Shown here: positions 1 through 64,000 of the stretch, in pieces | How the letters are laid out: each line of letters opens with the position of its first letter | Position numbering within the stretch: position 1 is the stretch's first letter | From: Parcubacteria group bacterium Gr01-1014_17 | GTDB lineage: Bacteria > Patescibacteriota > Minisyncoccia > Phycocordibacterales > UBA10002 | Assembly: GCA_007376285.1 (NCBI GenBank) | Contig: VMFZ01000005.1 | Coordinates: 699-64,698 of the forward strand | Reading direction: 5' to 3' | DNA: 64,000 nt | Program-made: the position numbers and the translations under genes | Notes under the pieces: generated by a model | The model's input: the letters and a program-made list of their open reading frames with translations, nothing else | The model's database searches: none | Told to the model about the DNA's origin: nothing

Positions 1-647
1 GGTTTTGTCGCGACCACAACTTTTACAGGTAAGTCGCGCACGGCGTCAAAAAGAGTTTTATAGTCGCGCCCTAAGTCGCGGCCGACGGATAGAATATACA
101 GCACCCGATGTTGGTCGGCGGCAAACATCGGGTGCAGGAAAGATTTCGCATCAATTCCAATATGGCGAAACACAATTTTTTCTGGAGCAATGCCGGCGTC
201 AATAAGCGGCTGTATTTGCGCGCGTGCGGTACAGACGATAACATCTAAACCCTCAATTGCTTTTTTATTGAACCAATGTAAAAACCCGCGCGGGTGGCGA
301 TGGAGCGCATTTGCAAGGTAAGTGTTGTAAATTACGAACCGCGGCTTTTTCCAGCGCAGGATTTTTTTTGCGAGAAATACGAGCGGGAGTCCTGCGCAGA
401 GAAACACGATGTCGTATTTTTTGATGGCGAAAATGTAGGGAAGATGAACAAGATTGAAAGAAACACGGCGCAAAAACTCCGGCAAACACCACTCAATAAA
501 CTCGGCATTTATGCCGAATTTTTTCATATAATTCAAGCCAAGCAGTTGGGTGTCTGGTACAAGCCCAAGCTTCCATTTTTCATAGAATGCCTTGCGTGAC
601 CCAGCGTATATATAAAGTACGCGAATGCGCTTAGGAATGTTGTTCAT
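1..647 (-). CDS. Glycosyltransferase family 1 (GT4), N-terminal ~215 aa; 3' end lies outside the window
   Basis: Continuous minus-strand frame from the ATG at ~647 to the window edge (MNNIPKRIRVLYIYAG...VLYILSVGRDLGRDYKTLFDAV). It is absent from the ORF track because no stop codon lies in the window. GT4-type N-domain followed by the start of the C-domain (VGRxxxxK-like). Confidence 0.55.
   Translation of the reverse strand, partial: MNNIPKRIRVLYIYAGSRKAFYEKWKLGLVPDTQLLGLNYMKKFGINAEFIEWCLPEFLRRVSFNLVHLPYIFAIKKYDIVFLCAGLPLVFLAKKILRWKKPRFVIYNTYLANALHRHPRGFLHWFNKKAIEGLDVIVCTARAQIQPLIDAGIAPEKIVFRHIGIDAKSFLHPMFAADQHRVLYILSVGRDLGRDYKTLFDAVRDLPVKVVVATK
103..135. repeat. 33 bp perfect palindromic element (11 bp stem CACCCGATGTT, 11 nt loop) inside the GT4 coding sequence, in-frame
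   Basis: CACCCGATGTT-GGTCGGCGGCA-AACATCGGGTG read directly. Its length is a multiple of 3 and it is translated as HPMFAADQHRV in the minus-strand gene. The stem is the same as in the terminators near 53.24 kb and 61.93 kb. Confidence 0.5.
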
Positions 648-724
648 AATTGGCTATTATATAACGAAGTCGCCTCTACTTTCGTTGCAAAAACATACAA
701 TATGAAATTTGTTATAATCGCACA

Positions 725-2917
725 ATGTATAAATTTCTGACCGGACTTCCAATAACAGTTCGCTATTTGATTGCCGGAGGCACATCTACGGCAATTGACC
801 TCGTGATTCTGTATATACTCACAGAGTTTTTCGGATGGTGGTATCTTGCGTCGGCCACTGTAGCGTTTGTGGTGGCGGTTGTCGTTAGTTTCGTCTTGCA
901 AAAGTTTTATACATTCAACAACAGCGACATATCGCAAAAAACAGTCGCCGCACAAAGCACTCTCTACCTTGCGCTTCAAATTACCAATATCGGTATTAAC
1001 ACCATGCTTATGTATGCGCTCGTTGAATGGGCGGGCGTGTGGTATTTTTTTGCGCAAATTATCGCCGCCGCCGCTATCGCCGTTGAAAGTTTCTTTGTGT
1101 ATCGTTTTATCATATTTCACACAACAGCGCCTCTAGCGCATCGCGCGGCACAGGCAGTTGCTGTGCTCCGCTTTCACCACGTGGCTCTCTCGGTAGCTGT
1201 TGTTGTATCTCTTTTGTACGGACTGCACCATTTTTTAATGCCGCAATTTATGCCTGAGGGTTTTGTGTACAAGCCCATTACTTACGAGTCCGACCATGAT
1301 GCTGGCGGATACTACGGACCGCGTGCAAACGCTTTTTTTTCGCGCAACCAACTGGATTCCCCATCTTTTCTTCCTATTCTTAACCCGCTGATTATTGGTG
1401 GTCTTGGCAAGTTACTCGGAAGTATGGAACGGGCATATATTGTTTCTGATTTTCTGTTTCCGCCGCTTATTTTTCTTGCGGTATACGCGCTCGCGCGTGA
1501 GATACTATATCGCCGTCTTCCCTCACTCATCCTCGCTTCGATTTTTATTGTCTCACCGCTTGTCGCGCTTTTTATACCGCCTTTCAACGCGGCAACTCTG
1601 CATAATTTTTTCACAGAGTGGTTTCCAGCTTTCAGAGAGCCCGCGCTTCTACATTTCTCCAGTTTTGAATATCCAAAAATCACCTTTTTGTTTTATGTCT
1701 GTGCTTTGTTTTTTATTTTCCGCGCGGTTGCGCGCGGCGGAAGAAAAAATATATTACTTGCAGGTCTTTTCTTTGGGTCGCTATTTTACACTTATTTGTA
1801 CGATTGGGCGTATATAACTGTCTCGCTTTTCATTATGTTGGTTTGGTTTGCATTGCGGCGAGAATGGAACACGGCGAAATCATGCGCTGGTATTTTCGGT
1901 ATTGGCGCGCTTGTTTCTATTCCGTATTGGCTTAACTTTGCGGCGTTGCGCCGCTTGCCGCAGTATCAAGACATCATCTTCCGCATCGGCGGACTTGAGG
2001 TTGGGCGAAGCTTTCGGTTTTCGTCGGTATGGAAAACCTACGCTCGGCATATTGTATGGATTGGAGCGCTTGCCGTCACTTCGCTTAGACGCATCCCTCG
2101 CGCTGTGATTTTCCTGATAGCGTTGCTTGCCGCGTATTTTGTTGTGGTGAATGTACAGGCGGTACTTGGTTTTTCACCACAGCCGGACCATTGGTATCGC
2201 GAGACCTTTCTTCCAGTACTGCTTTCTCTTGGTGTAGTCGGCGTGTGGACATGGGATCGTTTTCTTTCTGCGCGCATTTCCAGAAAAACAGTGCGCATCT
2301 CCTGTTCTATCTTTTTAGTTTTGTTTTTCGCACAGGCGTTTTACATGCAATATTCACTCAGTCGCAACGATTCGGTCGTGTGGGGCGTGGAACGCCGATA
2401 CGCTGATGCATACGCGTGGCTTGCGGAACATACAGAAGCCGATTCTGTAGTTGGAAGTATAAGCGAAGCAACCAACCGCGACATTTTGCTGTTCTCGCAT
2501 AACTCTCTGTTTTTGCCGAGCGGAGGTACAACTCTTATGTCCAATGAGGAGATTTGGCAACGGTTTTATGTGCTCGCTCTTGCGTGGGAATGGTCGCCGG
2601 AGCAACTGAGCAATTTTGTGCAGAAAAACTCGTACTACTTTTTTCAAGATTATTACCGCTCGAGCGCGATTGACAGTTATTTTAAGACCACACATCTACA
2701 GCTGATTCCGGAAGATGAGTTAGCAATCCACATGTCCGAGTTCGTGGAAACGCAGCAAGATAGCACGCACTCAATACAGTACAGGTTGGATTATCTTTTT
2801 GTTGGACCGCGTGAAGAGGCAATTCTGCGGGTACCAGCATCTTTTGCAAAATTGCCGCTTGCTTATAACGCTGATGGCGTGAGAATATACAGAATAAACC
2901 ATGAAAGAAAGAGATGA
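725..2917 (+). CDS. GtrA-like domain fused to a multi-pass GT-C-fold membrane glycosyltransferase (ArnT/PMT-like) with a C-terminal extracytoplasmic domain
   Basis: 730 aa. The N-terminus (LIAGGTSTAIDLVILYILTEFFGWWYLASATVAFVVAVVVSFVLQKFYTFN) matches the GtrA family. It is followed by more than 10 predicted TM helices and a ~170 aa soluble tail. The adjacent gene is a GtrB-like GT2. Confidence 0.5.
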   Translation: MYKFLTGLPITVRYLIAGGTSTAIDLVILYILTEFFGWWYLASATVAFVVAVVVSFVLQKFYTFNNSDISQKTVAAQSTLYLALQITNIGINTMLMYALVEWAGVWYFFAQIIAAAAIAVESFFVYRFIIFHTTAPLAHRAAQAVAVLRFHHVALSVAVVVSLLYGLHHFLMPQFMPEGFVYKPITYESDHDAGGYYGPRANAFFSRNQLDSPSFLPILNPLIIGGLGKLLGSMERAYIVSDFLFPPLIFLAVYALAREILYRRLPSLILASIFIVSPLVALFIPPFNAATLHNFFTEWFPAFREPALLHFSSFEYPKITFLFYVCALFFIFRAVARGGRKNILLAGLFFGSLFYTYLYDWAYITVSLFIMLVWFALRREWNTAKSCAGIFGIGALVSIPYWLNFAALRRLPQYQDIIFRIGGLEVGRSFRFSSVWKTYARHIVWIGALAVTSLRRIPRAVIFLIALLAAYFVVVNVQAVLGFSPQPDHWYRETFLPVLLSLGVVGVWTWDRFLSARISRKTVRISCSIFLVLFFAQAFYMQYSLSRNDSVVWGVERRYADAYAWLAEHTEADSVVGSISEATNRDILLFSHNSLFLPSGGTTLMSNEEIWQRFYVLALAWEWSPEQLSNFVQKNSYYFFQDYYRSSAIDSYFKTTHLQLIPEDELAIHMSEFVETQQDSTHSIQYRLDYLFVGPREEAILRVPASFAKLPLAYNADGVRIYRINHERKR

Positions 2918-3677
2918 TATTGTCGTGTCGGTCATTATTCCGCTGTACAATGAAGAGCAGCGTTTACATAAAACTTTCGCAGCGATTGAACAGTTCGGAT
3001 TTACACATGGCGTCCATCCTTTTGAAATTGTGTTTGTTGACGACGGTAGCCGCGATGCGACCGTCAAATTAGTGCGTGCATTCATAGCTAATTTTCTCGG
3101 GGCTCGACTCGTCTCACATCCGAAGAATTTAGGAAAAGGTGCGGCAGTACGCACAGGAATGCTTGCGGCGCGCGGAGCGTGGCGGCTTTTTGCGGATGCC
3201 GACATGGCGACCGACCTTAGTGAGTTTCGAAAGTTTATTCCGTTTTTCTCATCTGGCGCACCCGTTATTATCGGTAGTCGCCGTATTTACGGGGCAGAAG
3301 TACTCGTACATCAGTCGCGGTTACGCGAAATAATGGGCGGGGTCTATACGATGCTCGCTAATTTTTTTACCGGTGCCAGCGTGTCCGATTTTACTTGTGG
3401 GTTCAAGTGTTTCCGTGCAGATGCCGCGCACGCAATTTTCTCGCGCTCGCGAATTGCGCGGTGGAGTTATGATGCGGAAATTCTTTTTTTAGCTCACCGT
3501 CTTGGGTTTGCCATTCAAGAAGTCCCGGTGTTGTGGAGAAACGACGGTGCGACGCGCGTCCGGCTGTGGAAAGACGCGCCGCGCGCGTTTTTTGACCTAC
3601 TTCTTTTGCGCGTATATACGGCGATTGGGCGATATAGATTAGGCGCAGTAGAACATATTAGTCGCAATATATCTTGA
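2901..3677 (+). CDS. GT2 polyprenyl-phosphate sugar synthase (Dpm1/GtrB/Alg5-like)
   Basis: VIIPLYNEE...VFVDDGSRDAT...GKGAAVRTG...ADADMATD motifs typical of the GT2 dolichyl/undecaprenyl-phosphate glycosyltransferases. Its start overlaps the preceding GT-C gene. Confidence 0.7.
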   Translation: MKERDDIVVSVIIPLYNEEQRLHKTFAAIEQFGFTHGVHPFEIVFVDDGSRDATVKLVRAFIANFLGARLVSHPKNLGKGAAVRTGMLAARGAWRLFADADMATDLSEFRKFIPFFSSGAPVIIGSRRIYGAEVLVHQSRLREIMGGVYTMLANFFTGASVSDFTCGFKCFRADAAHAIFSRSRIARWSYDAEILFLAHRLGFAIQEVPVLWRNDGATRVRLWKDAPRAFFDLLLLRVYTAIGRYRLGAVEHISRNIS

Positions 3678-3699
3678 TGCATAGGGGTTTTAAGTATAT

Positions 3700-5901
3700 A
3701 TGCGGCTTCTGTTTATTACACAAGCGATTGATGAACGCGACCCTGTGCTCGGGTTTGTGTGTGGGTGGCTTCGCGCGTTTGCTATAGAATTTGAGCATAT
3801 ATCGTCAGTGTGTTTGCGAAAGGGCGGGTATGATTTACCGAAGAATGTATCAGTACATTCTCTCAAAGAGGGCGCCAAACAAACCGAACCAGATGTTGAT
3901 AGGCGGCAAACATCTGGTTCGGTTTCTCGACTGAGATATGTATTGCGTTTTTTGCGCTTTGTATGGCGCACACGTAATGAATACGACGCGGTGTTCGTGC
4001 ATATGAATCAGGAATATATCTTGCTTGCGGGTGTTTTGTGGCGATTGCTCGGAAAACCTGTGGCGCTTTGGTATAACCATACTGCGGGCGGAGTGTGGAC
4101 AAAAATTGCAATTCGCCTTGCGACCGTTGTATTTCACACCTCGCCATACGCGTTTACGGCTGGAACTAAAAAATCAATCCGTATGCCTGCCGGAATTAAT
4201 ACTCAACTTTTCTCTCTTGTTCATGAAATACAGAGGACACAGCATTCAATTTTATATTTAGGAAGAATCGCGCCGATTAAGGGAATAAGGGAAATAGTAC
4301 AGGCGGCTTTAATACTACGCGAACGCAATGAAGATTTTTCTTTAACGATATGCGGAGATGCGCTTCCGCGCGATGCGGCGTACGAAAAAGAAGTTCACGC
4401 GCTCGCGGAGCCGCTCGCGCGGAAGGGGAAGTGTCGTTTTTTGAATGCAATACCAAACTCTGATGCCCCGAACATTTTTTCAGCGCATGAGATTTTTGTA
4501 AACCTCACTCCTTCGGGCAATTACGATAAAACTGTGCTTGAGGCAGCGGCATGCGGCGCAATCCCCATCGTTTCATCGTCCGCGTTCCGCGATGCCTTTC
4601 CGCATGAATTGTTTTTTGAAGAACGAAATCCACAGTCGCTTGCGGATGCGATTGAACGGGTATTTGCACTATCGGACAAAAGAAAAGAAGAAATTAAAAC
4701 ACCACTAAGAAAATATGTCATAGAGACGCACGATTTGAGTTTACTGGTGAAGAAAGTGAAAAAAGTTCTTTCCGCTAAGCGTGTTTATTATGTTGCAAAC
4801 GCTCGCATACCGACAGAAAAGGCGCACGGGATTCAAATTGCAAAAATGAGCGAGGCGCTCCGCAAAATCGGCGCGGCTCTGACGCTTGTCGTTCCACGCC
4901 GTGGGAAGAAAGTGTTGCTCAAAGATTTCTACAATCTTACGGAAGAGGTTCCGCTCATCCGTCTACCATCATTCCCATACCGCGCGAGCTTTCTGCTCGG
5001 CTCACTTTCTTTTATGATTTCTGCGTTTCTGTTTCTTCTTGCGCGGAAAATCCGAGGAGAAAAATTTTTGGTGTACACCATAGATATGGATCAATTCTCT
5101 TTTTCGCTTATTCCGTTTTTGCGGGTGCCGTACTTTGTGGAGATTCACGACGCGAAACGACGCGGAATCTTGTTTCAACGGCTATTCAATCGCGCACAAG
5201 GCATTTTGACGATAAATAACATTATTAAAAATAAATTATGCGCGCGGTTTGTGATGCCGAGCGAAAAAGTGCTCGTTGCACCGAATGGTATTTCCGAAGA
5301 ATTTTTTAAAGCGAGAAATATCAGTGCGGATAAAGCGCGTGCCGTGCTCAATCTTCCGCTTAACAGAAAAATTGCGCTCTACGCAGGACAGTTTTACGCA
5401 TGGAAGGGTTTGGAAATCTTGGCGGAAGCGGCGCGCCGCGCGCCGGCAATTATATTTTACCTTGCGGGTGGGACGCGCGAAGCGTTTGAGCGCATCACCG
5501 ACATCCGCGATATTCCGGCAAATATATTGTTTGGCGGGGTGCGCCCTTATACAGAAATGCCGCTTCTCATGCGCGCGTCCGACGCACTTATCGTGCTCGG
5601 CACTAAACGCGATGAGTATTCATATTTTCACACATCGCCGATGAAACTATTTGAGTATTTGCCAGTCGGAAGACCGATTGTCGCGGCACGGACTCCAGCG
5701 ATTGTTGATATGGTTTCTGAAAAGGAGGTCTTTTTTTACGAACCAGACAATGCAGAAAGTATGGCTCAAGTGACGATGGAAGCTATATGCAATAAAACTT
5801 CCGCCAATGAAAAGGTCTCCGTGGCGCGCAAACTTGCGGAAAAATATACATGGAAAACCCGCGCCGAAGCCGTTCTTACGCTATTGGTGAATGCTGTATA
5901 A
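3700..5901 (+). CDS. Tandem double-domain glycosyltransferase (two GT4/GT-B modules, 733 aa)
   Basis: Two successive GT1-family domains, each with an EAAACG-like or LFEYLPVGRPIV-like C-terminal nucleotide-sugar binding motif (LEAAACGAIPIV at ~aa 280; KLFEYLPVGRPIVAA at ~aa 650). Confidence 0.65.
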   Translation: MRLLFITQAIDERDPVLGFVCGWLRAFAIEFEHISSVCLRKGGYDLPKNVSVHSLKEGAKQTEPDVDRRQTSGSVSRLRYVLRFLRFVWRTRNEYDAVFVHMNQEYILLAGVLWRLLGKPVALWYNHTAGGVWTKIAIRLATVVFHTSPYAFTAGTKKSIRMPAGINTQLFSLVHEIQRTQHSILYLGRIAPIKGIREIVQAALILRERNEDFSLTICGDALPRDAAYEKEVHALAEPLARKGKCRFLNAIPNSDAPNIFSAHEIFVNLTPSGNYDKTVLEAAACGAIPIVSSSAFRDAFPHELFFEERNPQSLADAIERVFALSDKRKEEIKTPLRKYVIETHDLSLLVKKVKKVLSAKRVYYVANARIPTEKAHGIQIAKMSEALRKIGAALTLVVPRRGKKVLLKDFYNLTEEVPLIRLPSFPYRASFLLGSLSFMISAFLFLLARKIRGEKFLVYTIDMDQFSFSLIPFLRVPYFVEIHDAKRRGILFQRLFNRAQGILTINNIIKNKLCARFVMPSEKVLVAPNGISEEFFKARNISADKARAVLNLPLNRKIALYAGQFYAWKGLEILAEAARRAPAIIFYLAGGTREAFERITDIRDIPANILFGGVRPYTEMPLLMRASDALIVLGTKRDEYSYFHTSPMKLFEYLPVGRPIVAARTPAIVDMVSEKEVFFYEPDNAESMAQVTMEAICNKTSANEKVSVARKLAEKYTWKTRAEAVLTLLVNAV
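3884..3922. repeat. 39 bp palindromic element (14 bp stem, 11 nt loop) inserted in-frame in the tandem-GT4 gene
   Basis: CCGAACCAGATGTT-GATAGGCGGCA-AACATCTGGTTCGG. It shares the GATGTT...GGCGGCA...AACATC core with the element at 103-135, and its length is a multiple of 3. It encodes EPDVDRRQTSGSV inside the N-terminal GT domain. Confidence 0.5.
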
Positions 5902-5908
5902 TCATCCT

Positions 5909-6580
5909 ATGAAGTCTTTACTTGGAATTGCGGATTTTTTTGGACTTACAAAAAAGATCATTCGCACGCGAATAGATGCTTTTTTGCAGAAACACGCGAC
6001 AAACGAGCGGACGCTTGATGTGGGGGGAGGTTCTGGGCCGTACAAAAAGTATTTTCCTAACCGCGTGTGCATTGATAACGAGGCGGGCGAGGGGGTTGAT
6101 TTCGTTGGCGACGCCCACGATTTATCGCGCTTCCGTGACGGAGAGTTTGAGTGCGTTCTTTGTACTGAAGTGTTGGAACACTTGCATACGCCGCAGAAAG
6201 CGATTGATGAAATGCGGCGAGTACTTAAACCTGGAGGCACCATCATTTTGACCACCCGTTTTATTTTTCCACTCCACAACATTCCTGGCGACTATTTCCG
6301 CTTTACACGCTACGGTCTCGCACATCTTTTTCGCGATTGGACGAAAGTAGAAATAAAAGAAGAAGGCACAACGATGGAGGCACTTGCGGTATTATCTGAA
6401 CGGATTGGATTCCAGACGGAAACATTTTGGACAAAATGGCTGTCTGTTGACTGGCTTATTTTGGCGAAAATTATCCCGTGGTTTTCATTTTTGATTACCA
6501 AGGAATACGGCGAGGTGGGACGCAAAAATGAAACAAAAAGTATTTTAACGAGCGGATATTTCGTGATTGCGAGAAAGTAG
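5909..6580 (+). CDS. Class I SAM-dependent methyltransferase (Methyltransf_11-like)
   Basis: LDVGGGSGPY...CTEVLEHL...LKPGGTIILTT motifs. The ORF track starts at 5891; ATG 5909 is preferred because the upstream gene stops at 5901. Confidence 0.6.
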   Translation: MKSLLGIADFFGLTKKIIRTRIDAFLQKHATNERTLDVGGGSGPYKKYFPNRVCIDNEAGEGVDFVGDAHDLSRFRDGEFECVLCTEVLEHLHTPQKAIDEMRRVLKPGGTIILTTRFIFPLHNIPGDYFRFTRYGLAHLFRDWTKVEIKEEGTTMEALAVLSERIGFQTETFWTKWLSVDWLILAKIIPWFSFLITKEYGEVGRKNETKSILTSGYFVIARK

Positions 6581-7732
6581 TATAAGTTCGTCGGCAACAC
6601 GCGCAACCATTTCTACAGTAATGTCTTCGCTTTGGCGGCGCGCTTCGCGCGCGTTGTACACAGTATTGTCCAAGATACCGAGCGCGGGCTTTTCGCGTGG
6701 TGCGGCGACCGTGCGGTGGAACTTTCCCTGCGGCGGCTGGATGTTTTCATACATCGGTCCTACGATGTCTATAGTTGGCGTGCCAAACGCTTCCGCAATA
6801 TAGACCGGTCCCGTGTCTGCGCTGATAAAAAGCGAAAACGAAGCAATGATCGCTTTTAATTCTTCCAATGAAAAGCGGTTGAGCGTATTAAGCGCGCTCG
6901 TTTCTTTTTTCACGGCACGCATCATTTTTTCTACTTCCTGCGCGTCACTGCCAACACCCAAAACGAGAATGCGCCCGCCGTGCTTTTGCGCAAGGTAGTC
7001 GGCAACTGCCGCAAACTTCTCCGGCGCCCATCGTTTGATGGGATCGCCGCCAACACCTGGCAAAATGCCGACTATCACATCTCGTTCTGGGGCAATATTT
7101 TGTTTCTCAAAGAAAGCGTTTACGCTTGCTTTCGCTTCTGCGGTATAGGTGAGCCGTTTGGTCGTATCGTCACTTTTAATACCGATGGGCTCAAGGAGCC
7201 GCAGATATTCGCGTGGCACATAACGCTCATTATAATGGGGAATTGCAATAACGGCGCGCAAAAGTTTTTTGTAAGTGCGCGTCTCGTAGGGAGAGTACCC
7301 ACCGACAATTTTCGGCGCGGCAATTGCTTTCACTCCGCCAGCGATAAGGAGCGTAAGGCCGTAAAGCGATGGCAACGGAAGCACGCCAAAGTCGGCGTGC
7401 TCGCGCGCGAGGACGCGCGCGGCGCTCCAAAAACTTTTTCCGATGACGATATACTTATCCACCTCCGGATGCCCGTGCAAAAGTTTTTGATTAACCGCAT
7501 CGCCTAACACCACAAGTCGCGCATGCGGGAAGCGCTTCTTAATCGCGTGAAAAAGAGGTGTCGTGCACACCATGTCGCCGAGTTTTGCTCCCTGCAGAAT
7601 AGCAATCTTACTGGGGTTTTTGGGCGCGCGTCTGCGCGCGCCGAAAAACACGACATGCGCCGATGCGAGTAGAAAAAGTCCAGCGTTTTTAAGCCGTTCA
7701 ATAACGGCGCGCCGCCATTTGCGAAATGTCAT
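6545..7732 (-). CDS. Glycosyltransferase family 9 (ADP-heptose:acceptor heptosyltransferase-like)
   Basis: KIAILQGAKLGDMVCTTPLFHAIKKRFPHARLVVLG N-terminal signature of the RfaF/WaaC/WaaQ family. C-terminal ADTGPVYIAEAFGTPT motif. Confidence 0.65.
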   Translation of the reverse strand: MTFRKWRRAVIERLKNAGLFLLASAHVVFFGARRRAPKNPSKIAILQGAKLGDMVCTTPLFHAIKKRFPHARLVVLGDAVNQKLLHGHPEVDKYIVIGKSFWSAARVLAREHADFGVLPLPSLYGLTLLIAGGVKAIAAPKIVGGYSPYETRTYKKLLRAVIAIPHYNERYVPREYLRLLEPIGIKSDDTTKRLTYTAEAKASVNAFFEKQNIAPERDVIVGILPGVGGDPIKRWAPEKFAAVADYLAQKHGGRILVLGVGSDAQEVEKMMRAVKKETSALNTLNRFSLEELKAIIASFSLFISADTGPVYIAEAFGTPTIDIVGPMYENIQPPQGKFHRTVAAPREKPALGILDNTVYNAREARRQSEDITVEMVARVADELILLSRNHEISAR

Positions 7733-7788
7733 AGTGTGTCGTATTATAACGCTTTAGCCAGCCCGTTTGTTTTCATAAAAAAGCGAAT
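7733..7788. promoter_or_regulatory. Divergent intergenic region between the GT9 gene (-) and the heptose module (+); presumed promoters
   Basis: 56 bp AT-rich spacer between divergent start codons. No motif could be verified. Confidence 0.25.
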
Positions 7789-8655
7789 ATGAAAGAGAAA
7801 ATAATCGTGTTGGGCGCTGACCATAACGGAGTTGCGGTAAAAGCCGTTATTAAAGAACTCCTGAGTAAACTCGGATTTATTCCTATTGACCTTGGTCCGC
7901 ACACTGAGAGCGAGAAAGTTGATTATACGGATTATGCGCAAATGCTTGGGCATATCGTCAATAATGGCGATTCAACGCGAGGGATTCTTGTTTGCGGAAC
8001 GGGCGTCGGTATGAGTATCGTTGCTAACCGCTTTCCAAATGTGCGCGCCGCACTCGCGCACAGCGCGGAGGTAGCGCAAAAGACACGCGAGCACAACGAT
8101 GCGAATGTATTGTGTCTCGGCGCATGGGTGAACTCGCTTCCCGAGAACTTGCGCATTGTTCGTGCATGGCTTAATACTGAGTTTGGCGAAGGCAGACATG
8201 TGCGGCGGGTGGAAAAAACAAAAGAGCACTCGCGCGATAAGATTGTTTTTACAAACGGAATTTTTGATATTTTGCACAAAGGGCATATTGAACTCTTTAA
8301 ATTTGCAAAATCCCTAGGCGGGCGGCTTATTGTCGGAATCAATTCAGACCGCACGACTAAGTTGCTTAAAGGGAAAGGCAGACCCATCAATTCCGCGCAA
8401 GAAAGAAAAGCCACACTTGAAACCATACAATACATTGACCAAGTCGTTGTTTTTGACGACACAAAAACAATCGGCATTATCCAAGATGTGAAGCCGGATA
8501 TTGTGGTAAAAGGCGGAGAATGGACTTCTGCGGAAGTGCGACGGCGCGACAAAATTCCAGAAAAGATAGAAGTGCGAGTTTGCCCTTTGGTAATGCAGTC
8601 GTCCGGAATTAAATATTCTTCAACCAATGTTATTGAAAAAATCAAAAACAGATAA
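7789..8655 (+). CDS. Fusion: RpiB/LacAB-family sugar-phosphate isomerase (N-terminal) plus heptose-1-phosphate adenylyltransferase (RfaE/HldE domain II-like cytidylyltransferase fold, C-terminal)
   Basis: N-terminus GADHNG...ILVCGTGVGMSIVANR...GEGRHVRRV matches RpiB. C-terminus IVFTNGIFDILHKGHIELFKFAKSLGGRLIVGINSDRTTKLLKGKGRPINSAQER...VKGGEW matches HldE domain II. Confidence 0.7.
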   Translation: MKEKIIVLGADHNGVAVKAVIKELLSKLGFIPIDLGPHTESEKVDYTDYAQMLGHIVNNGDSTRGILVCGTGVGMSIVANRFPNVRAALAHSAEVAQKTREHNDANVLCLGAWVNSLPENLRIVRAWLNTEFGEGRHVRRVEKTKEHSRDKIVFTNGIFDILHKGHIELFKFAKSLGGRLIVGINSDRTTKLLKGKGRPINSAQERKATLETIQYIDQVVVFDDTKTIGIIQDVKPDIVVKGGEWTSAEVRRRDKIPEKIEVRVCPLVMQSSGIKYSSTNVIEKIKNR

Positions 8656-9565
8656 GCCGATTTTGGTTATTGGGGATGTCATTTTAGACATCTATCATTT
8701 TGGAGACCATCTTGCCGACTCCGAAGGAGTAGCAGTTGGGCGTGACAGAGAAACGCGCCACTCGTGGGGCGGGGCGGGACTTTTAGTGCGCAACCTTCTG
8801 GAGTTGGGACAAAAAGTATCTTTCATTTCTCTGGTAGGAGACGACCAATGGGGTGAATATGAGAAACAGTGGACGCACCGCAACTTGACGAAATATTTTG
8901 TGCGCGAACGCGTAAGAAAAACCGTCGTCAAAGAGCGGTTTGTGGTGGACGGTAAAAAAGTGTTTAAGTGGAATTCGTTAGAAGATAAAAGGACGAGCCC
9001 TGCGACCGGGAGGCGTATGCTCTCTTTGGTAAAAAAAATCCTTCCACAATGCAGGGTACTCGTCATCTCCGACTATCGGCACGGCCTTTTGAGCAGACAC
9101 CTTGCGACGCAACTGGTGACGCTTGCAAAAAAAACGGACATACCGGTTGTCGTTGATTCTCAGGTGTCGCAACGGGAGAGCAACCACCAGTGGTACGCTG
9201 GAGCCGATGTGTTTTGTTTGAATGAAGAGGAGGCGCGTTCCATTGAGCCTGCATTTGATGCGGAAAATATAGAGCGTTCGCTTCAGCAACTCTCCAAAAT
9301 TCTGGATAGTAAATATATTGTGGTAAAAAGAGGAGAACGCGGTTCGGTGGCACTTATATCCGGTGCATATATAATGTCGCTGCCGCACAAAGTCAAAGCG
9401 GTTGATTCGTGTGGTGCGGGAGATGCGTTTCTCGCGGCGCTTGCCTCGCGTGGATTTCCCCCCAACGAAGACGCACTTCGATTTGCTAACTTCTGGGCGG
9501 CGCTTTCAACCACCGTTATCGGCGCCGAACCGCCAAAATATGTGCAAAAATATGTACGGCATTGA
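8627..9565 (+). CDS. PfkB-family carbohydrate kinase (heptose 7-phosphate kinase, RfaE/HldE domain I-like)
   Basis: ILVIGDVILD N-terminus and the DSCGAGDAF PfkB signature. It overlaps the preceding adenylyltransferase gene by 29 bp. Confidence 0.65.
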   Translation: MLLKKSKTDKPILVIGDVILDIYHFGDHLADSEGVAVGRDRETRHSWGGAGLLVRNLLELGQKVSFISLVGDDQWGEYEKQWTHRNLTKYFVRERVRKTVVKERFVVDGKKVFKWNSLEDKRTSPATGRRMLSLVKKILPQCRVLVISDYRHGLLSRHLATQLVTLAKKTDIPVVVDSQVSQRESNHQWYAGADVFCLNEEEARSIEPAFDAENIERSLQQLSKILDSKYIVVKRGERGSVALISGAYIMSLPHKVKAVDSCGAGDAFLAALASRGFPPNEDALRFANFWAALSTTVIGAEPPKYVQKYVRH

Positions 9566-10643
9566 TATAAAAACATTGGACCAGTTTATTACTACCCCAC
9601 AGACGGAAAAAAGGCCGTGGGGTATTTTCAGCATGATTGCGGATGTGCCGGAATTCCGATTTGAGCGATGGGAAATGATTGCGGGAAAATCGGCTTCGTT
9701 TTTGGTTGGCGCGAAACGAGAGGCGACCATTTTTATTGAATCCGGCGCGCTTATTGTTGGAAAAGCGGAGATTCTTGAGCGGCAAGCAATTACTCTGGCG
9801 ACTAAAAAACGGCTCACGCTTCATGCGACTGTAGATACAGTCGCTTATGTGTTCCACGGTCCGCCAAGCGGAAAGGGCGGTTCTAGAAAGATATTTTGCA
9901 CAACTGACTTTCGCGATAAGTACTGGGGTACTATTGAAACAATTGTGAGTACTCCGGGGTATGCGGCAAAGCGGATGCTCGTGAAAAAAGGATGCGCCGC
10001 AAGTTTGGAGTATCATTGCAGAAAGATGGAAAGTTACTACATTCACTCCGGAAAATTGCTTCTTCGTTTGCGCGCCGGGCGCGGCGAGGACCGGTTTTTT
10101 GAAATGGAGGCCGGCGCCGCCGCGCTGATTCCGCCAGGGCTTATGCATCAGCGCGGCGGCAGAGAAGATGCGGTGATTATTGAGATTTCAACAAAAGACG
10201 AAGACAGCGACTCGTTTTTAGTAGAAGATGGGGCGAAACATCCGATGCCTAGACTATGCGCGGGCTTGCCCTCCGTAGCCTTGGCGAAGGAGGGGAAACG
10301 GATTTGTTTTGATATAGACGGCGTGCTATGCAATCAAGTGGAAGGGTTGGACTATCGCGAAGCAAAACCAAACCAAGAGGCGATTGCGCTAGTTAATAAA
10401 CTCTACGACGAAGGGCACACGATATACCTTTTCACCGCGCGTTTTATGGGGCGGAACAAAAATGATTGGAAAAAAGCGTACGAGGATGGGTATGTGTTTA
10501 CAAAAAAGCAACTTGAAAGGTGGGGCGTCAAATTCCACGACTTGTTTTTCGGCAAGCCAAACCTAGATATTATTATTGATGACCGTGCTGTTTTTTATAA
10601 ACCAGATTTACAACTCATTGAAAAAGAAATAAGAAAGAGGTAG
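9552..10643 (+). CDS. Double cupin (type II phosphomannose-isomerase-like) fused to a HAD-IIIA phosphatase (GmhB-like)
   Basis: RPWGIF cupin motif and a second cupin (LEYHCRKMESYYIHSGK) resembling the ManC C-terminal PMI domain. C-terminus ICFDIDGVLCN...IIIDDRA is HAD. The ORF track start at 9402 overlaps the upstream gene by 160 bp, so ATG 9552 is preferred. Confidence 0.55.
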   Translation: MYGIDIKTLDQFITTPQTEKRPWGIFSMIADVPEFRFERWEMIAGKSASFLVGAKREATIFIESGALIVGKAEILERQAITLATKKRLTLHATVDTVAYVFHGPPSGKGGSRKIFCTTDFRDKYWGTIETIVSTPGYAAKRMLVKKGCAASLEYHCRKMESYYIHSGKLLLRLRAGRGEDRFFEMEAGAAALIPPGLMHQRGGREDAVIIEISTKDEDSDSFLVEDGAKHPMPRLCAGLPSVALAKEGKRICFDIDGVLCNQVEGLDYREAKPNQEAIALVNKLYDEGHTIYLFTARFMGRNKNDWKKAYEDGYVFTKKQLERWGVKFHDLFFGKPNLDIIIDDRAVFYKPDLQLIEKEIRKR

Positions 10644-10709
10644 GATGCAGATAGATTGAAAAGTCGCCTCATCGGCGACTCGCCGAAGAGGCGAGAAAGG
10701 TCTTTGATT

Positions 10710-11384
10710 ATGAGCGAAAATGAATTGTTGCGAACAGTGTGTGCACAGAACAAGCGGTTGGCGGAACTAGGGCTTGTGATACTTACCGAAGGCAATGTGT
10801 CGCAAAGGCAAGATAGTGTAATGGCCATAAAACCGTCCGGTATCCCATACAACAGGCTCACTTCGGACTCCATAGTGATTGTTGGAATTGCAAGTGGTCA
10901 CATACTGATAAGCGAGTTTTCTCGCGCTCCCTCGGTTGACACACCAATTCATCTGGAAATATACCGGCGGTTTCCGGAAGTGGGCGGCATCGCGCATACG
11001 CATTCGCCGTATGCAACTGCATTCGCGCAAGCTGGACAGCCGATTCCGTGTTGTGGGACAACGCACGCTGATGCGTTTTTTGGGGAAGTGCCTGTAACGC
11101 GGATTCTGACCGAACAAGAAGTGGAGGGCGATTATGAACGGAATATTGGCGTACTCATTGCATCAATGCTCAAACCAGATGCTATACCTGCGATACTGAT
11201 GAATGGGCACGGCCCATTTACTGTCGGCAAAACGGCACAGGAGGCAGTTGATAATGCGTTGATTTTGGAAAAAGTTGCCATGTTGGCACTTGTGGGTCTG
11301 CAGCCACTTTACCTGCCTTCGTATTTGCAGAAAAAACATTTTTTGCGAAAGCACGGTCAGGCCGCCTCGTACGGCCAGCTATAG
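10710..11384 (+). CDS. Class II aldolase/adducin family protein (L-ribulose-5-P 4-epimerase / fuculose-P aldolase-like)
   Basis: GNVSQR...IKPSG...HTHSPYATAFAQAG...GHGPFTVGKT motifs of the AraD/FucA family. An upstream stem-loop and RBS favour ATG 10710 over the track start at 10656. Confidence 0.65.
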   Translation: MSENELLRTVCAQNKRLAELGLVILTEGNVSQRQDSVMAIKPSGIPYNRLTSDSIVIVGIASGHILISEFSRAPSVDTPIHLEIYRRFPEVGGIAHTHSPYATAFAQAGQPIPCCGTTHADAFFGEVPVTRILTEQEVEGDYERNIGVLIASMLKPDAIPAILMNGHGPFTVGKTAQEAVDNALILEKVAMLALVGLQPLYLPSYLQKKHFLRKHGQAASYGQL

Positions 11385-11398
11385 GATTCTCTTTCACA

Positions 11399-11432
11399 AA
11401 GCGTCTCCCTACGGGAGACGCTTTTCTTTTGT
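11399..11432 (+). terminator. Rho-independent terminator (GCGTCTCCC-TAC-GGGAGACGC followed by a T-tract)
   Basis: A perfect 9 bp GC-rich stem followed by TTTTCTTTTG, directly after the aldolase stop codon. Confidence 0.6.
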
Positions 11433-11457
11433 ATGTTTTCTGCTATTATGAAAAACC

Positions 11458-12198
11458 ATGAAATTATTTCTTGATTCCGCAAATTTGGGAGAAATCAAAG
11501 AGGCGCTTGAAAGCGGGCTCATTTTAGGCATTACCACAAATCCGTCGCTTCTTTCAAAAGAGCCGAAAGGAAGCTACCTCACGCATATGAAAGACATCGT
11601 TTCGCTCCTTAAAAAAGACGGAAGAAATCTTTCTTTAAGCGTTGAAGTATTTTCCGAGAAGCCGGAGGAAATGTTCAAACAAGCCAGAGAATTTAAAAAA
11701 GCGCTGAAATACAAAAACTTAGCGATAAAGATTCCCGTCAATTATAAAGGGCAAAGTTATCTAGGTGTTGTTCGGCAGTTGAGCGATGAAGGTGTTATGG
11801 TAAATTGCACGGCGTGTATGACACCCCTCCAACTCTCTATGGCCGCCGCGGCAGGCGCACGATTCGTGAGTTTATTTTACAATCGCGTACGCGACGGGGC
11901 GAAAGACACAGAATATGAAGCAGTACGAAAAGAAATGCTGGAAAAGAAAGACATTGAGCAAGCCGATTTTGAACCGAATAATGTGCTCCGCGAGGCGCGC
12001 GCGCTTCTCGCGCCGTACCCCAAAGCGGAAATCATTGCCGGCAGTATTCGCTCGGTATTGGATATTAAAGAGGCGGGGCTTGCCGGCGCGCATATCGTGA
12101 CTGCATCTTTTAAGACGCTCAAAGCCGCGCTCACGCACTTCAAAACCGACCACGCCGTAGGTAATTTTCTGAACGATTTCAAGCAGTGGTGTGCGTAG
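11458..12198 (+). CDS. tal: Transaldolase / fructose-6-phosphate aldolase family (short TalC/MipB type)
   Basis: MKLFLDSANLGEIKEA...GITTNPSLL N-terminal signature. The ~245 aa length is typical of the short transaldolase subfamily. Confidence 0.7.
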   Translation: MKLFLDSANLGEIKEALESGLILGITTNPSLLSKEPKGSYLTHMKDIVSLLKKDGRNLSLSVEVFSEKPEEMFKQAREFKKALKYKNLAIKIPVNYKGQSYLGVVRQLSDEGVMVNCTACMTPLQLSMAAAAGARFVSLFYNRVRDGAKDTEYEAVRKEMLEKKDIEQADFEPNNVLREARALLAPYPKAEIIAGSIRSVLDIKEAGLAGAHIVTASFKTLKAALTHFKTDHAVGNFLNDFKQWCA

Positions 12199-12228
12199 GG
12201 TTTGTAATGGTAATATATCAACGGCACT

Positions 12229-12945
12229 ATGAATATTATTCACCGAATAAAAAGAACAAAGAAAAGATTTTATATCTGGCGGCGCAACCGTCACTTTCAC
12301 TTGTTCGGTCGTAAATTCATTCCAAAGGCCGAAATCCTTCCTTTTGATTCAAGGAATATTCTGCGCACTGACTATTTTTCCAGACAACTTGAGAAAGTTA
12401 GAAATATAAATGGCTCGGTGATTGAATGCGGTGTGTGGCGCGGCCGTTCCCTCTTCATATTGTCAACGCTTGCCCATAATCGCCGAGTTTTTGCCTTTGA
12501 TTCATTTGAAGGTTTTCCAAGTCCGGAAGGAGGGAAAAATGATAATCCTGAAGCGGCGCTCAAATACCATTTCAAGAACACTTCACCAGAGATGGTTCGT
12601 GAATTTCTGAATATGAGCAAGGCGGTCAGTAAATTACCAGACAATGTACGCATTGTGCAGGGGTATTTTGAAGATATATTACCTCAATGGAAAAAAGAAA
12701 TAGGACAGATTGCGCTCATCCATCTCGACTGCGATATTTATGAATCGTATCATGTATGTTTCTCCAATCTATACGACCAACTGTCCACAGGAGGTTTGAT
12801 CTTGTTTGACGAATATCTGTCAGGAAATAATGCGATTGAATGGCCCGGCGCCAAGAAAGCGATCGATGAATTCTGTGTGCGCACAGGCGAACGCGTTGAG
12901 CATGATGAGCGGTCCAACAAGTATTTCGTGACGAAGCGCCGGTAA
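12229..12945 (+). CDS. TylF/MycF-family (macrocin-type) sugar O-methyltransferase
   Basis: ECGVWRGRS...FDSFEGFP...HLDCDIYES...GGLILFDEY motifs. Confidence 0.65.
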   Translation: MNIIHRIKRTKKRFYIWRRNRHFHLFGRKFIPKAEILPFDSRNILRTDYFSRQLEKVRNINGSVIECGVWRGRSLFILSTLAHNRRVFAFDSFEGFPSPEGGKNDNPEAALKYHFKNTSPEMVREFLNMSKAVSKLPDNVRIVQGYFEDILPQWKKEIGQIALIHLDCDIYESYHVCFSNLYDQLSTGGLILFDEYLSGNNAIEWPGAKKAIDEFCVRTGERVEHDERSNKYFVTKRR

Positions 12946-12977
12946 CTTTTTACGAAGTATAAAAGTTGTGAAGTAAG

Positions 12978-14363
12978 ATGAACCACATACTCGTTTCAGC
13001 GTCAACGGGCGCGTTTGTCCGTAATTTTTTGCGCGGGGGTTTTCTCGATGAAGCCCGACGCACCGGTCTTTTGCTGGTTTTTGTAGTGCCTCCAGAAAAA
13101 ATTGACGCGTATAAAAAAGAATTCGGAGCGCATGGGGTTAGTTTTGAAATAGCGCCGCGGCAAGATTTCTCGTTTTTGGAGTCCTTGTTCAAAACACTAG
13201 AAAAGTGGAGCGTGCATACCCGTTTCATGTTTTTACATCATATGTTTTTTCTCCGGCGGTGCAGTTCGCAAGACGCGTTCTCTGTTCGTATTATTCTTTT
13301 TGCCATACGGATGCTTTTATGGTTTTTGGGGCAATTCCGTTTGTTCCGCGCGTTCGTTCGCTTGGCATATGCGGCTCTGCCTGCGTCGTCCGTGCGCGAA
13401 TTTCTTAAAACCCGCCAGCCCACACTCGTGTTTTGTCCCGCTGTTCTTTACGGTTCAGAGTGGCAATTCATTAAAGAGGCGAAAAAATTAGGCATCAAAA
13501 CAGTCGGCATGCTTTCCAGTTGGGATAATTTTTATTCCAAAACATTTCTGCGCACGCTTCCGGATTATTTGTTGGTGCAAAATGAATTACTCAAACGGCA
13601 AGCGGTAAGTTTTGCGGATTATCCGGAAAAACAAATTCGTGTTGTTGGCGCGCCGCAATATGATCGCCACATTATGCGAATGGGGGTTATAGGAAGGAAC
13701 GAGTTCTTTCGGAGTATTGGTGCGGACCCGGTGAAAAAGCTCATATTGTATGCATTTTCTGGAAAGATAAGCGAAGCCGTTGATAATGAAATGCTCGCCG
13801 TTCTTCATCGCATACTCACAGAAAGCGGATTGGCGCAGGAAGCGCAGGTGCTCGTGAGACCATACCCGAAACGCAATTTTTCTCCGCGGAAAGCGTCATG
13901 GGCAAGGCATACTTTTGGGTTTTTAGTGGAAGAATCATCAACGGAAATTGGCGCAGGGAGAGACAAATGGGAGATGGATGAAAACGCTCTTCGCTTTATG
14001 GCGAACTCGATTGCGCATGCCGATATCGTGATAACCGCATGCTCCACCTTTTTTGTAGAAGCTACGATTTTCGGAGTGCCACTAATCGGTATCTCTTTTG
14101 ACGGCGCGTTGAAACTGGACAAATGGAATTCAACACGCCGTTTTCGCACATGGGAGCATATTGCAGATTTGGAACGGACTTGGGGCGTGTGGTTTGTGGA
14201 AAGCGAAGCGGAACTTACGAAAGCACTTCAAGCATATCTTTCTTCGCGGGCATTGCACGCTGAAGGGCGCAAGTGCATTATAGATGAGCAGCTTGCCGGT
14301 CTTGGTGGCAAAGCGGCGGAGGCGATCGCTCATTCGCTTAAAGATATTCTTAGTGTTGTATGA
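12978..14363 (+). CDS. GT-B-fold transferase, TagB/TagF (CDP-alditol phosphotransferase, Glyphos_transf)-like; paralog 1 of 5
   Basis: Shares with four other ORFs in the window the block SWDN...(V)VG-PQYD, the KLILYAFSG segment and the C-terminal ITACSTFFVEATIFGVPLIGISFD motif, which resembles the TagF LITDYSSvxFD region. Confidence 0.4.
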   Translation: MNHILVSASTGAFVRNFLRGGFLDEARRTGLLLVFVVPPEKIDAYKKEFGAHGVSFEIAPRQDFSFLESLFKTLEKWSVHTRFMFLHHMFFLRRCSSQDAFSVRIILFAIRMLLWFLGQFRLFRAFVRLAYAALPASSVREFLKTRQPTLVFCPAVLYGSEWQFIKEAKKLGIKTVGMLSSWDNFYSKTFLRTLPDYLLVQNELLKRQAVSFADYPEKQIRVVGAPQYDRHIMRMGVIGRNEFFRSIGADPVKKLILYAFSGKISEAVDNEMLAVLHRILTESGLAQEAQVLVRPYPKRNFSPRKASWARHTFGFLVEESSTEIGAGRDKWEMDENALRFMANSIAHADIVITACSTFFVEATIFGVPLIGISFDGALKLDKWNSTRRFRTWEHIADLERTWGVWFVESEAELTKALQAYLSSRALHAEGRKCIIDEQLAGLGGKAAEAIAHSLKDILSVV

Positions 14364-15274
14364 AAAAATTACTATTTTCTTTTTTTAAATTGGCGACTCG
14401 CTTGTTTCAGGGTAAAAATTTGGGCGCATGGATACCCGGCTTGCGCCCGTCCCACCGCTTTTTGCTGAATGCGCTCAAGCCAAAAGGGGTTGTAGAAATA
14501 ATTGTGTTTGGTAAAACGCTTTTTGTAGATACACGCGATTCTGGCGAAGCAAACGAAATAATTTTAGGTGAACAATATAGCCCGTACGAAACAGAAATAT
14601 TCCGCTCGCTGGTAAATCCAGGTATGACAATCGCCGACATTGGTGCGCATATCGGCTACTTCACGATTATGGCAGCGGACTTAGTTGGTCCATCGGGTCG
14701 CGTATACGCATTTGAGCCAGATCCTAAAAATTTCGCGTTATTGTCGCGTTCTATATCCGCGAACCAGTTTGTTAATGTCGTATCGGAGAATAAGGCGGTC
14801 TCAAACAAAGCTGGAATTGAGACATTGTTTCTGGACCGTTCCAATTTAGGTAATATGTCTTTTTCTAGACAAAATATACCTGCCGACTCTTCTGGCGGAA
14901 ATGTTAGTGTGCCCACAGTAACGCTTGATGAGTATTTTTCCGGATTATCATTAGATATCATCAAAATTGATGTGCAGGGTGCAGAAGGCCGCGTGTTTGA
15001 ATGTAGTAAGGATACACTCCATAAGGTGCAGTTTGTACTTGCGGAGTTTTGGCCGTTCGGCTTGCGGAATGTCGGCACTGATCCGCGCGCATTTCTTGAG
15101 ATGTTTGTACGCGCTGGTTTTTCTCTCTATCTGTTGAATGAAGGCGCGCATACCATGAAGAAAAAGACCATCGATGAGCTTCTTTTAATTTCCGGTAATC
15201 GTCCGGAAGGGAAAGGATGGGCGAATATTTTATGCGTGCGTGATTCGCCGCAAGCATTATTATATGGTCATTAA
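14360..15274 (+). CDS. FkbM-family methyltransferase
   Basis: IADIGAHIGYFT...YAFEPDPKNF...IKIDVQGAE motifs. Confidence 0.6.
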   Translation: MKKLLFSFFKLATRLFQGKNLGAWIPGLRPSHRFLLNALKPKGVVEIIVFGKTLFVDTRDSGEANEIILGEQYSPYETEIFRSLVNPGMTIADIGAHIGYFTIMAADLVGPSGRVYAFEPDPKNFALLSRSISANQFVNVVSENKAVSNKAGIETLFLDRSNLGNMSFSRQNIPADSSGGNVSVPTVTLDEYFSGLSLDIIKIDVQGAEGRVFECSKDTLHKVQFVLAEFWPFGLRNVGTDPRAFLEMFVRAGFSLYLLNEGAHTMKKKTIDELLLISGNRPEGKGWANILCVRDSPQALLYGH

Positions 15275-15848
15275 ACCGACTGGTAGCAGGCAAAGTAAAA
15301 TTGTGCGAAGCGGCGAAGCCGCGCGCATATTTCATGCATTCGGACCGAAGAAAGGCCGCGTGCTTGATATGGGGTGCGGCGCATTTCCATTCCAGCCGTC
15401 TGGTAGCGGATATGAAGTAGTGGGGATTGATCAAGACAAAGTAGGGTTTGTGCACTGCGATTTTTCATACGACCAACTCCCGTTTCCAGATGAGTCGCTT
15501 GATGCCGTGACCGCTTGGGAGGTCTTTGAACATCTTGAAAATCCATTTTTTGCGATGCGCGAAGTGCGTCGTGTACTCAAGTCAGGCGGAAGATTTTTTA
15601 TGTCTGTGCCGAATCCAGCGCATATAGAAAGCCGTGTGCACTTCTTTTTATATGGCGATTTACCGCGTTGGCGGCGGCGAAGCGACCATATTTTTATTCC
15701 GCTTCCCGCAATTATGCGTAAGACATTCGCAAAAAGATTCAACCTCATTTCTATGAGGTACGCCTTACCATCTTTATTGGGATTTCGTTTGCCGTTTTGT
15801 GCAGGTAAGCATACTGGGTTGAACGCGGTGTGGATGTTTGAGAAGTGA
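15264..15848 (+). CDS. Class I SAM-dependent methyltransferase
   Basis: VLDMGCGAF...AWEVFEHLENP...LKSGGRFFMSVPN motifs. Its 3' end overlaps the convergent nucleotidyltransferase gene by ~97 bp. Confidence 0.55.
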   Translation: MVIKPTGSRQSKIVRSGEAARIFHAFGPKKGRVLDMGCGAFPFQPSGSGYEVVGIDQDKVGFVHCDFSYDQLPFPDESLDAVTAWEVFEHLENPFFAMREVRRVLKSGGRFFMSVPNPAHIESRVHFFLYGDLPRWRRRSDHIFIPLPAIMRKTFAKRFNLISMRYALPSLLGFRLPFCAGKHTGLNAVWMFEK

Positions 15849-16572
15849 AATACTTCTCCGCCTTTTGGAGCCATTCCACATCCGTTGTCGTCGTTGCGGG
15901 AATGTTGGTTTCAAATGCGCCAAGGAGTCCTTTTTCCGCAAGGTCGCTCAAAAATTGATGATGTAGACAGAAGTTATCCGGTACGACTAGCGGCAGGTTT
16001 TCAGTTACTACTTGTTTTTTGAGCAGGAAAAAGCCAATGTCTTGTCCATGGTAAAAAGGGTCTGGAGACAACCGGTTATCGTATCTTTCTATCAGGCCCT
16101 TTTTATTGATATGGACATTATTGTTTGGTCCGTAGATTCCGTCTTTGTTTTTGTTTCTGTAGACAGTCATCATCGATGGAACATTAAGCTCGTTAAAGCG
16201 CGCTAGGTGCTTTTCTAAATTGAACGGCCAGTATATGTCATTTTTGTGAAGAACGAAAAAATCATCCAAGAGCGGGATGGCGCGCGCGAAACGCGCGCCA
16301 TGGTTCAGTGCGGAAGGTGCATGCTGGTACGATATTTCTACACCAAATTTTTTTCCACTACCTAAATACTCTGTAATGCTTTCTTCTGCGTGTCCAGTAA
16401 GTATCAAAAAACGTTTAAGCCCGTTTGCCTTGAAAAGTTCAATCAAGTGTTCTAGAAACGGCTTCCTGGCGACTTTTACCATCCCTTTATTTATATTTTT
16501 AGTCAAAGAGATTAACCGCTCGCCGCGTCCACCCGAAAGAATAACGACTTGTGTAATGTTTGACTTTTTCAT
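15751..16572 (-). CDS. Sugar-1-phosphate nucleotidyltransferase (NTP_transferase family)
   Basis: VVILSGGRGERLISLT...KGMVKVARKPFLEHLIE N-terminal G-rich loop. Confidence 0.6.
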   Translation of the reverse strand: MKKSNITQVVILSGGRGERLISLTKNINKGMVKVARKPFLEHLIELFKANGLKRFLILTGHAEESITEYLGSGKKFGVEISYQHAPSALNHGARFARAIPLLDDFFVLHKNDIYWPFNLEKHLARFNELNVPSMMTVYRNKNKDGIYGPNNNVHINKKGLIERYDNRLSPDPFYHGQDIGFFLLKKQVVTENLPLVVPDNFCLHHQFLSDLAEKGLLGAFETNIPATTTTDVEWLQKAEKYFTSQTSTPRSTQYAYLHKTANEIPIKMVRRTS

Positions 16573-16594
16573 TTGATGGTGTCAATCTTTTCAT

Positions 16595-17341
16595 ATGAAT
16601 ATACCGCATTTTAAGCAGTATGCAAATGATTTGCAGGTGATTGAAAAAGCATTTGGCCATCTTCCTGATTTTGATGTGAATGCTGTGTTTGCCACATGGG
16701 AGGCGGGAAATCTATTTCTTCCTGAATGGAAAAACAGTAAGTTATTTGGTTGGTGGATGAATGTAGCTGCGCATATGAGCGTTGCCGCTGTGCTTGGCTA
16801 TAAGTTGTCTTTATTTATGAAAGATTCTCTTGCGAAAGAAGGGTTTACACCGAAAGATATTATAGAAGCACTACTTGTACATGATTGGGCGAAACGTTTG
16901 GAATCTGATGTACTGGCAGATGGCGCAGAAATGGTAATGCGTGAATCAGAGATGCATCATAAGACTCTTTTGCAGTGGTTTCCGGAAAAAGTTACCGAGC
17001 TCACTGCCGCTACGGGTGACAATGGGGTACAAATTACGGACACGCGCCAATTTACCTCTGGCGAGAAAATAATCTTTTACAGCGATTATTGCACTTCTAG
17101 TTGCCGCATCGTTCCTTTCGTAAAACGACTTGAAGAATTACTGCCGCATTTCGCGCGTGGCGGGCGGTACGAAAAAGCGGATGCATACTACAAAAAACAC
17201 TACAGGATGAGCCATAATGAAAAAATAACACAATTACTTGCACCGATTGAGGCGGAGTTTATTGCACTAACAGGAGGCGCAAAAAAAAACTTCCCAGCAT
17301 GTCTCATTCCTGATGAGTTTTGCGAAAATACATATGAATAA
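16595..17341 (+). CDS. Hypothetical protein (possible HD-like motif)
   Basis: No confident family assignment. LLVHDWAKR could be an HD motif. It lies 22 bp from the divergent nucleotidyltransferase start. Confidence 0.3.
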   Translation: MNIPHFKQYANDLQVIEKAFGHLPDFDVNAVFATWEAGNLFLPEWKNSKLFGWWMNVAAHMSVAAVLGYKLSLFMKDSLAKEGFTPKDIIEALLVHDWAKRLESDVLADGAEMVMRESEMHHKTLLQWFPEKVTELTAATGDNGVQITDTRQFTSGEKIIFYSDYCTSSCRIVPFVKRLEELLPHFARGGRYEKADAYYKKHYRMSHNEKITQLLAPIEAEFIALTGGAKKNFPACLIPDEFCENTYE

Positions 17342-18413
17342 ACGTATTTTAATCACCGGTTCGGAGGGGTATTTGGGGAGCGTTATTGCGCCGTTTTTAA
17401 TTGAGCGCGGATACGACACAACAGGTCTGGACATCGGTCTTTTTAATGACGCCTTGCTTTATAAAGCGCCGCATTTTCGCGTTATTAAAAAAGACGCGCG
17501 AAATGTTTCCGCAAGAGACCTAAGGGGAATTGACGCAGTTGTGCATCTAGCGGGTATTTCTATAAACGACCCGTTCGGAAACTTGCCTCCAGAAAAACTG
17601 TACGGTCCTACGCGTGAGTACGCACGCAACATAGCGGCGCTATGCAAAAAAGCGGGCGTAAAGTTTATCTTCGCATCAAGTTGTTCAATTTACGGAAAGT
17701 CGGGGGAAGAAATGTTGAACGAGGATTCGGTCGTCCATCCGCAGATTGACTATGCAAAAAACAAACTTCAAGTGGAAGAGGACTTGGCGCTTTTGGCAGA
17801 TAAGAGCTTTTCGCCGATTGCGCTCCGTTTTGCGACTGCGTTTGGAACATCTCCGCGTATGCGGTTTGATATTGTTATAAATATGTTTGCTGGAATGGCG
17901 TTTACGGAAAAGAAAATTACGCTAAACTCGGACGGGCAAGCGTGGCGGCCGAATGTGCATATCTCGGACATTGCGCGCGCCGTGGAATGCGCGCTACGCG
18001 CGGATTATGCGGGCGGGAAATTGCTTGTACTCAATGTGGGTACGGAAAACAATAATATGAAAATTGCAGACATTGCAAACATAGTAAGCGAGGAGTGCGG
18101 AGGCACGCCGATTTTGTTTGCATTCAAGGAAGCGCGCGGCGCAAGAAGCGCATTCGTTACTAGTGCTGCGGTTTCCGCAAGCGGCGCGGATTCGCGCAAT
18201 TATCGCGTGTCGTTCGCACTCGTTAAAGAATACTTTCCAGATTTTGAATGCAAGTATTCAGTTCGCTATGGCGTAAAGGAAATGCTCGCGCAGTTCCGCA
18301 AGATTAATATGACGCCAGCGCAATTTAGAGACCGTGGATTTTACCGAATTAAACGGCTTGAAGATTTGTATTCAAAAGGCGAGATTGACAGCGAGGTAAG
18401 ATTGAAAAAATAA
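17334..18413 (+). CDS. NAD-dependent epimerase/dehydratase (extended SDR)
   Basis: RILITGSEGYLGS Rossmann motif and YAKNK catalytic region. Paralogous to the ORF at 24588-25526 (shared LRFATAFGTSPRMRFD vs LRLATVFGMSPRMRLD). Confidence 0.65.
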   Translation: MNKRILITGSEGYLGSVIAPFLIERGYDTTGLDIGLFNDALLYKAPHFRVIKKDARNVSARDLRGIDAVVHLAGISINDPFGNLPPEKLYGPTREYARNIAALCKKAGVKFIFASSCSIYGKSGEEMLNEDSVVHPQIDYAKNKLQVEEDLALLADKSFSPIALRFATAFGTSPRMRFDIVINMFAGMAFTEKKITLNSDGQAWRPNVHISDIARAVECALRADYAGGKLLVLNVGTENNNMKIADIANIVSEECGGTPILFAFKEARGARSAFVTSAAVSASGADSRNYRVSFALVKEYFPDFECKYSVRYGVKEMLAQFRKINMTPAQFRDRGFYRIKRLEDLYSKGEIDSEVRLKK

Positions 18414-18415
18414 CT

Positions 18416-19297
18416 ATGGAATATCGCGCGCTTGGAAAGACAGGAATGAAAGTGTCGGTGGTGGGAATTGAAACCCATCAGTGGAGCGGTATGGGAGGAA
18501 GATTGTTTTCTGTGCTTGATATTCGCGCTATTCTCGCGCGTGCTGAGAAAAGCGGAATAAACTTTATTGACACCGGCGAATGTTATTTCTTCCACGCCGC
18601 GGAGCGACTTTTAGGGGATGCACTCGGAAAAAACAGAAAGAAATTCATCATTGCAACCAAGTTTGGACACAAGAGCGAGCCGCAAAGAGTTGTTCCTGCG
18701 TGGACGAAAGAAGCGATTCAGAAGTCGTTGGAAAATTCTATGAAAGCACTCAATACTGATTACATTGACCTCTATCAGATTCATCTTAATAGCACTGAAG
18801 ACGCACAGAGCATTCGTACAAATATATCATCTATTAAAGAAGTGTTGCATGAAGCATGGCGCACGGGAAAAGTTCGCGCGGTCGGCATATGTTTGGGCGA
18901 TAATGAATTATTTGACACTAATGGCGCGTTGCTAAAAGATGTTGCGAAAATGCTTGATATAGAAATTGTACAATTCGTTTACAGCCGCCTTGCACGGGAA
19001 GCCGAAAAACAAATTTTGCCTTTTGCGAAAAAGCATGAACTCGGCGTGATTGCGCGCGCGCCGCTCTCTAAAGGATACCTTTCCACGCGTTTTAAGCCGA
19101 CAAATAAGAGTTATGATGCGGAGCGTATGAAAGAAGTTGAGAAAATAAAAGAAACGGAAGTGCCAGCGGGCGCAGATTTGTCGGAATGGGCGATTGCGTG
19201 GTGCGCAAGCAATCCGCTTGTGTCATCGGTTGTTCCTGGGTGCAGCGCGCCGGAACAGATTGATTCTACTGTGCGCGCGCTCAAAATTAAGGTATAG
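18416..19297 (+). CDS. Aldo/keto reductase
   Basis: YRALGKTGMKVS...INFIDTGECY...LYQIH typical AKR blocks. Confidence 0.7.
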   Translation: MEYRALGKTGMKVSVVGIETHQWSGMGGRLFSVLDIRAILARAEKSGINFIDTGECYFFHAAERLLGDALGKNRKKFIIATKFGHKSEPQRVVPAWTKEAIQKSLENSMKALNTDYIDLYQIHLNSTEDAQSIRTNISSIKEVLHEAWRTGKVRAVGICLGDNELFDTNGALLKDVAKMLDIEIVQFVYSRLAREAEKQILPFAKKHELGVIARAPLSKGYLSTRFKPTNKSYDAERMKEVEKIKETEVPAGADLSEWAIAWCASNPLVSSVVPGCSAPEQIDSTVRALKIKV

Positions 19298-19306
19298 TTT
19301 AGCGGT

Positions 19307-20560
19307 ATGAAAAATAGGATATGCAGAGTATGCAAAAGCACTGCTGTCAAGCCGTTTCTTGACTTGGGAAATCAGCCACACGGCGACAGTTTTATCGCAA
19401 CGAAGGATTTGAATGAGCACGAGCCACACTATCCTCTCCGCGCATGTTTTTGTTTGGATTGCACTACTGCGCAGATTGATTATACAGTTCCGAAAGAAGT
19501 AATGTTTGAGTATTATCCGTATGTATCAGGTACTACACGAATGCTCAAGGAGCATTTTGAAAAAAGCACTGAGCGGCTTATTAAGAAACTAAAATTAAAA
19601 AAAGGGGACTTCGTCGTAGATATAGGCTCAAACGACGGCACATGGCTTGAGTGTTATAAAAATACCGGCATCCGCTTTTTGGGGATTGACGGTGCGAAAA
19701 ATCTTGCAAAGATTGCAAACGCTAAAGGATTGGAAACATGGCCTAAGTTTTTTAACAAAAAAATCGCGCAAGAAGTAATTGCAAAAAAAGGAGGCGCAAA
19801 TCTCGTAACCGCAGCTGGCGTTTTCTTTCATCTGGAAGAACTACATTCCGTAACGGAAGGAATTGCAGAGCTTATCGGAGGCACGGGAGTACTCTGCGTT
19901 CAGGCGATTTATTTGGGAGAAATGGTGAATATCGGCGCGTTTGACCAGATTTACCATGAGCATCTAACTTATTGGACATTGCGTTCAATTGAACATTTGC
20001 TTGGGTATTATGGACTGGAGGTATTTTCGGTGGAGTTTTTCCCGATCCACGGCGGCACGATTGAATATCTGATTGCGAAGAATGGCGTGCGCAAAATTGA
20101 ACCGTCTGTTGCGGCAATGAGGAGCAAGGAAAAGAAACTCCGACTCGGAGATATTAAGACCTTTGAAAAGTTCGGTGCGCGCGTATGGGAGATGAAAAAA
20201 GAACTTATACCGATTCTTCGGAAATATAAAAAAAAAGAAAAGCGGATATTCGCACTTGGCGCGCCGATTAAGGGTTCTACGCTCCTAAATTCGTTCGGCA
20301 TCGGCACTGAACTGGTGGAATGCGCTGTGGAAGTAAACCCGCTTAAAATAGGGAAGTATATTCCTGGCGTTCGCATTCCTATTAAAGATGAGCGGACAGC
20401 CGGCGAACCGGACGCGTACCTAGTTTTACCGTGGAATTTCCTACCAGAACTTCTACGAAAAATGGAGTCGTATATAAAGGGCGGCGGCGCATTTATCGTA
20501 CCCGTGCCGAAACCAATGGTGATTGATAAAAATAATTATCACAAATTTACAAAGAAATGA
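19307..20560 (+). CDS. NDP-sugar C-methyltransferase family (TylCIII/TcaB9-like: zinc-ribbon, MT core and C-terminal domain)
   Basis: 417 aa. N-terminal CRVC...CLDC four-cysteine motif, a central SAM-MT region (VVDIGSNDG) and a C-terminal domain. The architecture matches C3/C5 sugar methylases. Confidence 0.5.
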   Translation: MKNRICRVCKSTAVKPFLDLGNQPHGDSFIATKDLNEHEPHYPLRACFCLDCTTAQIDYTVPKEVMFEYYPYVSGTTRMLKEHFEKSTERLIKKLKLKKGDFVVDIGSNDGTWLECYKNTGIRFLGIDGAKNLAKIANAKGLETWPKFFNKKIAQEVIAKKGGANLVTAAGVFFHLEELHSVTEGIAELIGGTGVLCVQAIYLGEMVNIGAFDQIYHEHLTYWTLRSIEHLLGYYGLEVFSVEFFPIHGGTIEYLIAKNGVRKIEPSVAAMRSKEKKLRLGDIKTFEKFGARVWEMKKELIPILRKYKKKEKRIFALGAPIKGSTLLNSFGIGTELVECAVEVNPLKIGKYIPGVRIPIKDERTAGEPDAYLVLPWNFLPELLRKMESYIKGGGAFIVPVPKPMVIDKNNYHKFTKK

Positions 20561-21459
20561 ATATATTCGTAACAGGCGGAACTGGATTTTTGGGTAGACA
20601 TTTGGTGCCCCACTTACAAGAAAAGGGGCACAGAGTGGTTGTCATTAATTCCAAGAATTGCGATTTGCGTGAGAAGCAGAACCTACTGCAGTTTAATGAT
20701 CAAACATTTGACAGAATTTACCATCTTGCGGCGTGGACTAAGGCGGGGGATTTCTGCCTGTACCACCAAGGAGAACAGTGGGTCATCAACCAGCAAATCA
20801 ATACGAACATTCTTTGGTTTTGGAAAGAGTTTCAGGAAAAGGCGCTTATGGTAACGATGGGCACAAGTTGCGCCTACCCGCTTGGAGATGCCGCGCTCAA
20901 GGAAGAAAATTATATGGCGGACGAGCCGGACCCGCATCTTGCCACCTACGCTTATACCAAGCGTATGCTCTACGCCGGGCTGCTGGCTTTTCAGATGCAG
21001 TTCGGAATGAAATTTCAGCACCTCATTCCGTCTACGCTTTACGGACCGAAGTTTGAAGCCGGTGATAACCACTTTATCTTTGACTTGATAAAGAAAATCC
21101 ACGCCGGAAAAACGCGCGAAGAAGAAGTGGTACTCTGGGGCACGGGCGAGCAGGTGCGCGAGCTGATGTTCGTTGACGACGCTGTACGACTCATTGAGTT
21201 TGCGGCAGAGCTTCCACAAAGCGAGTTGTTGAACCTCGGAAGCGGCGCGGGCTACAACATTCGACAGTATGCCGAGATGCTCTGCGAGATTATGGGTTAC
21301 GACCCGAAAAAGATTCGGTACGACACCACGAAGTACAGTGGAAACCCAAAACGGTTTTTTGATACAACCAAGATTAAGAAACTCTTTCCCGACTTTGAAT
21401 ATACCGATATACGCGAAGGGTTGCGCAAAACAGTTGCGTATTACGAATCCATAGTGTAG
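20557..21459 (+). CDS. GDP-L-fucose synthase-like (GDP-4-keto-6-deoxy-sugar 3,5-epimerase/4-reductase family SDR)
   Basis: MNIFVTGGTGFLGRHL...YAYTKRMLYAG...LNLGSG pattern resembles Fcl/WcaG. Confidence 0.5.
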   Translation: MNIFVTGGTGFLGRHLVPHLQEKGHRVVVINSKNCDLREKQNLLQFNDQTFDRIYHLAAWTKAGDFCLYHQGEQWVINQQINTNILWFWKEFQEKALMVTMGTSCAYPLGDAALKEENYMADEPDPHLATYAYTKRMLYAGLLAFQMQFGMKFQHLIPSTLYGPKFEAGDNHFIFDLIKKIHAGKTREEEVVLWGTGEQVRELMFVDDAVRLIEFAAELPQSELLNLGSGAGYNIRQYAEMLCEIMGYDPKKIRYDTTKYSGNPKRFFDTTKIKKLFPDFEYTDIREGLRKTVAYYESIV

Positions 21460-21468
21460 GTTTCTATT

Positions 21469-21939
21469 ATGAAGCAGAAGAAATCAACAATGAAAATGCG
21501 GGTTTTCAACCCCGTATGCAATCTCAATACAATTAAAGACGGCCGGGGCGGGGTATTTTCGTTTGTCCCGCCTGCGCCGATTGCCGAATGGACTCATCAG
21601 TTTATCAAGGCGGGAAAGATACGCGGCAACCATTACCACCCGGAGTTTGACGAATATGTACTTCTTGTTGATGGCGCTGGTGTGGAAGTGGAGAAAGACC
21701 ACAAAACAAAGCAGGAACATTTTGTATATATGAGCAAAGGCACTTGCATTTTCATTCCGCGCAACACGCGCCATGTGTTTATGGCGATGACGGATTGCGA
21801 GTCGGTGTCTTTTCTCACGAAACCGTGGGACAAGTGCAAGCGCCCGATTGTACATGAAAACTTAGGACTCGGCATAGGCGACCACGGCGACCCAAAAAGC
21901 GAGTACTATAAAGCAAGGAATCAGAAAATTACATCATAA
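21469..21939 (+). CDS. Cupin-domain protein (sugar keto-isomerase/epimerase-like, WxcM/FdtA-like)
   Basis: Small cupin fold with HYHPEFDEYVLLVDG...IFIPRNTRH. Sits among NDP-sugar modifying genes. Confidence 0.4.
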   Translation: MKQKKSTMKMRVFNPVCNLNTIKDGRGGVFSFVPPAPIAEWTHQFIKAGKIRGNHYHPEFDEYVLLVDGAGVEVEKDHKTKQEHFVYMSKGTCIFIPRNTRHVFMAMTDCESVSFLTKPWDKCKRPIVHENLGLGIGDHGDPKSEYYKARNQKITS

Positions 21940-22901
21940 TGCCTGTTCGTTTTGGAATCATCGGGTGTTCGCGGGTGGCGCAGCGGCGATTTTTGCCCGC
22001 CCTCGCCGCTTCGGAACGCGCGGCGCTTTCTTTTGTCGGCAGTCGAGATGCGGAGAAGGCAAAAAAATATGCAAATGAATTTCACGCTGCGCATTTTGGA
22101 AATTACGAAGATGTTCTCGCGAGCAAGAATGTTGATGCTGTGTACATTTCAACTCCGCCAACTTTGCATTACGAGTGGATTGTGAAATCCGCGCGCGCTG
22201 GTAAGCATATTATCTGCGAGAAGCCCGCGTGTATGGACTATGAATCGGCGCACCGAGCAGTTCAAATATGCAGAGAAGCGGGCGTGCGCCTTATGGAAAA
22301 TTACGCCTTTTTATACCACCCACAACACGCCGCCGCGCGCGATATTATGTCAGAAATCGGAAGCATAAAACGAATAAGCGCGCGCTATCTTTATCCGTTT
22401 CCGCATGGAGGAGATATCCGATTTAATCCTGCATTGGGCGGCGGCGTGTTCCACGATTCGTTTGGATATCCGCTAGCGCTCGCACGATTTTACTTCGGAC
22501 AATTTCCGGAATCAATATCATGCGTGCAAACAATGGACGCGCATCGCGGTATTGATACTGCAGCGGAAATTGTTTTACATTTCTCACGAAATCGCGCGCT
22601 TGATGGAAAGGTGCAAATGGGAAGTGCCGAATACGCATCGTCGTATACTTTACAAGGAGATAGCGGAAGTGTGGAAATAGTGCGTGCATTTGCCGTTGAT
22701 GCCGATAAACCCGCGGAAATCTTGCGTACAATCAATGGCGAGATTGAAAAGATTCAGATACCACCAGCAAGCCAGTTTCAGCTCGCGCTTGACGATTTCT
22801 GCGATGTTGTAAGAGGGAAAACACAAAAGGATTTTGATGGGGAACTTATTGCACGCGCAAAAATTAAAGATGCCGCAGAGCAGTGTCTTATGAGAAAATA
22901 A
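21939..22901 (+). CDS. Gfo/Idh/MocA-family NAD(P)-dependent oxidoreductase
   Basis: VRFGIIGCSRVAQRRFLPAL...EKP motif region and a C-terminal alpha/beta domain. Confidence 0.65.
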   Translation: MPVRFGIIGCSRVAQRRFLPALAASERAALSFVGSRDAEKAKKYANEFHAAHFGNYEDVLASKNVDAVYISTPPTLHYEWIVKSARAGKHIICEKPACMDYESAHRAVQICREAGVRLMENYAFLYHPQHAAARDIMSEIGSIKRISARYLYPFPHGGDIRFNPALGGGVFHDSFGYPLALARFYFGQFPESISCVQTMDAHRGIDTAAEIVLHFSRNRALDGKVQMGSAEYASSYTLQGDSGSVEIVRAFAVDADKPAEILRTINGEIEKIQIPPASQFQLALDDFCDVVRGKTQKDFDGELIARAKIKDAAEQCLMRK

Positions 22902-23868
22902 TTTGCGAGCCGGGTGCATTTATTTTTACCGGCAGAATATCTTTTTTAGGAAAGGTCTTTGTAAGTTTCGCGCGCGCGTACGGCGGAGCGAAAAAAAGAA
23001 CATATCCTCCTCCGCCCGCGCCAAGTAGCTTACCACCCCATGCACCAGCCTCTAATCCTTTTTGATATAGACTATCTATGGTCGGATTGGACACTCCTCC
23101 GTCAAGCGTGCGTTTTATTTTCCACGCATCGTGGAGCTGTTCTCCAAATAGTTGGAGCGGCTTATTTTTTGTCAGAATGTCATATCCTCTGTACGCCATT
23201 TCTTTGAGGGTGCGTAGCGCATCGGTATTTTGGTCTATGCGTTTTATTTGGTGTGCGGTTACAGCAGATGCTCTTCGCATAATGCCAGTATAGACGAGAA
23301 AAAGATGACTCTCAAAATCAGCAAGCCGTTTGTGAGAGATGGATACGGGGCGCACTAGGAAATCTTTTTCTGTTTTGAATTCAATCAAATTGAAACCTCC
23401 ATACGCCGCGGTAACTTGATCCTGACAACCAACTTTATCCTTTACTTTGTGTTTTTCAATAAAGATTGCCTCGCGTGCCAGTTTTTCCGCCGTTACTATT
23501 TTTTTATTAAAACAGTGTAGAGCATGAAGTACCGATACAGTTAGCGAGGAAGATGAGCCGAGCCCACTGAATGCGTGAGTATCAAAAATACTATGTAGCG
23601 CGACATCTTTTGCAACCCCCGTGTGTTTAAGGCACTCTCTAAACACATTATGTTGTATATGATGCACTGTTTTTGCCAATTCCACACTGCTGTATGAAAG
23701 GCGGATTGCATAATCAAACATATGGCTCAAAAATCGGTTTGCGGTAACATACGCATATTTATCAATCGCCGTTGCCAACACAGCGCCCCCTTCCTTAAGA
23801 AAGTATTCGGGATGGTCGGTACCTCCGCCGAAAAAACTTATGCGGAGTGGAGTGCGCGCAATAATCAT
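22888..23868 (-). CDS. hddA: GHMP kinase, D-glycero-alpha-D-manno-heptose 7-phosphate kinase (HddA)-like
   Basis: MIIARTPLRISFFGGGTDHPEYF N-terminus is the HddA hallmark. GHMP motif SGLGSSSS. Sits in an operon with an HddC-like nucleotidyltransferase. Confidence 0.65.
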   Translation of the reverse strand: MIIARTPLRISFFGGGTDHPEYFLKEGGAVLATAIDKYAYVTANRFLSHMFDYAIRLSYSSVELAKTVHHIQHNVFRECLKHTGVAKDVALHSIFDTHAFSGLGSSSSLTVSVLHALHCFNKKIVTAEKLAREAIFIEKHKVKDKVGCQDQVTAAYGGFNLIEFKTEKDFLVRPVSISHKRLADFESHLFLVYTGIMRRASAVTAHQIKRIDQNTDALRTLKEMAYRGYDILTKNKPLQLFGEQLHDAWKIKRTLDGGVSNPTIDSLYQKGLEAGAWGGKLLGAGGGGYVLFFAPPYARAKLTKTFPKKDILPVKINAPGSQIIFS

Positions 23869-23875
23869 GATTCGA

Positions 23876-24595
23876 TTACATTACCACAGGGTACATCTTA
23901 CGCGCTATTCTGTAACGTTCGGGTACCCCGATGTCAATAAGAATCTCGTCTGTTCTGAAACCATAACAATGTCGACGGAAAAGGGTGGGGAAGAATTCAT
24001 CTTCAAGTGAAAACGCGCTTTTATCCGGAAATAGTTTCGCGATTTTGCGGTTGACGATGTAGATTCCGGCATTCAAATGAAATGTTCCGTTGGCATCTGC
24101 GTCGGTTTTTTTTCTCCAGCCAGTAACACGCTGCGTCTCATCCATCTCCACTATGTTTCCACTGTCCCCTCTGTACGATTTGGTAAGCGCCATCGATAAG
24201 ATTCCTTCTTTTTCATTGTGGAAAGCACATAGTGCGTTAAAGTCAGGACTGAAGACCATATCTCCATTCATAATGAAAAATCGCTCTGCGCCGTTCGTAA
24301 AATGGAGCGCCCGTTTAACAGCGCCGCCAGTGCCAAGCGGTTCATCTTCTTCGGAAAATACGACGCGGTAGCCGCGCTCTTCACAATGTGCTTTCACCTG
24401 TTCTTTGAGATATCCGACGCTTAAAATGATTTTCTCAAAACCCGCTTTCGTAAGCATTGTCATAATCATATCCAAAAGCGTTTTATCGCCCATCGAGGCG
24501 AGTATTTTTGGCAGGTCAACAAAAACACTGCGCAAACGCGTACCAAGACCGCCGCACAAAACAATGATAGGTATATTTCGCAGTTCGTTAGACAT
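23876..24595 (-). CDS. hddC: D-glycero-alpha-D-manno-heptose 1-phosphate guanylyltransferase (HddC)-like nucleotidyltransferase
   Basis: IPIIVLCGGLGTRLRSV...LPKILASMGDKTLLD...LGTGGAV NTP-transferase motifs. Adjacent to the HddA-like kinase. Confidence 0.55.
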   Translation of the reverse strand: MSNELRNIPIIVLCGGLGTRLRSVFVDLPKILASMGDKTLLDMIMTMLTKAGFEKIILSVGYLKEQVKAHCEERGYRVVFSEEDEPLGTGGAVKRALHFTNGAERFFIMNGDMVFSPDFNALCAFHNEKEGILSMALTKSYRGDSGNIVEMDETQRVTGWRKKTDADANGTFHLNAGIYIVNRKIAKLFPDKSAFSLEDEFFPTLFRRHCYGFRTDEILIDIGVPERYRIARKMYPVVM

Positions 24596-25526
24596 TTGAA
24601 TACTGGTTGTTTTTGAGAATCGTAAAACCTTTGATGAGTTCCTCTATACCACGGTCCAGATTCCATTCTGTGTTGAATCCGGCGGCGGCAATGCGCGCAT
24701 TGGAGACGATATAATCGCGCTTATCTGGGTCTTCGCCAATTGGAGCTTCAATATAGGTAAACTTTGGCAGATGTTTTTTAATAATCGCACACAACTCAAG
24801 TTTTGAGAGGTTGGCGTCATCAAGCCCCACATTGTAGGGCCTGCCTCTCATTTTTTGAAAGTTTTCTATGCCGTGGATAAATACTCGCACGACATCCTGG
24901 ATATGTATGTAGTTTCGCTTGAAGTGCCATTCAAAAATAAGCATTGCGCGATCATTCACGGCGCGGTACACGAAATCGTTGACCAGCAAATCCAATCGCA
25001 TTCTTGGCGACATTCCAAATACGGTCGCAAGGCGGAAGCTTAACCCATTTTCGCGCGCCAACGCCACTTTCTCGGCCTTTACTTTGGTGACACCGTAGAA
25101 AGAGATTGGGCGGAGTGGCGACTTTTCAGTACAGAACTTATTTTTTTCGCCAATGCCATATCCGCTGTTGGTAATGGGGATGAGCATGCGCTGGCTCTTG
25201 CTCATAAGTTTTCCGAGCAGGGCGACTGCCCCAAAGTTGGTTGTTTCCGCCGCGATTTTGTTTTGCTCGCAAAGCGGCGCTCCCACGAGCGCCGCGAGCG
25301 GAATAATAATGTCGGCTTTTTCTACGAGTGGCTTGATTGTATTTTTGTCGCGGCAGTCACCACGCACAATGTTGAATGTTTTATACTGGCAACAATCGGT
25401 CAAACTGTTCTGGCGGTACATAAAGTTGTCCAACACGGTAACCACATAACCACTTTCAAGAAGCGCCGGGGTCAATACCGAGCCGATGTACCCCGCGCCG
25501 CCGGTGATGAGTATTTTTTGGATCAT
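24588..25526 (-). CDS. NAD-dependent epimerase/dehydratase (extended SDR; candidate NDP-heptose modifying enzyme)
   Basis: KILITGGAGYIGS and YGVTKVKAEK. First gene of the minus-strand hddA/hddC operon. Confidence 0.6.
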   Translation of the reverse strand: MIQKILITGGAGYIGSVLTPALLESGYVVTVLDNFMYRQNSLTDCCQYKTFNIVRGDCRDKNTIKPLVEKADIIIPLAALVGAPLCEQNKIAAETTNFGAVALLGKLMSKSQRMLIPITNSGYGIGEKNKFCTEKSPLRPISFYGVTKVKAEKVALARENGLSFRLATVFGMSPRMRLDLLVNDFVYRAVNDRAMLIFEWHFKRNYIHIQDVVRVFIHGIENFQKMRGRPYNVGLDDANLSKLELCAIIKKHLPKFTYIEAPIGEDPDKRDYIVSNARIAAAGFNTEWNLDRGIEELIKGFTILKNNQYSNV

Positions 25527-25632
25527 ACGTCTCTAGAAAGGCACACTATATCTCTTGTCTGCGATTTTTGCAATTTCCCAGCATATTTTTTGTGTTTCCA
25601 ATGTGGGGGTGATAGGATGAAAAAACACTCCT
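25527..25632. promoter_or_regulatory. Divergent intergenic region (epimerase operon on -, E1 alpha/beta operon on +)
   Basis: ~105 bp spacer between divergent starts. No motif verified. Confidence 0.25.
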
Positions 25633-26559
25633 ATGAACATGGACAAAAGAAGCATCGCGCGCGAGGTTATTCGATTGCGCGTACAGCAAATGGTAGTCAA
25701 TGAATGGTATAAAGCAGGAAGATTTAAAATCCCCATTCACCTTGGCTTCGGTCATGAGGCGCTCGCGGTTGCGGTAAGTGCCGTGATGGGGCGCGGCGAC
25801 TGGTTGTTTTTGACACACAGAAATATCGCCTATAATCTTGGTCGGGAAAAATCTCTCAAACCATTTCTTGATGAATATTCGCTTAAACCGACCGGTGTTG
25901 CTGGCGGGCGATTCGGCTCCATGAATTTGATACATCCTTCGCGCGGCATTCTGTATACATCAAGCATTTTAGCAAATCAGTTTCCAGTGGCGGTTGGGTC
26001 CGCGTTTGGCTTCACGGTTTCCGATGCAAACGGTATTGCTATTGTGTGCGGTGGCGATGGAGCAATTGAAGAAGGCGCATTTTACGAAAGCGTACTTATG
26101 GCAGCAAGCATCAAAGCTCCCATACTTTTTTTAATTGAAAATAACGAGTGGTCAATGCATACCTCCATTCGCGAACGCCGTGTGGATATTGACCTTAAAA
26201 AACTAGCGAGTTCGCTAGGAGTGCTGTATGTGTCCTTGAAAGGTAATAATGTGTTCGCCTATATTCAGGCGCTTGCCCGCGCTCGAAAACAAATTCTTAC
26301 ATCGCGCGCGCCGCTCTGTATTGAGGTAAAGGTAAATACACTGGGCGATTGGTATGATATGAAAAATCCGCTCTATCCTCAAGGTAAATTTGTCAAATAT
26401 CATACAGGAGCTTCGCCAAGCGTTATGCTCTCAGAAGAAGTGGTGCTCCAAAAAAATGCTGACGATCCGCTTTTTGTTTTAGGAAAACTTATTTCAGAGG
26501 CATCAGTAAAAAAAATGGCCGTTCAAGAATTGGCACACATAAGAAAAGAAATGATATGA
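25633..26559 (+). CDS. Thiamine-diphosphate-dependent E1 component, alpha subunit (pyruvate/acetoin dehydrogenase-like)
   Basis: GGRFGSMNL and GDGAIEEGAFYESVLMAASIKAPILFLIENNEWSMHTS match the E1 alpha TPP motif (GDG...NN), not transketolase. Confidence 0.7.
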   Translation: MNMDKRSIAREVIRLRVQQMVVNEWYKAGRFKIPIHLGFGHEALAVAVSAVMGRGDWLFLTHRNIAYNLGREKSLKPFLDEYSLKPTGVAGGRFGSMNLIHPSRGILYTSSILANQFPVAVGSAFGFTVSDANGIAIVCGGDGAIEEGAFYESVLMAASIKAPILFLIENNEWSMHTSIRERRVDIDLKKLASSLGVLYVSLKGNNVFAYIQALARARKQILTSRAPLCIEVKVNTLGDWYDMKNPLYPQGKFVKYHTGASPSVMLSEEVVLQKNADDPLFVLGKLISEASVKKMAVQELAHIRKEMI

Positions 26560-27491
26560 CTTACCTTTCATTTTTAAATTGTATTTTAAGAAAAGAGATT
26601 GCCACTCATACGAATCTCGTCGTGTTCGGGCAAAATATTTCCGCCGGTTCATACCTTGGTGGGCTCACCGCCGGTCTTTCTGTACCGCCAGAATCACGCA
26701 TTATCAATACCATTAATGCAGAGAATTCTCTCGTTGGTTTCGGTTTCGGGTTGGCGCTTTCAGGCACCAATGCAATATTTTTTATGCGGCAGATTGATTT
26801 TTTACTTCTCACAACTGACCAACTAGTAAATACCTACAATATCATCCGCAATAATCCCGCAGGACTTCCTGGCTCTTTCACCATTATGACTACTGTTATT
26901 GACCAAGGGTATGAAGGTCCGCAGTCAAGCTCCAACAATTTGGGGGACTTTTGTTCGCTTGCCCGCATTGACGCGTTTACCGTCACGAACAAAAGAGATA
27001 TTGAAGCGATTATTCCCGCACAACTGGTGTCGCCTGGTTTTCGAATTATCGCGGCGAGTCCGCGGTTGTACAAAACCGACCTGCTTGAACCGCCACTTGC
27101 CTATCGTTCTCCAACCGGCAACCTTTTTCAGTATCAGGAAGGGAATGATACGACGATTATCTGTTTTAATTTATCTTTTCCATATGGGTACGCACTTGCT
27201 CAAGCGATGCAGACAAAAGGGCTCCACCCGTCGCTTTTCAGCGTAAATATTCCCGTGCCGATTAAGTGGAATGTTATTTTAGAAAGTGTGAAAAAAACAA
27301 AAAAGCTCGTTATATTTGACGACAGTAAAAGTATGAATTGTTCGTATTACGCGCTTTTGGCGGAGGCGCGACTCCGTTTCAATTTGCAAAAAGAAATTAT
27401 CATTACCCGGCATTTAGGGAGTGATTGGCTTACGCCGAATTCGGACCAACTTGAAATTGATTACCAAAAGGTTATTAAAGATATCGTATGA
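26556..27491 (+). CDS. E1 component beta subunit (transketolase-like pyrimidine-binding and C-terminal domains)
   Basis: VVFGQNI...GFGFGLALSG pattern of E1 beta. Translationally coupled to the alpha subunit (ATGA overlap). Confidence 0.6.
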   Translation: MTYLSFLNCILRKEIATHTNLVVFGQNISAGSYLGGLTAGLSVPPESRIINTINAENSLVGFGFGLALSGTNAIFFMRQIDFLLLTTDQLVNTYNIIRNNPAGLPGSFTIMTTVIDQGYEGPQSSSNNLGDFCSLARIDAFTVTNKRDIEAIIPAQLVSPGFRIIAASPRLYKTDLLEPPLAYRSPTGNLFQYQEGNDTTIICFNLSFPYGYALAQAMQTKGLHPSLFSVNIPVPIKWNVILESVKKTKKLVIFDDSKSMNCSYYALLAEARLRFNLQKEIIITRHLGSDWLTPNSDQLEIDYQKVIKDIV

Positions 27492-28252
27492 ATTTTGAAT
27501 ATAACGAGATAAAAGGAAAACGCGTGCTGGTTACAGGCGCGAGTTCAGGAATTGGAGCCGCGATTGCAAGACAATTCGGTGCACGCGGCGCGCGCGTTGG
27601 AATCCATTACGGTAAAAACCACATCGCGGCTCTTGCTGTGCTTCGTATGATTCGAAAATCCGGTGGCGAGGGTAAACTTTTTGGCGGAGATCTTCGTATA
27701 GAAAAAGTCGCACAAAATCTCATGAGAGATTTTGTGCGCGCATTTGGCGGCATTGATGTTTTGGTGAATAACGCAGGTGCGCTCTATACTTACCGTCATT
27801 TTAGCCAATTAGATGGAAAAATGTTTGATGATATGTTTGTGTTACATTCAAAAGCGCCGTTTTTGCTTATGCAAGCCGCTTTTGTTCCTATGCAAAAGCA
27901 ACGCTTTGGGCGAATCATCAACATAAGCACCAACGCCATTACATACGCCGGTTCGCACACGCTGAACTATTGTGCCTCAAAAGCCGCGCTTGAGGCGATA
28001 TCTGCCGGTTTTGCGCGCGAGGGGGCGAAGGATAACATATTGGTAAATGTAGTGCGCTGTGGATTGATTGATACGCCAATGCATCGTAAGACTCAGGAGT
28101 ACGGAGAAACACGCTTTCAAGAAAGAATAAAAATGATTCCGCTTGGCCATGCGGGCAGTCCCGATGACATTGCGCAAATGGTTCTCTTTTTGGCGTCAGC
28201 GTGCGGCGATTTTATTACCAACGAGATATTTACTATTGCCGGAGGAGAATGA
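27488..28252 (+). CDS. Short-chain dehydrogenase/reductase (SDR)
   Basis: VLVTGASSGIGAAIA...NNAG...YCASKAALE classical SDR motifs. Confidence 0.75.
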   Translation: MNFEYNEIKGKRVLVTGASSGIGAAIARQFGARGARVGIHYGKNHIAALAVLRMIRKSGGEGKLFGGDLRIEKVAQNLMRDFVRAFGGIDVLVNNAGALYTYRHFSQLDGKMFDDMFVLHSKAPFLLMQAAFVPMQKQRFGRIINISTNAITYAGSHTLNYCASKAALEAISAGFAREGAKDNILVNVVRCGLIDTPMHRKTQEYGETRFQERIKMIPLGHAGSPDDIAQMVLFLASACGDFITNEIFTIAGGE

Positions 28253-28254
28253 AC

Positions 28255-28292
28255 AACCCCCACACTTGTCCGACAAGTGTGGGGGTATTGTG
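28255..28292. terminator. Bidirectional terminator hairpin (15 bp perfect stem ACCCCCACACTTGTC / GACAAGTGTGGGGGT)
   Basis: Perfect inverted repeat between convergent gene ends (SDR + strand, radical SAM - strand), followed by a T-rich run on the + strand. Confidence 0.6.
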
Positions 28293-29231
28293 TTATTTGA
28301 AGTACTTTCCCGCTTCCGTGTAGGGAACGGTGCAGTGCTTGCACATAGGCAAGTTATTTTTCTTGCCATCCAGATGCAGTTTTCGTACGGTCCCAAACTT
28401 TGGGGAATTAAATATCGCGATGGTGTTATCGTTTGCGACATTACCAAAGTTGTATTTTCCCTCGCTCCAATCTTCACAGCAGTAAGTTACTTGGCCATCG
28501 GCAAGTATATACATCACCTGGAACGGGAAAGGACAGGCGGTTTTTTCAAGAGTGTCATCTCGGTTGATTCCAACTTCAAGCGAACCCCATGAATGGGCCG
28601 GCAGGACTCCAAGGAAGTCACGCCGCGCGCGGTCTATGCGATGTTCCCAGAACTCAAGAAACGCTTTTTCTTCATGCGCATTGGTTTCTTGTCTGACAAA
28701 CCGTACAAGAAATCGCGTCTGGTAATTGCCTTCATTTCGCAAGGCAATCATCTGTAGGCAGTTCGCGACCGTCTTTTCCAAACGGCCGTTGACTCGAATC
28801 GCTTCATAAATCGGCGCGGTTGCGCCGTCAATAGAAAAGATAATCGTGTCAATACCGCTTTCAAGCATTTCTTCCTGTTTCTCCCGCGACAGGTTAAACA
28901 GCGCCATATTGCTGGAGAAGCCGATGTTTCTGAACCCGTGTTTTTTTGCATACCGAATTCTTCTCGACATCAGTTGGTCAAGAAACGGCTCTCCCAAGCC
29001 AAAGAGGTCCATCATCTCAACCTCTCCATTATGTGGAGAAAGGTCGTTGATGATTTTCTCAAAAAGCTCCATCGTCATAATGCCACGGACTTTTTTTGTT
29101 GGCGTGCTTATTGGGCACATTGGGCATCGCAAGTTGCAAATGCCACCGATTGTTTCAATCGTTACTCTCCGCGGAATAATTTGTCCCTGCGGAGCTGAAG
29201 GGGGCGTAAATGCCCATGGTTTTTCTGTCAT
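28293..29231 (-). CDS. Radical SAM protein with C-terminal SPASM/twitch cysteine cluster
   Basis: CNLRCPMCP (CxxxCxxC) near the N-terminus. C-terminal CPFPF...YCCEDW...CKHC cluster. The start is placed at MTEKPW because the upstream gene stops at 29228. Confidence 0.65.
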   Translation of the reverse strand: MTEKPWAFTPPSAPQGQIIPRRVTIETIGGICNLRCPMCPISTPTKKVRGIMTMELFEKIINDLSPHNGEVEMMDLFGLGEPFLDQLMSRRIRYAKKHGFRNIGFSSNMALFNLSREKQEEMLESGIDTIIFSIDGATAPIYEAIRVNGRLEKTVANCLQMIALRNEGNYQTRFLVRFVRQETNAHEEKAFLEFWEHRIDRARRDFLGVLPAHSWGSLEVGINRDDTLEKTACPFPFQVMYILADGQVTYCCEDWSEGKYNFGNVANDNTIAIFNSPKFGTVRKLHLDGKKNNLPMCKHCTVPYTEAGKYFK

Positions 29232-29800
29232 AATACTCCTTTCGTTGTTCGGACAAATTCTTTCCATGTCCCGTAGTTTTTGTGAGTTTCAGATATAAGC
29301 GGCTTGACACAGTCGAGCGGCCATTTGATGTTCACATCAGAGTCATTCCATATGATTCCGGCGCTTAAGTCCTCACGAAACCGATTGTCGGCAAAAGCCA
29401 TAACTTCTGCGTTGTTGGTTATAGATAGACATCCGTGTGCAAAACCGCGCGGCACGAACAGTGCATTGTGTTTTTCTGCTGTTAAGTCAACGGCGAGCCA
29501 TTCGCCGAGAGTAGGGCTTTTTTTTCTGATGTCTATGACCGCCCAAAACATTCTGCCTCGCGTTGCTACCAGCATTTTCCCTTCCATTTCTGGCGGAAGT
29601 TGCACATGCATACCGCGCAAGACATTTTTGTGTTTTGAGTGTACCAGACTTATCTGTTTCCACTCCGGTATGCCCCCAATTTTCTTTTTGAGTTCTTTCT
29701 CATCAAAAAACCGAGTCAGGCAGCCCCTGTGGTCCGTTATATGCCAAGGGATAATCTCAACTACCCCCGCCAATTTTGTCGGACGGATTTCCAGTTCCAT
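29228..29800 (-). CDS. NDP-4-keto-6-deoxy-sugar 3,5-epimerase (RmlC/RfbC-like cupin)
   Basis: GVVEIIPWHITDHRGCLTRFF...RGMHVQ...FVPRGFAHG motifs of the dTDP-4-dehydrorhamnose 3,5-epimerase family. Confidence 0.7.
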   Translation of the reverse strand: MELEIRPTKLAGVVEIIPWHITDHRGCLTRFFDEKELKKKIGGIPEWKQISLVHSKHKNVLRGMHVQLPPEMEGKMLVATRGRMFWAVIDIRKKSPTLGEWLAVDLTAEKHNALFVPRGFAHGCLSITNNAEVMAFADNRFREDLSAGIIWNDSDVNIKWPLDCVKPLISETHKNYGTWKEFVRTTKGVL

Positions 29801-29884
29801 TTTCTTTCCTTTTTTTAAAGACCAGTCTATCGCGAATTCTATGTCATTTAGTTCGTCTTGTCAAAAAAAACAAGAAACCGGTAT

Positions 29885-30727
29885 TCATCTTTTCTGAATC
29901 GCGAGAGCCATTACCGCATAATGATTCCGCAGAGTTTTTATCCGCCTTATGCTCAATGCTTCAAAGCCGCATTCTTTAAGAATCCGTGTAAGCGTTTCCT
30001 GGTCAAACATCCACAAGTGGCACGCATTAAAAATATCATCATCTTTTGGTTTGAGGCGAGACGCCAGTGCATCAGGCACTTCAACATAAAGAAACGAATT
30101 TGCATCCATATCTTTGCGAACGCTTTTCAGAAGCGACCTGGGATTCGCCATATGTTCCAAGACATAAACAAGGGAAATAAGATTGAATTTCCTATGAAAT
30201 CGGTTGGGCTTGTAAAACTTCTGTATCAGCGGAATTTTCAGTTTCTTTTTTACAAAGTCGTTGTTTTTGGCAGGGTCAATAATATAAGAACGCCAAAGGC
30301 GGTCTTGAAACTCATAAGCGAAAATTGCCGCGCCGCCTCCTATATCAAGCGCCGAGAACGGCGGCGCGGGCTTTTTAATAATGCCGTCTTCCCACACCCT
30401 TTCGATCGTTTCTTTTATCCAGCAAACTCTCTTCTTTGTTTCAGATTGATGTTCCGGCAGAGCTGTTATTTTGTTGAAGATTTCTTCTGCGGTTTCTTTT
30501 CTCCAATTGGCATTCGTGTCTCTATAGGCCGTTTCGTATATTGTGTGTATGACTTTCGGCGGTCTGGAATAGATGGAATAAAAGAAACCGCATTTTGAAC
30601 ACCGAACCCACTTTCGGAAATAATTTTTTGCGGTTACTCTCACTGCCGCTTCATATCGGTCCGGTTCTTTGTATGAGAAGATTACTTTATGAGAAGACGA
30701 CTTGCATAAAAGGCACGGCGATGGCAT
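29885..30727 (-). CDS. Class I SAM-dependent methyltransferase with N-terminal zinc-ribbon
   Basis: CLLC...CSKC cysteine pairs, then LDIGGGAAIF...LVYVLEHM MT motifs. Confidence 0.55.
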   Translation of the reverse strand: MPSPCLLCKSSSHKVIFSYKEPDRYEAAVRVTAKNYFRKWVRCSKCGFFYSIYSRPPKVIHTIYETAYRDTNANWRKETAEEIFNKITALPEHQSETKKRVCWIKETIERVWEDGIIKKPAPPFSALDIGGGAAIFAYEFQDRLWRSYIIDPAKNNDFVKKKLKIPLIQKFYKPNRFHRKFNLISLVYVLEHMANPRSLLKSVRKDMDANSFLYVEVPDALASRLKPKDDDIFNACHLWMFDQETLTRILKECGFEALSIRRIKTLRNHYAVMALAIQKR

Positions 30728-30793
30728 ATAGTGAAAGATACTATTCCAACTGCGTGTTGGAGTCAATTTTGTTTCGTGCTATTCTTTTTTTCT

Positions 30794-31690
30794 ATGATAC
30801 CTCACACAGAGCGTCGACACCCTTTGGTCAGTATCGGCGTTCCCACCTATAATCGAGCCGACCTTTTGCAACTCACACTCGATTCGCTTCTTGCGCAGAC
30901 CGACAAAAATGTAGAAATTATTATCTCGGACAACGCGTCAACCGACGGCACTGAAGCACTCTGCCGCGCATATGCAGATAGAGAAAATCGAATTTTCTAC
31001 TTTCGACAAGAAAAAAACAGAGGTCAAATGAACAATTATTCGTTCCTTTTGCAGAAAGCGCGCGGGAAGTATTTTATGTGGGCGCAAGACGACGATTCTA
31101 TAGACCAAAACTATGTGGAAGTTCTTACTGATGTGTTAGAAAAGAATCCTGAATACTCGGTTGCCTTGAGCCATTATTACGAAAAACGAGTTGGCGCACT
31201 GACTCCCTTGCCCATCCGCGCTATCACCCACGACTACACGCATAAAAGTTATCGCGAACTGTACGAGCGTTGCCTGTATGGGAAAATCAGCGCGCTTCTG
31301 CTCTACGGTTTATATCGGACCGCGTGTATAAAAGTGCTCTACGCCCGACAGCTTCCCCTCACCTTTAACAATCTTTTGTTGTGGATGTCGGAACTCGTGC
31401 TTGCGGTAAAGGTGTATTCGGTGCCCCTGCTTTTATATACGCATACGCAAGATGTCAGGAGCCACGAAGCGCGACAACCAGACGGTCCGCTTACGCTCGC
31501 AGAGAAAAGGCCTTTTGCAATTACACACTATGTCGCGACCGGCCCCTTTTGGCTTCTTACTTCGCGCGCGATTCCCTTACATAGGAAATTATTGATTTTC
31601 GGCCCGTGGATTCGCCGCGCGTGGAAATATAAACGCAAAATATTTAATGAATGGCGCTGCGCATTTCTCAATATGTTTCGGCGCGTATGA
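30794..31690 (+). CDS. GT2-family glycosyltransferase
   Basis: VSIGVPTYNRADLL...IISDNASTDGT...DDD typical GT-A motifs. The track start at 30731 overlaps the divergent gene, so ATG 30794 is preferred. Confidence 0.65.
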   Translation: MIPHTERRHPLVSIGVPTYNRADLLQLTLDSLLAQTDKNVEIIISDNASTDGTEALCRAYADRENRIFYFRQEKNRGQMNNYSFLLQKARGKYFMWAQDDDSIDQNYVEVLTDVLEKNPEYSVALSHYYEKRVGALTPLPIRAITHDYTHKSYRELYERCLYGKISALLLYGLYRTACIKVLYARQLPLTFNNLLLWMSELVLAVKVYSVPLLLYTHTQDVRSHEARQPDGPLTLAEKRPFAITHYVATGPFWLLTSRAIPLHRKLLIFGPWIRRAWKYKRKIFNEWRCAFLNMFRRV

Positions 31691-31693
31691 TAT

Positions 31694-33595
31694 TTATCGC
31701 TTGAGGAGTTGTATCAACGCATCCAGAGCCGCGTTCAGTGATCCAACAACTTGAGAAATTGCCGCGAGATTTTCTTTTCGTCTTTGTAGAGAGGTTGTGG
31801 TAGAAGTGTTTGTAGAAGGAGCAGAATTTACACCCGTAAGCGTGAACGGTAATGTGGCAGCGATTGATTGGCATCTCACAGATGCACTCGGCATATAAGT
31901 GCCGTAACATACGCGAGCACTATAATTTCCAGGCAAAGACGAGCGGGTGTCAAAACCGTCAATACCGGACGACGCATTATGACTGCCGATATTTACTGCT
32001 GTCCCATCGGGTTTTACTATTTCCGAGTGTACCGTAATAACCGATGGACAAGTGTAAGAAACATATATCACATCTCCGATTGCAAATGTAGTTTTATTAT
32101 TCGAAAGCGTAAACGTGAGATTAGAACATGTGTTCGCCGCAGTCGTAAAAGTATGTTCGGGCGGATAGCCGGTACTGAGTACCGCTGAATTTCCCTTTGC
32201 ATCAAAGTTATAAACTCTAAATGTGTAGAGCGTACCGCTTTTTAGATTTGAGAGGGTATAAGAATGCGGGGTCACATATGCCGCCCAAGAATTATCGTAC
32301 GGGGTAATCGCCCAATCCGCCACACTTCCATAGTTCACATATCCAAGGGCCGGTTCATCGGTAGTCCAAGTGATGACCGCTGAATTTGCGGTAATTGAAG
32401 AAGCCAACACTGATGACACGACTGGGGGCGTTATATCCGGTTTCGGAATAGTGAAATAATTGTCACTGTCGTCATACACTTCCGGACTGTCCCAATTAAA
32501 GACCCTTATTTTATAGTCGCTTCCAAAGCCGATTGCATTGTAGTATGGAGACGCCACCCTATCTCCCGAAGACGGTTCTCTCTCTACTGATGGCGGAAGC
32601 GACAAAGTTGTAGAATTAGTGGTAATTGGAGCGCTGTTGCTGTACACAACCTGTGAACCTTTTAAAATCTTGAATCCAACCCGACTCACTCCCTTTAACA
32701 AATAATTGATACCCTGATTAGAAAAATACATATCCCATGTTTCTCCCCCGTTTGGTGATGTGATGGTTATGGGAACGGTATTCTGCAGTGGCGGTGGTGT
32801 GGAGGTAGTATTAGATGCAGTTGTAATGGATGAGGAGATTGTTGCCGTTGTTGTTGTAGAAGGAGTAGAAACTGTAATCGTTGTTTGACTTGTCCCCGAA
32901 GAGGTACCGTTGACAGGTGCGACAGTCGTTGTCACCTCAACAATGGTAGTCGTTGCGCTTGTGGTAGTAGTAGAGGGTGCAAAAGGCGTGGTCGTTGTTG
33001 CAATCGGCAATTGTATTTCAGATGTTGTTGCGAGTTTCTTTTGAATGCCGGGCACCATCGTGAGCCCGGGCGGCACAACATCTGACTTGCCGGAGCCGCT
33101 CGTCAGCAAGTCGTTTATTTTGGTGAGCGTTTTCGGCCCTATATTTCCGACTGCTTCAATGTTGTGGCGCTCTTGGAACTTGCGGACTGCGGCGGCTGTG
33201 AGAGACCCGTAGAAGCCGGTTTGGAGTTTCTCAGGATAAAGGTCTGGAAATTGTGATAGAAACTTTTGAAGTTCACGCACATCCTCTCCACGCGAGCCGA
33301 TGGAAAGGGTGCGTGTGAAAATTGGTGCATTAATTTCTTGCGCTGCAGGTTGCCAGATAAGCGCACTAGGTTCTTCTTTTTCGCGCCGGAGCGCGTCACG
33401 CGCTTCAGTGAGCCGTACTTGAAGCACGACGATTTGGATTTCAATTTCTTGAATGGTACGCTCGAGCCCGCCGAGCGTATCTCCGCCCGCCGTCGTTTGG
33501 GCGTGCGCGCCAAAACCATACAAGAAAGCAAAGAGAAACACTCCTATTGCAAGAATCTCGGTACTTCTATGTTGCTTACGAGCGAACAATGACAT
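31694..33595 (-). CDS. Cell-surface protein: N-terminal signal/anchor, coiled-coil, peptidoglycan-binding domain, ~70 aa Thr/Ser-rich linker, then beta-rich (FN3-like) domains
   Basis: Hydrophobic N-terminus LAIGVFLFAFLYGFGAHA. PG_binding_1-like GSRGEDVRELQKFLS...GPKTLTKI. A TTTTPFAPSTTTTSATTTIVEVTTTVAPVNGTSSGTSQTTITVSTPSTTTTATISSSITTASNTTSTP stretch. C-terminal repeats with YTF/VY beta patterns. Confidence 0.5.
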   Translation of the reverse strand: MSLFARKQHRSTEILAIGVFLFAFLYGFGAHAQTTAGGDTLGGLERTIQEIEIQIVVLQVRLTEARDALRREKEEPSALIWQPAAQEINAPIFTRTLSIGSRGEDVRELQKFLSQFPDLYPEKLQTGFYGSLTAAAVRKFQERHNIEAVGNIGPKTLTKINDLLTSGSGKSDVVPPGLTMVPGIQKKLATTSEIQLPIATTTTPFAPSTTTTSATTTIVEVTTTVAPVNGTSSGTSQTTITVSTPSTTTTATISSSITTASNTTSTPPPLQNTVPITITSPNGGETWDMYFSNQGINYLLKGVSRVGFKILKGSQVVYSNSAPITTNSTTLSLPPSVEREPSSGDRVASPYYNAIGFGSDYKIRVFNWDSPEVYDDSDNYFTIPKPDITPPVVSSVLASSITANSAVITWTTDEPALGYVNYGSVADWAITPYDNSWAAYVTPHSYTLSNLKSGTLYTFRVYNFDAKGNSAVLSTGYPPEHTFTTAANTCSNLTFTLSNNKTTFAIGDVIYVSYTCPSVITVHSEIVKPDGTAVNIGSHNASSGIDGFDTRSSLPGNYSARVCYGTYMPSASVRCQSIAATLPFTLTGVNSAPSTNTSTTTSLQRRKENLAAISQVVGSLNAALDALIQLLKR

Positions 33596-33667
33596 TGTCT
33601 GTAGTGTACGATATTATCACTCAAACACAAGCCAATTATCCACATTGGCTTACTGTGTTATATTGTC

Positions 33668-35269
33668 TTGGAATATATGCTTCACAACTTCATTGTTTTC
33701 TTTGAGACCATTCTCTTTTTGTACATTTCGTATGTTGCAGGAAGGGCTTTCTTGCCGCGGCTCGGCGTCAAAGCGGTTTCCGGAATAGTGGTTGCGGTGC
33801 AGGCGGTTCTGCTCGGTTTGGGTATGTTCGCGCTCGCTGGTTTGGCGTTCGGACTCTTGGGGATATTCAATGCGGTAACGCTCTGGGCGTTTACGGCGAT
33901 GCTTGTGTTTGTCGCGCGAAAACAGATTCGGGCACACTTCTTATCGCTTACCATGGAAAACACGCGGCGCGTTTTCCATGCATTCCTCGGTTTGTTTAGG
34001 GAGAATACTTTTTTAAAAATACTGATTGCGGTATGGTTGGTTGCTAATTTTTCTCTCGCGTTCGTGCCGCTTACCGCGCACGACACCATAGATTACCATC
34101 TGCCCATTGTGCTGGACATTGTGGAAAAGGGGCGGACGGACTTTACGAGCGCGATTGAGCACTATAGTTTTACGCCCGTTCTCGCGGAGATTTTATACGC
34201 TGTGCCCGCCGTGCTGTTCAACGAAAAAACTGCTCCATTCGTCTTTCAGCCGCTACAGTATATGACGCTCCCGCTTTTTCTCGCGCTCGCGTACGGGTTT
34301 TTGCGGGATAAGCTCAAACGGCGCTGGCTCGCGCCGGCGGCGCTTCTCGCGGTGTTGGGCATGATGGCCCTCCAAAGAGAGGTTTTACACATGGGGTATG
34401 TGGACACCTTTGCGTTTTTATACGGATTTGCGGCGCTTTTCCCGCTTTTGGAATATGCGTCACAACAAAACGGAAACGCAAAACCGCATTTTTCGGAATT
34501 GATGTTTTCCGCCGTGATGCTCGGGATTTCGCTCGGTATGAAATATTTCGGTTTTTTCTTCGGCGTATTCGCCATTGTGTTTCTGGTCGTCGCATGGAGG
34601 CGTTTCTCTATAACGGCGCATGAAATGGGGCGAATGCTTTTTATATTCTGCGCGATTGTCGCGGCTATTTCCTTATTTTGGTACGCCAAGAATTGGTTCT
34701 GGTTCGACAATCCGCTGTACCCGATGTTTTCATCCGACCCTGCGATTGCGATAACTCAGCAAGGTATTAAGTCGTTTCTGCTTGACCGAACATTTTTGAA
34801 TTTTTTTATTTTCCCCTTTGCGCTTTTCGGTCAATGGTTTTTGAATCCCGCGGTAGAGAGTTCAAGCAATCTGGTGATTTTTGCGTATTTTGTATTGCTG
34901 TATCTGCTTGTCGCTCCGCGGATTTTCACGCGCGAGAAGTTTACGCGCGCGGAAGTATTGCTGTTTGTGTTCGTGCATGGCTATCTCGCATTCCACTTCG
35001 TACTCTCGCATTACCTCCGCTACCTCTTGCCGTCGGTGATGATTTTACCTGTGCTCCTTGCGCTTCTCGCGGACAGGCTCTTCTCTACCGCGGAACGCGC
35101 GCTTTCCGCGCTGCGGTTTTCTGTACTTCACAAAACCGCTCACCTCATTGTGGCGCTCGCTATTTTGGTTGTGTTTCTCGGAAACTTCCATTATTTCCAA
35201 ATTCGTTTTTCCTATATTTTAGGTATTTATAATGAACAAGAATATGTACGAAAAATCGGAAGCCAATAA
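33668..35269 (+). CDS. GT-C-fold integral membrane glycosyltransferase (ArnT/PMT/GT39-83-like)
   Basis: 533 aa with about 13 predicted TM helices and no soluble catalytic domain. Immediately followed by a GtrB-like GT2. Confidence 0.5.
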   Translation: MEYMLHNFIVFFETILFLYISYVAGRAFLPRLGVKAVSGIVVAVQAVLLGLGMFALAGLAFGLLGIFNAVTLWAFTAMLVFVARKQIRAHFLSLTMENTRRVFHAFLGLFRENTFLKILIAVWLVANFSLAFVPLTAHDTIDYHLPIVLDIVEKGRTDFTSAIEHYSFTPVLAEILYAVPAVLFNEKTAPFVFQPLQYMTLPLFLALAYGFLRDKLKRRWLAPAALLAVLGMMALQREVLHMGYVDTFAFLYGFAALFPLLEYASQQNGNAKPHFSELMFSAVMLGISLGMKYFGFFFGVFAIVFLVVAWRRFSITAHEMGRMLFIFCAIVAAISLFWYAKNWFWFDNPLYPMFSSDPAIAITQQGIKSFLLDRTFLNFFIFPFALFGQWFLNPAVESSSNLVIFAYFVLLYLLVAPRIFTREKFTRAEVLLFVFVHGYLAFHFVLSHYLRYLLPSVMILPVLLALLADRLFSTAERALSALRFSVLHKTAHLIVALAILVVFLGNFHYFQIRFSYILGIYNEQEYVRKIGSQ

Positions 35270-36032
35270 AAGAAACAGCGTCGTGGTGATTATGCCTGCG
35301 TATAATGCGGCTCGGACTTTGGAGAAAACATATAGGGCGATTCCGTATGGCGCGGTGGATGAAATTATTCTGGTAGACGATGCAAGCCGCGATGATACTC
35401 TCGCGGTCGCACACACGCTCCCTATCCGTGTGTTCAAGCACAAGCGCAATTACGGATACGGCGCGAACCAAAAGACCTGCTACACCGAAGCGCTTAAAAC
35501 AGACAACGATATTATCGTTATGCTTCATCCCGATTATCAGTACGACCCGTCGCTTTTACCGACGCTTATTGCGCCCATTGCGGAGGGCCGCTCGGACATC
35601 GTGCTGGGCTCACGGCTTATGGGGAAGAGCCCTGTTGCGCAGGGAATGCCGTGGTGGAAATACCTCGGCAATCGACTCCTCACTCGTTTAGAAAATATCG
35701 TGTTTGGTTTGCATTTATCCGAATATCATACCGGTTATCGCGCGTACGCGCGCCGCGTGCTTGAGGAGGTGCATTATGAAATGAATTCGGATAAGTTTGT
35801 GTTTGACCAAGAGTTTATCGCGCAGGCGGTGTGCAACAAGTACCGGATTGTGGAAGTGCCCGTGCCGACAAAATATTTTCCGGAAGCATCGTCTGCGAGT
35901 TTCCGCGCCAGCGTCGTGTACGGTTTTTCTATTTTGTTTCTGTTGGCGCGCTACCTTCTCCATCGGAATGGGTGGGTGTGTTCTATGCAGTTTGAGAGCT
36001 TGCCGAGGCGATATAAAACGGCGGTTCGTTAA
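35232..36032 (+). CDS. GT2 polyprenyl-phosphate sugar synthase (GtrB/Dpm1-like) with C-terminal TM helix
   Basis: VVIMPAYNAARTL...VDDASRDDT...YGYGANQK. C-terminal FSILFLLARYLL hydrophobic segment. Confidence 0.7.
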   Translation: MNKNMYEKSEANKRNSVVVIMPAYNAARTLEKTYRAIPYGAVDEIILVDDASRDDTLAVAHTLPIRVFKHKRNYGYGANQKTCYTEALKTDNDIIVMLHPDYQYDPSLLPTLIAPIAEGRSDIVLGSRLMGKSPVAQGMPWWKYLGNRLLTRLENIVFGLHLSEYHTGYRAYARRVLEEVHYEMNSDKFVFDQEFIAQAVCNKYRIVEVPVPTKYFPEASSASFRASVVYGFSILFLLARYLLHRNGWVCSMQFESLPRRYKTAVR

Positions 36033-36851
36033 CATATTCCGCTGTTTAGCATTAAGCCACGGCCGTATCTTATTGCTAAATGCGCACATACACTATCTTT
36101 AACGGTCGTCAGAGATAGTGTATCCAAGTATTTTGCAAAATACTGAAATAGAAAAATAAACATTTTTTACGATTTTGCGCTTTGGTTTTTTGCGATAAAG
36201 TGGTATTATTTTTTGTATGAATCTCATTGTAAAACGAATCTTTACCTGTTTTGTTATTTTACTAATTCTTTATTATGCTGTGATTTTATTGCTTACACCA
36301 CCAAAGGAATCGTGGCCAGTTTTCTCTCTTAAAACTGGGGAATTTAAATGTTGGACCTAAGGGTATCGAGAAAAATCTAGTTTTGAAAGACGTCTATTCA
36401 ACAATGGAAACGCTTTTAAGAAAATTTGATGGATGTTACTTTGATTTGACAGATATGAACTACTCAATTAACACCTCATTAAACAGAGAGAAACTTGTAG
36501 TCGAACCAAATGAATATGTTAATCTTTCTAACGAACGCGAGTTTGTTTTTCCAGTAAGACTTGATGGTTTGAGCCGGATTTTTATTCTGCTTCAGATTCT
36601 ATTTGTTGGATTACCTTTGGTATTGTTAGTCTTCAAAACCATCATCAAGTTTGTTATTAAAGGTAGAGACTTTTTTATAAAATAATTTATGAATCTATCC
36701 AACAACGAAAAACTGGATGTCTACGAGTTGGTCTGACATTCCTACATTCCTAGGAAAGTAGGAATATCAGCACATTGGGACATTCTTATATTTCTAGTGT
36801 ATCGTACAATGTGGCACAGTTCTTCACAATAAAACAACAAGAAAGGCGGCT
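36033..36851. other. AT-rich non-coding stretch at the start of a lower-GC island
   Basis: A visibly lower GC content than the flanking genes. Contains a hairpin CACTATCT...AGATAGTG (~36095-36125). No long ORF. Confidence 0.4.
36404..36685 (+). CDS. Small hypothetical protein with a C-terminal TM segment
   Basis: The track ORF 36383-36685 uses a TTG start; ATG 36404 is preferred. C-terminal hydrophobic segment IFILLQILFVGLPLVLLVF. Low-GC codon usage. Confidence 0.25.
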   Translation: METLLRKFDGCYFDLTDMNYSINTSLNREKLVVEPNEYVNLSNEREFVFPVRLDGLSRIFILLQILFVGLPLVLLVFKTIIKFVIKGRDFFIK

Positions 36852-37643
36852 ATGGTCAAAAGACAAGAAACGCGGTATCTCATTTCCCGAAGCGAGCAAA
36901 GCATCTTTTCCGAAATCTACTTCCCCAAAAGAGCGGCGTACTATGGCACTATCTTTGATGCCTTGCGTAAAGGTTATAAAGAGGATGTCGTTAAAAAATA
37001 CATGGACACTAATGCGCCGGTTCTCCTTGAAGAGTACCAAGCATATCCTGCACTCTTTGACCCAGATGACTACACAAAAGCACGGAGAGTAACAGAGCCA
37101 GTCTCAGTTGAGAAAGCGCGCGAACGCATCAAAATGTACCAATCCCCATTTAAAGGTTGGTCAACTTATAGCGTAGACGGTGTCTTTTTTGATAAAAAGA
37201 ACAAAATGTACGAGGAAGCGGTCCAAGTAGTGCGCATTATGTTCCGCTTCCAGAGTTCTTTCGCTCTCGTAGCAGAAAAGGAGGGATGCAGTGATGTATT
37301 GCGATGCATGCTGGTATGGCTTGCTACCCGCCAAGGACGGTTGGCTGGCCACAAAATATGGTTTGAGAGCGAGAAACGGCTTTTCGTCACAAACCAGCCG
37401 CCTTTTCCGAAACGCAAGCGCGCTTTTGTAGAACAGCACTTCGCTAGCATCGCCAGAGAAGTGAATAAATGGATTGACGACCGCGGGCTTTTCACCTTTG
37501 CGTATTTGGTCCATAAGTTTGCAGAAAATGTGCTTGCCGAGCAACTGTACGAAAAAGAGATTTGGGCGACCAATCTTTTTAATCAAAACCTCATTATAAC
37601 GAGCCGTGTTGAAAACGGCGAAAATCACATAACGCAGAAATGA
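36852..37643 (+). CDS. Hypothetical protein (263 aa), no recognisable domain
   Basis: Clean ATG-to-stop ORF inside the low-GC island. No motif recognised. Confidence 0.4.
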   Translation: MVKRQETRYLISRSEQSIFSEIYFPKRAAYYGTIFDALRKGYKEDVVKKYMDTNAPVLLEEYQAYPALFDPDDYTKARRVTEPVSVEKARERIKMYQSPFKGWSTYSVDGVFFDKKNKMYEEAVQVVRIMFRFQSSFALVAEKEGCSDVLRCMLVWLATRQGRLAGHKIWFESEKRLFVTNQPPFPKRKRAFVEQHFASIAREVNKWIDDRGLFTFAYLVHKFAENVLAEQLYEKEIWATNLFNQNLIITSRVENGENHITQK

Positions 37644-37655
37644 AAGGAAAAATAA

Positions 37656-37997
37656 ATGAAAGAAAGTAAGATTCATCCAAAAGTCACGGAACTCTTGCAA
37701 GAAGTATTCGGTTGGTTTAACGAAGATGAAGGCGAGCGAGCCGGAAAATATCCAGAAGTTTATCTCGTGTCTTTGTTAGAAAATATCAAAGAGGAATTGC
37801 CCGAAGTATCAGCGATGCTCTATTCAGCGGTTGATATGGCAAGATTCGGTCCTGATGTAAAAGGATTCAGATTCGGTCCCGCGACAGAAAGATTCCAAAA
37901 GATATTATCTGTCGTTCAACCAAATGAGAAAGTACCATCTCATAAAATGGGAAAGAAATCTCTAAAACGCCGACATTTGCAAAAAATTGCCGCGTAA
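37656..37997 (+). CDS. Hypothetical acidic protein (113 aa) with a basic C-terminal tail
   Basis: Begins 13 bp after the previous ORF. Ends KKSLKRRHLQKIAA. Followed by a terminator. Confidence 0.35.
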   Translation: MKESKIHPKVTELLQEVFGWFNEDEGERAGKYPEVYLVSLLENIKEELPEVSAMLYSAVDMARFGPDVKGFRFGPATERFQKILSVVQPNEKVPSHKMGKKSLKRRHLQKIAA

Positions 37998-38015
37998 CTT
38001 CTTGTTGTGTTCTCG

Positions 38016-38048
38016 CAAGCCCCGTTCAAATGGACGGGGCTTTTCTGT
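38016..38048 (+). terminator. Rho-independent terminator (AGCCCCGT-loop-ACGGGGCT followed by TTTTCT)
   Basis: An 8 bp GC-rich stem with a T-tract, directly after the island's last ORF. Confidence 0.55.
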
Positions 38049-38063
38049 ACTATATGGTAATAT

Positions 38064-39428
38064 TTGTCGGCGCGGCGATATCTTTTCTTTTTCCCGAATT
38101 GCGTCGGCGACCAATTGCAGAAAATTGCCGCGGCGCGGAATGATATACGCATCGTCTTTTTGGTTCTGAAAAAGGATTACGAACGCTACAAGCTGTTTCT
38201 GACTCGATTTCCCAGTGAACGCGTTATTGTGGAATCAGTATTACTTTCTTTCCAGAGAACTTTTTTTCAGAAGATTGTCCGCTTTTTTTATTCGTACCTT
38301 CTCTATACCAACACGACGCGTATTCTCGCAACGATGGGTATGCGCCCAGGCGAACCTCCCGCGGGAGGCAATCGTTTTATGGCGCCGCTCAAATGGCTCA
38401 TCGCGAACTCATTTGGGCGTTCGCGTTTTGTGCGTTTGAAAGTCGCGCCCTTTTTGCATTATCTCGCATTCAAGGACAGGCCGCTCGCTCCGTTGTTTGA
38501 GAAATACCGTCCCGATGCGGTATTTCTCTCCAGCATGTACGACCGTTTTGAAACACAAGTTATTCCGGAAGCAAAACGCCGCGGCATAAGAACCATCGCC
38601 ATGCCCGCGAGTTGGGACCATGTGGACAAATATTATTTGCCGTTCCATGCGGATATATTCGTGGCGCACAGCGAGCAGATAAAGCGCGCGGCAATCCGTT
38701 TCCAAAGTTATGCGCCCGAGTCCATCGTCGTGACTGGTTACCCGCATTTTGATTTTTTGGCGAGCAGAGAGTCGGTGCTTTCGCGCGAAGATACGCTCAA
38801 GGATCTCAACTTGCCGGCGGACTCACGCTACATTTTGTACGTGTCGGGAAGCGCGTATTGCCCCGATGAGCCGGACATTGTGGCTGAAATGTTGAAGTGG
38901 GTTGACGCTGGCGCGTTCGGCGAGAACACTTATATTGTTTTGCGACCGTACCTCGGTTCGCGAAGCAAAGATAAGGATTTTGACGCAGAAAAATATACGC
39001 GCCTATCGGAACATCCGCGCCTGCGCGTATTTGACAAGCGCGGCGTTGAAAAATTAGACGAGTCGGTGCTCTATCTCAATGTGATGCGGCATTCCGCAAT
39101 GGTGCTTGCTGTGTACAGCACGGTGTTTTTGGAATCAGTTGTGTTTGACCGCCCGCTCGTTGCGGCGCCATTTGACGGGTGGAATACGCGGCCGCTGTAC
39201 CGCTCAATACGGCGTTTTGAAGGATTTGAGCATTTTAAGGATGTTGCAGCGATCGGCGCGATTCGCGCGGCGCGCTCTTTTCCGGAATTGAAAAAAGTTA
39301 TTTCGGATTATCTTGCACATCCTGAACGGGATGCGGAAAAGCGTGAGAAAATGCGTCGCGAAATTTGTTGGAAGCTGGACGGTCGTTCTAGTGAACGATT
39401 AGTGAATCTTATTTTGGAAAATCTGTGA
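38064..39428 (+). CDS. TagF-like GT-B transferase, paralog 2 of 5
   Basis: ASWDHVDKY...VTGYPHFD...ILYVSGSAY...VYSTVFLESVVFDRPLVAAPFD...LDGRSSERL blocks shared with the other paralogs. Apparent TTG start. Confidence 0.4.
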   Translation: MSARRYLFFFPNCVGDQLQKIAAARNDIRIVFLVLKKDYERYKLFLTRFPSERVIVESVLLSFQRTFFQKIVRFFYSYLLYTNTTRILATMGMRPGEPPAGGNRFMAPLKWLIANSFGRSRFVRLKVAPFLHYLAFKDRPLAPLFEKYRPDAVFLSSMYDRFETQVIPEAKRRGIRTIAMPASWDHVDKYYLPFHADIFVAHSEQIKRAAIRFQSYAPESIVVTGYPHFDFLASRESVLSREDTLKDLNLPADSRYILYVSGSAYCPDEPDIVAEMLKWVDAGAFGENTYIVLRPYLGSRSKDKDFDAEKYTRLSEHPRLRVFDKRGVEKLDESVLYLNVMRHSAMVLAVYSTVFLESVVFDRPLVAAPFDGWNTRPLYRSIRRFEGFEHFKDVAAIGAIRAARSFPELKKVISDYLAHPERDAEKREKMRREICWKLDGRSSERLVNLILENL

Positions 39429-40762
39429 AGACCATCTTTATCATTTGCTTCCACCCGCTCATCTCGCGCAATATTTTGAGCGCGCCATTTTTTAAGATAC
39501 TTGCCGGTGTTGCAGGATTGCGCATTGTGTTGGTTGTTTCTGAAAAGAAGATTGATTTCTTTGAGAAGTTTTACCAAAAAGACAATGTCATTATAGAAGG
39601 CATTCCACGGAAATTAAACGAAGCCGATTATTTGTTTAAGGACTTGGCGGCGGCGGCGATTCGCACGCGCACGCGGAAGCTGATACGCAATATGCGCCTT
39701 GGACACGAACGGTGGAATGCGCTTCGCGTGTTTTTTTGGGCACCGCTCATCCGTCCGCTTATTCCAAAGCTTTATGCGTGGTGTATGCCATGCAAGCGGT
39801 ACGCTACACTGTTTGAAAAATACAAGCCCACTGAGGTGTTTGCAACGGATATTTTTAATCCGATGGATGTCATTTTTATGTACGAAGCGAAACAGCGCGG
39901 CATCGCCACCGTCGGAATGGTGCGCTCGTGGGACAACTTGACCGCCAAAGGCGGATTTAGGGTGGTGCCGGACACGCTCGTTGTACAAAACGAGATTATT
40001 AAAAAAGAAGCGCAAGATATTCACGACATTCCGGAAACTAAAATCCGCGTCGTCGGCATTCCGCATTACGACAAATATCGGAATGGCGCGCCAATGCCGC
40101 GAACAGATTTTTGCGCGACACTAGGTATCCCTCCGGAGAGAAAATTTATTTTGTACGCCCCGGTGGGAAATCGATTCTTCACAAAGAATACCTTTGACCG
40201 AGAAATGATACTGATTCTTCGCGCTATACTTCCTGATAATTTTTATCTTTTGGTGCGTACGCCACCAGGCGACCCGGTTGATATGGAAGGAATACCACTC
40301 GACCCGCACATTATTATTGACGAGCCGGGTACGCGGTTTCCGTGGGCGGGGGAGCGGCTGATTGATACGGAAATGTCTCCGCAGGACGATGACTGGCTTG
40401 CCGCAACACTTTCGCATTGCGAGCTTTTGGTTTCCGGCTTCACCACGCTCATTGTTGATGCGGCGCGGTTCGGCAAGCCGATTATTGTGGTGGGTTTTGA
40501 TGCGAAAACGCCTTTGCCATATAACGAAAGCGTCTTGCGCCAGCTTGGGTTCAATCATTTTCAGCCAATCTTAAAAAGCGGCGGCGCGCGAGTGGCGCGG
40601 AATGAAAAAGAATTGAAGCTGGTTATAGATGAGTATCTTGCGAATCCGGAACATGATGCGGAGGCGCGGCAGAGAATGGTTACCGAGCAGTGTTTCAGAT
40701 ATGACGGCAAGTCAAGCGAACGGCTCCTCCGCGTTATTTTGGAGAATATAAAGATATGTTAA
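39425..40762 (+). CDS. TagF-like GT-B transferase, paralog 3 of 5
   Basis: RSWDNLTAKG...VVGIPHYDKY...FILYAPVGN...GFTTLIVDAARFGKPIIVVGFD...YDGKSSERL blocks. Confidence 0.4.
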   Translation: MKTIFIICFHPLISRNILSAPFFKILAGVAGLRIVLVVSEKKIDFFEKFYQKDNVIIEGIPRKLNEADYLFKDLAAAAIRTRTRKLIRNMRLGHERWNALRVFFWAPLIRPLIPKLYAWCMPCKRYATLFEKYKPTEVFATDIFNPMDVIFMYEAKQRGIATVGMVRSWDNLTAKGGFRVVPDTLVVQNEIIKKEAQDIHDIPETKIRVVGIPHYDKYRNGAPMPRTDFCATLGIPPERKFILYAPVGNRFFTKNTFDREMILILRAILPDNFYLLVRTPPGDPVDMEGIPLDPHIIIDEPGTRFPWAGERLIDTEMSPQDDDWLAATLSHCELLVSGFTTLIVDAARFGKPIIVVGFDAKTPLPYNESVLRQLGFNHFQPILKSGGARVARNEKELKLVIDEYLANPEHDAEARQRMVTEQCFRYDGKSSERLLRVILENIKIC

Positions 40763-40772
40763 TCTTGCTCGT

Positions 40773-42566
40773 ATGAACATTTTAGGCCTTAAAATTAAAC
40801 AACATGACACGGGTGCCGCGCTTATTGCCGGCAATCGCGTGGTCGCGATTGCCGAGGAACGGTTGAATCGCGTGAAGCATTCCCGCGATATGTTTCCAAA
40901 TCTCTCCATTGAGTATTGCTTGAACACACTCTGCGTGCGGCCGGAGGAGGTGGATTTAGTGGTACTGGATCAAGTCGGCTCGCATACGAAGCGCCCCTCT
41001 GAAGTTGTTTTTAAGCGAAATGGAGGAGGGCGGTTTACAAAAGCGCGCGTTGAAACCATCAACCATCATGATGCGCACGCGGCGGCGGCTTTTTTCTGTT
41101 CCCCGTTTCTGGAGGCAGGCATATTGATTGTAGACGGCGTCGGAGAGACTCTTCGCGATAATTTGGGGGCGCTCGGCACGGAAACGGAAACCATCTACCG
41201 CGGAGATGAAAATCATCTCGTCATGCTTCAAAAAACCCGCCACCTGCGTGAAATGCTTGGATTTCCCTATACGACCGGCATCGGAAAACTCTACTCATTT
41301 ATTTCAGATGGATACCTTAACTTCGGCGATTACAACGAAGGCAAAATGATGGGTTTGGCGCCCTATGGAGACGGTAGAATTTTGGAAAAGTATCCGCTTT
41401 CGCGCTGGTTTCGCATAGACGCGGAAGGTAGGGTTTTGTGCAACCCGCTCATTTCGTTCGCGGGGCGCGAAGAGTCGAAAGGATTTCGCCAGAAATCATA
41501 TCCGCAGGGTTGGCTGCGATGGTTTCTGAATGAAGCGCTACGGAAAACCGCATACGGGTTGTTTCGCGCCGCATACCGCAGGCGCGAGCCGTCTTTAACG
41601 GAACCAATTTTGTTTGATGAGATTCATTTGCGCAAGCCGCGGCGGAAAGCCGAAACGCTTCCGGAGCCGTATTACGCCGCGGCGGCATACGCGGTACAAA
41701 AGGTGTTGGAAGAGGTAATGGTAGTATGGGGGAAACGGATCAAATCTATGACAGGCGTAGATAATCTATGCCTCGCCGGAGGAGTCGGTTTGAACATTGA
41801 CGCGAATCGAAGGTTCCTGGAGGATGTCGGCTTCAAAAAGCTTTTTGTTCAACCAGCAGCATCCGACACCGGCATTGCGCTTGGGTGCGCGTTGTGGGGC
41901 GCACACCAGATTTTGAGATTGCCCCGTTTTTATGAAATGAAAAGCGCATCGCTCGGTAAAACCTATTTGGAAACAGACATCACCAACGCGCTTGAAAAAT
42001 ACAAAGACAAAATTACGGCGCGCCGTTCGAACGACTTTGCGAGCGATGCCGCAAAGTTAATTGCGAGCGGCAAAATTATCGGCTGGTTTCAGGGCGGGAG
42101 CGAATACGGGCCACGCGCGCTCGGCAACCGCTCTATCATTGGTGATGCCCGCAATCCTGAAATGGCGAACATCATTAACAAAAAAGTGAAGCACCGCGAG
42201 CCGTGGCGGCCATTCGCGGCAAGTGTTCTTGCTGAGAAGCAACGCGAATGGTTTGAGTTGGAACACCCAAGCCCGTTTATGCTTCTTGCCGCGCCGGTGA
42301 TGAAAGAGAAGCGCGCGCTCGTTCCTTCGATTGTGCATATAGATGGGAGTTGCCGTATTCAATCCGTAACAGCGGAAGCAAACGAGCCGTATTATGCATT
42401 GCTTAAAGTGTTTGAAAAAGAGACCGGCGTACCGCTCGTTCTCAATACTTCTTTCAACGACGCGGGCGAACCCATTGTGGAGACGCCCGAAGATGCACTC
42501 CGGTGTTTTTTGAATACGGAAATGGACGCGCTCGTACTTCACAATTGGATTGTAGAGAAGAAGTAA
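40773..42566 (+). CDS. Carbamoyltransferase (NodU/CmcH family)
   Basis: ILGLKIKQHDTGAALI...HHDAHAAAAFF N-domain and the C-terminal Carbam_trans_C region (GPRALGNRSI...HIDGSCRIQ). Confidence 0.8.
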   Translation: MNILGLKIKQHDTGAALIAGNRVVAIAEERLNRVKHSRDMFPNLSIEYCLNTLCVRPEEVDLVVLDQVGSHTKRPSEVVFKRNGGGRFTKARVETINHHDAHAAAAFFCSPFLEAGILIVDGVGETLRDNLGALGTETETIYRGDENHLVMLQKTRHLREMLGFPYTTGIGKLYSFISDGYLNFGDYNEGKMMGLAPYGDGRILEKYPLSRWFRIDAEGRVLCNPLISFAGREESKGFRQKSYPQGWLRWFLNEALRKTAYGLFRAAYRRREPSLTEPILFDEIHLRKPRRKAETLPEPYYAAAAYAVQKVLEEVMVVWGKRIKSMTGVDNLCLAGGVGLNIDANRRFLEDVGFKKLFVQPAASDTGIALGCALWGAHQILRLPRFYEMKSASLGKTYLETDITNALEKYKDKITARRSNDFASDAAKLIASGKIIGWFQGGSEYGPRALGNRSIIGDARNPEMANIINKKVKHREPWRPFAASVLAEKQREWFELEHPSPFMLLAAPVMKEKRALVPSIVHIDGSCRIQSVTAEANEPYYALLKVFEKETGVPLVLNTSFNDAGEPIVETPEDALRCFLNTEMDALVLHNWIVEKK

Positions 42567-42568
42567 TT

Positions 42569-43201
42569 ATGCAGAATATACACTACGGTGTGTTACAGTG
42601 TTACGGTATGAAAAAACCACATTGGTCATGTTGGCGACATCTCAATTATTTATTTTACCAACAGCACCTTTCTGGTTTGCGTGGCACCCTGCTTGATGTC
42701 GGAGTCGGGAAGAGGCACCTCAAAAATTTATTCACTGGTTTTAATTATAAGGGAGTTGATTGGGCGGGAGATGCCGATGTGTTATGTGATTTGAATGCGG
42801 AGTGGCCGTTTCAGAAAGAAAAATTTGATGTCATCATTTGCTCAAACACGCTGGAACATATAAAAAATCCTCATTTTCTCGCCGAGAATATGCTCAAGAG
42901 CTTACGCGGCACTCTATTAGGTACGGTTCCTTATATTACAAAATTACATCAAGAACCGCATGATTATTTCCGTTATACGCCCTACGCGCTTATGGATCTT
43001 TTAGAAGGCGTGAAAATATATCCTCTTGGGAGCGCCATAGACGCGCTTCACTTGATACGGAAAAAAGTCGCTCATGACATGCAGCCGATTTTTAAAAACA
43101 GATTATGGCATTTTGTTAATAAATTGACTGATAGGATAGAACCGAAACTTGATCCTTCTTGGCAAATGCCGTTGGGATATTGGTTTATGGTTAAAAAGTA
43201 A
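42569..43201 (+). CDS. Class I SAM-dependent methyltransferase
   Basis: LLDVGVGKRHL...ICSNTLEHIKNP motifs. The track start at 42503 overlaps the upstream gene, so ATG 42569 is preferred. Confidence 0.55.
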   Translation: MQNIHYGVLQCYGMKKPHWSCWRHLNYLFYQQHLSGLRGTLLDVGVGKRHLKNLFTGFNYKGVDWAGDADVLCDLNAEWPFQKEKFDVIICSNTLEHIKNPHFLAENMLKSLRGTLLGTVPYITKLHQEPHDYFRYTPYALMDLLEGVKIYPLGSAIDALHLIRKKVAHDMQPIFKNRLWHFVNKLTDRIEPKLDPSWQMPLGYWFMVKK

Positions 43202-43213
43202 CTATCTTTAAAA

Positions 43214-44215
43214 ATGATGCCGACGATTTTATATGTGTATGAAGAGCGGATTCTGGAGGCGCTTCGCGCGTTGGTGTTTTCGCATTTTCCTTCCCGTGAG
43301 TTTTCGGTTGAGCAGATGACCTATGCGGCACCGCTTTCTGAACAAAAAGAGAAATTATCGCGTGCCGACGCCGTGTTTTTCGCGCCGGGAAGGTTTTTAT
43401 CCGACGAAGCGATGCACGCGGCTTCGCGCTGTCGGCTCATGCAGTTATGGAGTTCCGGATTTGACAAGTTTAATGTACATGGGGCGACCGCGGCGGGGAT
43501 TCCGGTCGCGACAAACGGCGGCGCAAACGCTTCGTCAGTTGCCGAACACGCCGTTCTTTTGATGCTTGCGGTGTCGCGCCGCCTTCCAGAAATGGATATA
43601 AAGGCGCGGAGCGGACAGTGGGGCGGTAGCAGTTATGGTTTGGAAATGCAGATGCTTGAGAAAAAACGGCTCGGCATTGTGGGGTTCGGGAACATTGGGC
43701 AGAAAGTCGCGGAAAAAGTGGCAGGGTTCGGTATGGAGATTTGTTATTATGACACGCGCCGCGCCGCTCTCGAGGAAGAAAAGCGGCTGAATGTGCGCTC
43801 TATTTCTTTTGACGAATTACTCCGCGCCTCCGACATTATTACCCTACACCTTCATTTAAACGAAACTACCAAACGCCTTATTGATGCGCGCGCGTTTTCT
43901 CTGATGAAAAAGGGCGCGATACTTATTAATGCGGCGCGCGCGGAATTGGTTGACAAAGACGCGTTCTGCAAGGCGCTCAAAACAGGCATCGTGCGCGGCG
44001 CGGGGCTGGATGTATTTGCAGAAGAGCCGCCTCGTTCCGATGATGCACTCTTTTCTTTTCCGACGGTCGTGGCGACTCCACATATTGCCGGTTCAAACCG
44101 TGATGCGTATGAGGAGGTGATGAAGCGCTCGCTTCAGAACATTAAACGCGCGCTCAAAGGAGAAGATATTCTCTGGTCCGTCAACGGATTAATCCGCCGT
44201 AAACTTATCGTATGA
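43214..44215 (+). CDS. D-isomer-specific 2-hydroxyacid dehydrogenase (glycerate/phosphoglycerate dehydrogenase family)
   Basis: LGIVGFGNIGQKVAEK NAD motif and HIAGSN catalytic His region. Confidence 0.75.
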   Translation: MMPTILYVYEERILEALRALVFSHFPSREFSVEQMTYAAPLSEQKEKLSRADAVFFAPGRFLSDEAMHAASRCRLMQLWSSGFDKFNVHGATAAGIPVATNGGANASSVAEHAVLLMLAVSRRLPEMDIKARSGQWGGSSYGLEMQMLEKKRLGIVGFGNIGQKVAEKVAGFGMEICYYDTRRAALEEEKRLNVRSISFDELLRASDIITLHLHLNETTKRLIDARAFSLMKKGAILINAARAELVDKDAFCKALKTGIVRGAGLDVFAEEPPRSDDALFSFPTVVATPHIAGSNRDAYEEVMKRSLQNIKRALKGEDILWSVNGLIRRKLIV

Positions 44216-45030
44216 TAAAATTGATGAAGCGCACATTCTGGAAGATATTCTGGTGTTTCTTTTTGGTATTATGGAAGTGCATTCCCTTGAGGCGCAAAGC
44301 GCTTTTGTTGGAACAGGAGCCGCTTCACGGCGCCCTCGATTGGGATAGAAGTGTTTTACTATCCGTCAGTTCTTTGCAGGACATACGGCGATTGCGTGCC
44401 GCTGGGAGTGAACCCTACACCGCGCGGTGGATTGCAGAAGATATGCGCGACGGCGATTGCCTCTACGATATCGGCGCTTCCGTCGGGGCGTATTCTTTTA
44501 TTGCCGCGCGTGCGCATAAAAACATAACGATTTACGCGTTTGAGCCGTCAGCCGCAAGTTTCGCATCGCTTCTAGCGAATATCGCGCGCAACGGATGTGG
44601 CGCGCGCGTCATTCCTCTTTCAGTAGCTCTTGGCGAACGAACAGGATTTACAACTTTTATCTACGCTTCGCTCTTTTCGGGCGCGACAAAACAGCATGGC
44701 ATCAAAGGCGTGGGCGCACTTTCCGATACACGGCAAGTTGTATACGCATGGGCGCTTGACGACCTTATTGTCGGAGCAAAACTCGCACCGCCGACGCATA
44801 TTAAAATAGATGTAGACGGCTCCGAGATAATGGTAATGCTTGGAATGCTAAAAACACTTGCATTTCCGTCCGTACGACTCGTGCAAGTTGAGGCAAGCCA
44901 GGGGAAGGAAGGTACGGCGGGTACGATTTCCGAAATACTGACTGGTGCCGGGTTTGTATTAGCGGAGACCAATCGCGCGGACAACTTTCGTGCGACCGAT
45001 TACTTATTTCGCCGTGCTTCCGTTATATAG
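44212..45030 (+). CDS. FkbM-family methyltransferase
   Basis: LYDIGASVGAYS...YAFEPSAASF...IKIDVDGSE motifs. Confidence 0.55.
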   Translation: MIKLMKRTFWKIFWCFFLVLWKCIPLRRKALLLEQEPLHGALDWDRSVLLSVSSLQDIRRLRAAGSEPYTARWIAEDMRDGDCLYDIGASVGAYSFIAARAHKNITIYAFEPSAASFASLLANIARNGCGARVIPLSVALGERTGFTTFIYASLFSGATKQHGIKGVGALSDTRQVVYAWALDDLIVGAKLAPPTHIKIDVDGSEIMVMLGMLKTLAFPSVRLVQVEASQGKEGTAGTISEILTGAGFVLAETNRADNFRATDYLFRRASVI

Positions 45031-45033
45031 TAT

Positions 45034-46389
45034 ATGCCGTACAAAAAGATACTCTTTTTTGTAAAGTCATTGCGATTTCTGCGCTATTTTAAAAGTGTGG
45101 TTGAAGCTCTGCTTCGCCGTGGGTTTGCTGTGCATATTGTGTTTGATTCGGAGAAATATGAAGAACCGTCCGACAATTCTCTGGAACAATTTAAAAAAGA
45201 ACACCCGCTTTTTTCATGGGAGAATGGGCCGCTTCGCACCGACCGATGGGCTCGCTTTATCATCGCGTGCCGCAATATACGCAATTACGCTTTTTTGGTT
45301 CGCATCCGCGCGGTAAAGCGCCATACTGACCGGATGTTCCAATATCTTCCTGTCTCGTTGAGGAAAAGCATTGCACGCATGCCGTTTTTGCGGTTTGTGA
45401 TTGCACTGCGCCCCGTGGACTTTTTCTTATCTCTCTGCGAATACATGGTGCCGCCAGATATAAGTATTACGAACTATATTCGCGCCGCGCGTCCGAGCGC
45501 CATACTGGTATCGTACCGCAACTTTCCCTGCACTTCTCCTGATATAGATTATCTTAAGTCAGCAAGAAAGTTACGCATACCCGCGGCAACCATCACGCCT
45601 TCGTGGGACAACCTGACGACTAAATCGCTGATTCAAGTAAAACCAGACGCTGTATTGGTTTGGAACGAAGAGCACGCGCATTCAGTGCATCGCTATCATC
45701 ATATTCCGAAAGAGACCATAAAAATAGTTGGCGCCCCCCAGTTTGATGCGTGGTTTGAACGCCGCGTCCCCTTTCAAATTCGTGAACGCTTTATAGACTC
45801 ATATGGGCTTGACCCGAACCGGAAATTTCTTTTGTATATCTCTTCGGCATCGGCTGGACGGCGCAACCCGAACGCGATTCACCTGCTTCGTGAGGCGTGC
45901 AACGCCAGCACGGACCCGCTCGTGCGCACGATACACATTCTCGTGCGCCCCTATCCAGGATACGAAGGATTTTCAGCAGTAGGGAATATATTCGGCGTCA
46001 CGGTCCTGCCGGCTCCGGCAGAGGGGAGACGCACACTTCAAGATGACGCGCTGTTTTACGATTCCATTTTTCATTCTTTTGCGGTGATTGCTTTGGATAG
46101 TGCGGCGTTTTTTGATGTGATGGCGGTCGGCAGACCGGGCATTGTCTACCGAGATGCGCATTTTTCCGACATTCAAAGTGCTGAACATTTTTCAGCACTT
46201 ATGGGGCGTGGAGCGCTCTATGAGGCGAATTCTGGATATAGGTTCACCTCCCTTGTTTCCAGATTACTTGCCGGTAAGGATGAATTTGCCGCGCGTCGCG
46301 CAGAATATTTAAAAAGATTTATACGCCCGCGCGGCATAGAACGAAGTGCCGGTGAAGCCGTTGCAGATGAAGTAGAAAAATTCTTATGA
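45034..46389 (+). CDS. TagF-like GT-B transferase, paralog 4 of 5
   Basis: PSWDNLTTKS...IVGAPQFDAW...FLLYISSASAG...VIALDSAAFFDVMAVGRPGIVYRD blocks. Confidence 0.4.
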   Translation: MPYKKILFFVKSLRFLRYFKSVVEALLRRGFAVHIVFDSEKYEEPSDNSLEQFKKEHPLFSWENGPLRTDRWARFIIACRNIRNYAFLVRIRAVKRHTDRMFQYLPVSLRKSIARMPFLRFVIALRPVDFFLSLCEYMVPPDISITNYIRAARPSAILVSYRNFPCTSPDIDYLKSARKLRIPAATITPSWDNLTTKSLIQVKPDAVLVWNEEHAHSVHRYHHIPKETIKIVGAPQFDAWFERRVPFQIRERFIDSYGLDPNRKFLLYISSASAGRRNPNAIHLLREACNASTDPLVRTIHILVRPYPGYEGFSAVGNIFGVTVLPAPAEGRRTLQDDALFYDSIFHSFAVIALDSAAFFDVMAVGRPGIVYRDAHFSDIQSAEHFSALMGRGALYEANSGYRFTSLVSRLLAGKDEFAARRAEYLKRFIRPRGIERSAGEAVADEVEKFL

Positions 46390-47588
46390 TTCATTCTCTT
46401 TTCAAGAGATTTCGGCTACATTTTTTCGCACTCGCCGCGCTCGCGCTTTTTCCGCTTCTCGCGATTCTTGCTCGCATTCGTGCGCGGGGACGCACCGGCA
46501 ACGCACCGCGTATATTGGTCGTACCAATACTGACGCGCGTCGGGGATTTGGTGTGTTCAACACCGGTGTTTCGGGAAATAAAGATGCACTTTCCAAACGC
46601 CCACCTTGCAGTGGTCGTCGGTCGGAAAGCAAAGGGAATTCTTGTGCACAATCCACGGATTGACGATCTGATTGATTACAATAATGAGCGTTTTCATGGA
46701 TTTGCTGGACGCTGGAGGTTTTTCTATTTTTTATATTCGCAAAAATTTGACGCGGTATTTTCATTGGGAACGAGCGTTATCGGTACGCTTTCCTGTATTT
46801 TCGCCGCCGCTCCGATTCGTGTGAAGACCGTGGTGGCGCACCCGCCGTTTTTTGAGCGATTGACCGATTGGATGAACACAGATCGGGTAACCTATACGCA
46901 CGGCACATTTCTCCAGAAACATTATGTGTCGCTTCTTTCCGCGCTGGGAGTTCGTTCTGCACAACCGATCAAAGAGGTATTCACGACCGAGGCGGGCGAG
47001 AGGAAAGCGCGCGCATTTTTTGATGGCGCGTTTGGAGGCGTTCCGCCGCTTTTGGTTGGTATGACTGTCTCTGCGGGCAACAAGATAAAAGAATGGCCAC
47101 TGGCGCGTTTCGCGGAGGTTGCGGATATACTGGTGGAGAAATATGGAGCAAGAATTATTTTCATAGACAGTCCGGCGAATCGCGAACGCACTGAAGAGGT
47201 GGTGGGTCTGATGAAACGGCGTGCTGCGGCGTGCGCAATAGATTTTTCTTTGGAAGAACTACCTTCGCTCATTAAACGATTACACGCTTTTGTGGCGGTA
47301 GACACGGGCGCTATTTATATTGCGCACGCGCTTGGCGTTCCATTGGTTGATATTATTGGACCCGTTGAGCCGAATGAACAGCCGCCCTCTGATGAAAAGA
47401 GTGTTCAGGTCCTTCCGGCGAGTGGAATCGAGCCCACCTCATTTGTTTTCTATTCGAATGAGTGTAACGGCAATTATATGCCGGCGGTTCTCTCTATTAC
47501 CGCGCCACAAGTCGTTGCGGCTTTTGAGTTGCTCATTGCGCGCGGATTTGTACGCAATGCGCAACCTTTTTATGAAAAGAATTCGTAA
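46386..47588 (+). CDS. Glycosyltransferase family 9 (heptosyltransferase-like), second copy
   Basis: RILVVPILTRVGDLVCSTPVFREIKMHFPNAHLAVVVG N-terminal GT9 signature and VDTGAIYIAHALGVP. Confidence 0.6.
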   Translation: MIHSLFKRFRLHFFALAALALFPLLAILARIRARGRTGNAPRILVVPILTRVGDLVCSTPVFREIKMHFPNAHLAVVVGRKAKGILVHNPRIDDLIDYNNERFHGFAGRWRFFYFLYSQKFDAVFSLGTSVIGTLSCIFAAAPIRVKTVVAHPPFFERLTDWMNTDRVTYTHGTFLQKHYVSLLSALGVRSAQPIKEVFTTEAGERKARAFFDGAFGGVPPLLVGMTVSAGNKIKEWPLARFAEVADILVEKYGARIIFIDSPANRERTEEVVGLMKRRAAACAIDFSLEELPSLIKRLHAFVAVDTGAIYIAHALGVPLVDIIGPVEPNEQPPSDEKSVQVLPASGIEPTSFVFYSNECNGNYMPAVLSITAPQVVAAFELLIARGFVRNAQPFYEKNS

Positions 47589-49353
47589 CATCGCATCGCA
47601 TTGGTGGCGGTTGTTTAATACGCTGTACCGTAGTTGCCGGCGCCGCATGGCATTTGTCGTGTTTCTCGGCTTTGCCTCAAGTTTTTTTGAAGGATTTGGC
47701 GTGGTGCTTCTTGTTCCGCTTATTGCGTTTCTCGTAGGAGGACAGGGTGCGCCAACCGGCGCATTAGCGAACTTTCTTTCAAACATTCCTCTTGGTTTCT
47801 TGGGTGGGTGGTCGTTCAAGGCGGTTTTCGTTCTGGTTGTGGTTTTGTTTTTGGCAAAAGGCGCTCTACTGTTTTGGGCAGGCGTATTCCGTGCGAACAC
47901 ACTGACGAGCTATAGCAGAATGATGCGCGAACGCTTATACCGCCAAATGCTCGGTTCCTCATTTTCTTATTTACGCGCTCAGAAAATAGGAAATTTTAAC
48001 CATATATTGATTTCTGATTTGAAGGCGAGCGTCAAATTGCTTCATTTTTCCACGGATGTTATCCGTTCGGTTGCAAACCTCTTTTCATACGCCGCACTTG
48101 CTTTTCTCCTCTCGCCGGCCATCGCGGGGTTGACGCTTGCCGGAGGCGCGTTGTTTCTCCTTGCATGGAATCCGGTTTTTGCGCGTTTACGGAACTATAT
48201 GCGCAAGCTTATGCGTGTCCGAGCGGACATGACTCACGCTATAGATGAGACGCTCATCGGCATCAAAACCATCAAGGCGCTTGGGGTTGAGAAGGAATCG
48301 CTTCTGCGGGTGCGAGGCTATTTTAATGAGACAGAAGAAGTTGAGCGAAGGAAAGACCTTGCGCGCCTTACCGCCAAGCTCTCTGTTGAGCCCGTATCAC
48401 TCTTTTTCATTATAAGCGTCTTTGCTATATCGTATTACTATTTATCGTTTGATGTAACCACATTCATTCCGATTGTGTATTTGATACAACAGATGTTTAC
48501 GCGCATTGGCAAGATACAGTCTTCGCTTAATGTGGTAGATGATTCCATTGCACATGCGGAAAAAGTCGCGGCTATCATTGCTGAAACTGAAGCTAACAAA
48601 GAGCCGCGCGGCGGTGCTATTCCTTTTTTATTTGAAAGAGAATTGGCGCTTTCGCATATTGAATTTTCATACCGCGGAGAGCCGATTTTTTCTGATTTAT
48701 CTTTTTTCGTGAAGCGAGGCGAATTTGTCGGCATAATCGGACCAACGGGTTCCGGCAAGACAACGATGGTTGATTTATTGCTTCGTTTGATGGAGCCTGC
48801 GGATGGGCATGTGCTTCTTGATGGTAGAGATGTGTCGCAGTTTTCAATTTCTGACTGGCGCAAAAAAATCATGTATGTTCCGCAGGAGAGTTTTCTTTTG
48901 AATGCGACCATAGCAGACAATGTGCGATTTTTGCAGGACATTCCCGATGCGTCAGTGAGGCAGGCGATTTCTCGGGCACAATTAGGGGATTTGGTGGCGC
49001 GCTGGCCGAAAGGAATTGATACGCAGGTTGGTGAGCGCGGCGCCGAACTTTCCGGCGGGGAGCGCCAGCGCATCGCCATTGCCCGCGCGCTTGCGCGCAA
49101 CCCCGATGTGCTCATCTTGGACGAAGCGACGAGCGCGCTTGATTTTGAAACAGAAGCTTCTGTGAAGAATGTTATTGACTCCCTGAAAGGAATGGTAACG
49201 ATTATCGTCATTGCGCACCGCATTTCCACCGTGCTCGGCGCGGACCGTATTATCGCTTTAGAAAATGGGCGGATTGTTGAAGAGGGAAGCCCGAAAGAAC
49301 TTCAGGTGAATCCAGATTCATATTTGTCGCGGATGCTGTCGTTTATCTCATGA
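47557..49353 (+). CDS. ABC exporter, fused permease-ATPase (MsbA/type I exporter-like)
   Basis: Six N-terminal TM helices, then Walker A GPTGSGKTT, signature LSGGERQR and Walker B LILDEAT. The track ORF starts at 47320 inside the upstream gene; an internal ATG (47557 or 47572) is preferred. Confidence 0.8.
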   Translation: MRNLFMKRIRNIASHWWRLFNTLYRSCRRRMAFVVFLGFASSFFEGFGVVLLVPLIAFLVGGQGAPTGALANFLSNIPLGFLGGWSFKAVFVLVVVLFLAKGALLFWAGVFRANTLTSYSRMMRERLYRQMLGSSFSYLRAQKIGNFNHILISDLKASVKLLHFSTDVIRSVANLFSYAALAFLLSPAIAGLTLAGGALFLLAWNPVFARLRNYMRKLMRVRADMTHAIDETLIGIKTIKALGVEKESLLRVRGYFNETEEVERRKDLARLTAKLSVEPVSLFFIISVFAISYYYLSFDVTTFIPIVYLIQQMFTRIGKIQSSLNVVDDSIAHAEKVAAIIAETEANKEPRGGAIPFLFERELALSHIEFSYRGEPIFSDLSFFVKRGEFVGIIGPTGSGKTTMVDLLLRLMEPADGHVLLDGRDVSQFSISDWRKKIMYVPQESFLLNATIADNVRFLQDIPDASVRQAISRAQLGDLVARWPKGIDTQVGERGAELSGGERQRIAIARALARNPDVLILDEATSALDFETEASVKNVIDSLKGMVTIIVIAHRISTVLGADRIIALENGRIVEEGSPKELQVNPDSYLSRMLSFIS

Positions 49354-50705
49354 AAACTATTTTTATTTCAATTCTTTCCGGCGTTGAGGCGAAAGCGATT
49401 TTGCGAACCGATATTCTCGGGACGCTTCTGGCGCGTGGAAACATTCGCGTGGTGCTGTTTGTGAAGAACGCAGCACGCGCCGCATTTTATGAAAAAGAGT
49501 TTTTGCATCCTCGAGTTTGTTACGAAGTAATTGACGCATATGCATTTTCGCCCATAAACACATTGTTTGATTTTCTGAAAAATTTTTTAGTGCGCACTAA
49601 TACGCTCGCGCTCTATCGCCGACTTCTCCTCATTGACCGTAAAAATGTCTTCGTATTTGTCGGAGGTTTTCTGTTCAGTGCACTGTTAGCCAGGCCGCTC
49701 TTTCAGCGTATCGCTCGATTTCTGGACGCCAGTTTTGTGCGCGACCAGATTTTTTACTCGGTGTTTGAGCGCTACAGGCCGTCTCTCGTATTTCTCGCCA
49801 ATCTTTTTGATACGGTGGAAGTAAGTATGCTCCGCGAAGCAAAACGGCGCGGAATTCGCAGTGTAGGTTTTGTTAATTCATGGGACAAAATTGCATCAAA
49901 GGGTTTTTTGCGGCTTGTGTCTGATGTAGTGATTGCACCAAACCATATCGTTAAAGAAGAGGCCATATATTATGATAATGTGCCACGCGAAAAGATTTTT
50001 GTGTCAGGCGTTCCACAATACGATATGTATTGGAGTATAGAAAATATTCTGCCTCGCGAGGTGTTTTTCCAAAAAATGAAGATGGACCCGAAGAAGCGCC
50101 TTATTATATTTGGCCCTATAGGAAAAACACTCAGCAATTCCGATTGGGAGATGATTGACACCATGCATTCATTACTCCAAGTGCATATTCCAGAAACGCA
50201 GATGCTTGCCCGTTTTCAACCAAATGACTTTGCGGGTGATGAAGCAGAATTTCGGAAGCGTCCTTGGCTTCATGTAGATGTTCCTGGTGTGCGCTTTGGT
50301 ACGGGTATTGGGATGGACTGGGATATGACTGCCGCTGAACTCCTTCATTTGAAAAATACACTTTTCCATTGTGCGCTTCTTGTTTCTTATGCCTCCAGTA
50401 TTTCAATCGACGCGGCGGTTTTTGACAAGCCGATAATAAATATTGGATTTGAAATACGCCATGGCGACCCAGCATGGAAACAGCCGACGCGCCGATATGC
50501 AACCGTGCATTACCAAAAAGCGCTCGCAACTGGTGGGATTCGTTTGGTTAAAAGCGAAGAAGAATTGATTGAGTGGATTAAGAAATATCTGGCGCATCCG
50601 CAATTGGACCGTAAAGGCCGCGCGCGCCTCGTGCACGAACAGTGCGTGTATACCGATGGCAAAACAGGCAAGCGCATAGCAGATTTTCTCTTGCGGCAGT
50701 TATAA
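49350..50705 (+). CDS. TagF-like GT-B transferase, paralog 5 of 5
   Basis: NSWDKIASKG...VSGVPQYDMY...LIIFGPIGK...LLVSYASSISIDAAVFDKPIINIGFE...TDGKTGKRI blocks. Confidence 0.4.
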   Translation: MKTIFISILSGVEAKAILRTDILGTLLARGNIRVVLFVKNAARAAFYEKEFLHPRVCYEVIDAYAFSPINTLFDFLKNFLVRTNTLALYRRLLLIDRKNVFVFVGGFLFSALLARPLFQRIARFLDASFVRDQIFYSVFERYRPSLVFLANLFDTVEVSMLREAKRRGIRSVGFVNSWDKIASKGFLRLVSDVVIAPNHIVKEEAIYYDNVPREKIFVSGVPQYDMYWSIENILPREVFFQKMKMDPKKRLIIFGPIGKTLSNSDWEMIDTMHSLLQVHIPETQMLARFQPNDFAGDEAEFRKRPWLHVDVPGVRFGTGIGMDWDMTAAELLHLKNTLFHCALLVSYASSISIDAAVFDKPIINIGFEIRHGDPAWKQPTRRYATVHYQKALATGGIRLVKSEEELIEWIKKYLAHPQLDRKGRARLVHEQCVYTDGKTGKRIADFLLRQL

Positions 50706-50714
50706 TAGAGCGTT

Positions 50715-51932
50715 ATGAATGTCGTGCGTAAAAAAATATGCGTGGTGAACGGAAAGCGGGGCGGTTTTAACGCGCTTCTGCCGACGATGCGCGCGATTGA
50801 AGCGGAACCATCGCTTGAATTGCAGGTGCTTCTGACTGATATGCATCTTTCCGAACAATTCGGATATACCCTTGAGTACGCAAAACGCTACATCTCTATT
50901 GCACGTACCGTTCCCTTGAATCAAACAGGAGGCACGGCACGGGAGAGAGTTGAGGCGCTTGGCCGCGGACTTTCGGGACTAGCAGGCGCGTTTGACGACT
51001 TGAAGCCGGATATTGTGCTTCTTCTCGGCGATCGTTCCGAGACACTCGTTGCCGCATTTGCGGCTTTGCAATTGGGCATTCCAGTCGCGCACATTCAGGG
51101 AGGCGAAGTATCGGGCAATTTAGACGGAATCCAGCGGCACGCGATTACCAAGCTCGCGCATCTTCACTTCACCGAAACTGAACGCGCTCGTCGGACTGTT
51201 CTACATTTAGGCGAAGAACGATGGCGCGTTCAGCGCGTCGGCGCACCGTATTTAGATTTTATTTTCCAAAAATTATACACGCCGGAGCAAGAAGTCCGCG
51301 CGAAGTTTAATCTTCAAGAAAATGAGCCGTTTCTTTTAATTCTTCAGCATCCGGAAACCAGAATGCCTGAGCGTAGTCGGAGCGACATGGAAGAAATCTT
51401 ATCTGCGGTTGAAGCAACGAGCCTGCGCGCGGTGGTCGCGTATCCGTGTTCAGACCAGGGATATGAAGGCATTATTGAAGCAATTGAGACGCGGCGCGGC
51501 AACCCGCAGTTTTCCATCCACAAAAATATCCCAGCTGAGGACTTTATCGGGCTTCAGGCGTGCGCGTCTGTGCTTGTGGGTAATTCTTCGGCAGCGATTT
51601 ATGAAGCGCCGTATTTGTATTTGCCGTCGGTGTCGGTCGGGAGCCGCCAGCGCAAGCGCGAACGGGAAAATAATATCATAGATGTTTTGCCGGAACGCCG
51701 CTTGATTAAAAAAGCGATTGATACGGCGCGTTTTGATGTGATTTTTCGGAAAAAGTTACACAGCCTGCGCCGTATCTACGGAGACGGAAAAGCGCATAAA
51801 CGAATTGTAAACGCTTTGCGCAAAGCCCCTCCGCGCGCGCGACTGTTTAAGAAGTCCCTCACTCATTACAGCATAAAACGCCAACTATTTGACCGATATG
51901 TAAAGCCACTAACCGACCGCTTGCGCGCGTAA
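50715..51932 (+). CDS. UDP-N-acetylglucosamine 2-epimerase (WecB/NeuC family)
   Basis: ICVVNGKRGGFNAL...LLLGDRSETLVAAFAA...HIQGGEVSG...THLHF motifs. Confidence 0.8.
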   Translation: MNVVRKKICVVNGKRGGFNALLPTMRAIEAEPSLELQVLLTDMHLSEQFGYTLEYAKRYISIARTVPLNQTGGTARERVEALGRGLSGLAGAFDDLKPDIVLLLGDRSETLVAAFAALQLGIPVAHIQGGEVSGNLDGIQRHAITKLAHLHFTETERARRTVLHLGEERWRVQRVGAPYLDFIFQKLYTPEQEVRAKFNLQENEPFLLILQHPETRMPERSRSDMEEILSAVEATSLRAVVAYPCSDQGYEGIIEAIETRRGNPQFSIHKNIPAEDFIGLQACASVLVGNSSAAIYEAPYLYLPSVSVGSRQRKRERENNIIDVLPERRLIKKAIDTARFDVIFRKKLHSLRRIYGDGKAHKRIVNALRKAPPRARLFKKSLTHYSIKRQLFDRYVKPLTDRLRA

Positions 51933-52004
51933 CAAAAACCGAGTTATTTTCGTTCCAAGAAATGGATATGCACGGAGAAAATAGAAAAATCAGAAAGGTA
52001 AGAA

Positions 52005-53231
52005 ATGAAGATAGAAAAAGAAGAGAAACAATTGACGGTATTAGTATTGGGTGGCGACGGATATCTCGGGTGGCCTACCGCGATGCATTTTGCGGCGCGA
52101 GGCCATGCGGTTGCGATTGCGGATAACCTCCAAAAACGGCGGATGGAAGAAGAAGTTGGCGGCGAACCCTTGTTTCTCCGCCCGACGCTTCAGCGGCGGG
52201 TCAAGCTTTGGAATTCGCTCAATGCCGGACATTACATTGCATTGCCCCCGGGCAATGTCATTGATATTGCGCAAAATGGGCCTGCGCTCATTGACTTCAT
52301 ACTTCGGTTTGAGCCTGATGTCATCATCCATTACGCGGAGCAGCCATCGGCACCATACTCAATGTGGAGCCGTTCGCGGGCAGTCAATACGGTTGTAAAC
52401 AATAGCGCTGGAACGCTCAATGTGTTGTTTGCGATTCGCGAGCTAAAGCGTCAAAACGGCAAAGACGCGCATCTTATCAAGTTGGGAACAATGGGCGAGT
52501 ATGGGACGCCAAACATTGATATTGAAGAGGGGTGGTTGGAAGTTGAACACAATGGTCGCAAAGACCGTTTGCCGTTTCCGAAACTCCCCGGCAGTTTCTA
52601 TCACGCTAGCAAAGTTGCGGACTCTGCCTACATTGAGTTCGCGTGTCGCGCGTGGGGGATTCGGGCGACTGACCTCAATCAGGGAGTGGTGTACGGAATC
52701 GATACGGCCGAGACAACACTTCATACTGACTTGGTCACCAGCTTCCACTATGATGCCGTGTTTGGTACCGCACTCAATCGCTTCATTGCGCAGGCGGTCG
52801 TGGAAGTCCCGCTTACGGTGTACGGCAAGGGTGGGCAGACGCGCGGATATTTGAACATTCGCGATACACTCCAGTGTGTTGCCTTGGCGGCGCAGAGTCC
52901 GCCGAATGCCGGAGAGTTCCGTGTGTTTAACCAGTTCACCGAGCAGTTCTCTGTGCTGGATCTTGCGGAAAAGGTGAAACGAGTTGGCAACACGCTCGGT
53001 CTCATCGTGGTCATTGACCACATTCAAAATCCACGCGTGGAGAAAGAGGCGCACTATTACAACCCCAAGCACACCGGTCTTTTGTCGCTTGGGCTTCAGC
53101 CACATCTGCTCACCGACGAAGTGATCACCGAAATGATACAAAAAGTCATCACAGCGCAAAAGGCGATTGACCGCGATGTCATTGCGCCTCGCATCCTTTG
53201 GCGTCCAGTCGAGGAAGCGCCATCAATCTAA
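52005..53231 (+). CDS. sqdB: UDP-sulfoquinovose synthase (SqdB/SQD1/Agl3 family)
   Basis: VLVLGGDGYLGW, HYAEQPSAPYSM, IKLGTMGEYGTPNIDIEEGW and RATDLNQGVVYG are the hallmark blocks of the UDP-sulfoquinovose synthases. Confidence 0.8.
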   Translation: MKIEKEEKQLTVLVLGGDGYLGWPTAMHFAARGHAVAIADNLQKRRMEEEVGGEPLFLRPTLQRRVKLWNSLNAGHYIALPPGNVIDIAQNGPALIDFILRFEPDVIIHYAEQPSAPYSMWSRSRAVNTVVNNSAGTLNVLFAIRELKRQNGKDAHLIKLGTMGEYGTPNIDIEEGWLEVEHNGRKDRLPFPKLPGSFYHASKVADSAYIEFACRAWGIRATDLNQGVVYGIDTAETTLHTDLVTSFHYDAVFGTALNRFIAQAVVEVPLTVYGKGGQTRGYLNIRDTLQCVALAAQSPPNAGEFRVFNQFTEQFSVLDLAEKVKRVGNTLGLIVVIDHIQNPRVEKEAHYYNPKHTGLLSLGLQPHLLTDEVITEMIQKVITAQKAIDRDVIAPRILWRPVEEAPSI

Positions 53232-53235
53232 ACAT

Positions 53236-53272
53236 AGCACCCGATGTCTGCAAAACATCGGGTGTTTTTTAT
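53236..53272 (+). terminator. Rho-independent terminator (CACCCGATGT-CTGCAAA-ACATCGGGTG followed by TTTTTT)
   Basis: A 10 bp stem with a T6 tract after the sqdB stop. The stem is the same as in the in-frame palindromes at 103-135 and 3884-3922. Confidence 0.65.
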
Positions 53273-53288
53273 AAGTTATACTGTCTGT

Positions 53289-54191
53289 ATGCGTTTGCTT
53301 ATCACCGGCAGTTCCGGCTTTATTGGCTCGTATGTCGCAGAAGAAGCTCGTGCGCGCGGGCATGAGGTATTTCCTTTTGATATAAAAGGAAGTTCACGCA
53401 ATGATTTTCGTCATTTTAGCGCAATCAAAAATGCGTGCAAAAAAGCAAAACCAGAGGCCGTCGTCATACATCTCGGCGCGTTACCATCGGTACAGCAGTC
53501 AATTAAAGAGCCGGAAGTAACCTATGAGACGAATGTACGCGGCACATGGAATGTGCTGGAAGCCGCGCGCCTAGGAGGCGCGCGGCGGTTCGTATTTGCA
53601 TCTTCCGCCGCGGTATATGGCACGACCGGCGAAGAATATGACGGCAAGCCGCTATCGGAAGATTTACCGCTTCAACCGAAAAATCCGTATGGACTTGCGA
53701 AAAAAATCGGCGAGCAGATGGTGGAAATGTGGTCGCGCGACACATTATGGAAAAACATTGACGGCGTGTCTTTGCGGTTTTTCAATGTATTTGGTCCTCG
53801 CCAAAGGCGGGATAGCGCGTACGCTACTGCTATTGAAAAGTTTTTGTATCAAGTTGCGAAAAAAGAGCCGCTTACTGTTGTCTCTCCAGGCACTCAGCGC
53901 CGCGATATGGTATTTGTGAGGGATGTTGCGCGCGCCGTGCTTGCCGCCGCGGAAGCAAAGAAGCCGTTGTGCGGTGTCGCCATAAATATCGGGAGCGGCG
54001 CGAATTACTCCATTCAGGAGATTGCGGATATAATTGGCGGTAAAAAATATCCGCGTGTTATGCTCCCACCACGGCAAGGCGATGTACTCGAAGTCCTCGC
54101 GGACATCTCGCGCGCCAAGACACTCCTAAACTGGTCGCCCGAGGTCTCGTTTGAAGAAGGGATTAAAATTATAAAAAAATGCAAGCAATAA
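53289..54191 (+). CDS. NAD-dependent epimerase/dehydratase (UDP-hexose 4-epimerase-like)
   Basis: MRLLITGSSGFIGS and YGLAKKIGEQ. The track start at 53244 lies inside the terminator hairpin, so ATG 53289 is preferred. Confidence 0.7.
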   Translation: MRLLITGSSGFIGSYVAEEARARGHEVFPFDIKGSSRNDFRHFSAIKNACKKAKPEAVVIHLGALPSVQQSIKEPEVTYETNVRGTWNVLEAARLGGARRFVFASSAAVYGTTGEEYDGKPLSEDLPLQPKNPYGLAKKIGEQMVEMWSRDTLWKNIDGVSLRFFNVFGPRQRRDSAYATAIEKFLYQVAKKEPLTVVSPGTQRRDMVFVRDVARAVLAAAEAKKPLCGVAINIGSGANYSIQEIADIIGGKKYPRVMLPPRQGDVLEVLADISRAKTLLNWSPEVSFEEGIKIIKKCKQ

Positions 54192-54871
54192 TTTTAGCAG
54201 CGGGACGCGGCGAACGGCTTCGGCCGCTTACGGATTCCACGCCGAAGCCGCTTATTTTGGTTGAAGGGCAATCAATGATTGCCCATGCTCTTAACGCGTT
54301 ACCTGACGCAGTTACCGAGATTGTTATTGTTGTCGGTTATCTCGGAGAACTTATTGAAAAGATCATAGGATTTTCTTGGAAAGGAAAACCGGTTCGGTAT
54401 GTGCGGCAGGAGAATGGGCGAACTGGAACTTTTGCCGCGCTTTCTGCCGCAAAAAAGATTCTCAGCGAACGATTTTTAGTCCTCGCAAGCGATGTGTTTT
54501 ATAAAAAAGATGACTTAACCAATTTACTTAACCATACGCTCGCCCTTTTAGTTCGGAAAGAAGTTGGCGACGATTCGCGCCGTATCGCGCAATGCATCGT
54601 TGAAAACGAAATTCTTTGCGGTATTAACGAAGGGGAAACCCCGAAAGGAAAGGTGTTTGCGAACTCCTCGGCGTATGTGCTTGATAAACGAATCTTTGAC
54701 GAGCCGGTTGTGCGCGGAGAAAACGGAGAGGAGTGGCTCTCGGTGATGGTGGGAAATCTCGCATCCCGCGTTCCTATTCGCACAGTGGTCAGTACTTTTC
54801 ATGCTACTATCACAAATTCAGAGGACATTCCTCGTGTTGAAAATAAATTACGCGCGCATTTGACAAAATGA
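54179..54871 (+). CDS. Sugar-phosphate nucleotidyltransferase (NTP_transf_3 / MobA-like fold)
   Basis: MQAIILAAGRGERLRPLTDSTPKPLI glycine-rich loop. Confidence 0.55.
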   Translation: MQAIILAAGRGERLRPLTDSTPKPLILVEGQSMIAHALNALPDAVTEIVIVVGYLGELIEKIIGFSWKGKPVRYVRQENGRTGTFAALSAAKKILSERFLVLASDVFYKKDDLTNLLNHTLALLVRKEVGDDSRRIAQCIVENEILCGINEGETPKGKVFANSSAYVLDKRIFDEPVVRGENGEEWLSVMVGNLASRVPIRTVVSTFHATITNSEDIPRVENKLRAHLTK

Positions 54872-54921
54872 CATAACTCGTAATATCCTGCCTACAGGTT
54901 TCCAAAAGAAAAGGATAGTAA

Positions 54922-55506
54922 ATGAACATTGAAAGACGAGAATCAGTTTTGCGGATTGAACAGGACGAAGTCGTGTTTGAGGGTAGGTTTTCCACAACAA
55001 CACAACGACATTTCACGAATACACGGGACGGAAAACACGGTGTCTGGGAAGTTTTTTCGCGCAAAGGCGCAACTGGACGAGTTGTTGGTGTACTTGGAGT
55101 AACATCTGCGTTTGACGCAGTGTTGGTAAATATCTATCGCGTACCACTTCGTGCGTGGGTTGTTTCGTTAGTATACGGAGGGTGTATGTCGGGAGAATCC
55201 GAAACGCAAACGGCTCAGCGCGAGTTTCAAGAAGAAACTGGATATGTTATCAACGAACCTCGTTTGCTTTTTGCAGGCCCTTTTGCGCCCGGGGTAATGG
55301 CGGATGAGATGTCTGTTTTTGTCGGTTTTGGGGCTACGCCGAGCGGAGCGGCTAGTTGTGATGTTGCGGAAGACATAGACATTCTTGTTTTACCTCTCCG
55401 TGACGCAACAAAAGAACTCGCATCACTTTCGCTTTCAGGAAAAGCATTGGTTGATGTGAAAGTTTTTGGTGCGCTATATGCCACAAAAGAAATCTGCGGA
55501 TTGTAG
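54922..55506 (+). CDS. NUDIX hydrolase
   Basis: Nudix box GESETQTAQREFQEETG. Confidence 0.7.
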   Translation: MNIERRESVLRIEQDEVVFEGRFSTTTQRHFTNTRDGKHGVWEVFSRKGATGRVVGVLGVTSAFDAVLVNIYRVPLRAWVVSLVYGGCMSGESETQTAQREFQEETGYVINEPRLLFAGPFAPGVMADEMSVFVGFGATPSGAASCDVAEDIDILVLPLRDATKELASLSLSGKALVDVKVFGALYATKEICGL

Positions 55507-55581
55507 TTTTCGTAAAGGCGCTTCATTACGGGGCGCCTATTTTTTTGGAATATGTTGTCCTGTGTTAGTGTTATAGCAATT

Positions 55582-56295
55582 ATGCAGAAAAAAACATACA
55601 AAGTGCTCGCGACCGTCACGGCGCGCGGGGGGTCAAAAAGGATTCCCAAAAAAAGCATTGTGCCGCTTTTGGGAAAACCTTCAATAATTTATGTGATTGA
55701 AGCGCTTAAAAAAGCGAAGCGCATCACGCGCCTTATTGTAGATACGGATGATGCAGAGATTGCGGACATTGGGCGTAAAGCGGGCACGGAGATTCCCTTT
55801 ATGCGCCCCGCGTATTTGGCGACCGACACCACGCCACATATCGCCGTGCTCAAATACGAACTTGATTTTCTAAAAGAAAAAGAAGGATATGCGCCGGACG
55901 CGGTAGTTTTGGTTCAGCCAACGAGTCCACTGGTCAGTTCCGAAGAAATTGATAAATGCATTGAGCTTTTGTTTAAGGAAAATTTAGATTCAGTTGAATC
56001 GGTTTTTGAAGTGCCAACCCATTTTCACCCGTTTGCACAACGCGTCATTGATACGGAAAGGTACACACATTTTCTTTTTCAAAAAGAACGCACAGAATCA
56101 AAGCGGACGGGGATTAAGCCGACAACTTATGCAATGGGGAATGTGTATTGTTTTCGACCTTCAAATTTGAAGGAATACGGGACGATTCAAGGGGAAAAAA
56201 GCAAGTCAGTGATTATAGAGCGGCGGACCGCCGTGGATATTGATGAGCTGTTTGATGTGGAAATTGCAGAGACAGTACTTAAAAATCTGGCATAA
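55582..56295 (+). CDS. Acylneuraminate cytidylyltransferase family (CMP-nonulosonic acid synthetase, NeuA/LegF/PseF-like)
   Basis: LATVTARGGSKRIPKKSI N-terminal motif. The track start at 55552 is extended; ATG 55582 is preferred. Confidence 0.75.
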   Translation: MQKKTYKVLATVTARGGSKRIPKKSIVPLLGKPSIIYVIEALKKAKRITRLIVDTDDAEIADIGRKAGTEIPFMRPAYLATDTTPHIAVLKYELDFLKEKEGYAPDAVVLVQPTSPLVSSEEIDKCIELLFKENLDSVESVFEVPTHFHPFAQRVIDTERYTHFLFQKERTESKRTGIKPTTYAMGNVYCFRPSNLKEYGTIQGEKSKSVIIERRTAVDIDELFDVEIAETVLKNLA

Positions 56296-56347
56296 AAAAA
56301 TCTTCCTCATCCGCGTTGGGACAAGGAAGATTGTGAGTAACCAGATA

Positions 56348-58330
56348 CTAAACCGTTTCAACAGTTCTGAGCATTTTGGTGACATTCTGTTTGCTGAGAA
56401 CCCGTGATACCCCGATCGGGTCGTTTCCGTAAAGACGCAGTAGGTCGTTGATCTGCGCTTTTTGGCTTTCGGTATGGAAGAATCGCACCCATATTCCTTC
56501 CTGTATAGCATTACCGCAGTTCGAGAAGTCAAAATGAAAGAAACCCTCCCGTACCGTGTCTGTGTCAAGGAACTCATGTTTTTTCATAATGGAAAAGATT
56601 TCCAGTTCATGAAGGTATAAAAGTTCGTCGTTTACTATCGTTCGCGCGCAAAAGAACGCATATTGCATGATCTCATCCACCGCATCCATAAATGCCATGG
56701 CTTTGAAGCGGTATATCATATTACTCCCATGCTTTCCATTAGCATATTCCGCAATTGCAGCAGTATTCTTTGCCGATTTTTGGAGCGCATCTTCTGACAG
56801 AAACAACTCCTCGATTGTTTCTTTTCGGAAACTATTGAAGATATCTTTCAACTTCGGCGGAAAGTTTTCCCTCCAACCATTGAAGAGGTTCAGAATGAAG
56901 TCCGATGTCTTTACTCCACGCTCATTAAGGAACGAAAAAAGTTCTACCAAAATGCTGTCGTTGTAGAACACTTCTATGGCGAGATGGAAGAGCCGCATTT
57001 CCAAATACTCCTCAAACGAGAGGTCTTTTGTAGAAGTACATATTTCTTCAATTTCCACGCTCACGATAGGTTCTTCATTGCCGAACGGATACACGCCGAA
57101 ACATTGCGACATCACCCGGTATCCTGTTTTCATATCAAACTTCTCCCGTGTTTCCGCCGCGCTCATCTCCACTCCCATAAGCATCATGAGCGGATAATTG
57201 CGGATGAACTGAAATCCCGCGTCCAAAAGGATTCGATTGGTCTCAATATGAGACATGACCGAATCCCCCGGCATCGCGAGAATTGACTCCGAGTATACAT
57301 TACTTCCCAGCTCACGGGCTTTTTGCGCAAGCTCCATAAGTTGGTCAGCTTTGATATTATTCCGTTTTATGTTTTTGAGCACTTCTTCGGAGAGCGATTG
57401 CACTGCGCCAGAAAGCCGAAGCGCCCCATGCACATTTTTTGCAACGCGTAGCACCCGCTCTTTCTGGTTTTTACCGGTGGCGACATGAATGTATTCCGGC
57501 CAGCCGAACTCGTTCTGGATGCGCGCAATTGCATCACCGATTTTCTCATCTTCCGGGTACATCCCGAAGTTTGAATCCACGATGTGCAAATCATGGACCG
57601 TCTTGTGTTTACGCTCCGCAATATAGCGCAGTTCTCGTTCAATTGTTTCGGTTCCGCGCCGATTGACTTTGTTGTAATACAGGAGTCCTTCTACGCAGAA
57701 GGTGCAAGTAAACGGACAGCCGCGATTGCACTGAATCATCGGTACGATGTGTGGTTCAAAAAACTCGTCTAATACTCCCGTCAAATATGGCGAGGGTATT
57801 TCGTCAAGGTTTTTTACCCGTTCCGCCGGCGGAACGATGACCGCTTTCCCTTCTCGGATAAAGTGGCAACCGGGCAACGCGATATTTTTTGCCACTTCAG
57901 CATCCCATCCGTTTTCGGTCAGCGCTTCCAAAAGCGCGGTAAAGCCGACCTCCCCCTCTTTGTAGACATAAAAATCTACGAGAGGATATTTTCGGAGAAA
58001 CTGTTCTTGCTCTGCGGGGTTGGTAGGATAATTCGGTCCGCCGAACACGATGATGGTTTGGGGATTTTTTTGCTTAATCCGTTGCGCAAAACTATACGAC
58101 AGGTCAATGTTCCACATATAGTTGCTGAACGCAACCATAGGCGGAATGTCTTGTAACAGAGCGTCAATCAGTTTGTTCGGATATTTGAAAATCCGAAAAT
58201 TAAACCTATCCTCACCTTTCAGGTGGGATGCGGCGTAGGTAACGAGGCACGCGACTGGGTAGGGCATGCAGTTTAAGGCGATGGTCTTGTAAGTATGTGT
58301 TAAATCACATACGAATATTTGTGTATTCAT
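56348..58330 (-). CDS. B12-binding-domain radical SAM protein (class B radical SAM, candidate methyltransferase), ~661 aa
   Basis: N-terminal B12-binding-like region (IIVFGGPNYP), then the radical SAM CxxxCxxC CNRGCPFTCTFC, and a ~250 aa C-terminal extension. The track ORF extends to 59032 with a low-complexity 234 aa N-terminus overlapping the divergent neuB gene. That extension is judged not to be real, and the start is placed at MNTQIF. Confidence 0.65.
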   Translation of the reverse strand: MNTQIFVCDLTHTYKTIALNCMPYPVACLVTYAASHLKGEDRFNFRIFKYPNKLIDALLQDIPPMVAFSNYMWNIDLSYSFAQRIKQKNPQTIIVFGGPNYPTNPAEQEQFLRKYPLVDFYVYKEGEVGFTALLEALTENGWDAEVAKNIALPGCHFIREGKAVIVPPAERVKNLDEIPSPYLTGVLDEFFEPHIVPMIQCNRGCPFTCTFCVEGLLYYNKVNRRGTETIERELRYIAERKHKTVHDLHIVDSNFGMYPEDEKIGDAIARIQNEFGWPEYIHVATGKNQKERVLRVAKNVHGALRLSGAVQSLSEEVLKNIKRNNIKADQLMELAQKARELGSNVYSESILAMPGDSVMSHIETNRILLDAGFQFIRNYPLMMLMGVEMSAAETREKFDMKTGYRVMSQCFGVYPFGNEEPIVSVEIEEICTSTKDLSFEEYLEMRLFHLAIEVFYNDSILVELFSFLNERGVKTSDFILNLFNGWRENFPPKLKDIFNSFRKETIEELFLSEDALQKSAKNTAAIAEYANGKHGSNMIYRFKAMAFMDAVDEIMQYAFFCARTIVNDELLYLHELEIFSIMKKHEFLDTDTVREGFFHFDFSNCGNAIQEGIWVRFFHTESQKAQINDLLRLYGNDPIGVSRVLSKQNVTKMLRTVETV

Positions 58331-58429
58331 GCGGTTGGTCTTTCTGTTTGAGGTTTTTTGTAAAGGTTCTTTTCCGGTAGTATTCTCACATAACTTTTCT
58401 TGTTTCGCAAGTGTTCTATAATTCACCAT
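58331..58429. promoter_or_regulatory. Divergent promoter region between the class B radical SAM gene (-) and the NeuB-family gene (+)
   Basis: ~100 bp AT-rich spacer between divergent ATGs. No motif verified. Confidence 0.3.
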
Positions 58430-59443
58430 ATGAATAAGAATTCTGTATTTATAATTTGCGAGGCAGGCGTAACAAATTACGGCGATTTTAACATCGCAAA
58501 AAAGCAAATTGATGCCGCGGTTGCCGCACAGGCGGATGCGGTAAAGTTTCAACTCTGGCGCACCGAAGATTTGGTGTCCAAAAAAGTCGCCAAGAAATAC
58601 CAGAAAGAATTGGGTTACGACTGGTTCGCGCGGCTCAAATATAAAGAGCTTGCGCCTCGAGAAATAAAAGCATTGCAGGCATATGCAAAAGAGAAACATA
58701 TTTTGTTTTTTGCGACGGCACATGATGTGGCAAGTTTGGAATATTTGGACAAAGAATTGCATGTGCCGTTTTTCAAAGTCGGTTCCGGTGAAGCTGGAAA
58801 TATTGATTTTCTCAAAAATGTCGGTAAGCGCAGAAAACCTGTTTTTATTTCCTTTGGTTTTCACACGGATGCGGAAGCGCGCAAAGCGATGCGCGTACTG
58901 AAAAAGTCCGGCGCGCCGAGAGTTATTCCGCTCCATTGCGTTACGGTGTATCCGACTCCGTTTAACCAAGTTAATCTTCTTCGTATTGGTTGGTTTCGCC
59001 GCGCGTTCGGCATTGCTGGTTTTTCCGACCATAGCGTCGGCCGCGCTGCGTGCCTCGCGGCGGTTGCGCGCGGCGCGTCAGTGATTGAAAAACATTTGAC
59101 TTTTGACAAAAAGGACCCGCGTTCGCTGGACAATCCAGGCGCGCTTTTGCCGGATGAATTTGTCGCGCTGGTGCGCGAGGTTCGAGACATTGAAAGTGCA
59201 TTGCGTGTTCCTTCTTCTGTCGCCCTTCAAAAAGCGCGCGCAAAAGCGCGCGCGTGGGCCGAGCAGGCGATTGTTGCGGCGCGAGACATTGCGGCTGGAG
59301 AAAAAGTCACTCGCGCGATGCTTGCGTTCAAACGGCCTGCGAAAGGCGGTGTTTCGTCAAACGAAATTGGCACCGTACTAGGAAAAAACGCAAGAGTTGC
59401 GATACCTGCAGATGAACAGGTACTTCTGAAAGATCTATCATAA
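58430..59443 (+). CDS. neuB: N-acylneuraminate (nonulosonic acid) synthase, NeuB family with C-terminal SAF domain
   Basis: FIICEAGVTNYGD...AVKFQ...FKVGSGE NeuB motifs and a C-terminal SAF/antifreeze-like domain. Substrate specificity (Neu5Ac, Leg, Pse or Kdn) cannot be read from the sequence. Confidence 0.7.
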   Translation: MNKNSVFIICEAGVTNYGDFNIAKKQIDAAVAAQADAVKFQLWRTEDLVSKKVAKKYQKELGYDWFARLKYKELAPREIKALQAYAKEKHILFFATAHDVASLEYLDKELHVPFFKVGSGEAGNIDFLKNVGKRRKPVFISFGFHTDAEARKAMRVLKKSGAPRVIPLHCVTVYPTPFNQVNLLRIGWFRRAFGIAGFSDHSVGRAACLAAVARGASVIEKHLTFDKKDPRSLDNPGALLPDEFVALVREVRDIESALRVPSSVALQKARAKARAWAEQAIVAARDIAAGEKVTRAMLAFKRPAKGGVSSNEIGTVLGKNARVAIPADEQVLLKDLS

Positions 59444-59486
59444 CATTTGACTTTTTGACGGCGTTGCAGTAAAAGTAACTTCTCTT

Positions 59487-61025
59487 ATGCACACGCCGGA
59501 CACTTCCAAATTTAATTTTGACGGGCTTTTTACTCTTGAGATGGCGAACAACCATCAAGGGTCTTTAGAGCATGGCAAGCGCATTATCCGCGAAGCGGCA
59601 GCGGCGGTCAAAGAATCTGGTGTTCGCGCCGCGGTAAAACTCCAACTCCGCGACCTTGACTCATTCATTCACCCTGCATTCCGCGAGCGAAAAGATGTAA
59701 AACATATTCCGCGTTTTCTTTCCGCCCGCCTCGGGCGGGATGAGTTCCGCGAACTCGTAGAAGAAACGCGCCGGCATGGGCTCTATACTATGGCGACCCC
59801 GTTTGACGAGCCATCTGTGGATTTTCTAAATTCGCTCGGTGTGGAGATTGTAAAAGTCGCGAGTTGCAGCGCGCAGGATTGGCCGCTTTTGGAAAAGATT
59901 GCTGGGGCAGGGAAGCCGGTCATTGTGTCTGTCGGCGGGCTGTCGGTAAAAGAGGTGGATAAAGTGGTTTCGTTTTTTGAGCATCGCGGCGTGCACTTTG
60001 CATTGATGCATTGCGTGGCGCTCTACCCAACACCTTCGGACAAATTCTCGCTTGGCTATCTTGACGCAATGAAGAGCCGTTACCCGCATTTGACTATCGG
60101 GTTTTCAACGCATGAAGCGCCGTCCGACACTTCTACTATTGGGCTTGCGTACGCAAAGGGCGCACGAATTTTTGAGAAACACATAGGCGTGCCGACCGAT
60201 ACGATTACGCTCAATGCGTACTCCGCAAATCCGCAGGAACTGCGTTTGTGGTTCGCGGCGTATCAGAATGCAGCCACTGCGTGCGGCGGAAGCGGGCGTC
60301 CTGTTACAGAAGCAGAGCGCGCTGATTTACAGTCGTTGAAGCGTTGCGTGTTTGCGAAAGTGCCTATTCGTGCAGGAGAGAAGATTTCGCGCGAGCATGT
60401 GTTTTTTGCTATGCCGCTTGTTTTACCCGAACATTTAACGAGCGGCGAGTTTCGCGTCGGTGCTGTTGCCGACCGCGACTATGCGGAAGGTGAGGCGCTT
60501 TCTGGCAAACTCGCACCGCGCGGTTTTTCAAAACAGGAAACCATTTCCGAAGCTGTGCGCGAAGCAAAGGGAATGCTTAATTTTGCGAAGATTCCACTCT
60601 CGCACGATTTTACCGTTGAAGTGTCACATCATTACGGCTTGGAGCGGTTTAAGGAAGTCGGTTGCATTATTATTGATTGCATAAACCGCGAATATGCGCG
60701 CAAGCTTGTGGTGCAATTTCCGGGACAGTACCATCCGGTGCATTACCACAAAGTGAAAGATGAAAGCTTTCATGTGCTCTCAGGTACTGTGGAGATGGAC
60801 GTGGAAGGGAAGAAGAAGGTGCTTATGCCCGGCGACACTTTGTGGATGCCGCGCGGCGTGTGGCACGGATTTCGCACTGATACAGGCGTCGTGTTTGAAG
60901 AGATATCAACAACTTCACTGGAAACGCAGGGCGATTCGTACTACATAGATAAGAGCATTTCCGCTATGCCGCGCGAAGCGCGCAAAACCAAGCTCTTGAA
61001 CTGGGGGCGGCATCAGTTTGACTAA
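59487..61025 (+). CDS. Second NeuB-family synthase with an extra C-terminal cupin domain (512 aa)
   Basis: FTLEMANNHQGSLEHG...VKLQ...VKVASCS NeuB core and a SAF domain. A ~100 aa C-terminal cupin follows (QYHPVHYHKVKDESFHVLSGTVEM...WMPRGVWHGF). Confidence 0.6.
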   Translation: MHTPDTSKFNFDGLFTLEMANNHQGSLEHGKRIIREAAAAVKESGVRAAVKLQLRDLDSFIHPAFRERKDVKHIPRFLSARLGRDEFRELVEETRRHGLYTMATPFDEPSVDFLNSLGVEIVKVASCSAQDWPLLEKIAGAGKPVIVSVGGLSVKEVDKVVSFFEHRGVHFALMHCVALYPTPSDKFSLGYLDAMKSRYPHLTIGFSTHEAPSDTSTIGLAYAKGARIFEKHIGVPTDTITLNAYSANPQELRLWFAAYQNAATACGGSGRPVTEAERADLQSLKRCVFAKVPIRAGEKISREHVFFAMPLVLPEHLTSGEFRVGAVADRDYAEGEALSGKLAPRGFSKQETISEAVREAKGMLNFAKIPLSHDFTVEVSHHYGLERFKEVGCIIIDCINREYARKLVVQFPGQYHPVHYHKVKDESFHVLSGTVEMDVEGKKKVLMPGDTLWMPRGVWHGFRTDTGVVFEEISTTSLETQGDSYYIDKSISAMPREARKTKLLNWGRHQFD

Positions 61026-61063
61026 AGAAAGGAATGGTGCTAGTATTCTGTTTGGAAAAATGA

Positions 61064-61150
61064 AACATCCCCCCAACCCCCCTTGAAAGGGGGAGCCTCA
61101 GAAAATCCTCCCTTGAGGGAGGTGTCTCCCGTAGGGAGACGGAGGATGTT
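61064..61150 (+). repeat. 87 bp structured repeat element, copy 1 (terminal inverted repeats AACATCC/GGATGTT, three internal hairpins)
   Basis: AACATCCCCCCAACCCCCCTTGAAAGGGGGAGCCTCAGAAAATCCTCCCTTGAGGGAGGTGTCTCCCGTAGGGAGACGGAGGATGTT. Hairpins: CCCCCC/GGGGG, CCTCCC-TTGA-GGGAGG and GTCTCCC-GTA-GGGAGAC. Confidence 0.6.
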
Positions 61151-61174
61151 GTCTTAAAAACAAAAGGAAAACAA

Positions 61175-61831
61175 ATGCACAAAAAATTAGTAGTGGTCTT
61201 TGATTTTGACGGCGTACTCACGGTTGGCGGCGAAGGGTTGAAGCAAAAAGCGTGGGACATTCTTGCGTTGCCGCTTCATCAAGAAAATGCAAATTTGCTC
61301 TATAAAAAGCGAGAGGAATTCTCTGGCGGCAAGGGCTCTCGGAACGATATTCTCCGTGAGACATTCGCAGAGTTCTATCCCCCATACAATGTGGGTCTTC
61401 TCACCGCCGGTTACGCCGACTGTTACAACACAATTGTGCATAAACTGTTGGAGCAATCCGGAATGCCAGAGGGGACGGAACAGACGCTTGCGACTCTCGC
61501 GAAGTTTTGCACTCTGTTTGTGAATTCTGCGACGCCGGAAAAAGCGGTACGGGAATCGGTGCAGAACTTCAACATTGTGCAACACTTCCGCGGCATCTTC
61601 GGCCAGCCGATTTCCAAAGTGGACAATCTTGCTCGTGCCCAGCATCTGACACAAGTTGACAGAGAGTTTATACTCTTTGTAGGCGACAGCGATGGAGATG
61701 CCAAAGCCGCAAAAGAGTTTGGGTGCGATTTCGTGGGGGTCGCAAATGATTGGAACAAGTGGACAAAGGAGACCGTCAAGTTTCCGCTTGTTGGTTCCAT
61801 AGCCGAACTTCCGAAATTGCTGGAAACATAA
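61175..61831 (+). CDS. HAD-superfamily hydrolase (candidate sugar-phosphate phosphatase, e.g. nonulosonate-9-P phosphatase)
   Basis: VVVFDFDGVLT motif I and FVGDSDGD motif IV. Flanked on both sides by the 87 bp element. Confidence 0.6.
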   Translation: MHKKLVVVFDFDGVLTVGGEGLKQKAWDILALPLHQENANLLYKKREEFSGGKGSRNDILRETFAEFYPPYNVGLLTAGYADCYNTIVHKLLEQSGMPEGTEQTLATLAKFCTLFVNSATPEKAVRESVQNFNIVQHFRGIFGQPISKVDNLARAQHLTQVDREFILFVGDSDGDAKAAKEFGCDFVGVANDWNKWTKETVKFPLVGSIAELPKLLET

Positions 61832-61918
61832 AACATCCCCCCAACCCCCCTTCAAAGGGGGAGCTTCTGAAAATCCTCCCTTGAGGGAGGTGTCTCCCGT
61901 AGGGAGACGGAGGATGTT
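61832..61918 (+). repeat. 87 bp structured repeat element, copy 2 (3 substitutions relative to copy 1, all in a hairpin loop or the first linker)
   Basis: Same sequence as copy 1 except TTCAAA for TTGAAA and GCTTCTG for GCCTCAG. Begins directly after the HAD stop codon. Confidence 0.6.
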
Positions 61919-61920
61919 CA

Positions 61921-61960
61921 TAACACCCGATGAAAATCGGGTGTTTTCTTTTGTTTCTTT
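61921..61960 (+). terminator. Rho-independent terminator (ACACCCGAT-GAAA-ATCGGGTGT followed by a T-rich tract)
   Basis: Hairpin with a T-tract immediately after repeat copy 2. Same CACCCGAT stem family as the other palindromes. Confidence 0.6.
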
Positions 61961-61989
61961 TTTCCTCCCTCTGTGGTTATATAATTCGT

Positions 61990-62712
61990 ATGAAGATTTA
62001 CGCCATTATTCCTGCGCGGGGCGGCTCAAAAGGCGTGCCTGGGAAAAATGTGAAGGACTTATGCGGCAAGCCGCTTATTGCGTGGACAATTGAAGCCGCG
62101 AAAAAAGTTCCGGAGATTTCTCGTGTCATTGTGAATACCGATGACGTAGATATTGCGGAGGCGGCAAAAAAGTATGGCGCGGAAGTCTTTCACCGACCGA
62201 AGAAATTGGCGCAAGACCTCACACTGGATTTGCCGGTTTTTGAACATCATTTGCGCGCGCTTGAAGCGGATGGGGACTTGCCAGACATAGTTGTTGACAT
62301 TCGCGCGACTGCGCCGCTTCGGCGCAGTGCGCGAATTGCGGAGGGGATTGCTCTTCTGAAACGGCTCGGGCGCGCCCGCGCGGACTCTGTTCGCGCGGTG
62401 TCAAAAGCAAGCAAGCATCCGTACAAAATGTGGCGGTTTCAAGGAGAACACATTGAGCCGTTTTTACCGGAAGCGCATACGGGAATGAAAGAGCCATACA
62501 ACGCGCCGCGCCAGATTTTGCCGGATGTGTTTCAAAACAATGGTTGTGTTAACATATTTTGGCCCGAGACGATTTTGGAGAAAAAATCAATGACTGGAGA
62601 AAAAATTGCCGGGTTTGTGATGGATGAGTGGGAGTCGGTGAATATCGACCACCCGATTGATTTTTTTGTAGCGGAACATTTAATGCGCGCACATCGCGAA
62701 AAATTCTTATGA
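61990..62712 (+). CDS. Second acylneuraminate cytidylyltransferase-family protein (CMP-sugar synthetase)
   Basis: MKIYAIIPARGGSKGVPGKN N-terminal signature. The track start at 61930 lies in the terminator, so ATG 61990 is preferred. Confidence 0.7.
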   Translation: MKIYAIIPARGGSKGVPGKNVKDLCGKPLIAWTIEAAKKVPEISRVIVNTDDVDIAEAAKKYGAEVFHRPKKLAQDLTLDLPVFEHHLRALEADGDLPDIVVDIRATAPLRRSARIAEGIALLKRLGRARADSVRAVSKASKHPYKMWRFQGEHIEPFLPEAHTGMKEPYNAPRQILPDVFQNNGCVNIFWPETILEKKSMTGEKIAGFVMDEWESVNIDHPIDFFVAEHLMRAHREKFL

Positions 62713-63779
62713 AAGTGAAAATCATAGGAGCGGGGTCAATAGGGAATCACTTGACGCAGGCGTGCCGGCGGATGGGGTGGAGCGTGTGCATTGTAGATGC
62801 AGACCCAAAGGCGCTTCTGCGGATGAAGAATGAGATTTATCCGACTCGCTACGGAGCGTGGGACAGTGCGATTAAACAATATACGCTAGATGAGGCGCCG
62901 AGCGGCGGTTTTGACATTATTATGGTCGGGACGCCGCCGCATGTTCGGATGGCGGTGGCGCTTGAAATGCTTGCAGAAAAGCCGAAAATACTTCAGTTGG
63001 AAAAGCCATTATGCGCGCCGTTTGATAAAAATCTGCGGAAGTTTGTTACGGCGTATAAAAAACAAAAAACTACAAAAGTAATCGTCGGATATGACCATTC
63101 GGTTGCGAAGGCAATGCATCGTGTCGCTGAATTGATTGCAAGCGGCATTACCGGAGAGGTGAAAACAATTGATGTTGAGTTTCGGGAACATTGGGAAGGA
63201 ATCTTCAAGGCGCACCCATGGCTCAAGGGTCCGCAGGATACCTATTTGGGATATTGGAAAAAGGGCGGCGGGGCAAGCGGAGAGAACTCTCACGCGCTTC
63301 ATTTGTGGCAGTATCTGGCGCGTATTTCCGGGTTTGGCGTATGGAAGAAAATGTCGGCGGCGATGAAAATGGAAAAAGATGGAAAAGTAGAATACGATTC
63401 TCTCTCTGCGTTTTTGTTTGAAACAGATACGGGAAAAGTCGGGCGCGTGATTCAAGATGTCGTCACAAAGCCGACGCGCAAGTGGGCGCGGCTTCAGGGT
63501 GTAGATGGTTTTATTGAGTGGATATGCAACGGCGTTCCTGGCGGCGACCTTGTGAGATATGCCGGCGCGGATGGCGTGGTGAAAGAAGAGATATTTGAAA
63601 AGAAACGACCAGATGACTTTTATCAAGAGACGCTCCATATCGCGGGTTTACTGTCCGGCAAAATCCACTTTGCAGATTCACCTCTTTCATTTGAAAGCGC
63701 GCTATCGGTGATGTCGGTTTTGGAGACCGCGTGGAGAAACAACAAAACGCAACTTGCGTATATCCGCAAGGTATGTTAG
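62709..63779 (+). CDS. Gfo/Idh/MocA-like NAD(P)-binding oxidoreductase
   Basis: MKVKIIGAGSIGNHL Rossmann N-terminus and an EKP motif region. Confidence 0.5.
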   Translation: MKVKIIGAGSIGNHLTQACRRMGWSVCIVDADPKALLRMKNEIYPTRYGAWDSAIKQYTLDEAPSGGFDIIMVGTPPHVRMAVALEMLAEKPKILQLEKPLCAPFDKNLRKFVTAYKKQKTTKVIVGYDHSVAKAMHRVAELIASGITGEVKTIDVEFREHWEGIFKAHPWLKGPQDTYLGYWKKGGGASGENSHALHLWQYLARISGFGVWKKMSAAMKMEKDGKVEYDSLSAFLFETDTGKVGRVIQDVVTKPTRKWARLQGVDGFIEWICNGVPGGDLVRYAGADGVVKEEIFEKKRPDDFYQETLHIAGLLSGKIHFADSPLSFESALSVMSVLETAWRNNKTQLAYIRKVC

Positions 63780-63829
63780 TATATTTTCGGAGTTCTAGAA
63801 GGTCTTTCACAATCAAATAGGAGGTCTGA

Positions 63830-64000
63830 ATGCATAAATGGATGAAGTGGACGGTGCTTGAAGCGGCGTCCAAAACGGTAGTGCGTTTGTTGCAGAAAGT
63901 TCTAGGAGACGCAACGACAACACTCGGCGGTGTCAGCGCGGTTATCTTCTTAACCGGTTTTGTACAGCTCGTGATGGGTCTTTTCGGTCTATTGTCCAAG
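63830..64000 (+). CDS. Hypothetical protein, 5' portion only (runs off the window end); possibly membrane-associated
   Basis: AGGAGG RBS 7 bp upstream of the ATG. Hydrophobic stretch VSAVIFLTGFVQLVMGLFGLL. Confidence 0.3.
   Translation, partial: MHKWMKWTVLEAASKTVVRLLQKVLGDATTTLGGVSAVIFLTGFVQLVMGLFGLLSK

Follow-up and report, generated by a model that had tools for sequence, protein, structure and literature searches.

A Gene Trio with a Probable Role in Sugar Activation

Do the genes between positions 22888 and 25526 of this tiny CPR (Parcubacteria) genome activate a heptose, and what would become of the activated sugar? Reading of the ORFs in the window (the whole stretch of 64,000 nucleotides that was analysed) showed that this interval is spanned exactly by three co-oriented minus-strand ORFs (Table 1). 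The SDR and nucleotidyltransferase ORFs overlap by 8 nt and a gap of 7 nt separates the latter from the kinase ORF, so the layout of the trio is operon-like. The adjacent divergent region contains one sigma-70-like match on the minus strand (25573..25545), a weak indication, as the region has no more such matches than shuffled sequences do. The domain matches of all three proteins in Pfam, NCBIfam and PDB are well beyond chance. We consider it probable that the trio belongs to GDP-heptose metabolism of the kind found in Campylobacter capsule loci. Taken with its neighbours, it most likely represents a known kind of system: the capsule heptose pathway of Campylobacter in a related, still recognisable form whose downstream branch is unusual.

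Table 1. Features of the window discussed in the text, with the family matches on which their names are based.
Feature	Position	Strand	Matches and remarks
GT9 (heptosyltransferase-family) glycosyltransferase, divergent from the cassette	6545..7732	-	Glyco_transf_9, 61 bits
RpiB fused to RfaE-domain-II-like nucleotidyltransferase	7789-8655	+	RpiB TIGR01120, rfaE_dom_II
RfaE-domain-I-like PfkB kinase	8627-9565	+	rfaE_dom_I
Bicupin-HAD fusion	9552..10643	+	start set by homologue alignment; HAD motifs FDIDGVL/TAR/GKP..DD
SDR (366 aa) and aldo-keto reductase, start of the convergent operon	17313..19297	+	Pfam Epimerase, Aldo_ket_red
NDP-4-keto-sugar 3-C-methyltransferase, TylC3/TcaB9/KijD1 type	19307..20560	+	Methyltransf_13 and Methyltransf_14
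GDP-fucose-synthase-like SDR, predicted 4-keto reductase, possibly also epimerase	20557..21459	+	NCBIfam Fcl
Small cupin, candidate epimerase or keto-isomerase	21469..21939	+	weak Cupin_2, FdtA, dTDP_sugar_isom
GFO/IDH/MocA oxidoreductase	21939..22901	+	Pfam GFO_IDH_MocA and C3
HddA-like GHMP anomeric sugar kinase, 326 aa	23868..22888	-	GHMP_kinases_N/C; HddA model
HddC-like sugar-1-phosphate guanylyltransferase, 239 aa	24595..23876	-	NTP_transferase; HddC model
SDR, 312 aa	25526..24588	-	Pfam Epimerase; PDB 6VO6 match
Divergent intergenic region, 106 bp, probable promoters	25527..25632	.	between the trio and the E1-like operon
E1-alpha-like and E1-beta-like thiamine-diphosphate pair and FabG-type SDR	25633..28252	+	E1_dh, Transket_pyr/Transketolase_C, adh_short
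Second GT9-family glycosyltransferase	46386..47588	+	Glyco_transf_9, 65 bits

The kinase begins with MIIARTPLRISFFGGGTD, in agreement with the preliminary description of the locus, which had called this N-terminus HddA-type. Both the N- and C-terminal GHMP domains are present above the Pfam cut-offs (PF00288, 40 bits; PF08544, 31 bits). The top NCBIfam model is HddA (NF049969, E = 2.5e-41), although the score of 142 bits does not reach the cut-off of 600, followed by Fkp (7e-27), mevalonate kinase (3e-19) and galactokinase (2e-9); the order of families is the same in PDB, where the top matches are WcbL 4USK, 4N3O and 3K85 (E = 1e-36 to 1e-31). The residues required in WcbL according to mutagenesis (R13, D22, S118-120, Q162 and D163; PMC4691232) correspond to R9, D18, S105-107, Q149 and D150 of the kinase and are invariant across the family alignment. 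In a neighbour-joining tree with Fkp as the outgroup, the kinase falls with the HddAs; it sides with HddA/WcbL rather than with mevalonate kinases, and the clustering with galactokinases that would have contradicted the preliminary description was not seen. It belongs to a tightly conserved subgroup of 326-aa proteins, and its clade splits from the solved HddAs in only 25 of 50 bootstraps, i.e., the separation is poorly resolved. Given this value and an identity of 27-31% to the solved HddAs, same-function orthology with HddA is not established. Judged by sequence, the protein is most likely HddA-like, with alpha-anomeric 1-O-phosphorylation of heptose 7-phosphate as the predicted reaction.

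The second protein, earlier described as an HddC-like guanylyltransferase, indeed carries this signature. Its top NCBIfam model is HddC (NF049965, E = 2.8e-40; 138 bits, short of the cut-off of 300), and its top PDB matches are those of Yersinia pseudotuberculosis HddC (6JQ8/5XHW, E = 1e-24). The motifs GGLGTRL (GXGXR) and EDEPLGTGGA can be read from the sequence; in the EXEPLGTGGA motif, Glu binds guanine (PMC6981941), and 34 of the 41 kinase-adjacent transferases in related loci possess it. The same motif is also common to mannose-1-phosphate guanylyltransferases, therefore it does not fix the sugar specificity of the transferase.

The SDR aligns over its full length and without gaps to PDB 6VO6/6VO8 (residues 2-311 to 2-311, about 58% identity, E = 5.8e-117). 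We take 6VO6 to be Campylobacter jejuni Cj1427, a GDP-heptose C4-dehydrogenase, an assignment reportedly made by Huddleston et al. in 2020. Cj1427 depends on alpha-ketoglutarate (PMC10680097; PMC7949155), which recycles its tightly bound NADH in a ping-pong mechanism (PMC10680097). The SDR is most likely a Cj1427-type C4-dehydrogenase, with GDP-heptose as its predicted substrate.

Genes Flanking the Trio

The trio faces a convergent operon, and both are kept in four other CPR contigs. The 366-aa SDR and the aldo-keto reductase that open this operon are 71% and 67% identical, respectively, in the CPR locus L005, and the gene order is the same in L088 and L089. The C-methyltransferase combines a Zn-binding N-domain (PF08421, 72 bits) with a C-methyltransferase C-domain (PF08484, 151 bits); its PDB matches comprise 4RV9 (D-mycarose 3-C-methyltransferase, E = 3e-80), 5T64 (1e-70) and 3NDI (3e-67), with KijD1 and TcaB9 among them, and in loci of CPR, Verrucomicrobia and cyanobacteria it occurs together with the kinase. 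The Fcl-like SDR scores 133 bits (cut-off, 500), matches GDP-L-fucose synthases in PDB (E = 2e-28), and is 81% identical in L005 and 44-51% identical in Verrucomicrobia and cyanobacteria. The small cupin has no sequence match in PDB and is 75-82% identical in the CPR loci L005 and L006. The ORF of the GFO oxidoreductase overlaps that of the kinase convergently by 14 nt, a position kept in L005, L006, L088 and L089. On the other side of the trio, the E1-like pair and the FabG-type SDR are candidates for the formation and reduction of a two-carbon branch; about 33 related loci have an E1-type or split-transketolase pair close to the kinase. A C-branched heptose is the predicted product of the trio and the convergent operon.

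One Heptose Pathway or Two

The preliminary description had proposed two nucleotide-heptose pathways in one locus, adding to the trio an HldE-type module at 7.8-10.6 kb and two GT9 genes. Both GT9 genes are present; for the first, no NCBIfam heptosyltransferase model scored above its cut-off, and for the second, heptsyl_trn_II reached 84.5 against 134.6. The module is HldE-type in a loose sense only: it does contain RfaE-I-like and RfaE-II-like genes, but they are split, one is fused to RpiB, and their scores, although from the top matches, lie below the NCBIfam cut-offs (rfaE_dom_II, 134.5 vs. 181.5; rfaE_dom_I, 151.5 vs. 345). At least 120 clusters of CPR proteins contain the fusion, and the cassette next to GT9 is kept in L086 and L087. 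The cassette extends to 12.2 kb with an AraD-like pentose-phosphate epimerase and a transaldolase/FSA. In its bicupin-HAD fusion, the C-terminal domain matches a 'capsule biosynthesis protein' (PDB 9IQW, E = 1e-15) and the cupin part weakly matches D-lyxose isomerase and cupin PGI; the AF2 model (pLDDT 90) retrieved generic bicupins in Foldseek. That this fusion stands in for the absent isomerase (GmhA) and 7-phosphatase (GmhB) is a hypothesis only.

The chance comes close to even, if somewhat below it, that the locus holds a single heptose pathway and that the cassette at 7.8-12.2 kb activates a pentose-derived or other non-heptose-derived sugar, e.g., a ribose-derived NDP-sugar. The RpiB domain passes the equivalog cut-off for ribose-5-phosphate isomerase B (TIGR01120, 142 vs. 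138.65), which together with the pentose-phosphate epimerase, the low scores of the RfaE-like parts and a HAD domain nearer to capsule phosphatases than to GmhB speaks for such a role. Nevertheless, the kinase and transferase of the cassette match RfaE domains I and II best, the cassette adjoins GT9 genes in three CPR lineages, its transaldolase/FSA could supply sedoheptulose 7-phosphate, and ADP-heptose synthesis has been annotated for Paceibacteria in a published survey at KEGG level (PMC9166423). The cassette is CPR-specific, and heptose as its sugar is unproven. The same applies to two pathways in one locus, as the equivalog cut-offs of NCBIfam are missed by both gene sets and neither GmhA nor GmhB is encoded in the window.

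Kinase Relatives and the Source of the Sugar

In the 72 related loci compared, the kinase is accompanied by the same type of SDR and by guanylyltransferases; in a set of 80 related loci, 41 have an SDR homologue (49-81% identity) close to the kinase. GmhA and/or GmhB are encoded within 10 kb of the kinase relatives in 23 of the 72 loci (both in 10), and this linkage is spread throughout the kinase clade, nearest relatives and one CPR locus included. In one CPR contig, where the layout is the same and the kinase is 70% identical, an unambiguous GmhB is encoded (42% identity to other GmhBs). The closest kinase relatives outside CPR, from Nostocaceae (61% identity) and Pseudanabaena (58%), lie in loci that read in one direction SDR-NT-kinase-...-C-methyltransferase-SDR-GmhA-GmhB. 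The linkage in these relatives supports the view of the trio as a heptose-activation operon. No GmhA or GmhB homologue was found in the 64 kb of the window, and both are absent from four of the five CPR loci examined. In C. jejuni, GmhB is encoded apart from the capsule cluster (PMC10680097), hence a missing neighbour is weak evidence against the heptose reading.

The kinase might instead act, as the fucokinase Fkp does, on the anomeric position of a free sugar acquired from a host or the surroundings, be it heptose, mannose or some other sugar of manno configuration, with the transferase forming a GDP-sugar without GmhA/GmhB and the SDR and C-methyltransferase converting it to, e.g., a 3-C-methyl hexose. 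CPR bacteria have a reduced metabolism and often need hosts, and salvage would fit such a lifestyle as well as the lack of GmhA/GmhB here and in most CPR relatives. It would also agree with the sub-equivalog scores of kinase and transferase, with Fkp as the second-best kinase family and with the mannose bound by WcbL in crystals (PMC4691232). We regard salvage as unlikely in view of the GmhA/GmhB linkage across the kinase clade, the 58% identity of the partner SDR to a GDP-heptose-specific enzyme and the C. jejuni precedent for a distant GmhB; moreover, a GHMP kinase is normally not needed for GDP-mannose.

It is highly improbable that the SDR is a DmhA-like 4,6-dehydratase and that the operon leads to GDP-6-deoxy-heptose, the product known from Yersinia or Burkholderia: generic Pfam matches (Epimerase, GDP_Man_Dehyd) and the annotation of the transferase's top PDB match as '6-deoxy-D-mannoheptose pathway protein' allow this, but 6VO6 leads the dehydratase structures (E = 1e-13 or worse) by about 100 orders of magnitude, the active-site motifs are TNS and YGVTK (YxxxK) without the Asp/Glu of the dehydratase TDE/TSE, and profile searches across the 64-kb window detected no GMD/DmhA-like protein. 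The earlier suggestion of 6-deoxy-heptose via the SDR, for which DmhA signatures were to be sought, falls with the missing dehydratase Glu and the missing GMD/DmhA. A better reading is that a 4-keto-heptose is handed to the 3-C-methyltransferase.

Proposed Pathway and Comparison with Known Systems

In the GDP-heptose route that we favour, the kinase would phosphorylate heptose 7-phosphate, the chemistry being suggested by the conserved catalytic residues and the substrate by gene context. A 7-phosphatase, for which no gene was identified in the window, would yield heptose 1-phosphate, and the transferase would convert it to GDP-heptose, with the use of GTP predicted from the guanine-binding Glu motif. 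The SDR, by its 58% identity to the characterised enzyme, would oxidise GDP-heptose at C4. The convergent operon (3-C-methyltransferase, Fcl-like reductase, cupin, GFO, AKR and second SDR) would then alter the 4-keto intermediate, possibly with a contribution of the divergent E1-like thiamine enzyme pair, and a C-branched heptose for the surrounding large glycan locus would be the end product. All assignments past the 4-keto step are inferred from family membership only. Heptose 7-phosphate could be supplied by genes elsewhere in the genome or, possibly, by the CPR cassette at 6.5-12.2 kb.

The capsule heptose set of C. jejuni NCTC 11168 consists of GmhA2 (Cj1424), HddA (Cj1425), HddC (Cj1423), Cj1427, the epimerase Cj1430 and the reductase Cj1428. 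As there, one cluster encodes the three core activities, here predicted as heptose kinase of the GHMP type, guanylyltransferase and Cj1427-type C4-dehydrogenase, and contains no 7-phosphatase (PMC10680097 for C. jejuni); the 4-keto-heptose is predicted to pass to tailoring enzymes. The differences are that the kinase is just 27% identical to 4N3O, presumably the C. jejuni HddA, GmhA is missing, the bacterium belongs to CPR and lacks lipopolysaccharide, and the tailoring enzymes go beyond an RmlC-type epimerase and a reductase, with a 3-C-methyltransferase, GFO, AKR and thiamine-dependent pair. The 6-deoxy-manno-heptose pathway of Y. pseudotuberculosis and Burkholderia pseudomallei (GmhA, HddA/WcbL, GmhB, HddC, DmhA and DmhB) provides the closest solved relatives of the kinase (WcbL, 31%) and transferase (HddC 6JQ8), and the catalytic and guanine-binding residues are kept; however, its DmhA-type 4,6-dehydratase has no counterpart here, and the SDR is a predicted oxidase that would spare the C6 hydroxyl.

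The C-methyltransferase is a strong member of the TylC3/TcaB9/KijD1/MtmC family of actinomycete antibiotic pathways, with both diagnostic Pfam domains, and as in the mycarose and kijanose pathways it is accompanied by AKR- and GFO-type ketoreductases and an SDR 4-reductase. In those pathways the substrates are dTDP-2,6-dideoxy or 6-deoxy hexoses provided by RmlA/RmlB; the one predicted here is GDP-4-keto-heptose, a combination that we did not find described in the literature. The cassette resembles the HldE/GmhA/GmhB route to ADP-heptose for Gram-negative LPS cores in its top matches to RfaE I/II and its place beside GT9 genes, but differs in the split domains, the RpiB-fused transferase, the scores below family cut-offs, the restriction to CPR and the lack of an SIS-type GmhA and a canonical GmhB in the window.

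Conclusions

Taken jointly, two proposals are tentative and rather doubtful: that GDP-4-keto-heptose becomes a 3-C-methyl-, possibly two-carbon-branched heptose, a sugar class for which we found no description in the literature, and that in CPR bacteria the heptose phosphates come from the cassette instead of GmhA and GmhB. If the latter is true, two steps of heptose biosynthesis would have been taken over by non-orthologous proteins. If the former is true, the trio would be one case of a large family of HddA-like/Cj1427-like clusters that spans phyla and includes thiamine-dependent, B12-radical-SAM and aminotransferase enzymes as further members of the clusters.

The Predicted Heptose Activation Trio

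The interval 22888-25526 is fully occupied by three minus-strand ORFs, which encode an SDR, a nucleotidyltransferase and a GHMP kinase, and all three products contain Pfam domains above cut-off. The ORFs are confirmed, and the core of the preliminary description, which had read this interval as an HddA/HddC-like heptose activation operon, was right. The features of the window are collected in the table. A scan for promoters and terminators gave nothing exceeding shuffled sequence.

Features of the trio, the CPR cassette and the surrounding glycan locus
Position	Strand or orientation	Feature	Remarks
6545-12945		whole cassette	TylF O-methyltransferase also included
6545-7732	divergent from cassette	GT9 gene	
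7789-8655		RpiB domain fused to RfaE-domain-II-like (cytidylyltransferase-like) transferase	RfaE-II 134.5, cut-off 181.5
8627-9565		RfaE-domain-I-like PfkB kinase	151.5, cut-off 345
9552-10643		bicupin-HAD phosphatase fusion	363 aa
10656-11384		AraD-like class II aldolase/epimerase	
11458-12198		transaldolase/FSA	
17313-22901	convergent with trio	operon	SDR, aldo-keto reductase, C-methyltransferase, GDP-fucose-synthase-like SDR, small cupin, GFO oxidoreductase
23868..22888	minus	GHMP kinase	326 aa; starts 7 nt past transferase
24595..23876	minus	nucleotidyltransferase	239 aa; 8-nt overlap with SDR
25526..24588	minus	SDR	312 aa
25633-28252	divergent from trio	E1-alpha/beta-like thiamine enzyme pair and FabG-type SDR	
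within 38064-42566, 49350-50705, 56348-59032		three TagF-like glycerophosphotransferase-family genes, carbamoyltransferase, B12-binding radical-SAM protein	radical-SAM protein 894 aa
within 50715-56295 and 59487-62712		NeuC-type hydrolysing UDP-GlcNAc 2-epimerase	above cut-off
within 50715-56295 and 59487-62712		UDP-sulfoquinovose-synthase-like protein	423 bits, under cut-off 575
within 50715-56295 and 59487-62712		GalE-like SDR; another NTP-transferase	
within 50715-56295 and 59487-62712		NeuB-like synthase with fused C-terminal cupin; two PseF-like CMP-transferases	

Among the NCBIfam models, HddA ranks first for the kinase (E 2.5e-41), ahead of Fkp fucokinase (7e-27), mevalonate kinase (3e-19) and galactokinase (2e-9), and the nearest solved structures are B. 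pseudomallei WcbL, an HddA-type heptose kinase, and two further annotated heptose kinases (E 1e-36 to 1e-31). With HddA as the best model and WcbL as the best structure, the kinase therefore does not cluster with galactokinase, and the proposed HddA-like character is supported. Its HddA score of 142 bits lies below the NCBIfam cut-off of 600, and it shares 27-31% of its residues with the solved HddAs; membership of HddA proper follows from neither value, and the kinase is HddA-like. The function of WcbL is abolished by mutating R13, D22, S118-120, Q162 and D163 (PMC4691232). Since these residues align with R9, D18, S105-107, Q149 and D150 of the kinase and do not vary among the 12 sequences of a family alignment, the predicted anomeric-kinase mechanism is well supported. 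The family is strikingly conserved, with a length of always 326 aa; the kinase is 62-65% identical to members from Verrucomicrobia and cyanobacteria and 70-84% to other CPR members. In a neighbour-joining tree with Fkp as the outgroup and 50 bootstraps, the 326-aa subgroup was monophyletic in 50 of 50 replicates and the solved HddAs formed a clade of their own in 39; their split from the wider set of locus kinases was recovered in 25, the deep branching being poorly resolved.

The best model of the transferase is HddC (138 bits, below the cut-off of 300), its best structures are those of Y. pseudotuberculosis HddC (6JQ8/5XHW), and it contains both GGLGTRL and EDEPLGTGGA. The first Glu of EXEPLGTGGA in YpHddC forms hydrogen bonds with guanine N1 and N2 (PMC6981941), and the same Glu motif is found in 34 of 41 kinase-adjacent transferases from related loci. 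The transferase likely uses GTP; the motif tells nothing about its sugar specificity.

Predicted C4 Oxidation and Tailoring

The most informative gene of the trio is the SDR. Its residues 2-311 align without gaps, at about 58% identity and E 5.8e-117, to residues 2-311 of PDB 6VO6/6VO8, which we take to be the C. jejuni GDP-heptose C4-dehydrogenase Cj1427 (Huddleston et al. 2020), while the runner-up PDB match reaches only 2e-19. The SDR carries the motif T-N-S...YGVTK, as in 6VO6, without the dehydratase acid pair, and no GMD- or DmhA-like dehydratase occurs elsewhere in the window. The suggestion that the SDR leads to a 6-deoxy-heptose is therefore unsupported, and a DmhA-type (4,6-dehydratase) reading of this gene was rejected.

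The C-methyltransferase of the convergent operon finds its PDB matches in D-mycarose 3-C-methyltransferase, KijD1 and TcaB9 (E 3e-80 to 3e-67), enzymes of C3 methylation of NDP-4-keto sugars. In the simplest reading, the Cj1427-like SDR would make the 4-keto group required by the methyltransferase and the other tailoring enzymes, and the product of tailoring would be a C-branched heptose. The E1-like pair and FabG-type SDR on the other side of the trio would be compatible with the addition and then the reduction of a two-carbon branch. Literature searches found neither a C-methyl heptose pathway nor a CPR GDP-heptose pathway described. The RmlC-like gene at 29228-29800 was considered as a heptose-type epimerase and set aside, as it resembles dTDP-type RmlC and not specifically GDP-heptose epimerases; the small cupin of the convergent operon has no sequence match in PDB.

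Gene Context in Other Genomes

An alignment-based genome scan yielded 80 loci with kinases 38-70% identical, all ORFs of which were clustered annotation-free. Nucleotidyltransferases lie near the kinase in 48 loci, Cj1427-like SDRs in 41 (49-81% identical to the window SDR), DegT aminotransferases in 28, B12-radical-SAM enzymes in 20 and C-methyltransferases in nine. Thiamine enzymes, either E1-type or split transketolase N/C, are found near the kinase in about 33 of the 80 loci and in many phyla, which suggests that pathways for branched or extended heptoses form a large family, as yet uncharacterised. Thiamine-diphosphate pairs beside the kinase and the Cj1427-like SDR are frequently accompanied by B12-radical-SAM and DegT genes.

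GmhA (isomerase) was present in 16 loci and GmhB (7-phosphatase) in 17, with at least one of them in 23 of 72 and both in 10. The closest non-CPR relatives, from Nostocaceae (L011, 61%) and Pseudanabaena (L013, 58%), have the order SDR-NT-kinase-...-C-methyltransferase-SDR-GmhA-GmhB in a single orientation, and SDR, NT, kinase, C-methyltransferase and a second SDR are also present in the verrucomicrobial loci. The window layout is matched gene for gene in four other CPR contigs (L005, L006, L088 and L089), and in L088 the cluster adjoins a clear GmhB, 42% identical to other GmhBs and with the zinc motif CPH...CxCRKP. Mainly because of this linkage of GmhA and GmhB to relatives of the kinase, heptose 7-phosphate is assigned as its most likely substrate.

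In six Verrucomicrobia and cyanobacteria loci (L002, L007, L011, L013, L044 and L072) the counterparts of the SDR are 72-75% identical to it; identity is lower for the kinase (58-64%) and far lower for the transferase (26-30%). This gradient suggests that the module was moved by horizontal transfer and its transferase replaced.

A Nitrosopumilaceae archaeon MAG (L022) contains a 48%-identical kinase, GmhA, GmhB and a 65%-identical Cj1427-like SDR, a putative GDP-heptose module in a thaumarchaeon. Two loci, L015 and L052, contain two HddA-like kinase copies each, at most 10 kb apart. L052 is a complete Saccharibacteria chromosome that also encodes GmhA, GmhB and a Cj1427-like SDR; canonical GmhA and GmhB therefore do exist in some CPR.

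The Upstream Steps and a Possible Second Heptose Pathway

GmhA and GmhB homologues are absent from the window, where tblastn with 33 GmhA/GmhB queries gave matches at chance level. The HAD protein at 61175-61831 was examined as a GmhB and proved to be a generic HAD_2 or phosphoglycolate-phosphatase-like protein. The cassette that the preliminary description had called an HldE-type module contains a fusion whose RpiB domain exceeds the ribose-5-phosphate isomerase B equivalog cut-off. The same architecture is shared by at least 120 clusters of proteins, all apparently CPR, a few with an extra FAD-synthetase domain (P0125, P0126, P0175), and the cassette with its GT9 gene was found again in Doudnabacteria (L086) and in another CPR contig (L087).

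The bicupin-HAD protein has visible HAD motifs, and its C-terminal domain matches a 'capsule biosynthesis protein' structure (E 1e-15). In a profile search, its cupin part showed weak similarity to D-lyxose/mannose-type and cupin phosphoglucose isomerases; the AF2 model (pLDDT 90) gave only generic bicupins in Foldseek. We regard the protein as a candidate for the missing 7-phosphatase and, hypothetically, for the missing isomerase. The cassette may make an NDP-heptose, or some other higher sugar, without GmhA and GmhB. In one survey, Paceibacteria alone among freshwater CPR were annotated with ADP-heptose synthesis (PMC9166423), and C. jejuni has both ADP- and GDP-heptose routes with GmhB common to both (PMC10680097). 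That one locus contains two nucleotide-heptose pathways, as proposed, is plausible but unproven.

The Surrounding Glycan Locus

In essence, the whole 64-kb window forms a single giant locus of the glycan or teichoic-acid-like kind, in which at least eight methyltransferases are encoded. Its further sugar modules point to a pathway for nonulosonic acid and possibly to one for a sulfo-sugar. The G+C content is 0.40 at 36001-38000 versus 0.44-0.52 in the rest of the window, and no family match was obtained for the ORF at 36852-37643. The ORFs at 12978-14363 (461 aa) and 16595-17341 (248 aa) have no Pfam match even at E 1; in the CPR contigs L087 and L089, ORFs of similar length at equivalent positions are putative counterparts.

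Significance

Capsules, S-layer glycans and LPS have heptose nucleotides among their building blocks, and ADP-heptose serves as a signal in innate immunity. The system described here is a variant of known GDP-heptose modification pathways, from which it differs in its divergent kinase clade and CPR host, in the coupling of a Cj1427-type oxidase to a 3-C-methyltransferase, and in lacking canonical GmhA and GmhB nearby. The Campylobacter-type logic of GDP-heptose formation and C4 oxidation is now extended to a CPR bacterium. The HddA-like kinase clade is widespread and uncharacterised, with members in Verrucomicrobia, cyanobacteria, Planctomycetes, Omnitrophota and a Nitrosopumilaceae archaeon, and the genes that accompany it predict heptoses of new kinds, either branched or extended. 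Should the CPR cassette really supply the GmhA and GmhB steps, it would be a testable example of how a pathway is re-invented in a reduced genome, and a source of new enzymes for making heptose derivatives.

Follow-up and report, generated by a model that had tools for sequence, protein, structure and literature searches.

A candidate lipoyl-independent E1-type carboligase encoded in a patescibacterial surface-glycan locus

Two adjacent genes in a patescibacterial MAG encode homologues of the alpha and beta subunits of 2-oxoacid dehydrogenase E1, and a third gene of the same operon encodes a classical SDR. The pair is, on balance, probably a lipoyl-independent carboligase of the E1 type that acts on an NDP-keto-sugar, the product then being reduced by the SDR and destined for a surface glycan. 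The evidence comes from the 64-kb window (the whole stretch of DNA analysed) and from a family of related loci.

The operon and its neighbours

An earlier note, made from the sequence alone, had described an E1 pair without E2 or E3 partners, followed by an SDR and set inside a sugar locus. The three ORFs are indeed present, at 25633-28252 (Table 1), and form an operon in which successive ORFs share 4 bp. A strong hairpin follows the SDR gene and, from its sequence, would be a bidirectional terminator-like element; at the other end, the intergenic region holds only weak sigma-70-like matches. An NCBI protein from a MAG, TSC84146.1, is 100% identical and homologues number in the hundreds, so the proteins are real and conserved. 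The deposited alpha protein starts two codons later than the ORF in the window.

Table 1. Features of the window, by position
Feature	Position	Strand	Remarks
Class II aldolase and transaldolase/FSA genes	10656-12198		same glycan locus, ~14 kb from the pair
Upstream tailoring operon	17313..22901	+	GalE-like epimerase, aldo-keto reductase, sugar C-methyltransferase, GDP-fucose-synthase-like reductase, FdtA-like cupin, Gfo/Idh/MocA oxidoreductase
Aldo-keto reductase (AKR)	18416-19297		same enzyme class as Pau7
GHMP sugar kinase, HddA-like	22888..23868	-	142 bits, under cut-off
Sugar-1-phosphate nucleotidyltransferase, HddC-like	23876..24595	-	138 bits, under cut-off
Epi312, extended-SDR NDP-sugar epimerase/oxidoreductase	24588..25526	-	divergent from E1 alpha; 'TNSGYG...YGVTK'
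Divergent intergenic region, Epi312 (-) / E1 alpha (+)	25527..25632	.	106 bp; presumed promoter region of both units
E1 alpha-like ThDP-binding subunit	25633..26559	+	308 aa
E1 beta-like subunit	26556..27491	+	311 aa
Classical SDR ketoreductase	27488..28252	+	254 aa; 4-bp overlap with the end of E1 beta
Hairpin	28256..28286	.	perfect 14-bp G+C-rich stem, 3-nt loop; between convergent SDR and radical SAM genes
Radical SAM/SPASM (twitch) enzyme	28293..29267	-	convergent with the operon
RmlC-like NDP-4-keto-sugar 3,5-epimerase	29228..29800	-	commonest neighbour, 35/42 loci
MT293, class I SAM methyltransferase	29885..30766	-	member of recurring sub-module
GT2 glycosyltransferase	30731..31690	+	candidate transferase for the finished sugar
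NeuB gene	59487		30 kb from the pair

Every annotated neighbour in the 64-kb window is a nucleotide-sugar or glycan gene, which bears out the placing of the pair in a sugar locus. The radical SAM, SDR, RmlC and MT293 genes co-occur across loci as a recurring sub-module. As read from its sequence, the putative RmlC-like NDP-4-keto-sugar 3,5-epimerase nearby implies a keto-sugar intermediate. Motif inspection of the extended-SDR genes near the operon did not find the canonical 4,6-dehydratase Asp-Glu motif; Epi312, which has orthologues scoring >380 bits in several family loci, is among the genes that lack it.

Identity of the pair

Pfam, NCBIfam, PDB sequence and fold searches agree that the two proteins are E1 alpha and beta homologues. 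The alpha subunit matches E1_dh (105.7 bits, E 2.9e-30) and has the GDG...NN motif; the beta subunit matches Transket_pyr (23 bits) and Transketolase_C (24 bits), both slightly under the Pfam gathering cut-offs, and has the activating Glu. This combination places the pair in the heterotetrameric 2-oxoacid dehydrogenase E1 superfamily. Searches of PDB sequences with both subunits returned only chains of heterotetrameric E1 alpha/beta proteins, and the top 50 fold matches of the AlphaFold model predicted for alpha (pLDDT 89, pTM 0.90) were all E1 alpha structures (TM 0.72-0.80). NCBIfam likewise finds the pair PDH-E1-like, but neither subunit reaches the equivalog cut-offs that would mark the E1 of a functional complex: alpha scores 140 against 394 bits, and beta 45 against 321 bits for PDH-E1. 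Compared with E2-linked E1s, alpha is 21-27% identical and beta 18-22%.

The earlier note had named in advance two findings that would overturn its reading, a split transketolase and E2/E3 genes located with the pair, and both were looked for. A split transketolase can be dismissed as having a negligible chance of being correct. The weak beta matches that might suggest it are to domains common to all E1 beta subunits, the alpha subunit matches E1_dh and not Transketolase_N, and the sequence and fold searches of the PDB give E1 chains only; moreover, the true split transketolases met in one related locus (L058) are separate genes.

The family and its setting

The pair falls in a sharply bounded clade, Group A, with members in Patescibacteria, ammonia-oxidising archaea (AOA) and others. 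The family was taken as 42 non-redundant loci, the window included (41 others), with residues counted over 41 members and adjacency over 40 loci. The earlier note had called the modification rare; the gene family, to judge from metagenomes, is not. Our search of the literature found no report of E1 pairs in glycan loci of CPR bacteria or AOA, and there is no actinomycete among the names of the family clusters. When a plasmid collection was searched by tblastn with the window alpha and the alpha of a second set of pairs, Group B, acetoin/PDH-type genes were returned and no actinomycete sugar-cluster member. An E1 pair on a Streptomyces griseofuscus plasmid lies in a condensation-domain/ACP/ketosynthase context, not a sugar cluster. 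Protein P0117 of the family comes from Nitrosopumilus ureiphilus, and culturable hosts include Jiella sp. LLJ827 (locus L044) and strains of Nitrosopumilus or Nitrosotalea.

Family members always lie among nucleotide-sugar genes. RmlC-like genes are found in 35/42 loci, GHMP kinases in 32/42, an epimerase-fold partner in 30/42, and C-methyltransferase and SIS genes in 23/42 each; the four contexts annotated with Pfam agree on nucleotide-sugar tailoring. The gene immediately upstream is of the epimerase fold in 18-19 of the 40 loci, while methyltransferase, SDR, PhyH or B12-radical-SAM genes lie immediately downstream. In two proteins the association has become covalent, the E1 alpha domain being fused to a sugar nucleotidyltransferase (P0121) or to an NDP-sugar epimerase-fold domain (P0123). 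Most family loci typically carry a ~295-aa epimerase-fold partner and CmcI methyltransferase, SIS and HAD genes; these were searched for in the window and all are absent, so that inference from the family loci carries over to it only partly.

Absence of E2 and E3, and the active site

The domains Biotin_lipoyl, 2-oxoacid_dh, E3_binding and Pyr_redox are absent from all ORFs of the 64-kb window, where AceF and Lpd of E. coli also had no match by phmmer. The lack of partners that the earlier note had reported holds, therefore, across the window. It extends to the family, with E2/E3 in 0/42 loci, the window included, compared with an E2 directly after E1 beta in 7/10 control loci that carry canonical E1 genes and were scanned with the same probes. 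An ordinary E1 with E2/E3 close by is thus rejected for the window and the 42 family loci.

The residues that serve the cofactor are kept. In alpha these are G141-D142-G143, E169 and N171 (the GDG...E-x-N motif), with H36 and H257 also retained; in beta the ThDP-activating Glu is E56, which aligns with beta-Glu59 of 1W85. Residues elsewhere have changed. The His of the alpha GSMH motif is N98 and a Tyr is H62; N64, S110-S111, N115 and R182-R183 complete the remodelling relative to pyruvate-using E1s, and the Group A signature includes a TLGDW insertion and a short C-terminus. N98 and H62 stand at substrate-site positions of canonical E1 alpha, so the donor may be other than pyruvate and the chemistry could differ.

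The His of the beta 'HS' motif is replaced by N127, with no conserved His nearby to compensate. Asn occupies this position in 41/41 family members, whereas the controls (10/10) and Group B have His there. We take this His to be the equivalent of beta-His128 of G. stearothermophilus and to be needed for the reductive acylation of lipoamide. The site is that of His146-beta' in human BCKDH, which the titles of PDB entries 1OLS and 1OLX name as a reductive-acylation residue; chain 1olx_B has Ala146-Ser147 there.

It is very improbable that the pair serves as the E1 of an ordinary 2-oxoacid or acetoin dehydrogenase, with E2 and E3 encoded elsewhere in the genome. Such an enzyme would have the E1 fold and ThDP motifs seen here, and the E2/E3 search covered the 64-kb window rather than the whole genome. 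The scores far below the PDH equivalog cut-offs, the low identity to E2-linked E1s, the loss of the lipoamide-acylation His throughout the family, the contrast with the control loci and the fusions to sugar enzymes all argue against it, as does the presence of Patescibacteria among the hosts. To our knowledge, Patescibacteria generally lack 2-oxoacid dehydrogenase complexes.

Proposed reaction

Enzymes of this kind can add branches to sugars. E1-type pairs put C2 branches on keto-sugars according to genetic evidence for pau11 (PMC4425429) and for aldgamycin, and to in vitro work on KbDH. The name 'alphaKADH2' covers a group of sugar-branching enzymes to which AviB1/B2, Pau11/12, EvdU5/S3 and the aldgamycin enzymes belong, and KbDH-alpha/beta ligates pyruvate onto cyclic ketones in vitro (PMC4425429, PMC10338323, PMC12247030). 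The AviB1/B2 precedent invoked in the earlier note is therefore real, and better established than was implied there. The branch ketone is then reduced, methylated, oxidised or transaminated (PMC4753412, PMC12247030), and the tailoring genes adjoining the family cover the same range.

In the pathway that we favour, alpha and beta would form an alpha2beta2 ThDP carboligase whose donor is a 2-oxo acid, most probably pyruvate; decarboxylation would leave a ThDP-bound acyl-anion equivalent. The acyl unit (probably C2) would not pass to a lipoyl-E2 but would be added to the ring carbonyl, at C3 or C4, of an NDP-keto-sugar supplied by the kinase, nucleotidyltransferase, extended-SDR and RmlC-like enzymes encoded nearby, giving a C-acetyl-branched tertiary alcohol. 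The SDR would then reduce the side-chain ketone to a 1-hydroxyethyl group, the methyltransferase and radical SAM enzyme would tailor the product further, and the glycosyltransferase would place it in a cell-surface glycan. The earlier note had proposed a 4-keto sugar as acceptor. Acyl addition to a keto-sugar is supported; the 4-position is not established, since the adjacent extended-SDR genes have no canonical 4,6-dehydratase motif, and C3 is equally possible.

A ThDP-dependent role on a sugar substrate other than C2 branching is fairly unlikely. The pair might decarboxylate a 2-oxo acid derived from a sugar, extend a chain as transketolase does, cleave a C-C bond by a retro-acyloin reaction, or transfer a longer, aldolase-made hydroxyacyl unit as with ErwE/MygE. 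The remodelled active site is consistent with such a role, and YerE-like enzymes use long, aldolase-derived hydroxy-2-oxo acids (PMC9306805); class II aldolase and transaldolase/FSA genes occur in the glycan locus, and split transketolases accompany the Group B pair in L058. Nevertheless, pyruvate is the donor, and a C2 branch the result, for every E1-type (alphaKADH2) sugar enzyme characterised (PMC12247030), and the aldolase genes lie far from the pair and outside the gene types scored in the family census. A NeuB/KdsA-type synthase of 2-oxo-sugar acids was not seen in the four Pfam-annotated contexts, and decarboxylation of such an acid made by the remote NeuB of the window is unlikely.

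The third gene has the features of a classical SDR ketoreductase, with matches to adh_short (146 bits) and adh_short_C2 (150 bits), the motifs TGASSGIG (16-23; the TGxxxGxG pattern) and NNAG (94-97), and intact catalytic residues (S147, Y161-x3-K165). Its nearest solved relatives are carbonyl reductases. It could equally make a ketone as reduce the branch, and this leads to a further pathway, in which the carboligase is as proposed and the SDR acts earlier, oxidising a hydroxyl to the ketone acceptor or reducing a ring carbonyl, while the branch ketone stays intact or goes to the AKR. We consider this quite improbable. It would account for the missing dehydratase motif and for the 32/42 family loci without an SDR orthologue; in paulomycin the branch reductase that has been characterised belongs to the AKR class (PMC4753412), which is represented in the window and in 5/42 family loci. 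On the other hand, the SDR gene shares 4 bp with E1 beta in the order expected of sequential steps, an adh_short gene lies directly 3' of E1 beta in 6/40 family loci and after the Group B pair in L058, and the closest structures are, as noted, those of carbonyl reductases. An SDR orthologue accompanies the pair in 10/42 loci. 'Branch, then reduce' is a known sequence of events, in YerE/YerF and in Pau11/12 with Pau7 (PMC9306805, PMC4753412). By analogy with these and from the recurrent order of ThDP enzyme and adh_short gene, the branch addition and reduction put forward in the earlier note are well matched, with the side-chain ketone as the presumed SDR substrate.

Significance

A broader proposal, which we hold tentatively and at somewhat less than even chances, is that Group A is an undescribed clade of lipoamide-blind E1-type carboligases. 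Its products would be higher-carbon sugars, C-branched and possibly derived from heptoses, that end up in surface glycans of Patescibacteria, of ammonia-oxidising Thaumarchaeota and of a scatter of Gram-negative lineages. Were this so, whole uncultured groups would display branched sugars new to glycobiology, and E1-type branching would be a widespread surface-sugar tool not confined to actinomycete antibiotic pathways. It would operate in CPR bacteria and AOA, where the envelope has hardly been characterised and where small genomes still devote tens of kilobases to glycan genes. The His-to-Asn switches would mark the conversion of E1 from a complex-bound dehydrogenase to a free-standing C-C ligase. 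The signature (alpha N98, beta N127 and others) separates these enzymes from metabolic E1s; annotation pipelines label such proteins 'pyruvate dehydrogenase E1', and this inflates the central metabolism inferred for CPR and archaeal MAGs. The clade would also be a source of new biocatalysts for making tertiary alcohols asymmetrically, a goal actively pursued with ThDP enzymes (PMC12247030).

Comparison with known systems

The canonical PDH/BCKDH E1s and the acetoin dehydrogenase E1 (AcoA/AcoB; Ao:DCPIP OR) share with the pair the fold, the ThDP/Mg motif, the beta Glu activator and the alpha loop His. The pair differs from them in its lack of E2/E3, its 18-27% identity and the Asn at both the beta lipoamide-acylation and alpha GSMH positions; a ~20-residue insertion takes the place of the alpha phosphorylation-loop motif, and alpha lacks its final ~45 residues.

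Group B pairs (for example on Azospirillum oryzae plasmid NZ_CP054615.1 and TARA contigs L058 and L060; A. oryzae KACC 14407 is a culturable carrier) are also orphans, in heptose- or nucleotide-sugar loci, and resemble the window operon in that SDR or DegT genes come after them. They retain the canonical His in alpha (GSMH) and beta (HS), lack the TLG insertion and have ~32% identity to the window alpha.

The branching of surface glycans is ascribed to YerE-like enzymes in a 2025 review. YerE/YerF (yersiniose A) and ErwE/MygE/MMAR_2332 (longer-branched LPS sugars) follow the same logic as that proposed here, namely ThDP-dependent acyl-anion addition to an NDP-keto-sugar, and do so in the same setting of surface polysaccharide with NAD(P)H-dependent reduction of the side chain afterwards. 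They are, however, single-chain (flavo)proteins of the acetolactate-synthase/decarboxylase type (TPP_enzyme_N/M/C), with an architecture unrelated to the two-subunit E1 pair, and the window encodes no TPP_enzyme_N/M protein.

Among the nearest known systems is alphaKADH2 (AviB1 AAK83190/AviB2 AAK83191, Pau11/Pau12, EvdU5/EvdS3, AlmDI/DII, KbDH-alpha/beta). These are likewise two-subunit enzymes without E2/E3, encoded among NDP-sugar tailoring genes, and the enzymes that come after them act on a ketone in the four ways named above. They belong to actinomycete secondary-metabolite clusters, whereas the pair is from a cell-surface glycan locus in a Patescibacteria MAG and has archaeal and Gram-negative relatives; its subunits are also shorter (308 + 311 aa, compared with 325 + 345 aa for Pau11/12), and Group A has a signature, relative to canonical E1s, that includes Asn127 for His in beta and Asn98 for His in alpha. 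The pair and its family, fusions included, nevertheless fit the description of alphaKADH2, an orphan E1 alpha/beta pair among NDP-sugar biosynthesis genes. By this likeness of description and gene context, rather than of sequence, the pair resembles the antibiotic-cluster enzymes such as AviB1/B2 and KbDH, and would, by analogy, place a pyruvate-derived C2 unit on C3 or C4 of a keto-sugar.

The operon and its surroundings

The ORF call returned, at exactly the coordinates proposed in the earlier note, the three genes for E1 alpha, E1 beta and an SDR (see table). Successive ORFs share 4 bp at each junction, a divergent intergenic region lies upstream and a hairpin downstream, and the three genes therefore form one transcription unit. 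The window proteins fall far short of the NCBIfam equivalog cut-offs for pyruvate dehydrogenase (PDH) E1, the alpha subunit scoring 140 bits against 394 and the beta subunit 45 bits against 321. Transket_pyr with Transketolase_C is the domain pair of any E1 beta. The SDR has its TGxxxGxG, NNAG and S-Y-K residues all intact and resembles FabG-type and sugar carbonyl reductases.

Features of the operon and of the window
Feature	Position	Strand	Remarks
E1 alpha-like ORF, 308 aa	25633-26559	+	Pfam E1_dh, 105.7 bits
E1 beta-like ORF, 311 aa	26556-27491	+	Pfam Transket_pyr + Transketolase_C, both weak
SDR ORF, 254 aa	27488-28252	+	Pfam adh_short, strong
Divergent intergenic region, 106 bp			directly 5' of E1 alpha gene
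Hairpin, perfect, 14-bp, G+C-rich	28256-28286		fills gap between SDR and convergent radical SAM gene
Radical SAM/SPASM (twitch)	28293-29267	-	convergent with operon
RpiB-type sugar-phosphate isomerase	7789-8655	+	fused to cytidylyltransferase-like domain
Class II aldolase adjoining transaldolase/FSA	10656-12198	+	within glycan locus
Peptidoglycan-binding + fn3 protein, 633 aa	31694-33595	-	mid glycan locus
CMP-sugar cytidylyltransferase	55552-56295	+	
B12-binding radical SAM, 894 aa	56348-59032	-	about 280 residues precede first Pfam match
NeuB-cupin fusion, 512 aa	59487-61025	+	near both CMP-sugar cytidylyltransferases
CMP-sugar cytidylyltransferase	61930-62712	+	
ORFs without Pfam match (five, 248-533 aa)	9402-10643; 12978-14363; 16595-17341; 33668-35269; 45034-46389		248-aa ORF kept beside NTP transferase in two other loci (L006, L013)

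Upstream of the operon, the opposite strand encodes an HddA-like kinase, an HddC-like nucleotidyltransferase and an extended SDR. Beyond these lie genes for a GalE-like enzyme, an AKR, a C-methyltransferase, a GDP-fucose-synthase-like reductase, an FdtA-like cupin and a Gfo/Idh/MocA oxidoreductase. The dehydratase Asp-Glu motif is absent from all three nearby extended-SDR genes. Every substantial window ORF with a family match is a glycan or nucleotide-sugar gene, which bears out the sugar locus claimed earlier.

The window (1-64000), which probably belongs to a Patescibacteria MAG of small genome, is given over entirely to glycan biosynthesis, an unusually heavy commitment to surface sugars. 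It encodes several GT1/GT2/GT4/GT9 glycosyltransferases, three TagF-like glycerophosphotransferases, a carbamoyltransferase, an ABC exporter, a UDP-GlcNAc 2-epimerase, at least five nucleotidyl/cytidylyltransferases and many methyltransferases. The NeuB-cupin fusion and the two CMP-sugar cytidylyltransferases suggest a second pathway, of nonulosonic-acid type. The aldolase and transaldolase/FSA could, by analogy with the aldolases that feed ErwE-type branching enzymes, be a source of unusual 2-oxo-acid or ketose donors.

Identity of the E1 pair

Sequence searches of the PDB with alpha, with beta and with a 34-member alpha profile matched only chains of heterotetrameric 2-oxoacid dehydrogenase E1. 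The AlphaFold model of alpha (pLDDT 89.2, pTM 0.90) gave the same answer in Foldseek, all of the top 50 matches being branched-chain 2-oxoacid dehydrogenase (BCKDH) or PDH E1 alpha chains (TM 0.72-0.80, ~20% identity). A split transketolase, the first of two readings against which the pair was to be checked, is thus ruled out.

The second reading, an ordinary dehydrogenase E1 with E2/E3 genes nearby, is rejected on the missing partners. Lipoyl, 2-oxoacid_dh, E3_binding and Pyr_redox domains are absent from every substantial ORF annotated across the 64-kb window, and phmmer, queried with AceF and Lpd of E. coli, matched nothing within it. When all ORFs of the related loci were probed with the window proteins, AceF and Lpd, neither E2 nor E3 was found in any of the 42 non-redundant loci carrying window-type pairs (Group A, window included), whereas E2 came straight after E1 beta in 7 of 10 canonical control loci. 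The absence of E2/E3 noted earlier thus holds for the window and the family loci alike.

Distribution and neighbourhood of the family

Window alpha is identical (100%) to NCBI protein TSC84146.1, encoded on a MAG contig of 65 kb, and a relative 77% identical is labelled ‘Parcubacteria group bacterium Gr01-1014’. Scanning a single genome for each species gave 51 loci. Those at ≥34% identity belong to Patescibacteria (labelled Saccharibacteria, Paceibacteria, Liptonbacteria and Giovannonibacteria), Thaumarchaeota (Nitrosopumilus, Nitrosotalea), Nitrospirae, Lentisphaerae, Chloroflexi, Marinimicrobia, Cytophagaceae and several Proteobacteria, among them an isolate, Jiella sp. LLJ827; another ten loci, only 23-31% identical, provided the unplanned controls.

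E1 beta follows E1 alpha in 41 of the 42 family loci, the lone exception stopping at a contig edge. Around the pair are found RmlC-like epimerases (35/42), GHMP kinases (32/42), a ~295-aa epimerase-fold ‘partner’ (30/42), CmcI-type methyltransferases (26/42), sugar C-methyltransferases and SIS/GmhA-like proteins (23/42 each), nucleotidyltransferases (20/42) and HAD/GmhB-like proteins (10/42); the Pfam-annotated surroundings of four members agree with this census. Immediate neighbours, classed by Pfam in 40 loci, are upstream an epimerase-fold gene (18-19) or an RmlC-like gene (5), and downstream a CmcI/RMNT methyltransferase (12-13), adh_short (6), GHMP kinase (4), PhyH dioxygenase (3) or B12-radical SAM (3, directly 3' of E1 beta). 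Fusions point the same way among representatives of 50%-identity clusters: P0121, a Giovannonibacteria protein, combines a sugar nucleotidyltransferase with an alpha domain of the family (51% identity for the latter), and P0123 combines an NDP-sugar epimerase-fold domain with another (45% identity for the alpha domain), while remoter E1 alpha domains are fused to epimerase, cytidylyltransferase or CoA_binding_3 domains.

The partner, CmcI, SIS and HAD genes were looked for in the window and are all absent. Its sub-module of SDR, radical SAM/SPASM, RmlC-like and class I SAM methyltransferase (MT293) genes is shared with loci L006, L013, L020, L022, L023, L027, L030 and L034. The radical SAM gene recurs together with the other three beside the E1 pair of seven or more further loci (L013, L020, L022, L027, L034, L046 and others).

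The active site

When 41-42 members of the family were aligned with the 10 E2-linked controls, the ThDP/Mg motif (G141-D142-G143, E169, N171) and alpha H36 proved to be retained, as did alpha H257, aligned in the profile comparison, at a weak score, with the His in the catalytic loop of human PDH E1 alpha, and beta E56, the aligned counterpart of Glu59 in G. stearothermophilus E1 beta. The beta ‘HS’ His, present in 10/10 controls, is Asn127 in 41/41 members; no substitute His lies within about 14 residues in 34/41, and the others have none at a conserved position. It corresponds to His146-beta' of human BCKDH, in a local alignment uncertain by up to three residues although the region offers no His, and the PDB titles of 1OLS, 1OLX and 1OLU name His146-beta' as a reductive-acylation residue (1olx_B has Ala146-Ser147 at the site). 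Formation of the ThDP-bound carbanion thus looks intact, while the residue that passes it to lipoamide is gone.

Every member also has Asn98 for the alpha ‘GSMH’ His (42/42), His62 for the ‘YR’ Tyr, ‘TLGDW...GKFINYHAGP’ with a ~20-residue insertion for the ‘RGHSMSDP’ loop, and lacks the last ~45 residues of alpha. Sorting 150 representatives by signature placed 65 full-length sequences and about 18 fragments in Group A, with essentially no intermediates; a looser Group B retains both the alpha and beta histidines. As a clade Group A has sharp limits and carries an active-site signature of its own.

Other non-canonical E1 loci

Some Group B pairs also lie in sugar loci without E2/E3 (L058, L060 and an Azospirillum oryzae plasmid). 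L058, a marine metagenome locus, has three two-subunit ThDP enzymes in 3062-15315, two split transketolases and an E1 pair, with an SDR directly after the pair and after one of the transketolases. The A. oryzae plasmid (L063; NZ_CP054615.1, 203654-224592) carries an orphan pair followed by two DegT aminotransferases and flanked also by SIS, a PfkB heptose-type kinase, radical SAM and GT4; its host is cultured and offers a tractable test system for E1-type branching in surface polysaccharide. Besides a full-length family pair, the sugar locus L002 has a truncated second E1_dh-like gene (206 aa) with a 181-aa partner (17144-18314), both next to an AKR and a GHMP kinase. The orphan pair of Streptomyces griseofuscus pSGRIFU1 (137096-139142) has as neighbours a condensation-domain protein, an ACP, a PPTase and ketosynthases, sugar genes not being adjacent, and looks like another non-canonical use.

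Probable function and comparison with known systems

The absence of E2/E3, the sugar context and the intact SDR support the AviB1/AviB2-type scheme of the earlier note, branch addition and then reduction. The most likely function, which we hold with moderate confidence, is that of a free-standing, lipoyl-independent E1-type carboligase that would add a 2-oxoacid-derived unit onto an NDP-keto-sugar, the SDR then reducing the branched product.

The E1-like pair AviB1/B2 was proposed in the avilamycin deoxysugar cluster; Pau11 (325 aa) and Pau12 (345 aa) are only 37% and 34% identical to AviB1 and AviB2 respectively, inactivation of pau11 abolished paulomycin production, consistent with a role of the cluster, and the mechanism was called ‘unknown’ (PMC4425429). 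In paulomycin biosynthesis, reduction of the acetyl branch falls to the AKR Pau7 (PMC4753412); EvdU5/EvdS3 remained hypothetical as of 2023 (PMC10338323). A review from 2025 gives the class the name alphaKADH2, counts about 120 clusters, and describes KbDH-alpha/beta as ligating ketones in vitro with pyruvate as sole donor; for the class it notes branching at C3 or C4, the branch then being reduced, methylated, oxidised or transaminated (PMC12247030). Our literature searches turned up no account of such E1 pairs from the glycan loci of CPR bacteria or archaea.

The genes downstream of the family pairs span the reduction, methylation and oxidation listed for acetyl-branched sugars (PMC12247030). 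The same review ascribes surface-LPS branching to the unrelated YerE-like class, which accepts long aldolase-derived hydroxy-2-oxo acids (PMC9306805), whereas the window family places an E1-type pair in surface-glycan loci. The kind of enzyme is already known; what is new is the Group A clade, which uncultured bacteria and ammonia-oxidising archaea carry in their surface-glycan loci.

What the first reader, a model, noticed from the sequence alone, without database searches (positions are those of the whole stretch)
28293..30727. Radical SAM/SPASM enzyme in an operon with an RmlC-like 3,5-epimerase and a zinc-ribbon methyltransferase
SPASM-domain radical SAM enzymes in sugar loci are uncommon. 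Candidate roles include radical-mediated epimerisation, C-methylation or deoxygenation of an NDP-sugar. The minus-strand operon (methyltransferase, 3,5-epimerase, radical SAM) suggests a multistep tailoring cassette acting on a 6-deoxy sugar.
Basis: partly seen in the sequence, partly recalled or inferred. Interest (0 to 1): 0.55.

Follow-up and report, generated by a model that had tools for sequence, protein, structure and literature searches.

The report
Twitch radical SAM enzyme, heptose-tailoring cluster
The three genes are real, but they are part of a larger, widely conserved and uncharacterised gene set that appears to remodel a GDP-activated seven-carbon sugar, using a one-auxiliary-cluster radical SAM enzyme paired with an RmlC-like protein that has lost its epimerase residues.

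Summary
On the minus strand lie a zinc-ribbon methyltransferase (29885-30727), an RmlC-fold cupin (29228-29800) and a radical SAM enzyme (28293-29231, CxxxCxxC intact).

The interpretation needs three corrections.
1. The C-terminal domain is a BtrN-type "twitch" domain, not a full SPASM domain. It has four invariant Cys, enough for one auxiliary cluster.
2. The cupin lacks the RmlC catalytic Tyr133 and Asp170, so it is unlikely to be a canonical 3,5-epimerase.
3. The substrate is probably a GDP-heptose 4-keto intermediate, not a classical 6-deoxyhexose. Adjacent genes are HddA-like, HddC-like and a protein about 60% identical to PDB 6VO6.

A convergent E1alpha/E1beta/SDR operon, the kind known to add two-carbon branches to keto-sugars, shares a bidirectional terminator with the rSAM gene.

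The module recurs in about 25 loci from more than ten phyla. Natural cupin::rSAM and GT2::rSAM fusions exist. The family has about 2,758 50%-identity clusters. No peptide-maturase signature or precursor gene is present.

Best guess: a BtrN-like two-electron oxidation of a sugar CH-OH. That chemistry is inferred, not shown. I found no characterised homologue. Interest is moderate: an attractive enzymology target, not a new kind of system.

The parts
28293..29231 (-). Twitch-domain radical SAM enzyme, 312 aa. The ORF extends to an upstream ATG at 29267.
   Evidence: Pfam Radical_SAM and SPASM. CxxxCxxC at C32/C36/C39. Four invariant C-terminal Cys: C233/C251/C297/C300. Best PDB sequence and fold match is BtrN. 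AF2 model pLDDT 91.9. Shine-Dalgarno sequence plus ATGA overlap at 29231.
29228..29800 (-). RmlC-fold cupin, 190 aa, lacking the catalytic Tyr and Asp of RmlC ('Tyr-less cupin').
   Evidence: PF00908 E = 1e-43. TIGR01221 128 bits, below the 155.75 cut-off. His63 and Lys73 equivalents are kept; Tyr133 is Ala and Asp170 is His. Found fused to the rSAM in P0015 and P0018.
29885..30727 (-). Class I SAM methyltransferase with an N-terminal 4-Cys zinc ribbon, 280 aa from the ATG. The ORF extends to a TTG at 30766.
   Evidence: Methyltransf_23 E = 2.3e-16. CxxC...CxxC invariant in 10 orthologues and a DIGGG SAM motif. Always directly upstream of the Tyr-less cupin where present. No PDB relative.
28256..28286 (.). 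Perfect 14-bp hairpin, a likely bidirectional terminator between the convergent SDR gene and the rSAM gene.
   Evidence: Terminator scan, found on both strands.
29836..29864 (-). Promoter-like site (TTGACA-17-TAGAAT, 11 of 12 matches) upstream of the cupin gene.
   Evidence: Consensus scan only.
25633..26559 (+). TPP-dependent E1 alpha-like subunit.
   Evidence: E1_dh E = 2.9e-30. PDH E1 alpha E = 8e-41, below cut-off. A GDG...NN TPP motif is visible in the sequence. Co-occurs with the rSAM in 18 of 26 loci.
26556..27491 (+). E1 beta / transketolase-like subunit, overlapping E1 alpha by 4 nt (coordinates).
   Evidence: Weak Transket_pyr and Transketolase_C hits. PDH E1 beta E = 4.6e-12. Conserved with E1 alpha in related loci.
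27488..28252 (+). FabG-like short-chain reductase, overlapping E1 beta by 4 nt (coordinates).
   Evidence: adh_short_C2 E = 8e-44. 43-56% identical orthologues sit next to E1 pairs in related loci.
24588..25526 (-). Extended SDR closely related to PDB 6VO6/6VO8, which I recall as C. jejuni Cj1427, the GDP-heptose C4-dehydrogenase.
   Evidence: PDB 6VO6 E = 5.8e-117, about 60% identity over the full length. It has TNSGYG in place of the dehydratase TDE motif (sequence). Cj1427 function is described in PMC10680097.
23876..24595 (-). HddC-like sugar-1-phosphate nucleotidyltransferase.
   Evidence: Best NCBIfam hit is HddC, E = 2.8e-40, below cut-off.
22888..23868 (-). HddA-like GHMP sugar kinase.
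   Evidence: Best NCBIfam hit is HddA, E = 2.5e-41, below cut-off. Orthologues are present in 20 of 26 related loci.
30731..31690 (+). Family 2 glycosyltransferase, divergent from the methyltransferase gene.
   Evidence: Glycos_transf_2 E = 6e-32. Orthologues of 38-83% identity in related Patescibacteria loci. GT2::rSAM fusions exist in the wider family.

Best explanation
The gene at 28293-29231 encodes a twitch-type radical SAM enzyme with one SAM-cleaving cluster and one fully Cys-ligated auxiliary [4Fe-4S] cluster. It belongs to a large uncharacterised family dedicated to glycan biosynthesis.

In this window it works in a GDP-heptose tailoring pathway. HddA-like and HddC-like enzymes make the GDP-heptose. 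The 6VO6-like (Cj1427-like) SDR makes the 4-keto sugar. The E1alpha/E1beta pair plus SDR add and reduce a two-carbon branch from pyruvate. The zinc-ribbon methyltransferase and the Tyr-less RmlC-fold cupin act on an enolisable keto intermediate. The adjacent GT2 then transfers the product.

The radical SAM enzyme is translationally coupled to the cupin here and fused to it in some relatives. It most likely abstracts a hydrogen from a sugar CH-OH and passes the second electron to the auxiliary cluster. That is a BtrN-like two-electron oxidation that creates an additional carbonyl, possibly on the heptose-specific C6/C7 side chain, for further epimerisation, methylation, amination or branching.

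Shown: domain architecture, conserved residues, synteny, fusions.
Inferred: substrate, site of attack, the oxidation chemistry, and the order of steps.
For: - CxxxCxxC plus exactly four further invariant Cys in 45 homologues. These align to the four BtrN auxiliary-cluster ligands.
- BtrN is the top hit by sequence (E = 5.5e-7) and by fold (E = 8.5e-13, TM 0.76 on target).
- BtrN's 4-Cys auxiliary cluster is associated with two-electron oxidation, in contrast to MoaA's 3-Cys open-site cluster (PMC9012708).
- There is no additional invariant Cys that could act as a hydrogen donor. Carbohydrate rSAM epimerases use such a Cys: NeoN Cys249, and HygY becomes a dehydrogenase when one Cys is mutated (PMC10991966 and its reference list).
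- Context: RmlC-like in 23 of 26 loci, HddA-like in 20 of 26, E1alpha/beta in 18 of 26, across more than ten phyla.
- Cupin::rSAM fusions and GT2::rSAM fusions.
- ATGA coupling to the cupin gene.
- 6VO6-like SDR at about 60% identity.
- E1 pairs are known to add two-carbon branches to NDP-4-keto sugars (PMC4802897).
- Several invariant Arg residues (R146, R165, R177, R283) are compatible with a diphosphate-bearing substrate.
Against: - There is no biochemical data and no characterised close homologue. Identity to BtrN is only about 16%.
- The 4-keto group is already supplied by SDR enzymes in every locus (6VO6-like or Gmd-like), so the need for a second oxidation is conjecture.
- Twitch enzymes also catalyse redox-neutral reactions (MoaA). 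Foldseek also returns DesII, BlsE and EpeE with similar scores.
- GT2 fusions could mean the substrate is a lipid-linked or polymer-bound sugar rather than a GDP-sugar.
- GmhA and GmhB were not found in the window. The HddA and HddC hits are below the NCBIfam cut-offs.
- That 6VO6 is Cj1427 rests on my recollection. I could not confirm it in the held literature.
Confidence: 0.4

Rival explanations
1. Radical epimerase. The enzyme abstracts a hydrogen from an unactivated sugar carbon and returns a hydrogen to the opposite face, as in NeoN, HygY or AviX12. This would replace the epimerase activity that the Tyr-less cupin has lost.
For: Twitch-type carbohydrate epimerases are known (HygY title and NeoN in PMC10991966). 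The partner cupin lacks the RmlC proton-donor Tyr. EpeE is among the fold hits. Tandem paralogues could each invert a different centre.
Against: No invariant Cys exists beyond the seven cluster ligands. The extra Cys252 of the window protein is S, N, H or F in homologues. In known cases, loss of the donor Cys gives a dehydrogenase instead.
Confidence: 0.17
2. Redox-neutral radical dehydratase or deoxygenase, like AprD4 or DesII. Hydrogen abstraction next to a vicinal OH is followed by elimination, giving a deoxy-keto sugar. Examples would be 3-deoxygenation or 6,7-diol dehydration, supplying the carbonyl attacked by the E1 pair.
For: DesII, the only NDP-sugar radical SAM enzyme with a solved structure, is among the fold hits. 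The window has no PLP/PMP C3-dehydratase. Known 4-C-(1-hydroxyethyl) sugars such as yersiniose are 3-deoxy (own knowledge). A FabG-like reductase is adjacent.
Against: A fully ligated auxiliary cluster is not needed for redox-neutral chemistry. By my recollection, DesII carries no auxiliary cluster; I did not check this here. Some related loci carry DegT-type enzymes that could perform the deoxygenation.
Confidence: 0.15
3. Radical C-C bond formation or rearrangement on the branched sugar. An example is joining the heptose side chain to the two-carbon branch to give a carbocyclic or chain-extended C9 sugar of the caryose type.
For: Heptose plus a two-carbon TPP-derived unit gives nine carbons. 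Twitch and SPASM enzymes often form C-C bonds (MoaA, PqqE, SuiB). B12-rSAM enzymes and paralogous rSAM arrays accompany the family.
Against: The rSAM also occurs in loci without any E1 pair (L009, L016, L017, L022), so its reaction cannot depend on the branch. No product structure is known for any host. No literature link was found.
Confidence: 0.08
4. The enzyme acts after glycosyl transfer, on a polyprenyl-phosphate-linked or polymer-bound sugar rather than on the GDP-sugar.
For: GT2::rSAM fusions exist in the wider family (P0150, P0220, P0259). A GT2 gene sits beside the operon and in related loci.
Against: Fusion and translational coupling to an NDP-sugar-binding RmlC fold. The genes are embedded among nucleotide-sugar enzymes rather than polymerisation genes.
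Confidence: 0.15
5. Peptide or protein maturase (RiPP, sulfatase or metalloenzyme maturase) that happens to lie in a sugar locus.
For: The Pfam SPASM hit. The top NCBIfam hits are 'metalloenzyme maturase' models. SuiB, CteB and anSME appear among the fold hits.
Against: All those NCBIfam scores are 5-10 fold below their cut-offs and cover only the radical SAM core. There are only four auxiliary Cys. No RRE domain or precursor ORF is present. Sugar-gene synteny is conserved across phyla.
Confidence: 0.02

Closest known systems
BtrN (2-deoxy-scyllo-inosamine dehydrogenase, butirosin pathway; PDB 4M7T)
   Same: Compact radical SAM core plus a twitch domain. The four auxiliary-cluster Cys align (C169/C187/C232/C235 to C233/C251/C297/C300). 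A C-x-E-D motif follows the second ligand. The substrate is carbohydrate-like. It is the best sequence and fold match.
   Different: About 16% identity. The window protein is about 60 residues longer. The context is GDP-heptose and polysaccharide genes, not aminoglycoside genes. It is paired or fused with an RmlC-fold protein. Many invariant Arg residues suggest a phosphorylated substrate.
HygY, NeoN and AviX12 (radical SAM carbohydrate epimerases)
   Same: Radical SAM enzymes, twitch-type in the case of HygY, that modify sugars at unactivated carbons (AviX12 from own knowledge).
   Different: Those epimerases rely on a hydrogen-donor Cys. This family has no invariant Cys beyond the cluster ligands. 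Direct sequence comparison was not possible with the tools.
DesII (TDP-4-amino-4,6-dideoxyglucose deaminase / TDP-quinovose dehydrogenase; PDB 8HZV)
   Same: A radical SAM enzyme acting directly on an NDP-sugar. It is a fold hit at E = 3e-9.
   Different: DesII is larger (about 470 aa) and, by my recollection, has no twitch auxiliary cluster. Similarity is much lower than to BtrN.
E1alpha/E1beta two-carbon branching systems (AviB1/AviB2 for eurekanate; Plm8/Plm9 for paulomycose)
   Same: A pair of PDH-E1-like TPP subunits encoded within a deoxysugar cluster. They are proposed or shown genetically to add a pyruvate-derived two-carbon chain at C4 of an NDP-4-keto sugar (PMC4802897).
   Different: Those are actinomycete antibiotic pathways built on dTDP-hexoses. 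They are not reported with a twitch rSAM plus Tyr-less cupin pair. Here the scaffold is probably GDP-heptose for a cell-surface glycan.
Campylobacter jejuni capsular heptose pathway (HddA, HddC, Cj1427, Cj1430, Cj1428)
   Same: HddA-like and HddC-like activation genes. An SDR about 60% identical to PDB 6VO6, which I recall as Cj1427, the alpha-ketoglutarate-dependent GDP-heptose C4-dehydrogenase. An RmlC-fold partner.
   Different: The C. jejuni pathway uses canonical His/Tyr cupin epimerases and a C4-reductase. It has no radical SAM enzyme and no TPP enzyme. The window cupin matches Cj1430-type structures only at E = 1e-9 to 1e-10.
RmlC (dTDP-4-dehydrorhamnose 3,5-epimerase)
   Same: Same fold. 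The His63 and Lys73 equivalents and the substrate-binding core are conserved.
   Different: Tyr133 is replaced by Ala, Ile, Val or Leu, and Asp170 by His. In six related loci His63 itself is lost. The score is below the TIGR01221 cut-off.

Membership tests
Radical SAM superfamily (PF04055) | CxxxCxxC motif ligating the SAM-binding [4Fe-4S] cluster; partial TIM-barrel core. | tested here: met
   C32-x3-C36-x2-C39 is invariant in 45 homologues. Pfam 41.9 bits against a 29.5 cut-off. The AF2 model matches radical SAM structures.
SPASM subclass (two auxiliary clusters) | Seven or eight Cys motif including CX2CX5CX3C, binding two auxiliary clusters (PMC9012708; motif from own knowledge). | tested here: not met
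   Only four invariant C-terminal Cys. The terminal motif is CxxC, not CX2CX5CX3C. The Pfam SPASM model still matches because twitch is a truncated SPASM domain.
Twitch subclass (BtrN-like, one auxiliary cluster) | A truncated SPASM domain binding a single auxiliary [4Fe-4S] cluster, ligated by four Cys in BtrN. | tested here: met
   The four invariant Cys align to BtrN C169/C187/C232/C235. BtrN is the top fold hit. NCBIfam N_Twi_rSAM matches the C-terminus at E = 8e-16, but at 58 bits is below its 170-bit family cut-off. Actual cluster content is not testable here.
BtrN orthologue (DOIA dehydrogenase) | Close sequence identity and a butirosin or 2-deoxystreptamine gene context. | tested here: not met
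   About 16% identity. The neighbours are GDP-heptose, TPP and GT genes.
Radical SAM carbohydrate or peptide epimerases (NeoN, HygY, EpeE type) | A conserved non-ligand Cys that donates the hydrogen atom. | tested here: not met
   There is no invariant or near-invariant Cys other than the seven ligands. Cys252 is variable.
RmlC, dTDP-4-dehydrorhamnose 3,5-epimerase (TIGR01221) | Catalytic His63/Asp170 dyad, Lys73 and the proton-donor Tyr133 (S. enterica numbering; own knowledge); score above the equivalog cut-off. | tested here: not met
   His and Lys are present. Tyr133 is Ala and Asp170 is His. 128.1 bits against a 155.75 cut-off.
RiPP or protein-maturase rSAM families (sactisynthases, anSME, PqqE, MftC and others) | Score above the family cut-off; RRE or peptide-binding domain; a precursor or target gene nearby. 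| tested here: not met
   Best maturase scores are 22-77 bits against cut-offs of 340-650. There is no room for a precursor ORF (gaps of 40 and 84 nt). Synteny is with sugar genes only.
E1alpha/E1beta sugar two-carbon branching enzymes (AviB1/B2, Plm8/9) | A paired PDH-E1-like alpha and beta subunit with a TPP motif, encoded in an NDP-keto-sugar cluster; pyruvate-dependent branch formation. | tested here: inconclusive
   The pair, the TPP GDG...NN motif and the sugar context are present. Sequence relatedness to AviB/Plm proteins and the activity could not be tested.
Cj1427-type GDP-heptose C4-dehydrogenase | High identity to Cj1427; tightly bound NADH recycled by alpha-ketoglutarate. | tested here: inconclusive
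   E = 5.8e-117 and about 60% identity to PDB 6VO6/6VO8. That this entry is Cj1427 is from memory and was not confirmed in the held papers. The cofactor behaviour is not testable.

The most novel reading that the evidence does not exclude
The twitch radical SAM enzyme and the catalytically degenerate RmlC-fold cupin form an obligate complex, covalently fused in some Parcubacteria. In this complex the cupin has been repurposed as the GDP-sugar-binding or enolising subunit, playing a role like that of the RRE domain in RiPP radical SAM enzymes. Together with the E1alpha/beta TPP pair they would build a previously undescribed branched or chain-extended (C9) heptose-derived sugar. That sugar would decorate the surfaces of Patescibacteria and many anaerobic phyla.
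Probability: 0.2. Interest if true: 0.75.

Novelty: new variant of a known kind. Interest (0 to 1): 0.55.

Why it matters
Radical SAM chemistry on nucleotide sugars is known from only a handful of enzymes, nearly all from antibiotic pathways.

This family has about 2,758 50%-identity clusters and occurs in more than ten phyla. It sits in cell-surface glycan loci, including those of Patescibacteria (CPR), whose envelope chemistry is essentially unknown.

The conserved combination is GDP-heptose activation, a TPP-dependent E1 pair, a Tyr-less RmlC fold, and one to four twitch rSAM paralogues, often with a B12-rSAM. It predicts an unknown class of heavily modified heptoses.

It also offers a clear, testable in vitro system, because the likely precursor, GDP-D-glycero-D-manno-heptose, and its 4-keto derivative are accessible enzymatically.

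The result also corrects database annotation. The deposited protein is N-terminally truncated and lacks its CxxxCxxC motif, and the cupin is annotated as a functional RmlC.

Tried and rejected
1. Full SPASM assignment: rejected on the Cys count.
2. Peptide maturase: rejected. NCBIfam scores are far below cut-offs, there is no precursor ORF, and the synteny is with sugar genes.
3. The rSAM as the enzyme that makes the 4-keto group for the E1 pair: rejected. A 6VO6-like SDR in the window, or a Gmd-like 4,6-dehydratase in related loci, is always present.
4. Canonical 3,5-epimerase role for the cupin: rejected on catalytic residues.
5. The methyltransferase as a TylC3/TcaB9-type C-methyltransferase: no significant similarity to the window's own Methyltransf_13/14 protein (E = 0.14) and no PDB relative. 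Left open.
6. Literature searches for a characterised homologue (radical SAM with heptose, GDP, branched sugar, twitch, epimerase) found nothing relevant.
7. Attempts to confirm that PDB 6VO6 is Cj1427 failed, through held papers, supplements and source names.
9. A homologue search with the cupin found no further fusion partners.
Full report
**Observation.** The three minus-strand ORFs are present as described.
- The 28293-29267 ORF carries Pfam Radical_SAM (41.9 bits) and SPASM (48 bits) and the motif C-NLR-C-PM-C.
- 29228-29800 is a PF00908 RmlC-fold protein (E = 1e-43).
- 29885-30766 is a Methyltransf_23 protein. Its N-terminal CxxC...CxxC is invariant in ten orthologues from several phyla.

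The rSAM most probably starts at the ATG at 29231. That codon is preceded by AAGGAG and overlaps the cupin stop codon as ATGA, so the two genes are translationally coupled. A perfect 14-bp hairpin at 28256-28286 lies between the rSAM stop and the stop of a convergent SDR gene. A promoter-like site lies upstream of the cupin gene.

**What the radical SAM protein is.** I aligned 45 homologues at 39-80% identity.
- The only invariant cysteines are C32/C36/C39 and C233/C251/C297/C300. The window protein's two other Cys (158 and 252) are not conserved.
- The four C-terminal Cys align one-to-one with the BtrN auxiliary-cluster ligands.
- BtrN is the best PDB match by sequence. It is also the best match by Foldseek using a confident AF2 model (pLDDT 91.9; E = 8.5e-13).
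- The domain is therefore a twitch domain with one auxiliary cluster, not a two-cluster SPASM domain (definition in PMC9012708).
- No NCBIfam family is reached. Peptide- and protein-maturase models score 22-77 bits against cut-offs of 340-650.

**Context in the window.** The flanking genes define a nucleotide-heptose pathway.
- There is an HddA-like GHMP kinase and an HddC-like nucleotidyltransferase. These are the best NCBIfam hits, though below cut-off.
- An SDR (24588-25526) is about 60% identical over its full length to PDB 6VO6/6VO8 (E = 5.8e-117).
[quoted passage not shown] I could not confirm the PDB assignment from the held papers.
- No 4,6-dehydratase, GmhA or GmhB was found in the window.
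- Convergent with the rSAM operon is a tightly overlapping E1alpha-E1beta-SDR operon. PDH-E1-like pairs of this kind (Plm8/9, AviB1/B2) attach a pyruvate-derived two-carbon chain to C4 of NDP-4-keto sugars (PMC4802897).

**Comparative genomics.** I compared loci carrying homologues at 39% identity or more, from Parcubacteria, Saccharibacteria, Desulfobacteraceae, Lentisphaerae, Verrucomicrobia, Omnitrophota, Nitrospirae, several Alphaproteobacteria (including Magnetospirillum sp. SS-4) and others. Using tblastn with the window proteins, the rSAM lies within 10 kb of:

| Neighbour | Non-redundant loci (of 26) |
|---|---|
| RmlC-fold gene | 23 |
| HddA-like kinase | 20 |
| E1alpha/beta pair | 18 |
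| Zinc-ribbon methyltransferase | 10 |

Several of the loci lacking these neighbours are short contigs. Further points:
- Many loci add GmhA, an HddC-GmhB fusion, a Gmd-like dehydratase, CmcI- or TylF-type methyltransferases, a TylC3-type C-methyltransferase and a B12-rSAM.
- Two Parcubacteria proteins (P0015, P0018) are natural cupin::rSAM fusions.
- The wider family contains GT2::rSAM and rSAM::rSAM fusions.
- Six loci hold tandem paralogues and two hold four copies.
- A profile search found 2,758 50%-identity clusters at E <= 1e-30.

**The cupin is not a canonical RmlC.** I compared it with S. enterica RmlC.
- It keeps the His63 and Lys73 equivalents.
- It has Ala at Tyr133 and His at Asp170, and scores below the TIGR01221 cut-off.
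- In every locus that has an E1 pair, the partner cupin likewise has a hydrophobic residue at Tyr133. Most also have His at Asp170 (L011 and L029 keep Asp; the alignment does not cover this position in L005/L015).
- Six of them have even lost His63.
- Canonical Tyr/Asp cupins occur in loci without E1, or as a second copy.
- The methyltransferase, where present, is always immediately upstream of this cupin.

**Mechanism.** Shown: architecture, ligand conservation, synteny, fusions. Inferred: everything about chemistry.
- A fully Cys-ligated twitch cluster, BtrN as nearest relative, and the absence of a conserved hydrogen-donor Cys all point the same way. Such a Cys is used by NeoN, and its loss turns HygY into a dehydrogenase.
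- I therefore favour a two-electron oxidation of a sugar CH-OH to a carbonyl. The auxiliary cluster would act as electron acceptor.
- SDR enzymes already supply the 4-keto group. The rSAM tracks heptose genes even where E1 is absent. So the target may be a heptose-specific position (C6/C7) or a centre that becomes inaccessible after C4 branching.
- The Tyr-less cupin may bind or enolise the keto-sugar without re-protonating it, handing the enolate to the methyltransferase or presenting the substrate to the rSAM and E1 enzymes.
- Epimerase, dehydratase, C-C-forming and post-transfer (lipid-linked substrate) alternatives remain open.

**Comparison and novelty.** This works like BtrN, HygY or DesII in being a radical SAM carbohydrate-tailoring enzyme. 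It is not a member of any characterised family. I found no paper linking a radical SAM enzyme to GDP-heptose tailoring. It is a new variant of a known kind. Interest is moderate (0.55), chiefly as a widespread, experimentally tractable, unassigned enzyme family in the glycan loci of poorly known phyla.

Noticed in passing
window 28293-29267; L034 447-620: The deposited NCBI protein for this gene (P0001, 'putative Fe-S oxidoreductase', 261 aa) starts at an internal Met and omits the CxxxCxxC motif. Several close homologues are called the same way. In the sibling MAG Gr01-1014_70, the conserved N-terminal coding sequence follows an in-frame TAG and has no ATG, GTG or TTG before the first cluster Cys. 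That suggests a non-canonical start, a sequencing error or gene decay.
   Followed up: partly
window 17313-22901: A second sugar-tailoring block. It holds a GalE-like SDR, an aldo-keto reductase, a TylC3-type C-methyltransferase (Methyltransf_13/14), a GDP-fucose-synthase-like SDR, a small cupin and a GFO/IDH/MocA oxidoreductase. The same block (C-MT, SDR, small RmlC/FdtA-like cupin) recurs in related loci.
   Followed up: partly
window 31694-36032: A 633-aa protein with a signal-like N-terminus, a peptidoglycan-binding domain, fn3-like domains and long Thr/Ser-rich tracts. It is followed by a 533-aa polytopic membrane protein with no Pfam hit and another GT2. This may be a surface glycoprotein and its glycosylation machinery, the likely destination of the modified sugar.
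   Followed up: no
window 7789-12945: An RpiB::cytidylyltransferase fusion, a PfkB kinase (together reminiscent of a split HldE), a class II aldolase, a transaldolase and a TylF-type O-methyltransferase. These may supply sedoheptulose-7-P or a second (ADP-) heptose route. No GmhA or GmhB was found in the 64 kb.
   Followed up: partly
L026 and L027 (four copies each); L011, L014, L018, L021, L023, L024 (two copies): Tandem arrays of paralogous twitch rSAM genes within single sugar loci, often next to a B12-binding radical SAM gene. Double-rSAM single polypeptides also exist (P0166, P0250, P0256).
   Followed up: partly
L012, L013, L014, L019, L025, L028 (cupin genes): In these loci the E1-associated RmlC-fold protein has lost even the catalytic His63 (replaced by Tyr, Phe, Gln or Ala). 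This suggests a non-catalytic binding or scaffolding role for this cupin subfamily.
   Followed up: partly
window 24588-25526: The 6VO6-like SDR belongs to an unusually conserved and abundant family. All 8,000 scored candidates reached E <= 1e-60, and the best 120 are 73-87% identical, the named ones coming from Parcubacteria and Verrucomicrobia. This contrasts with the much more divergent neighbouring genes.
   Followed up: no
window 36001-38000: A local GC dip to 0.396, against about 0.46-0.50 elsewhere. It includes a 263-aa ORF with no Pfam match.
   Followed up: no
L006, L021 (record titles): Two loci carrying near-identical Patescibacteria-type gene sets are labelled 'uncultured Methanosarcinales archaeon' MAGs. 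L006 is 76-84% identical to the window in all four genes, which suggests mis-binning.
   Followed up: no
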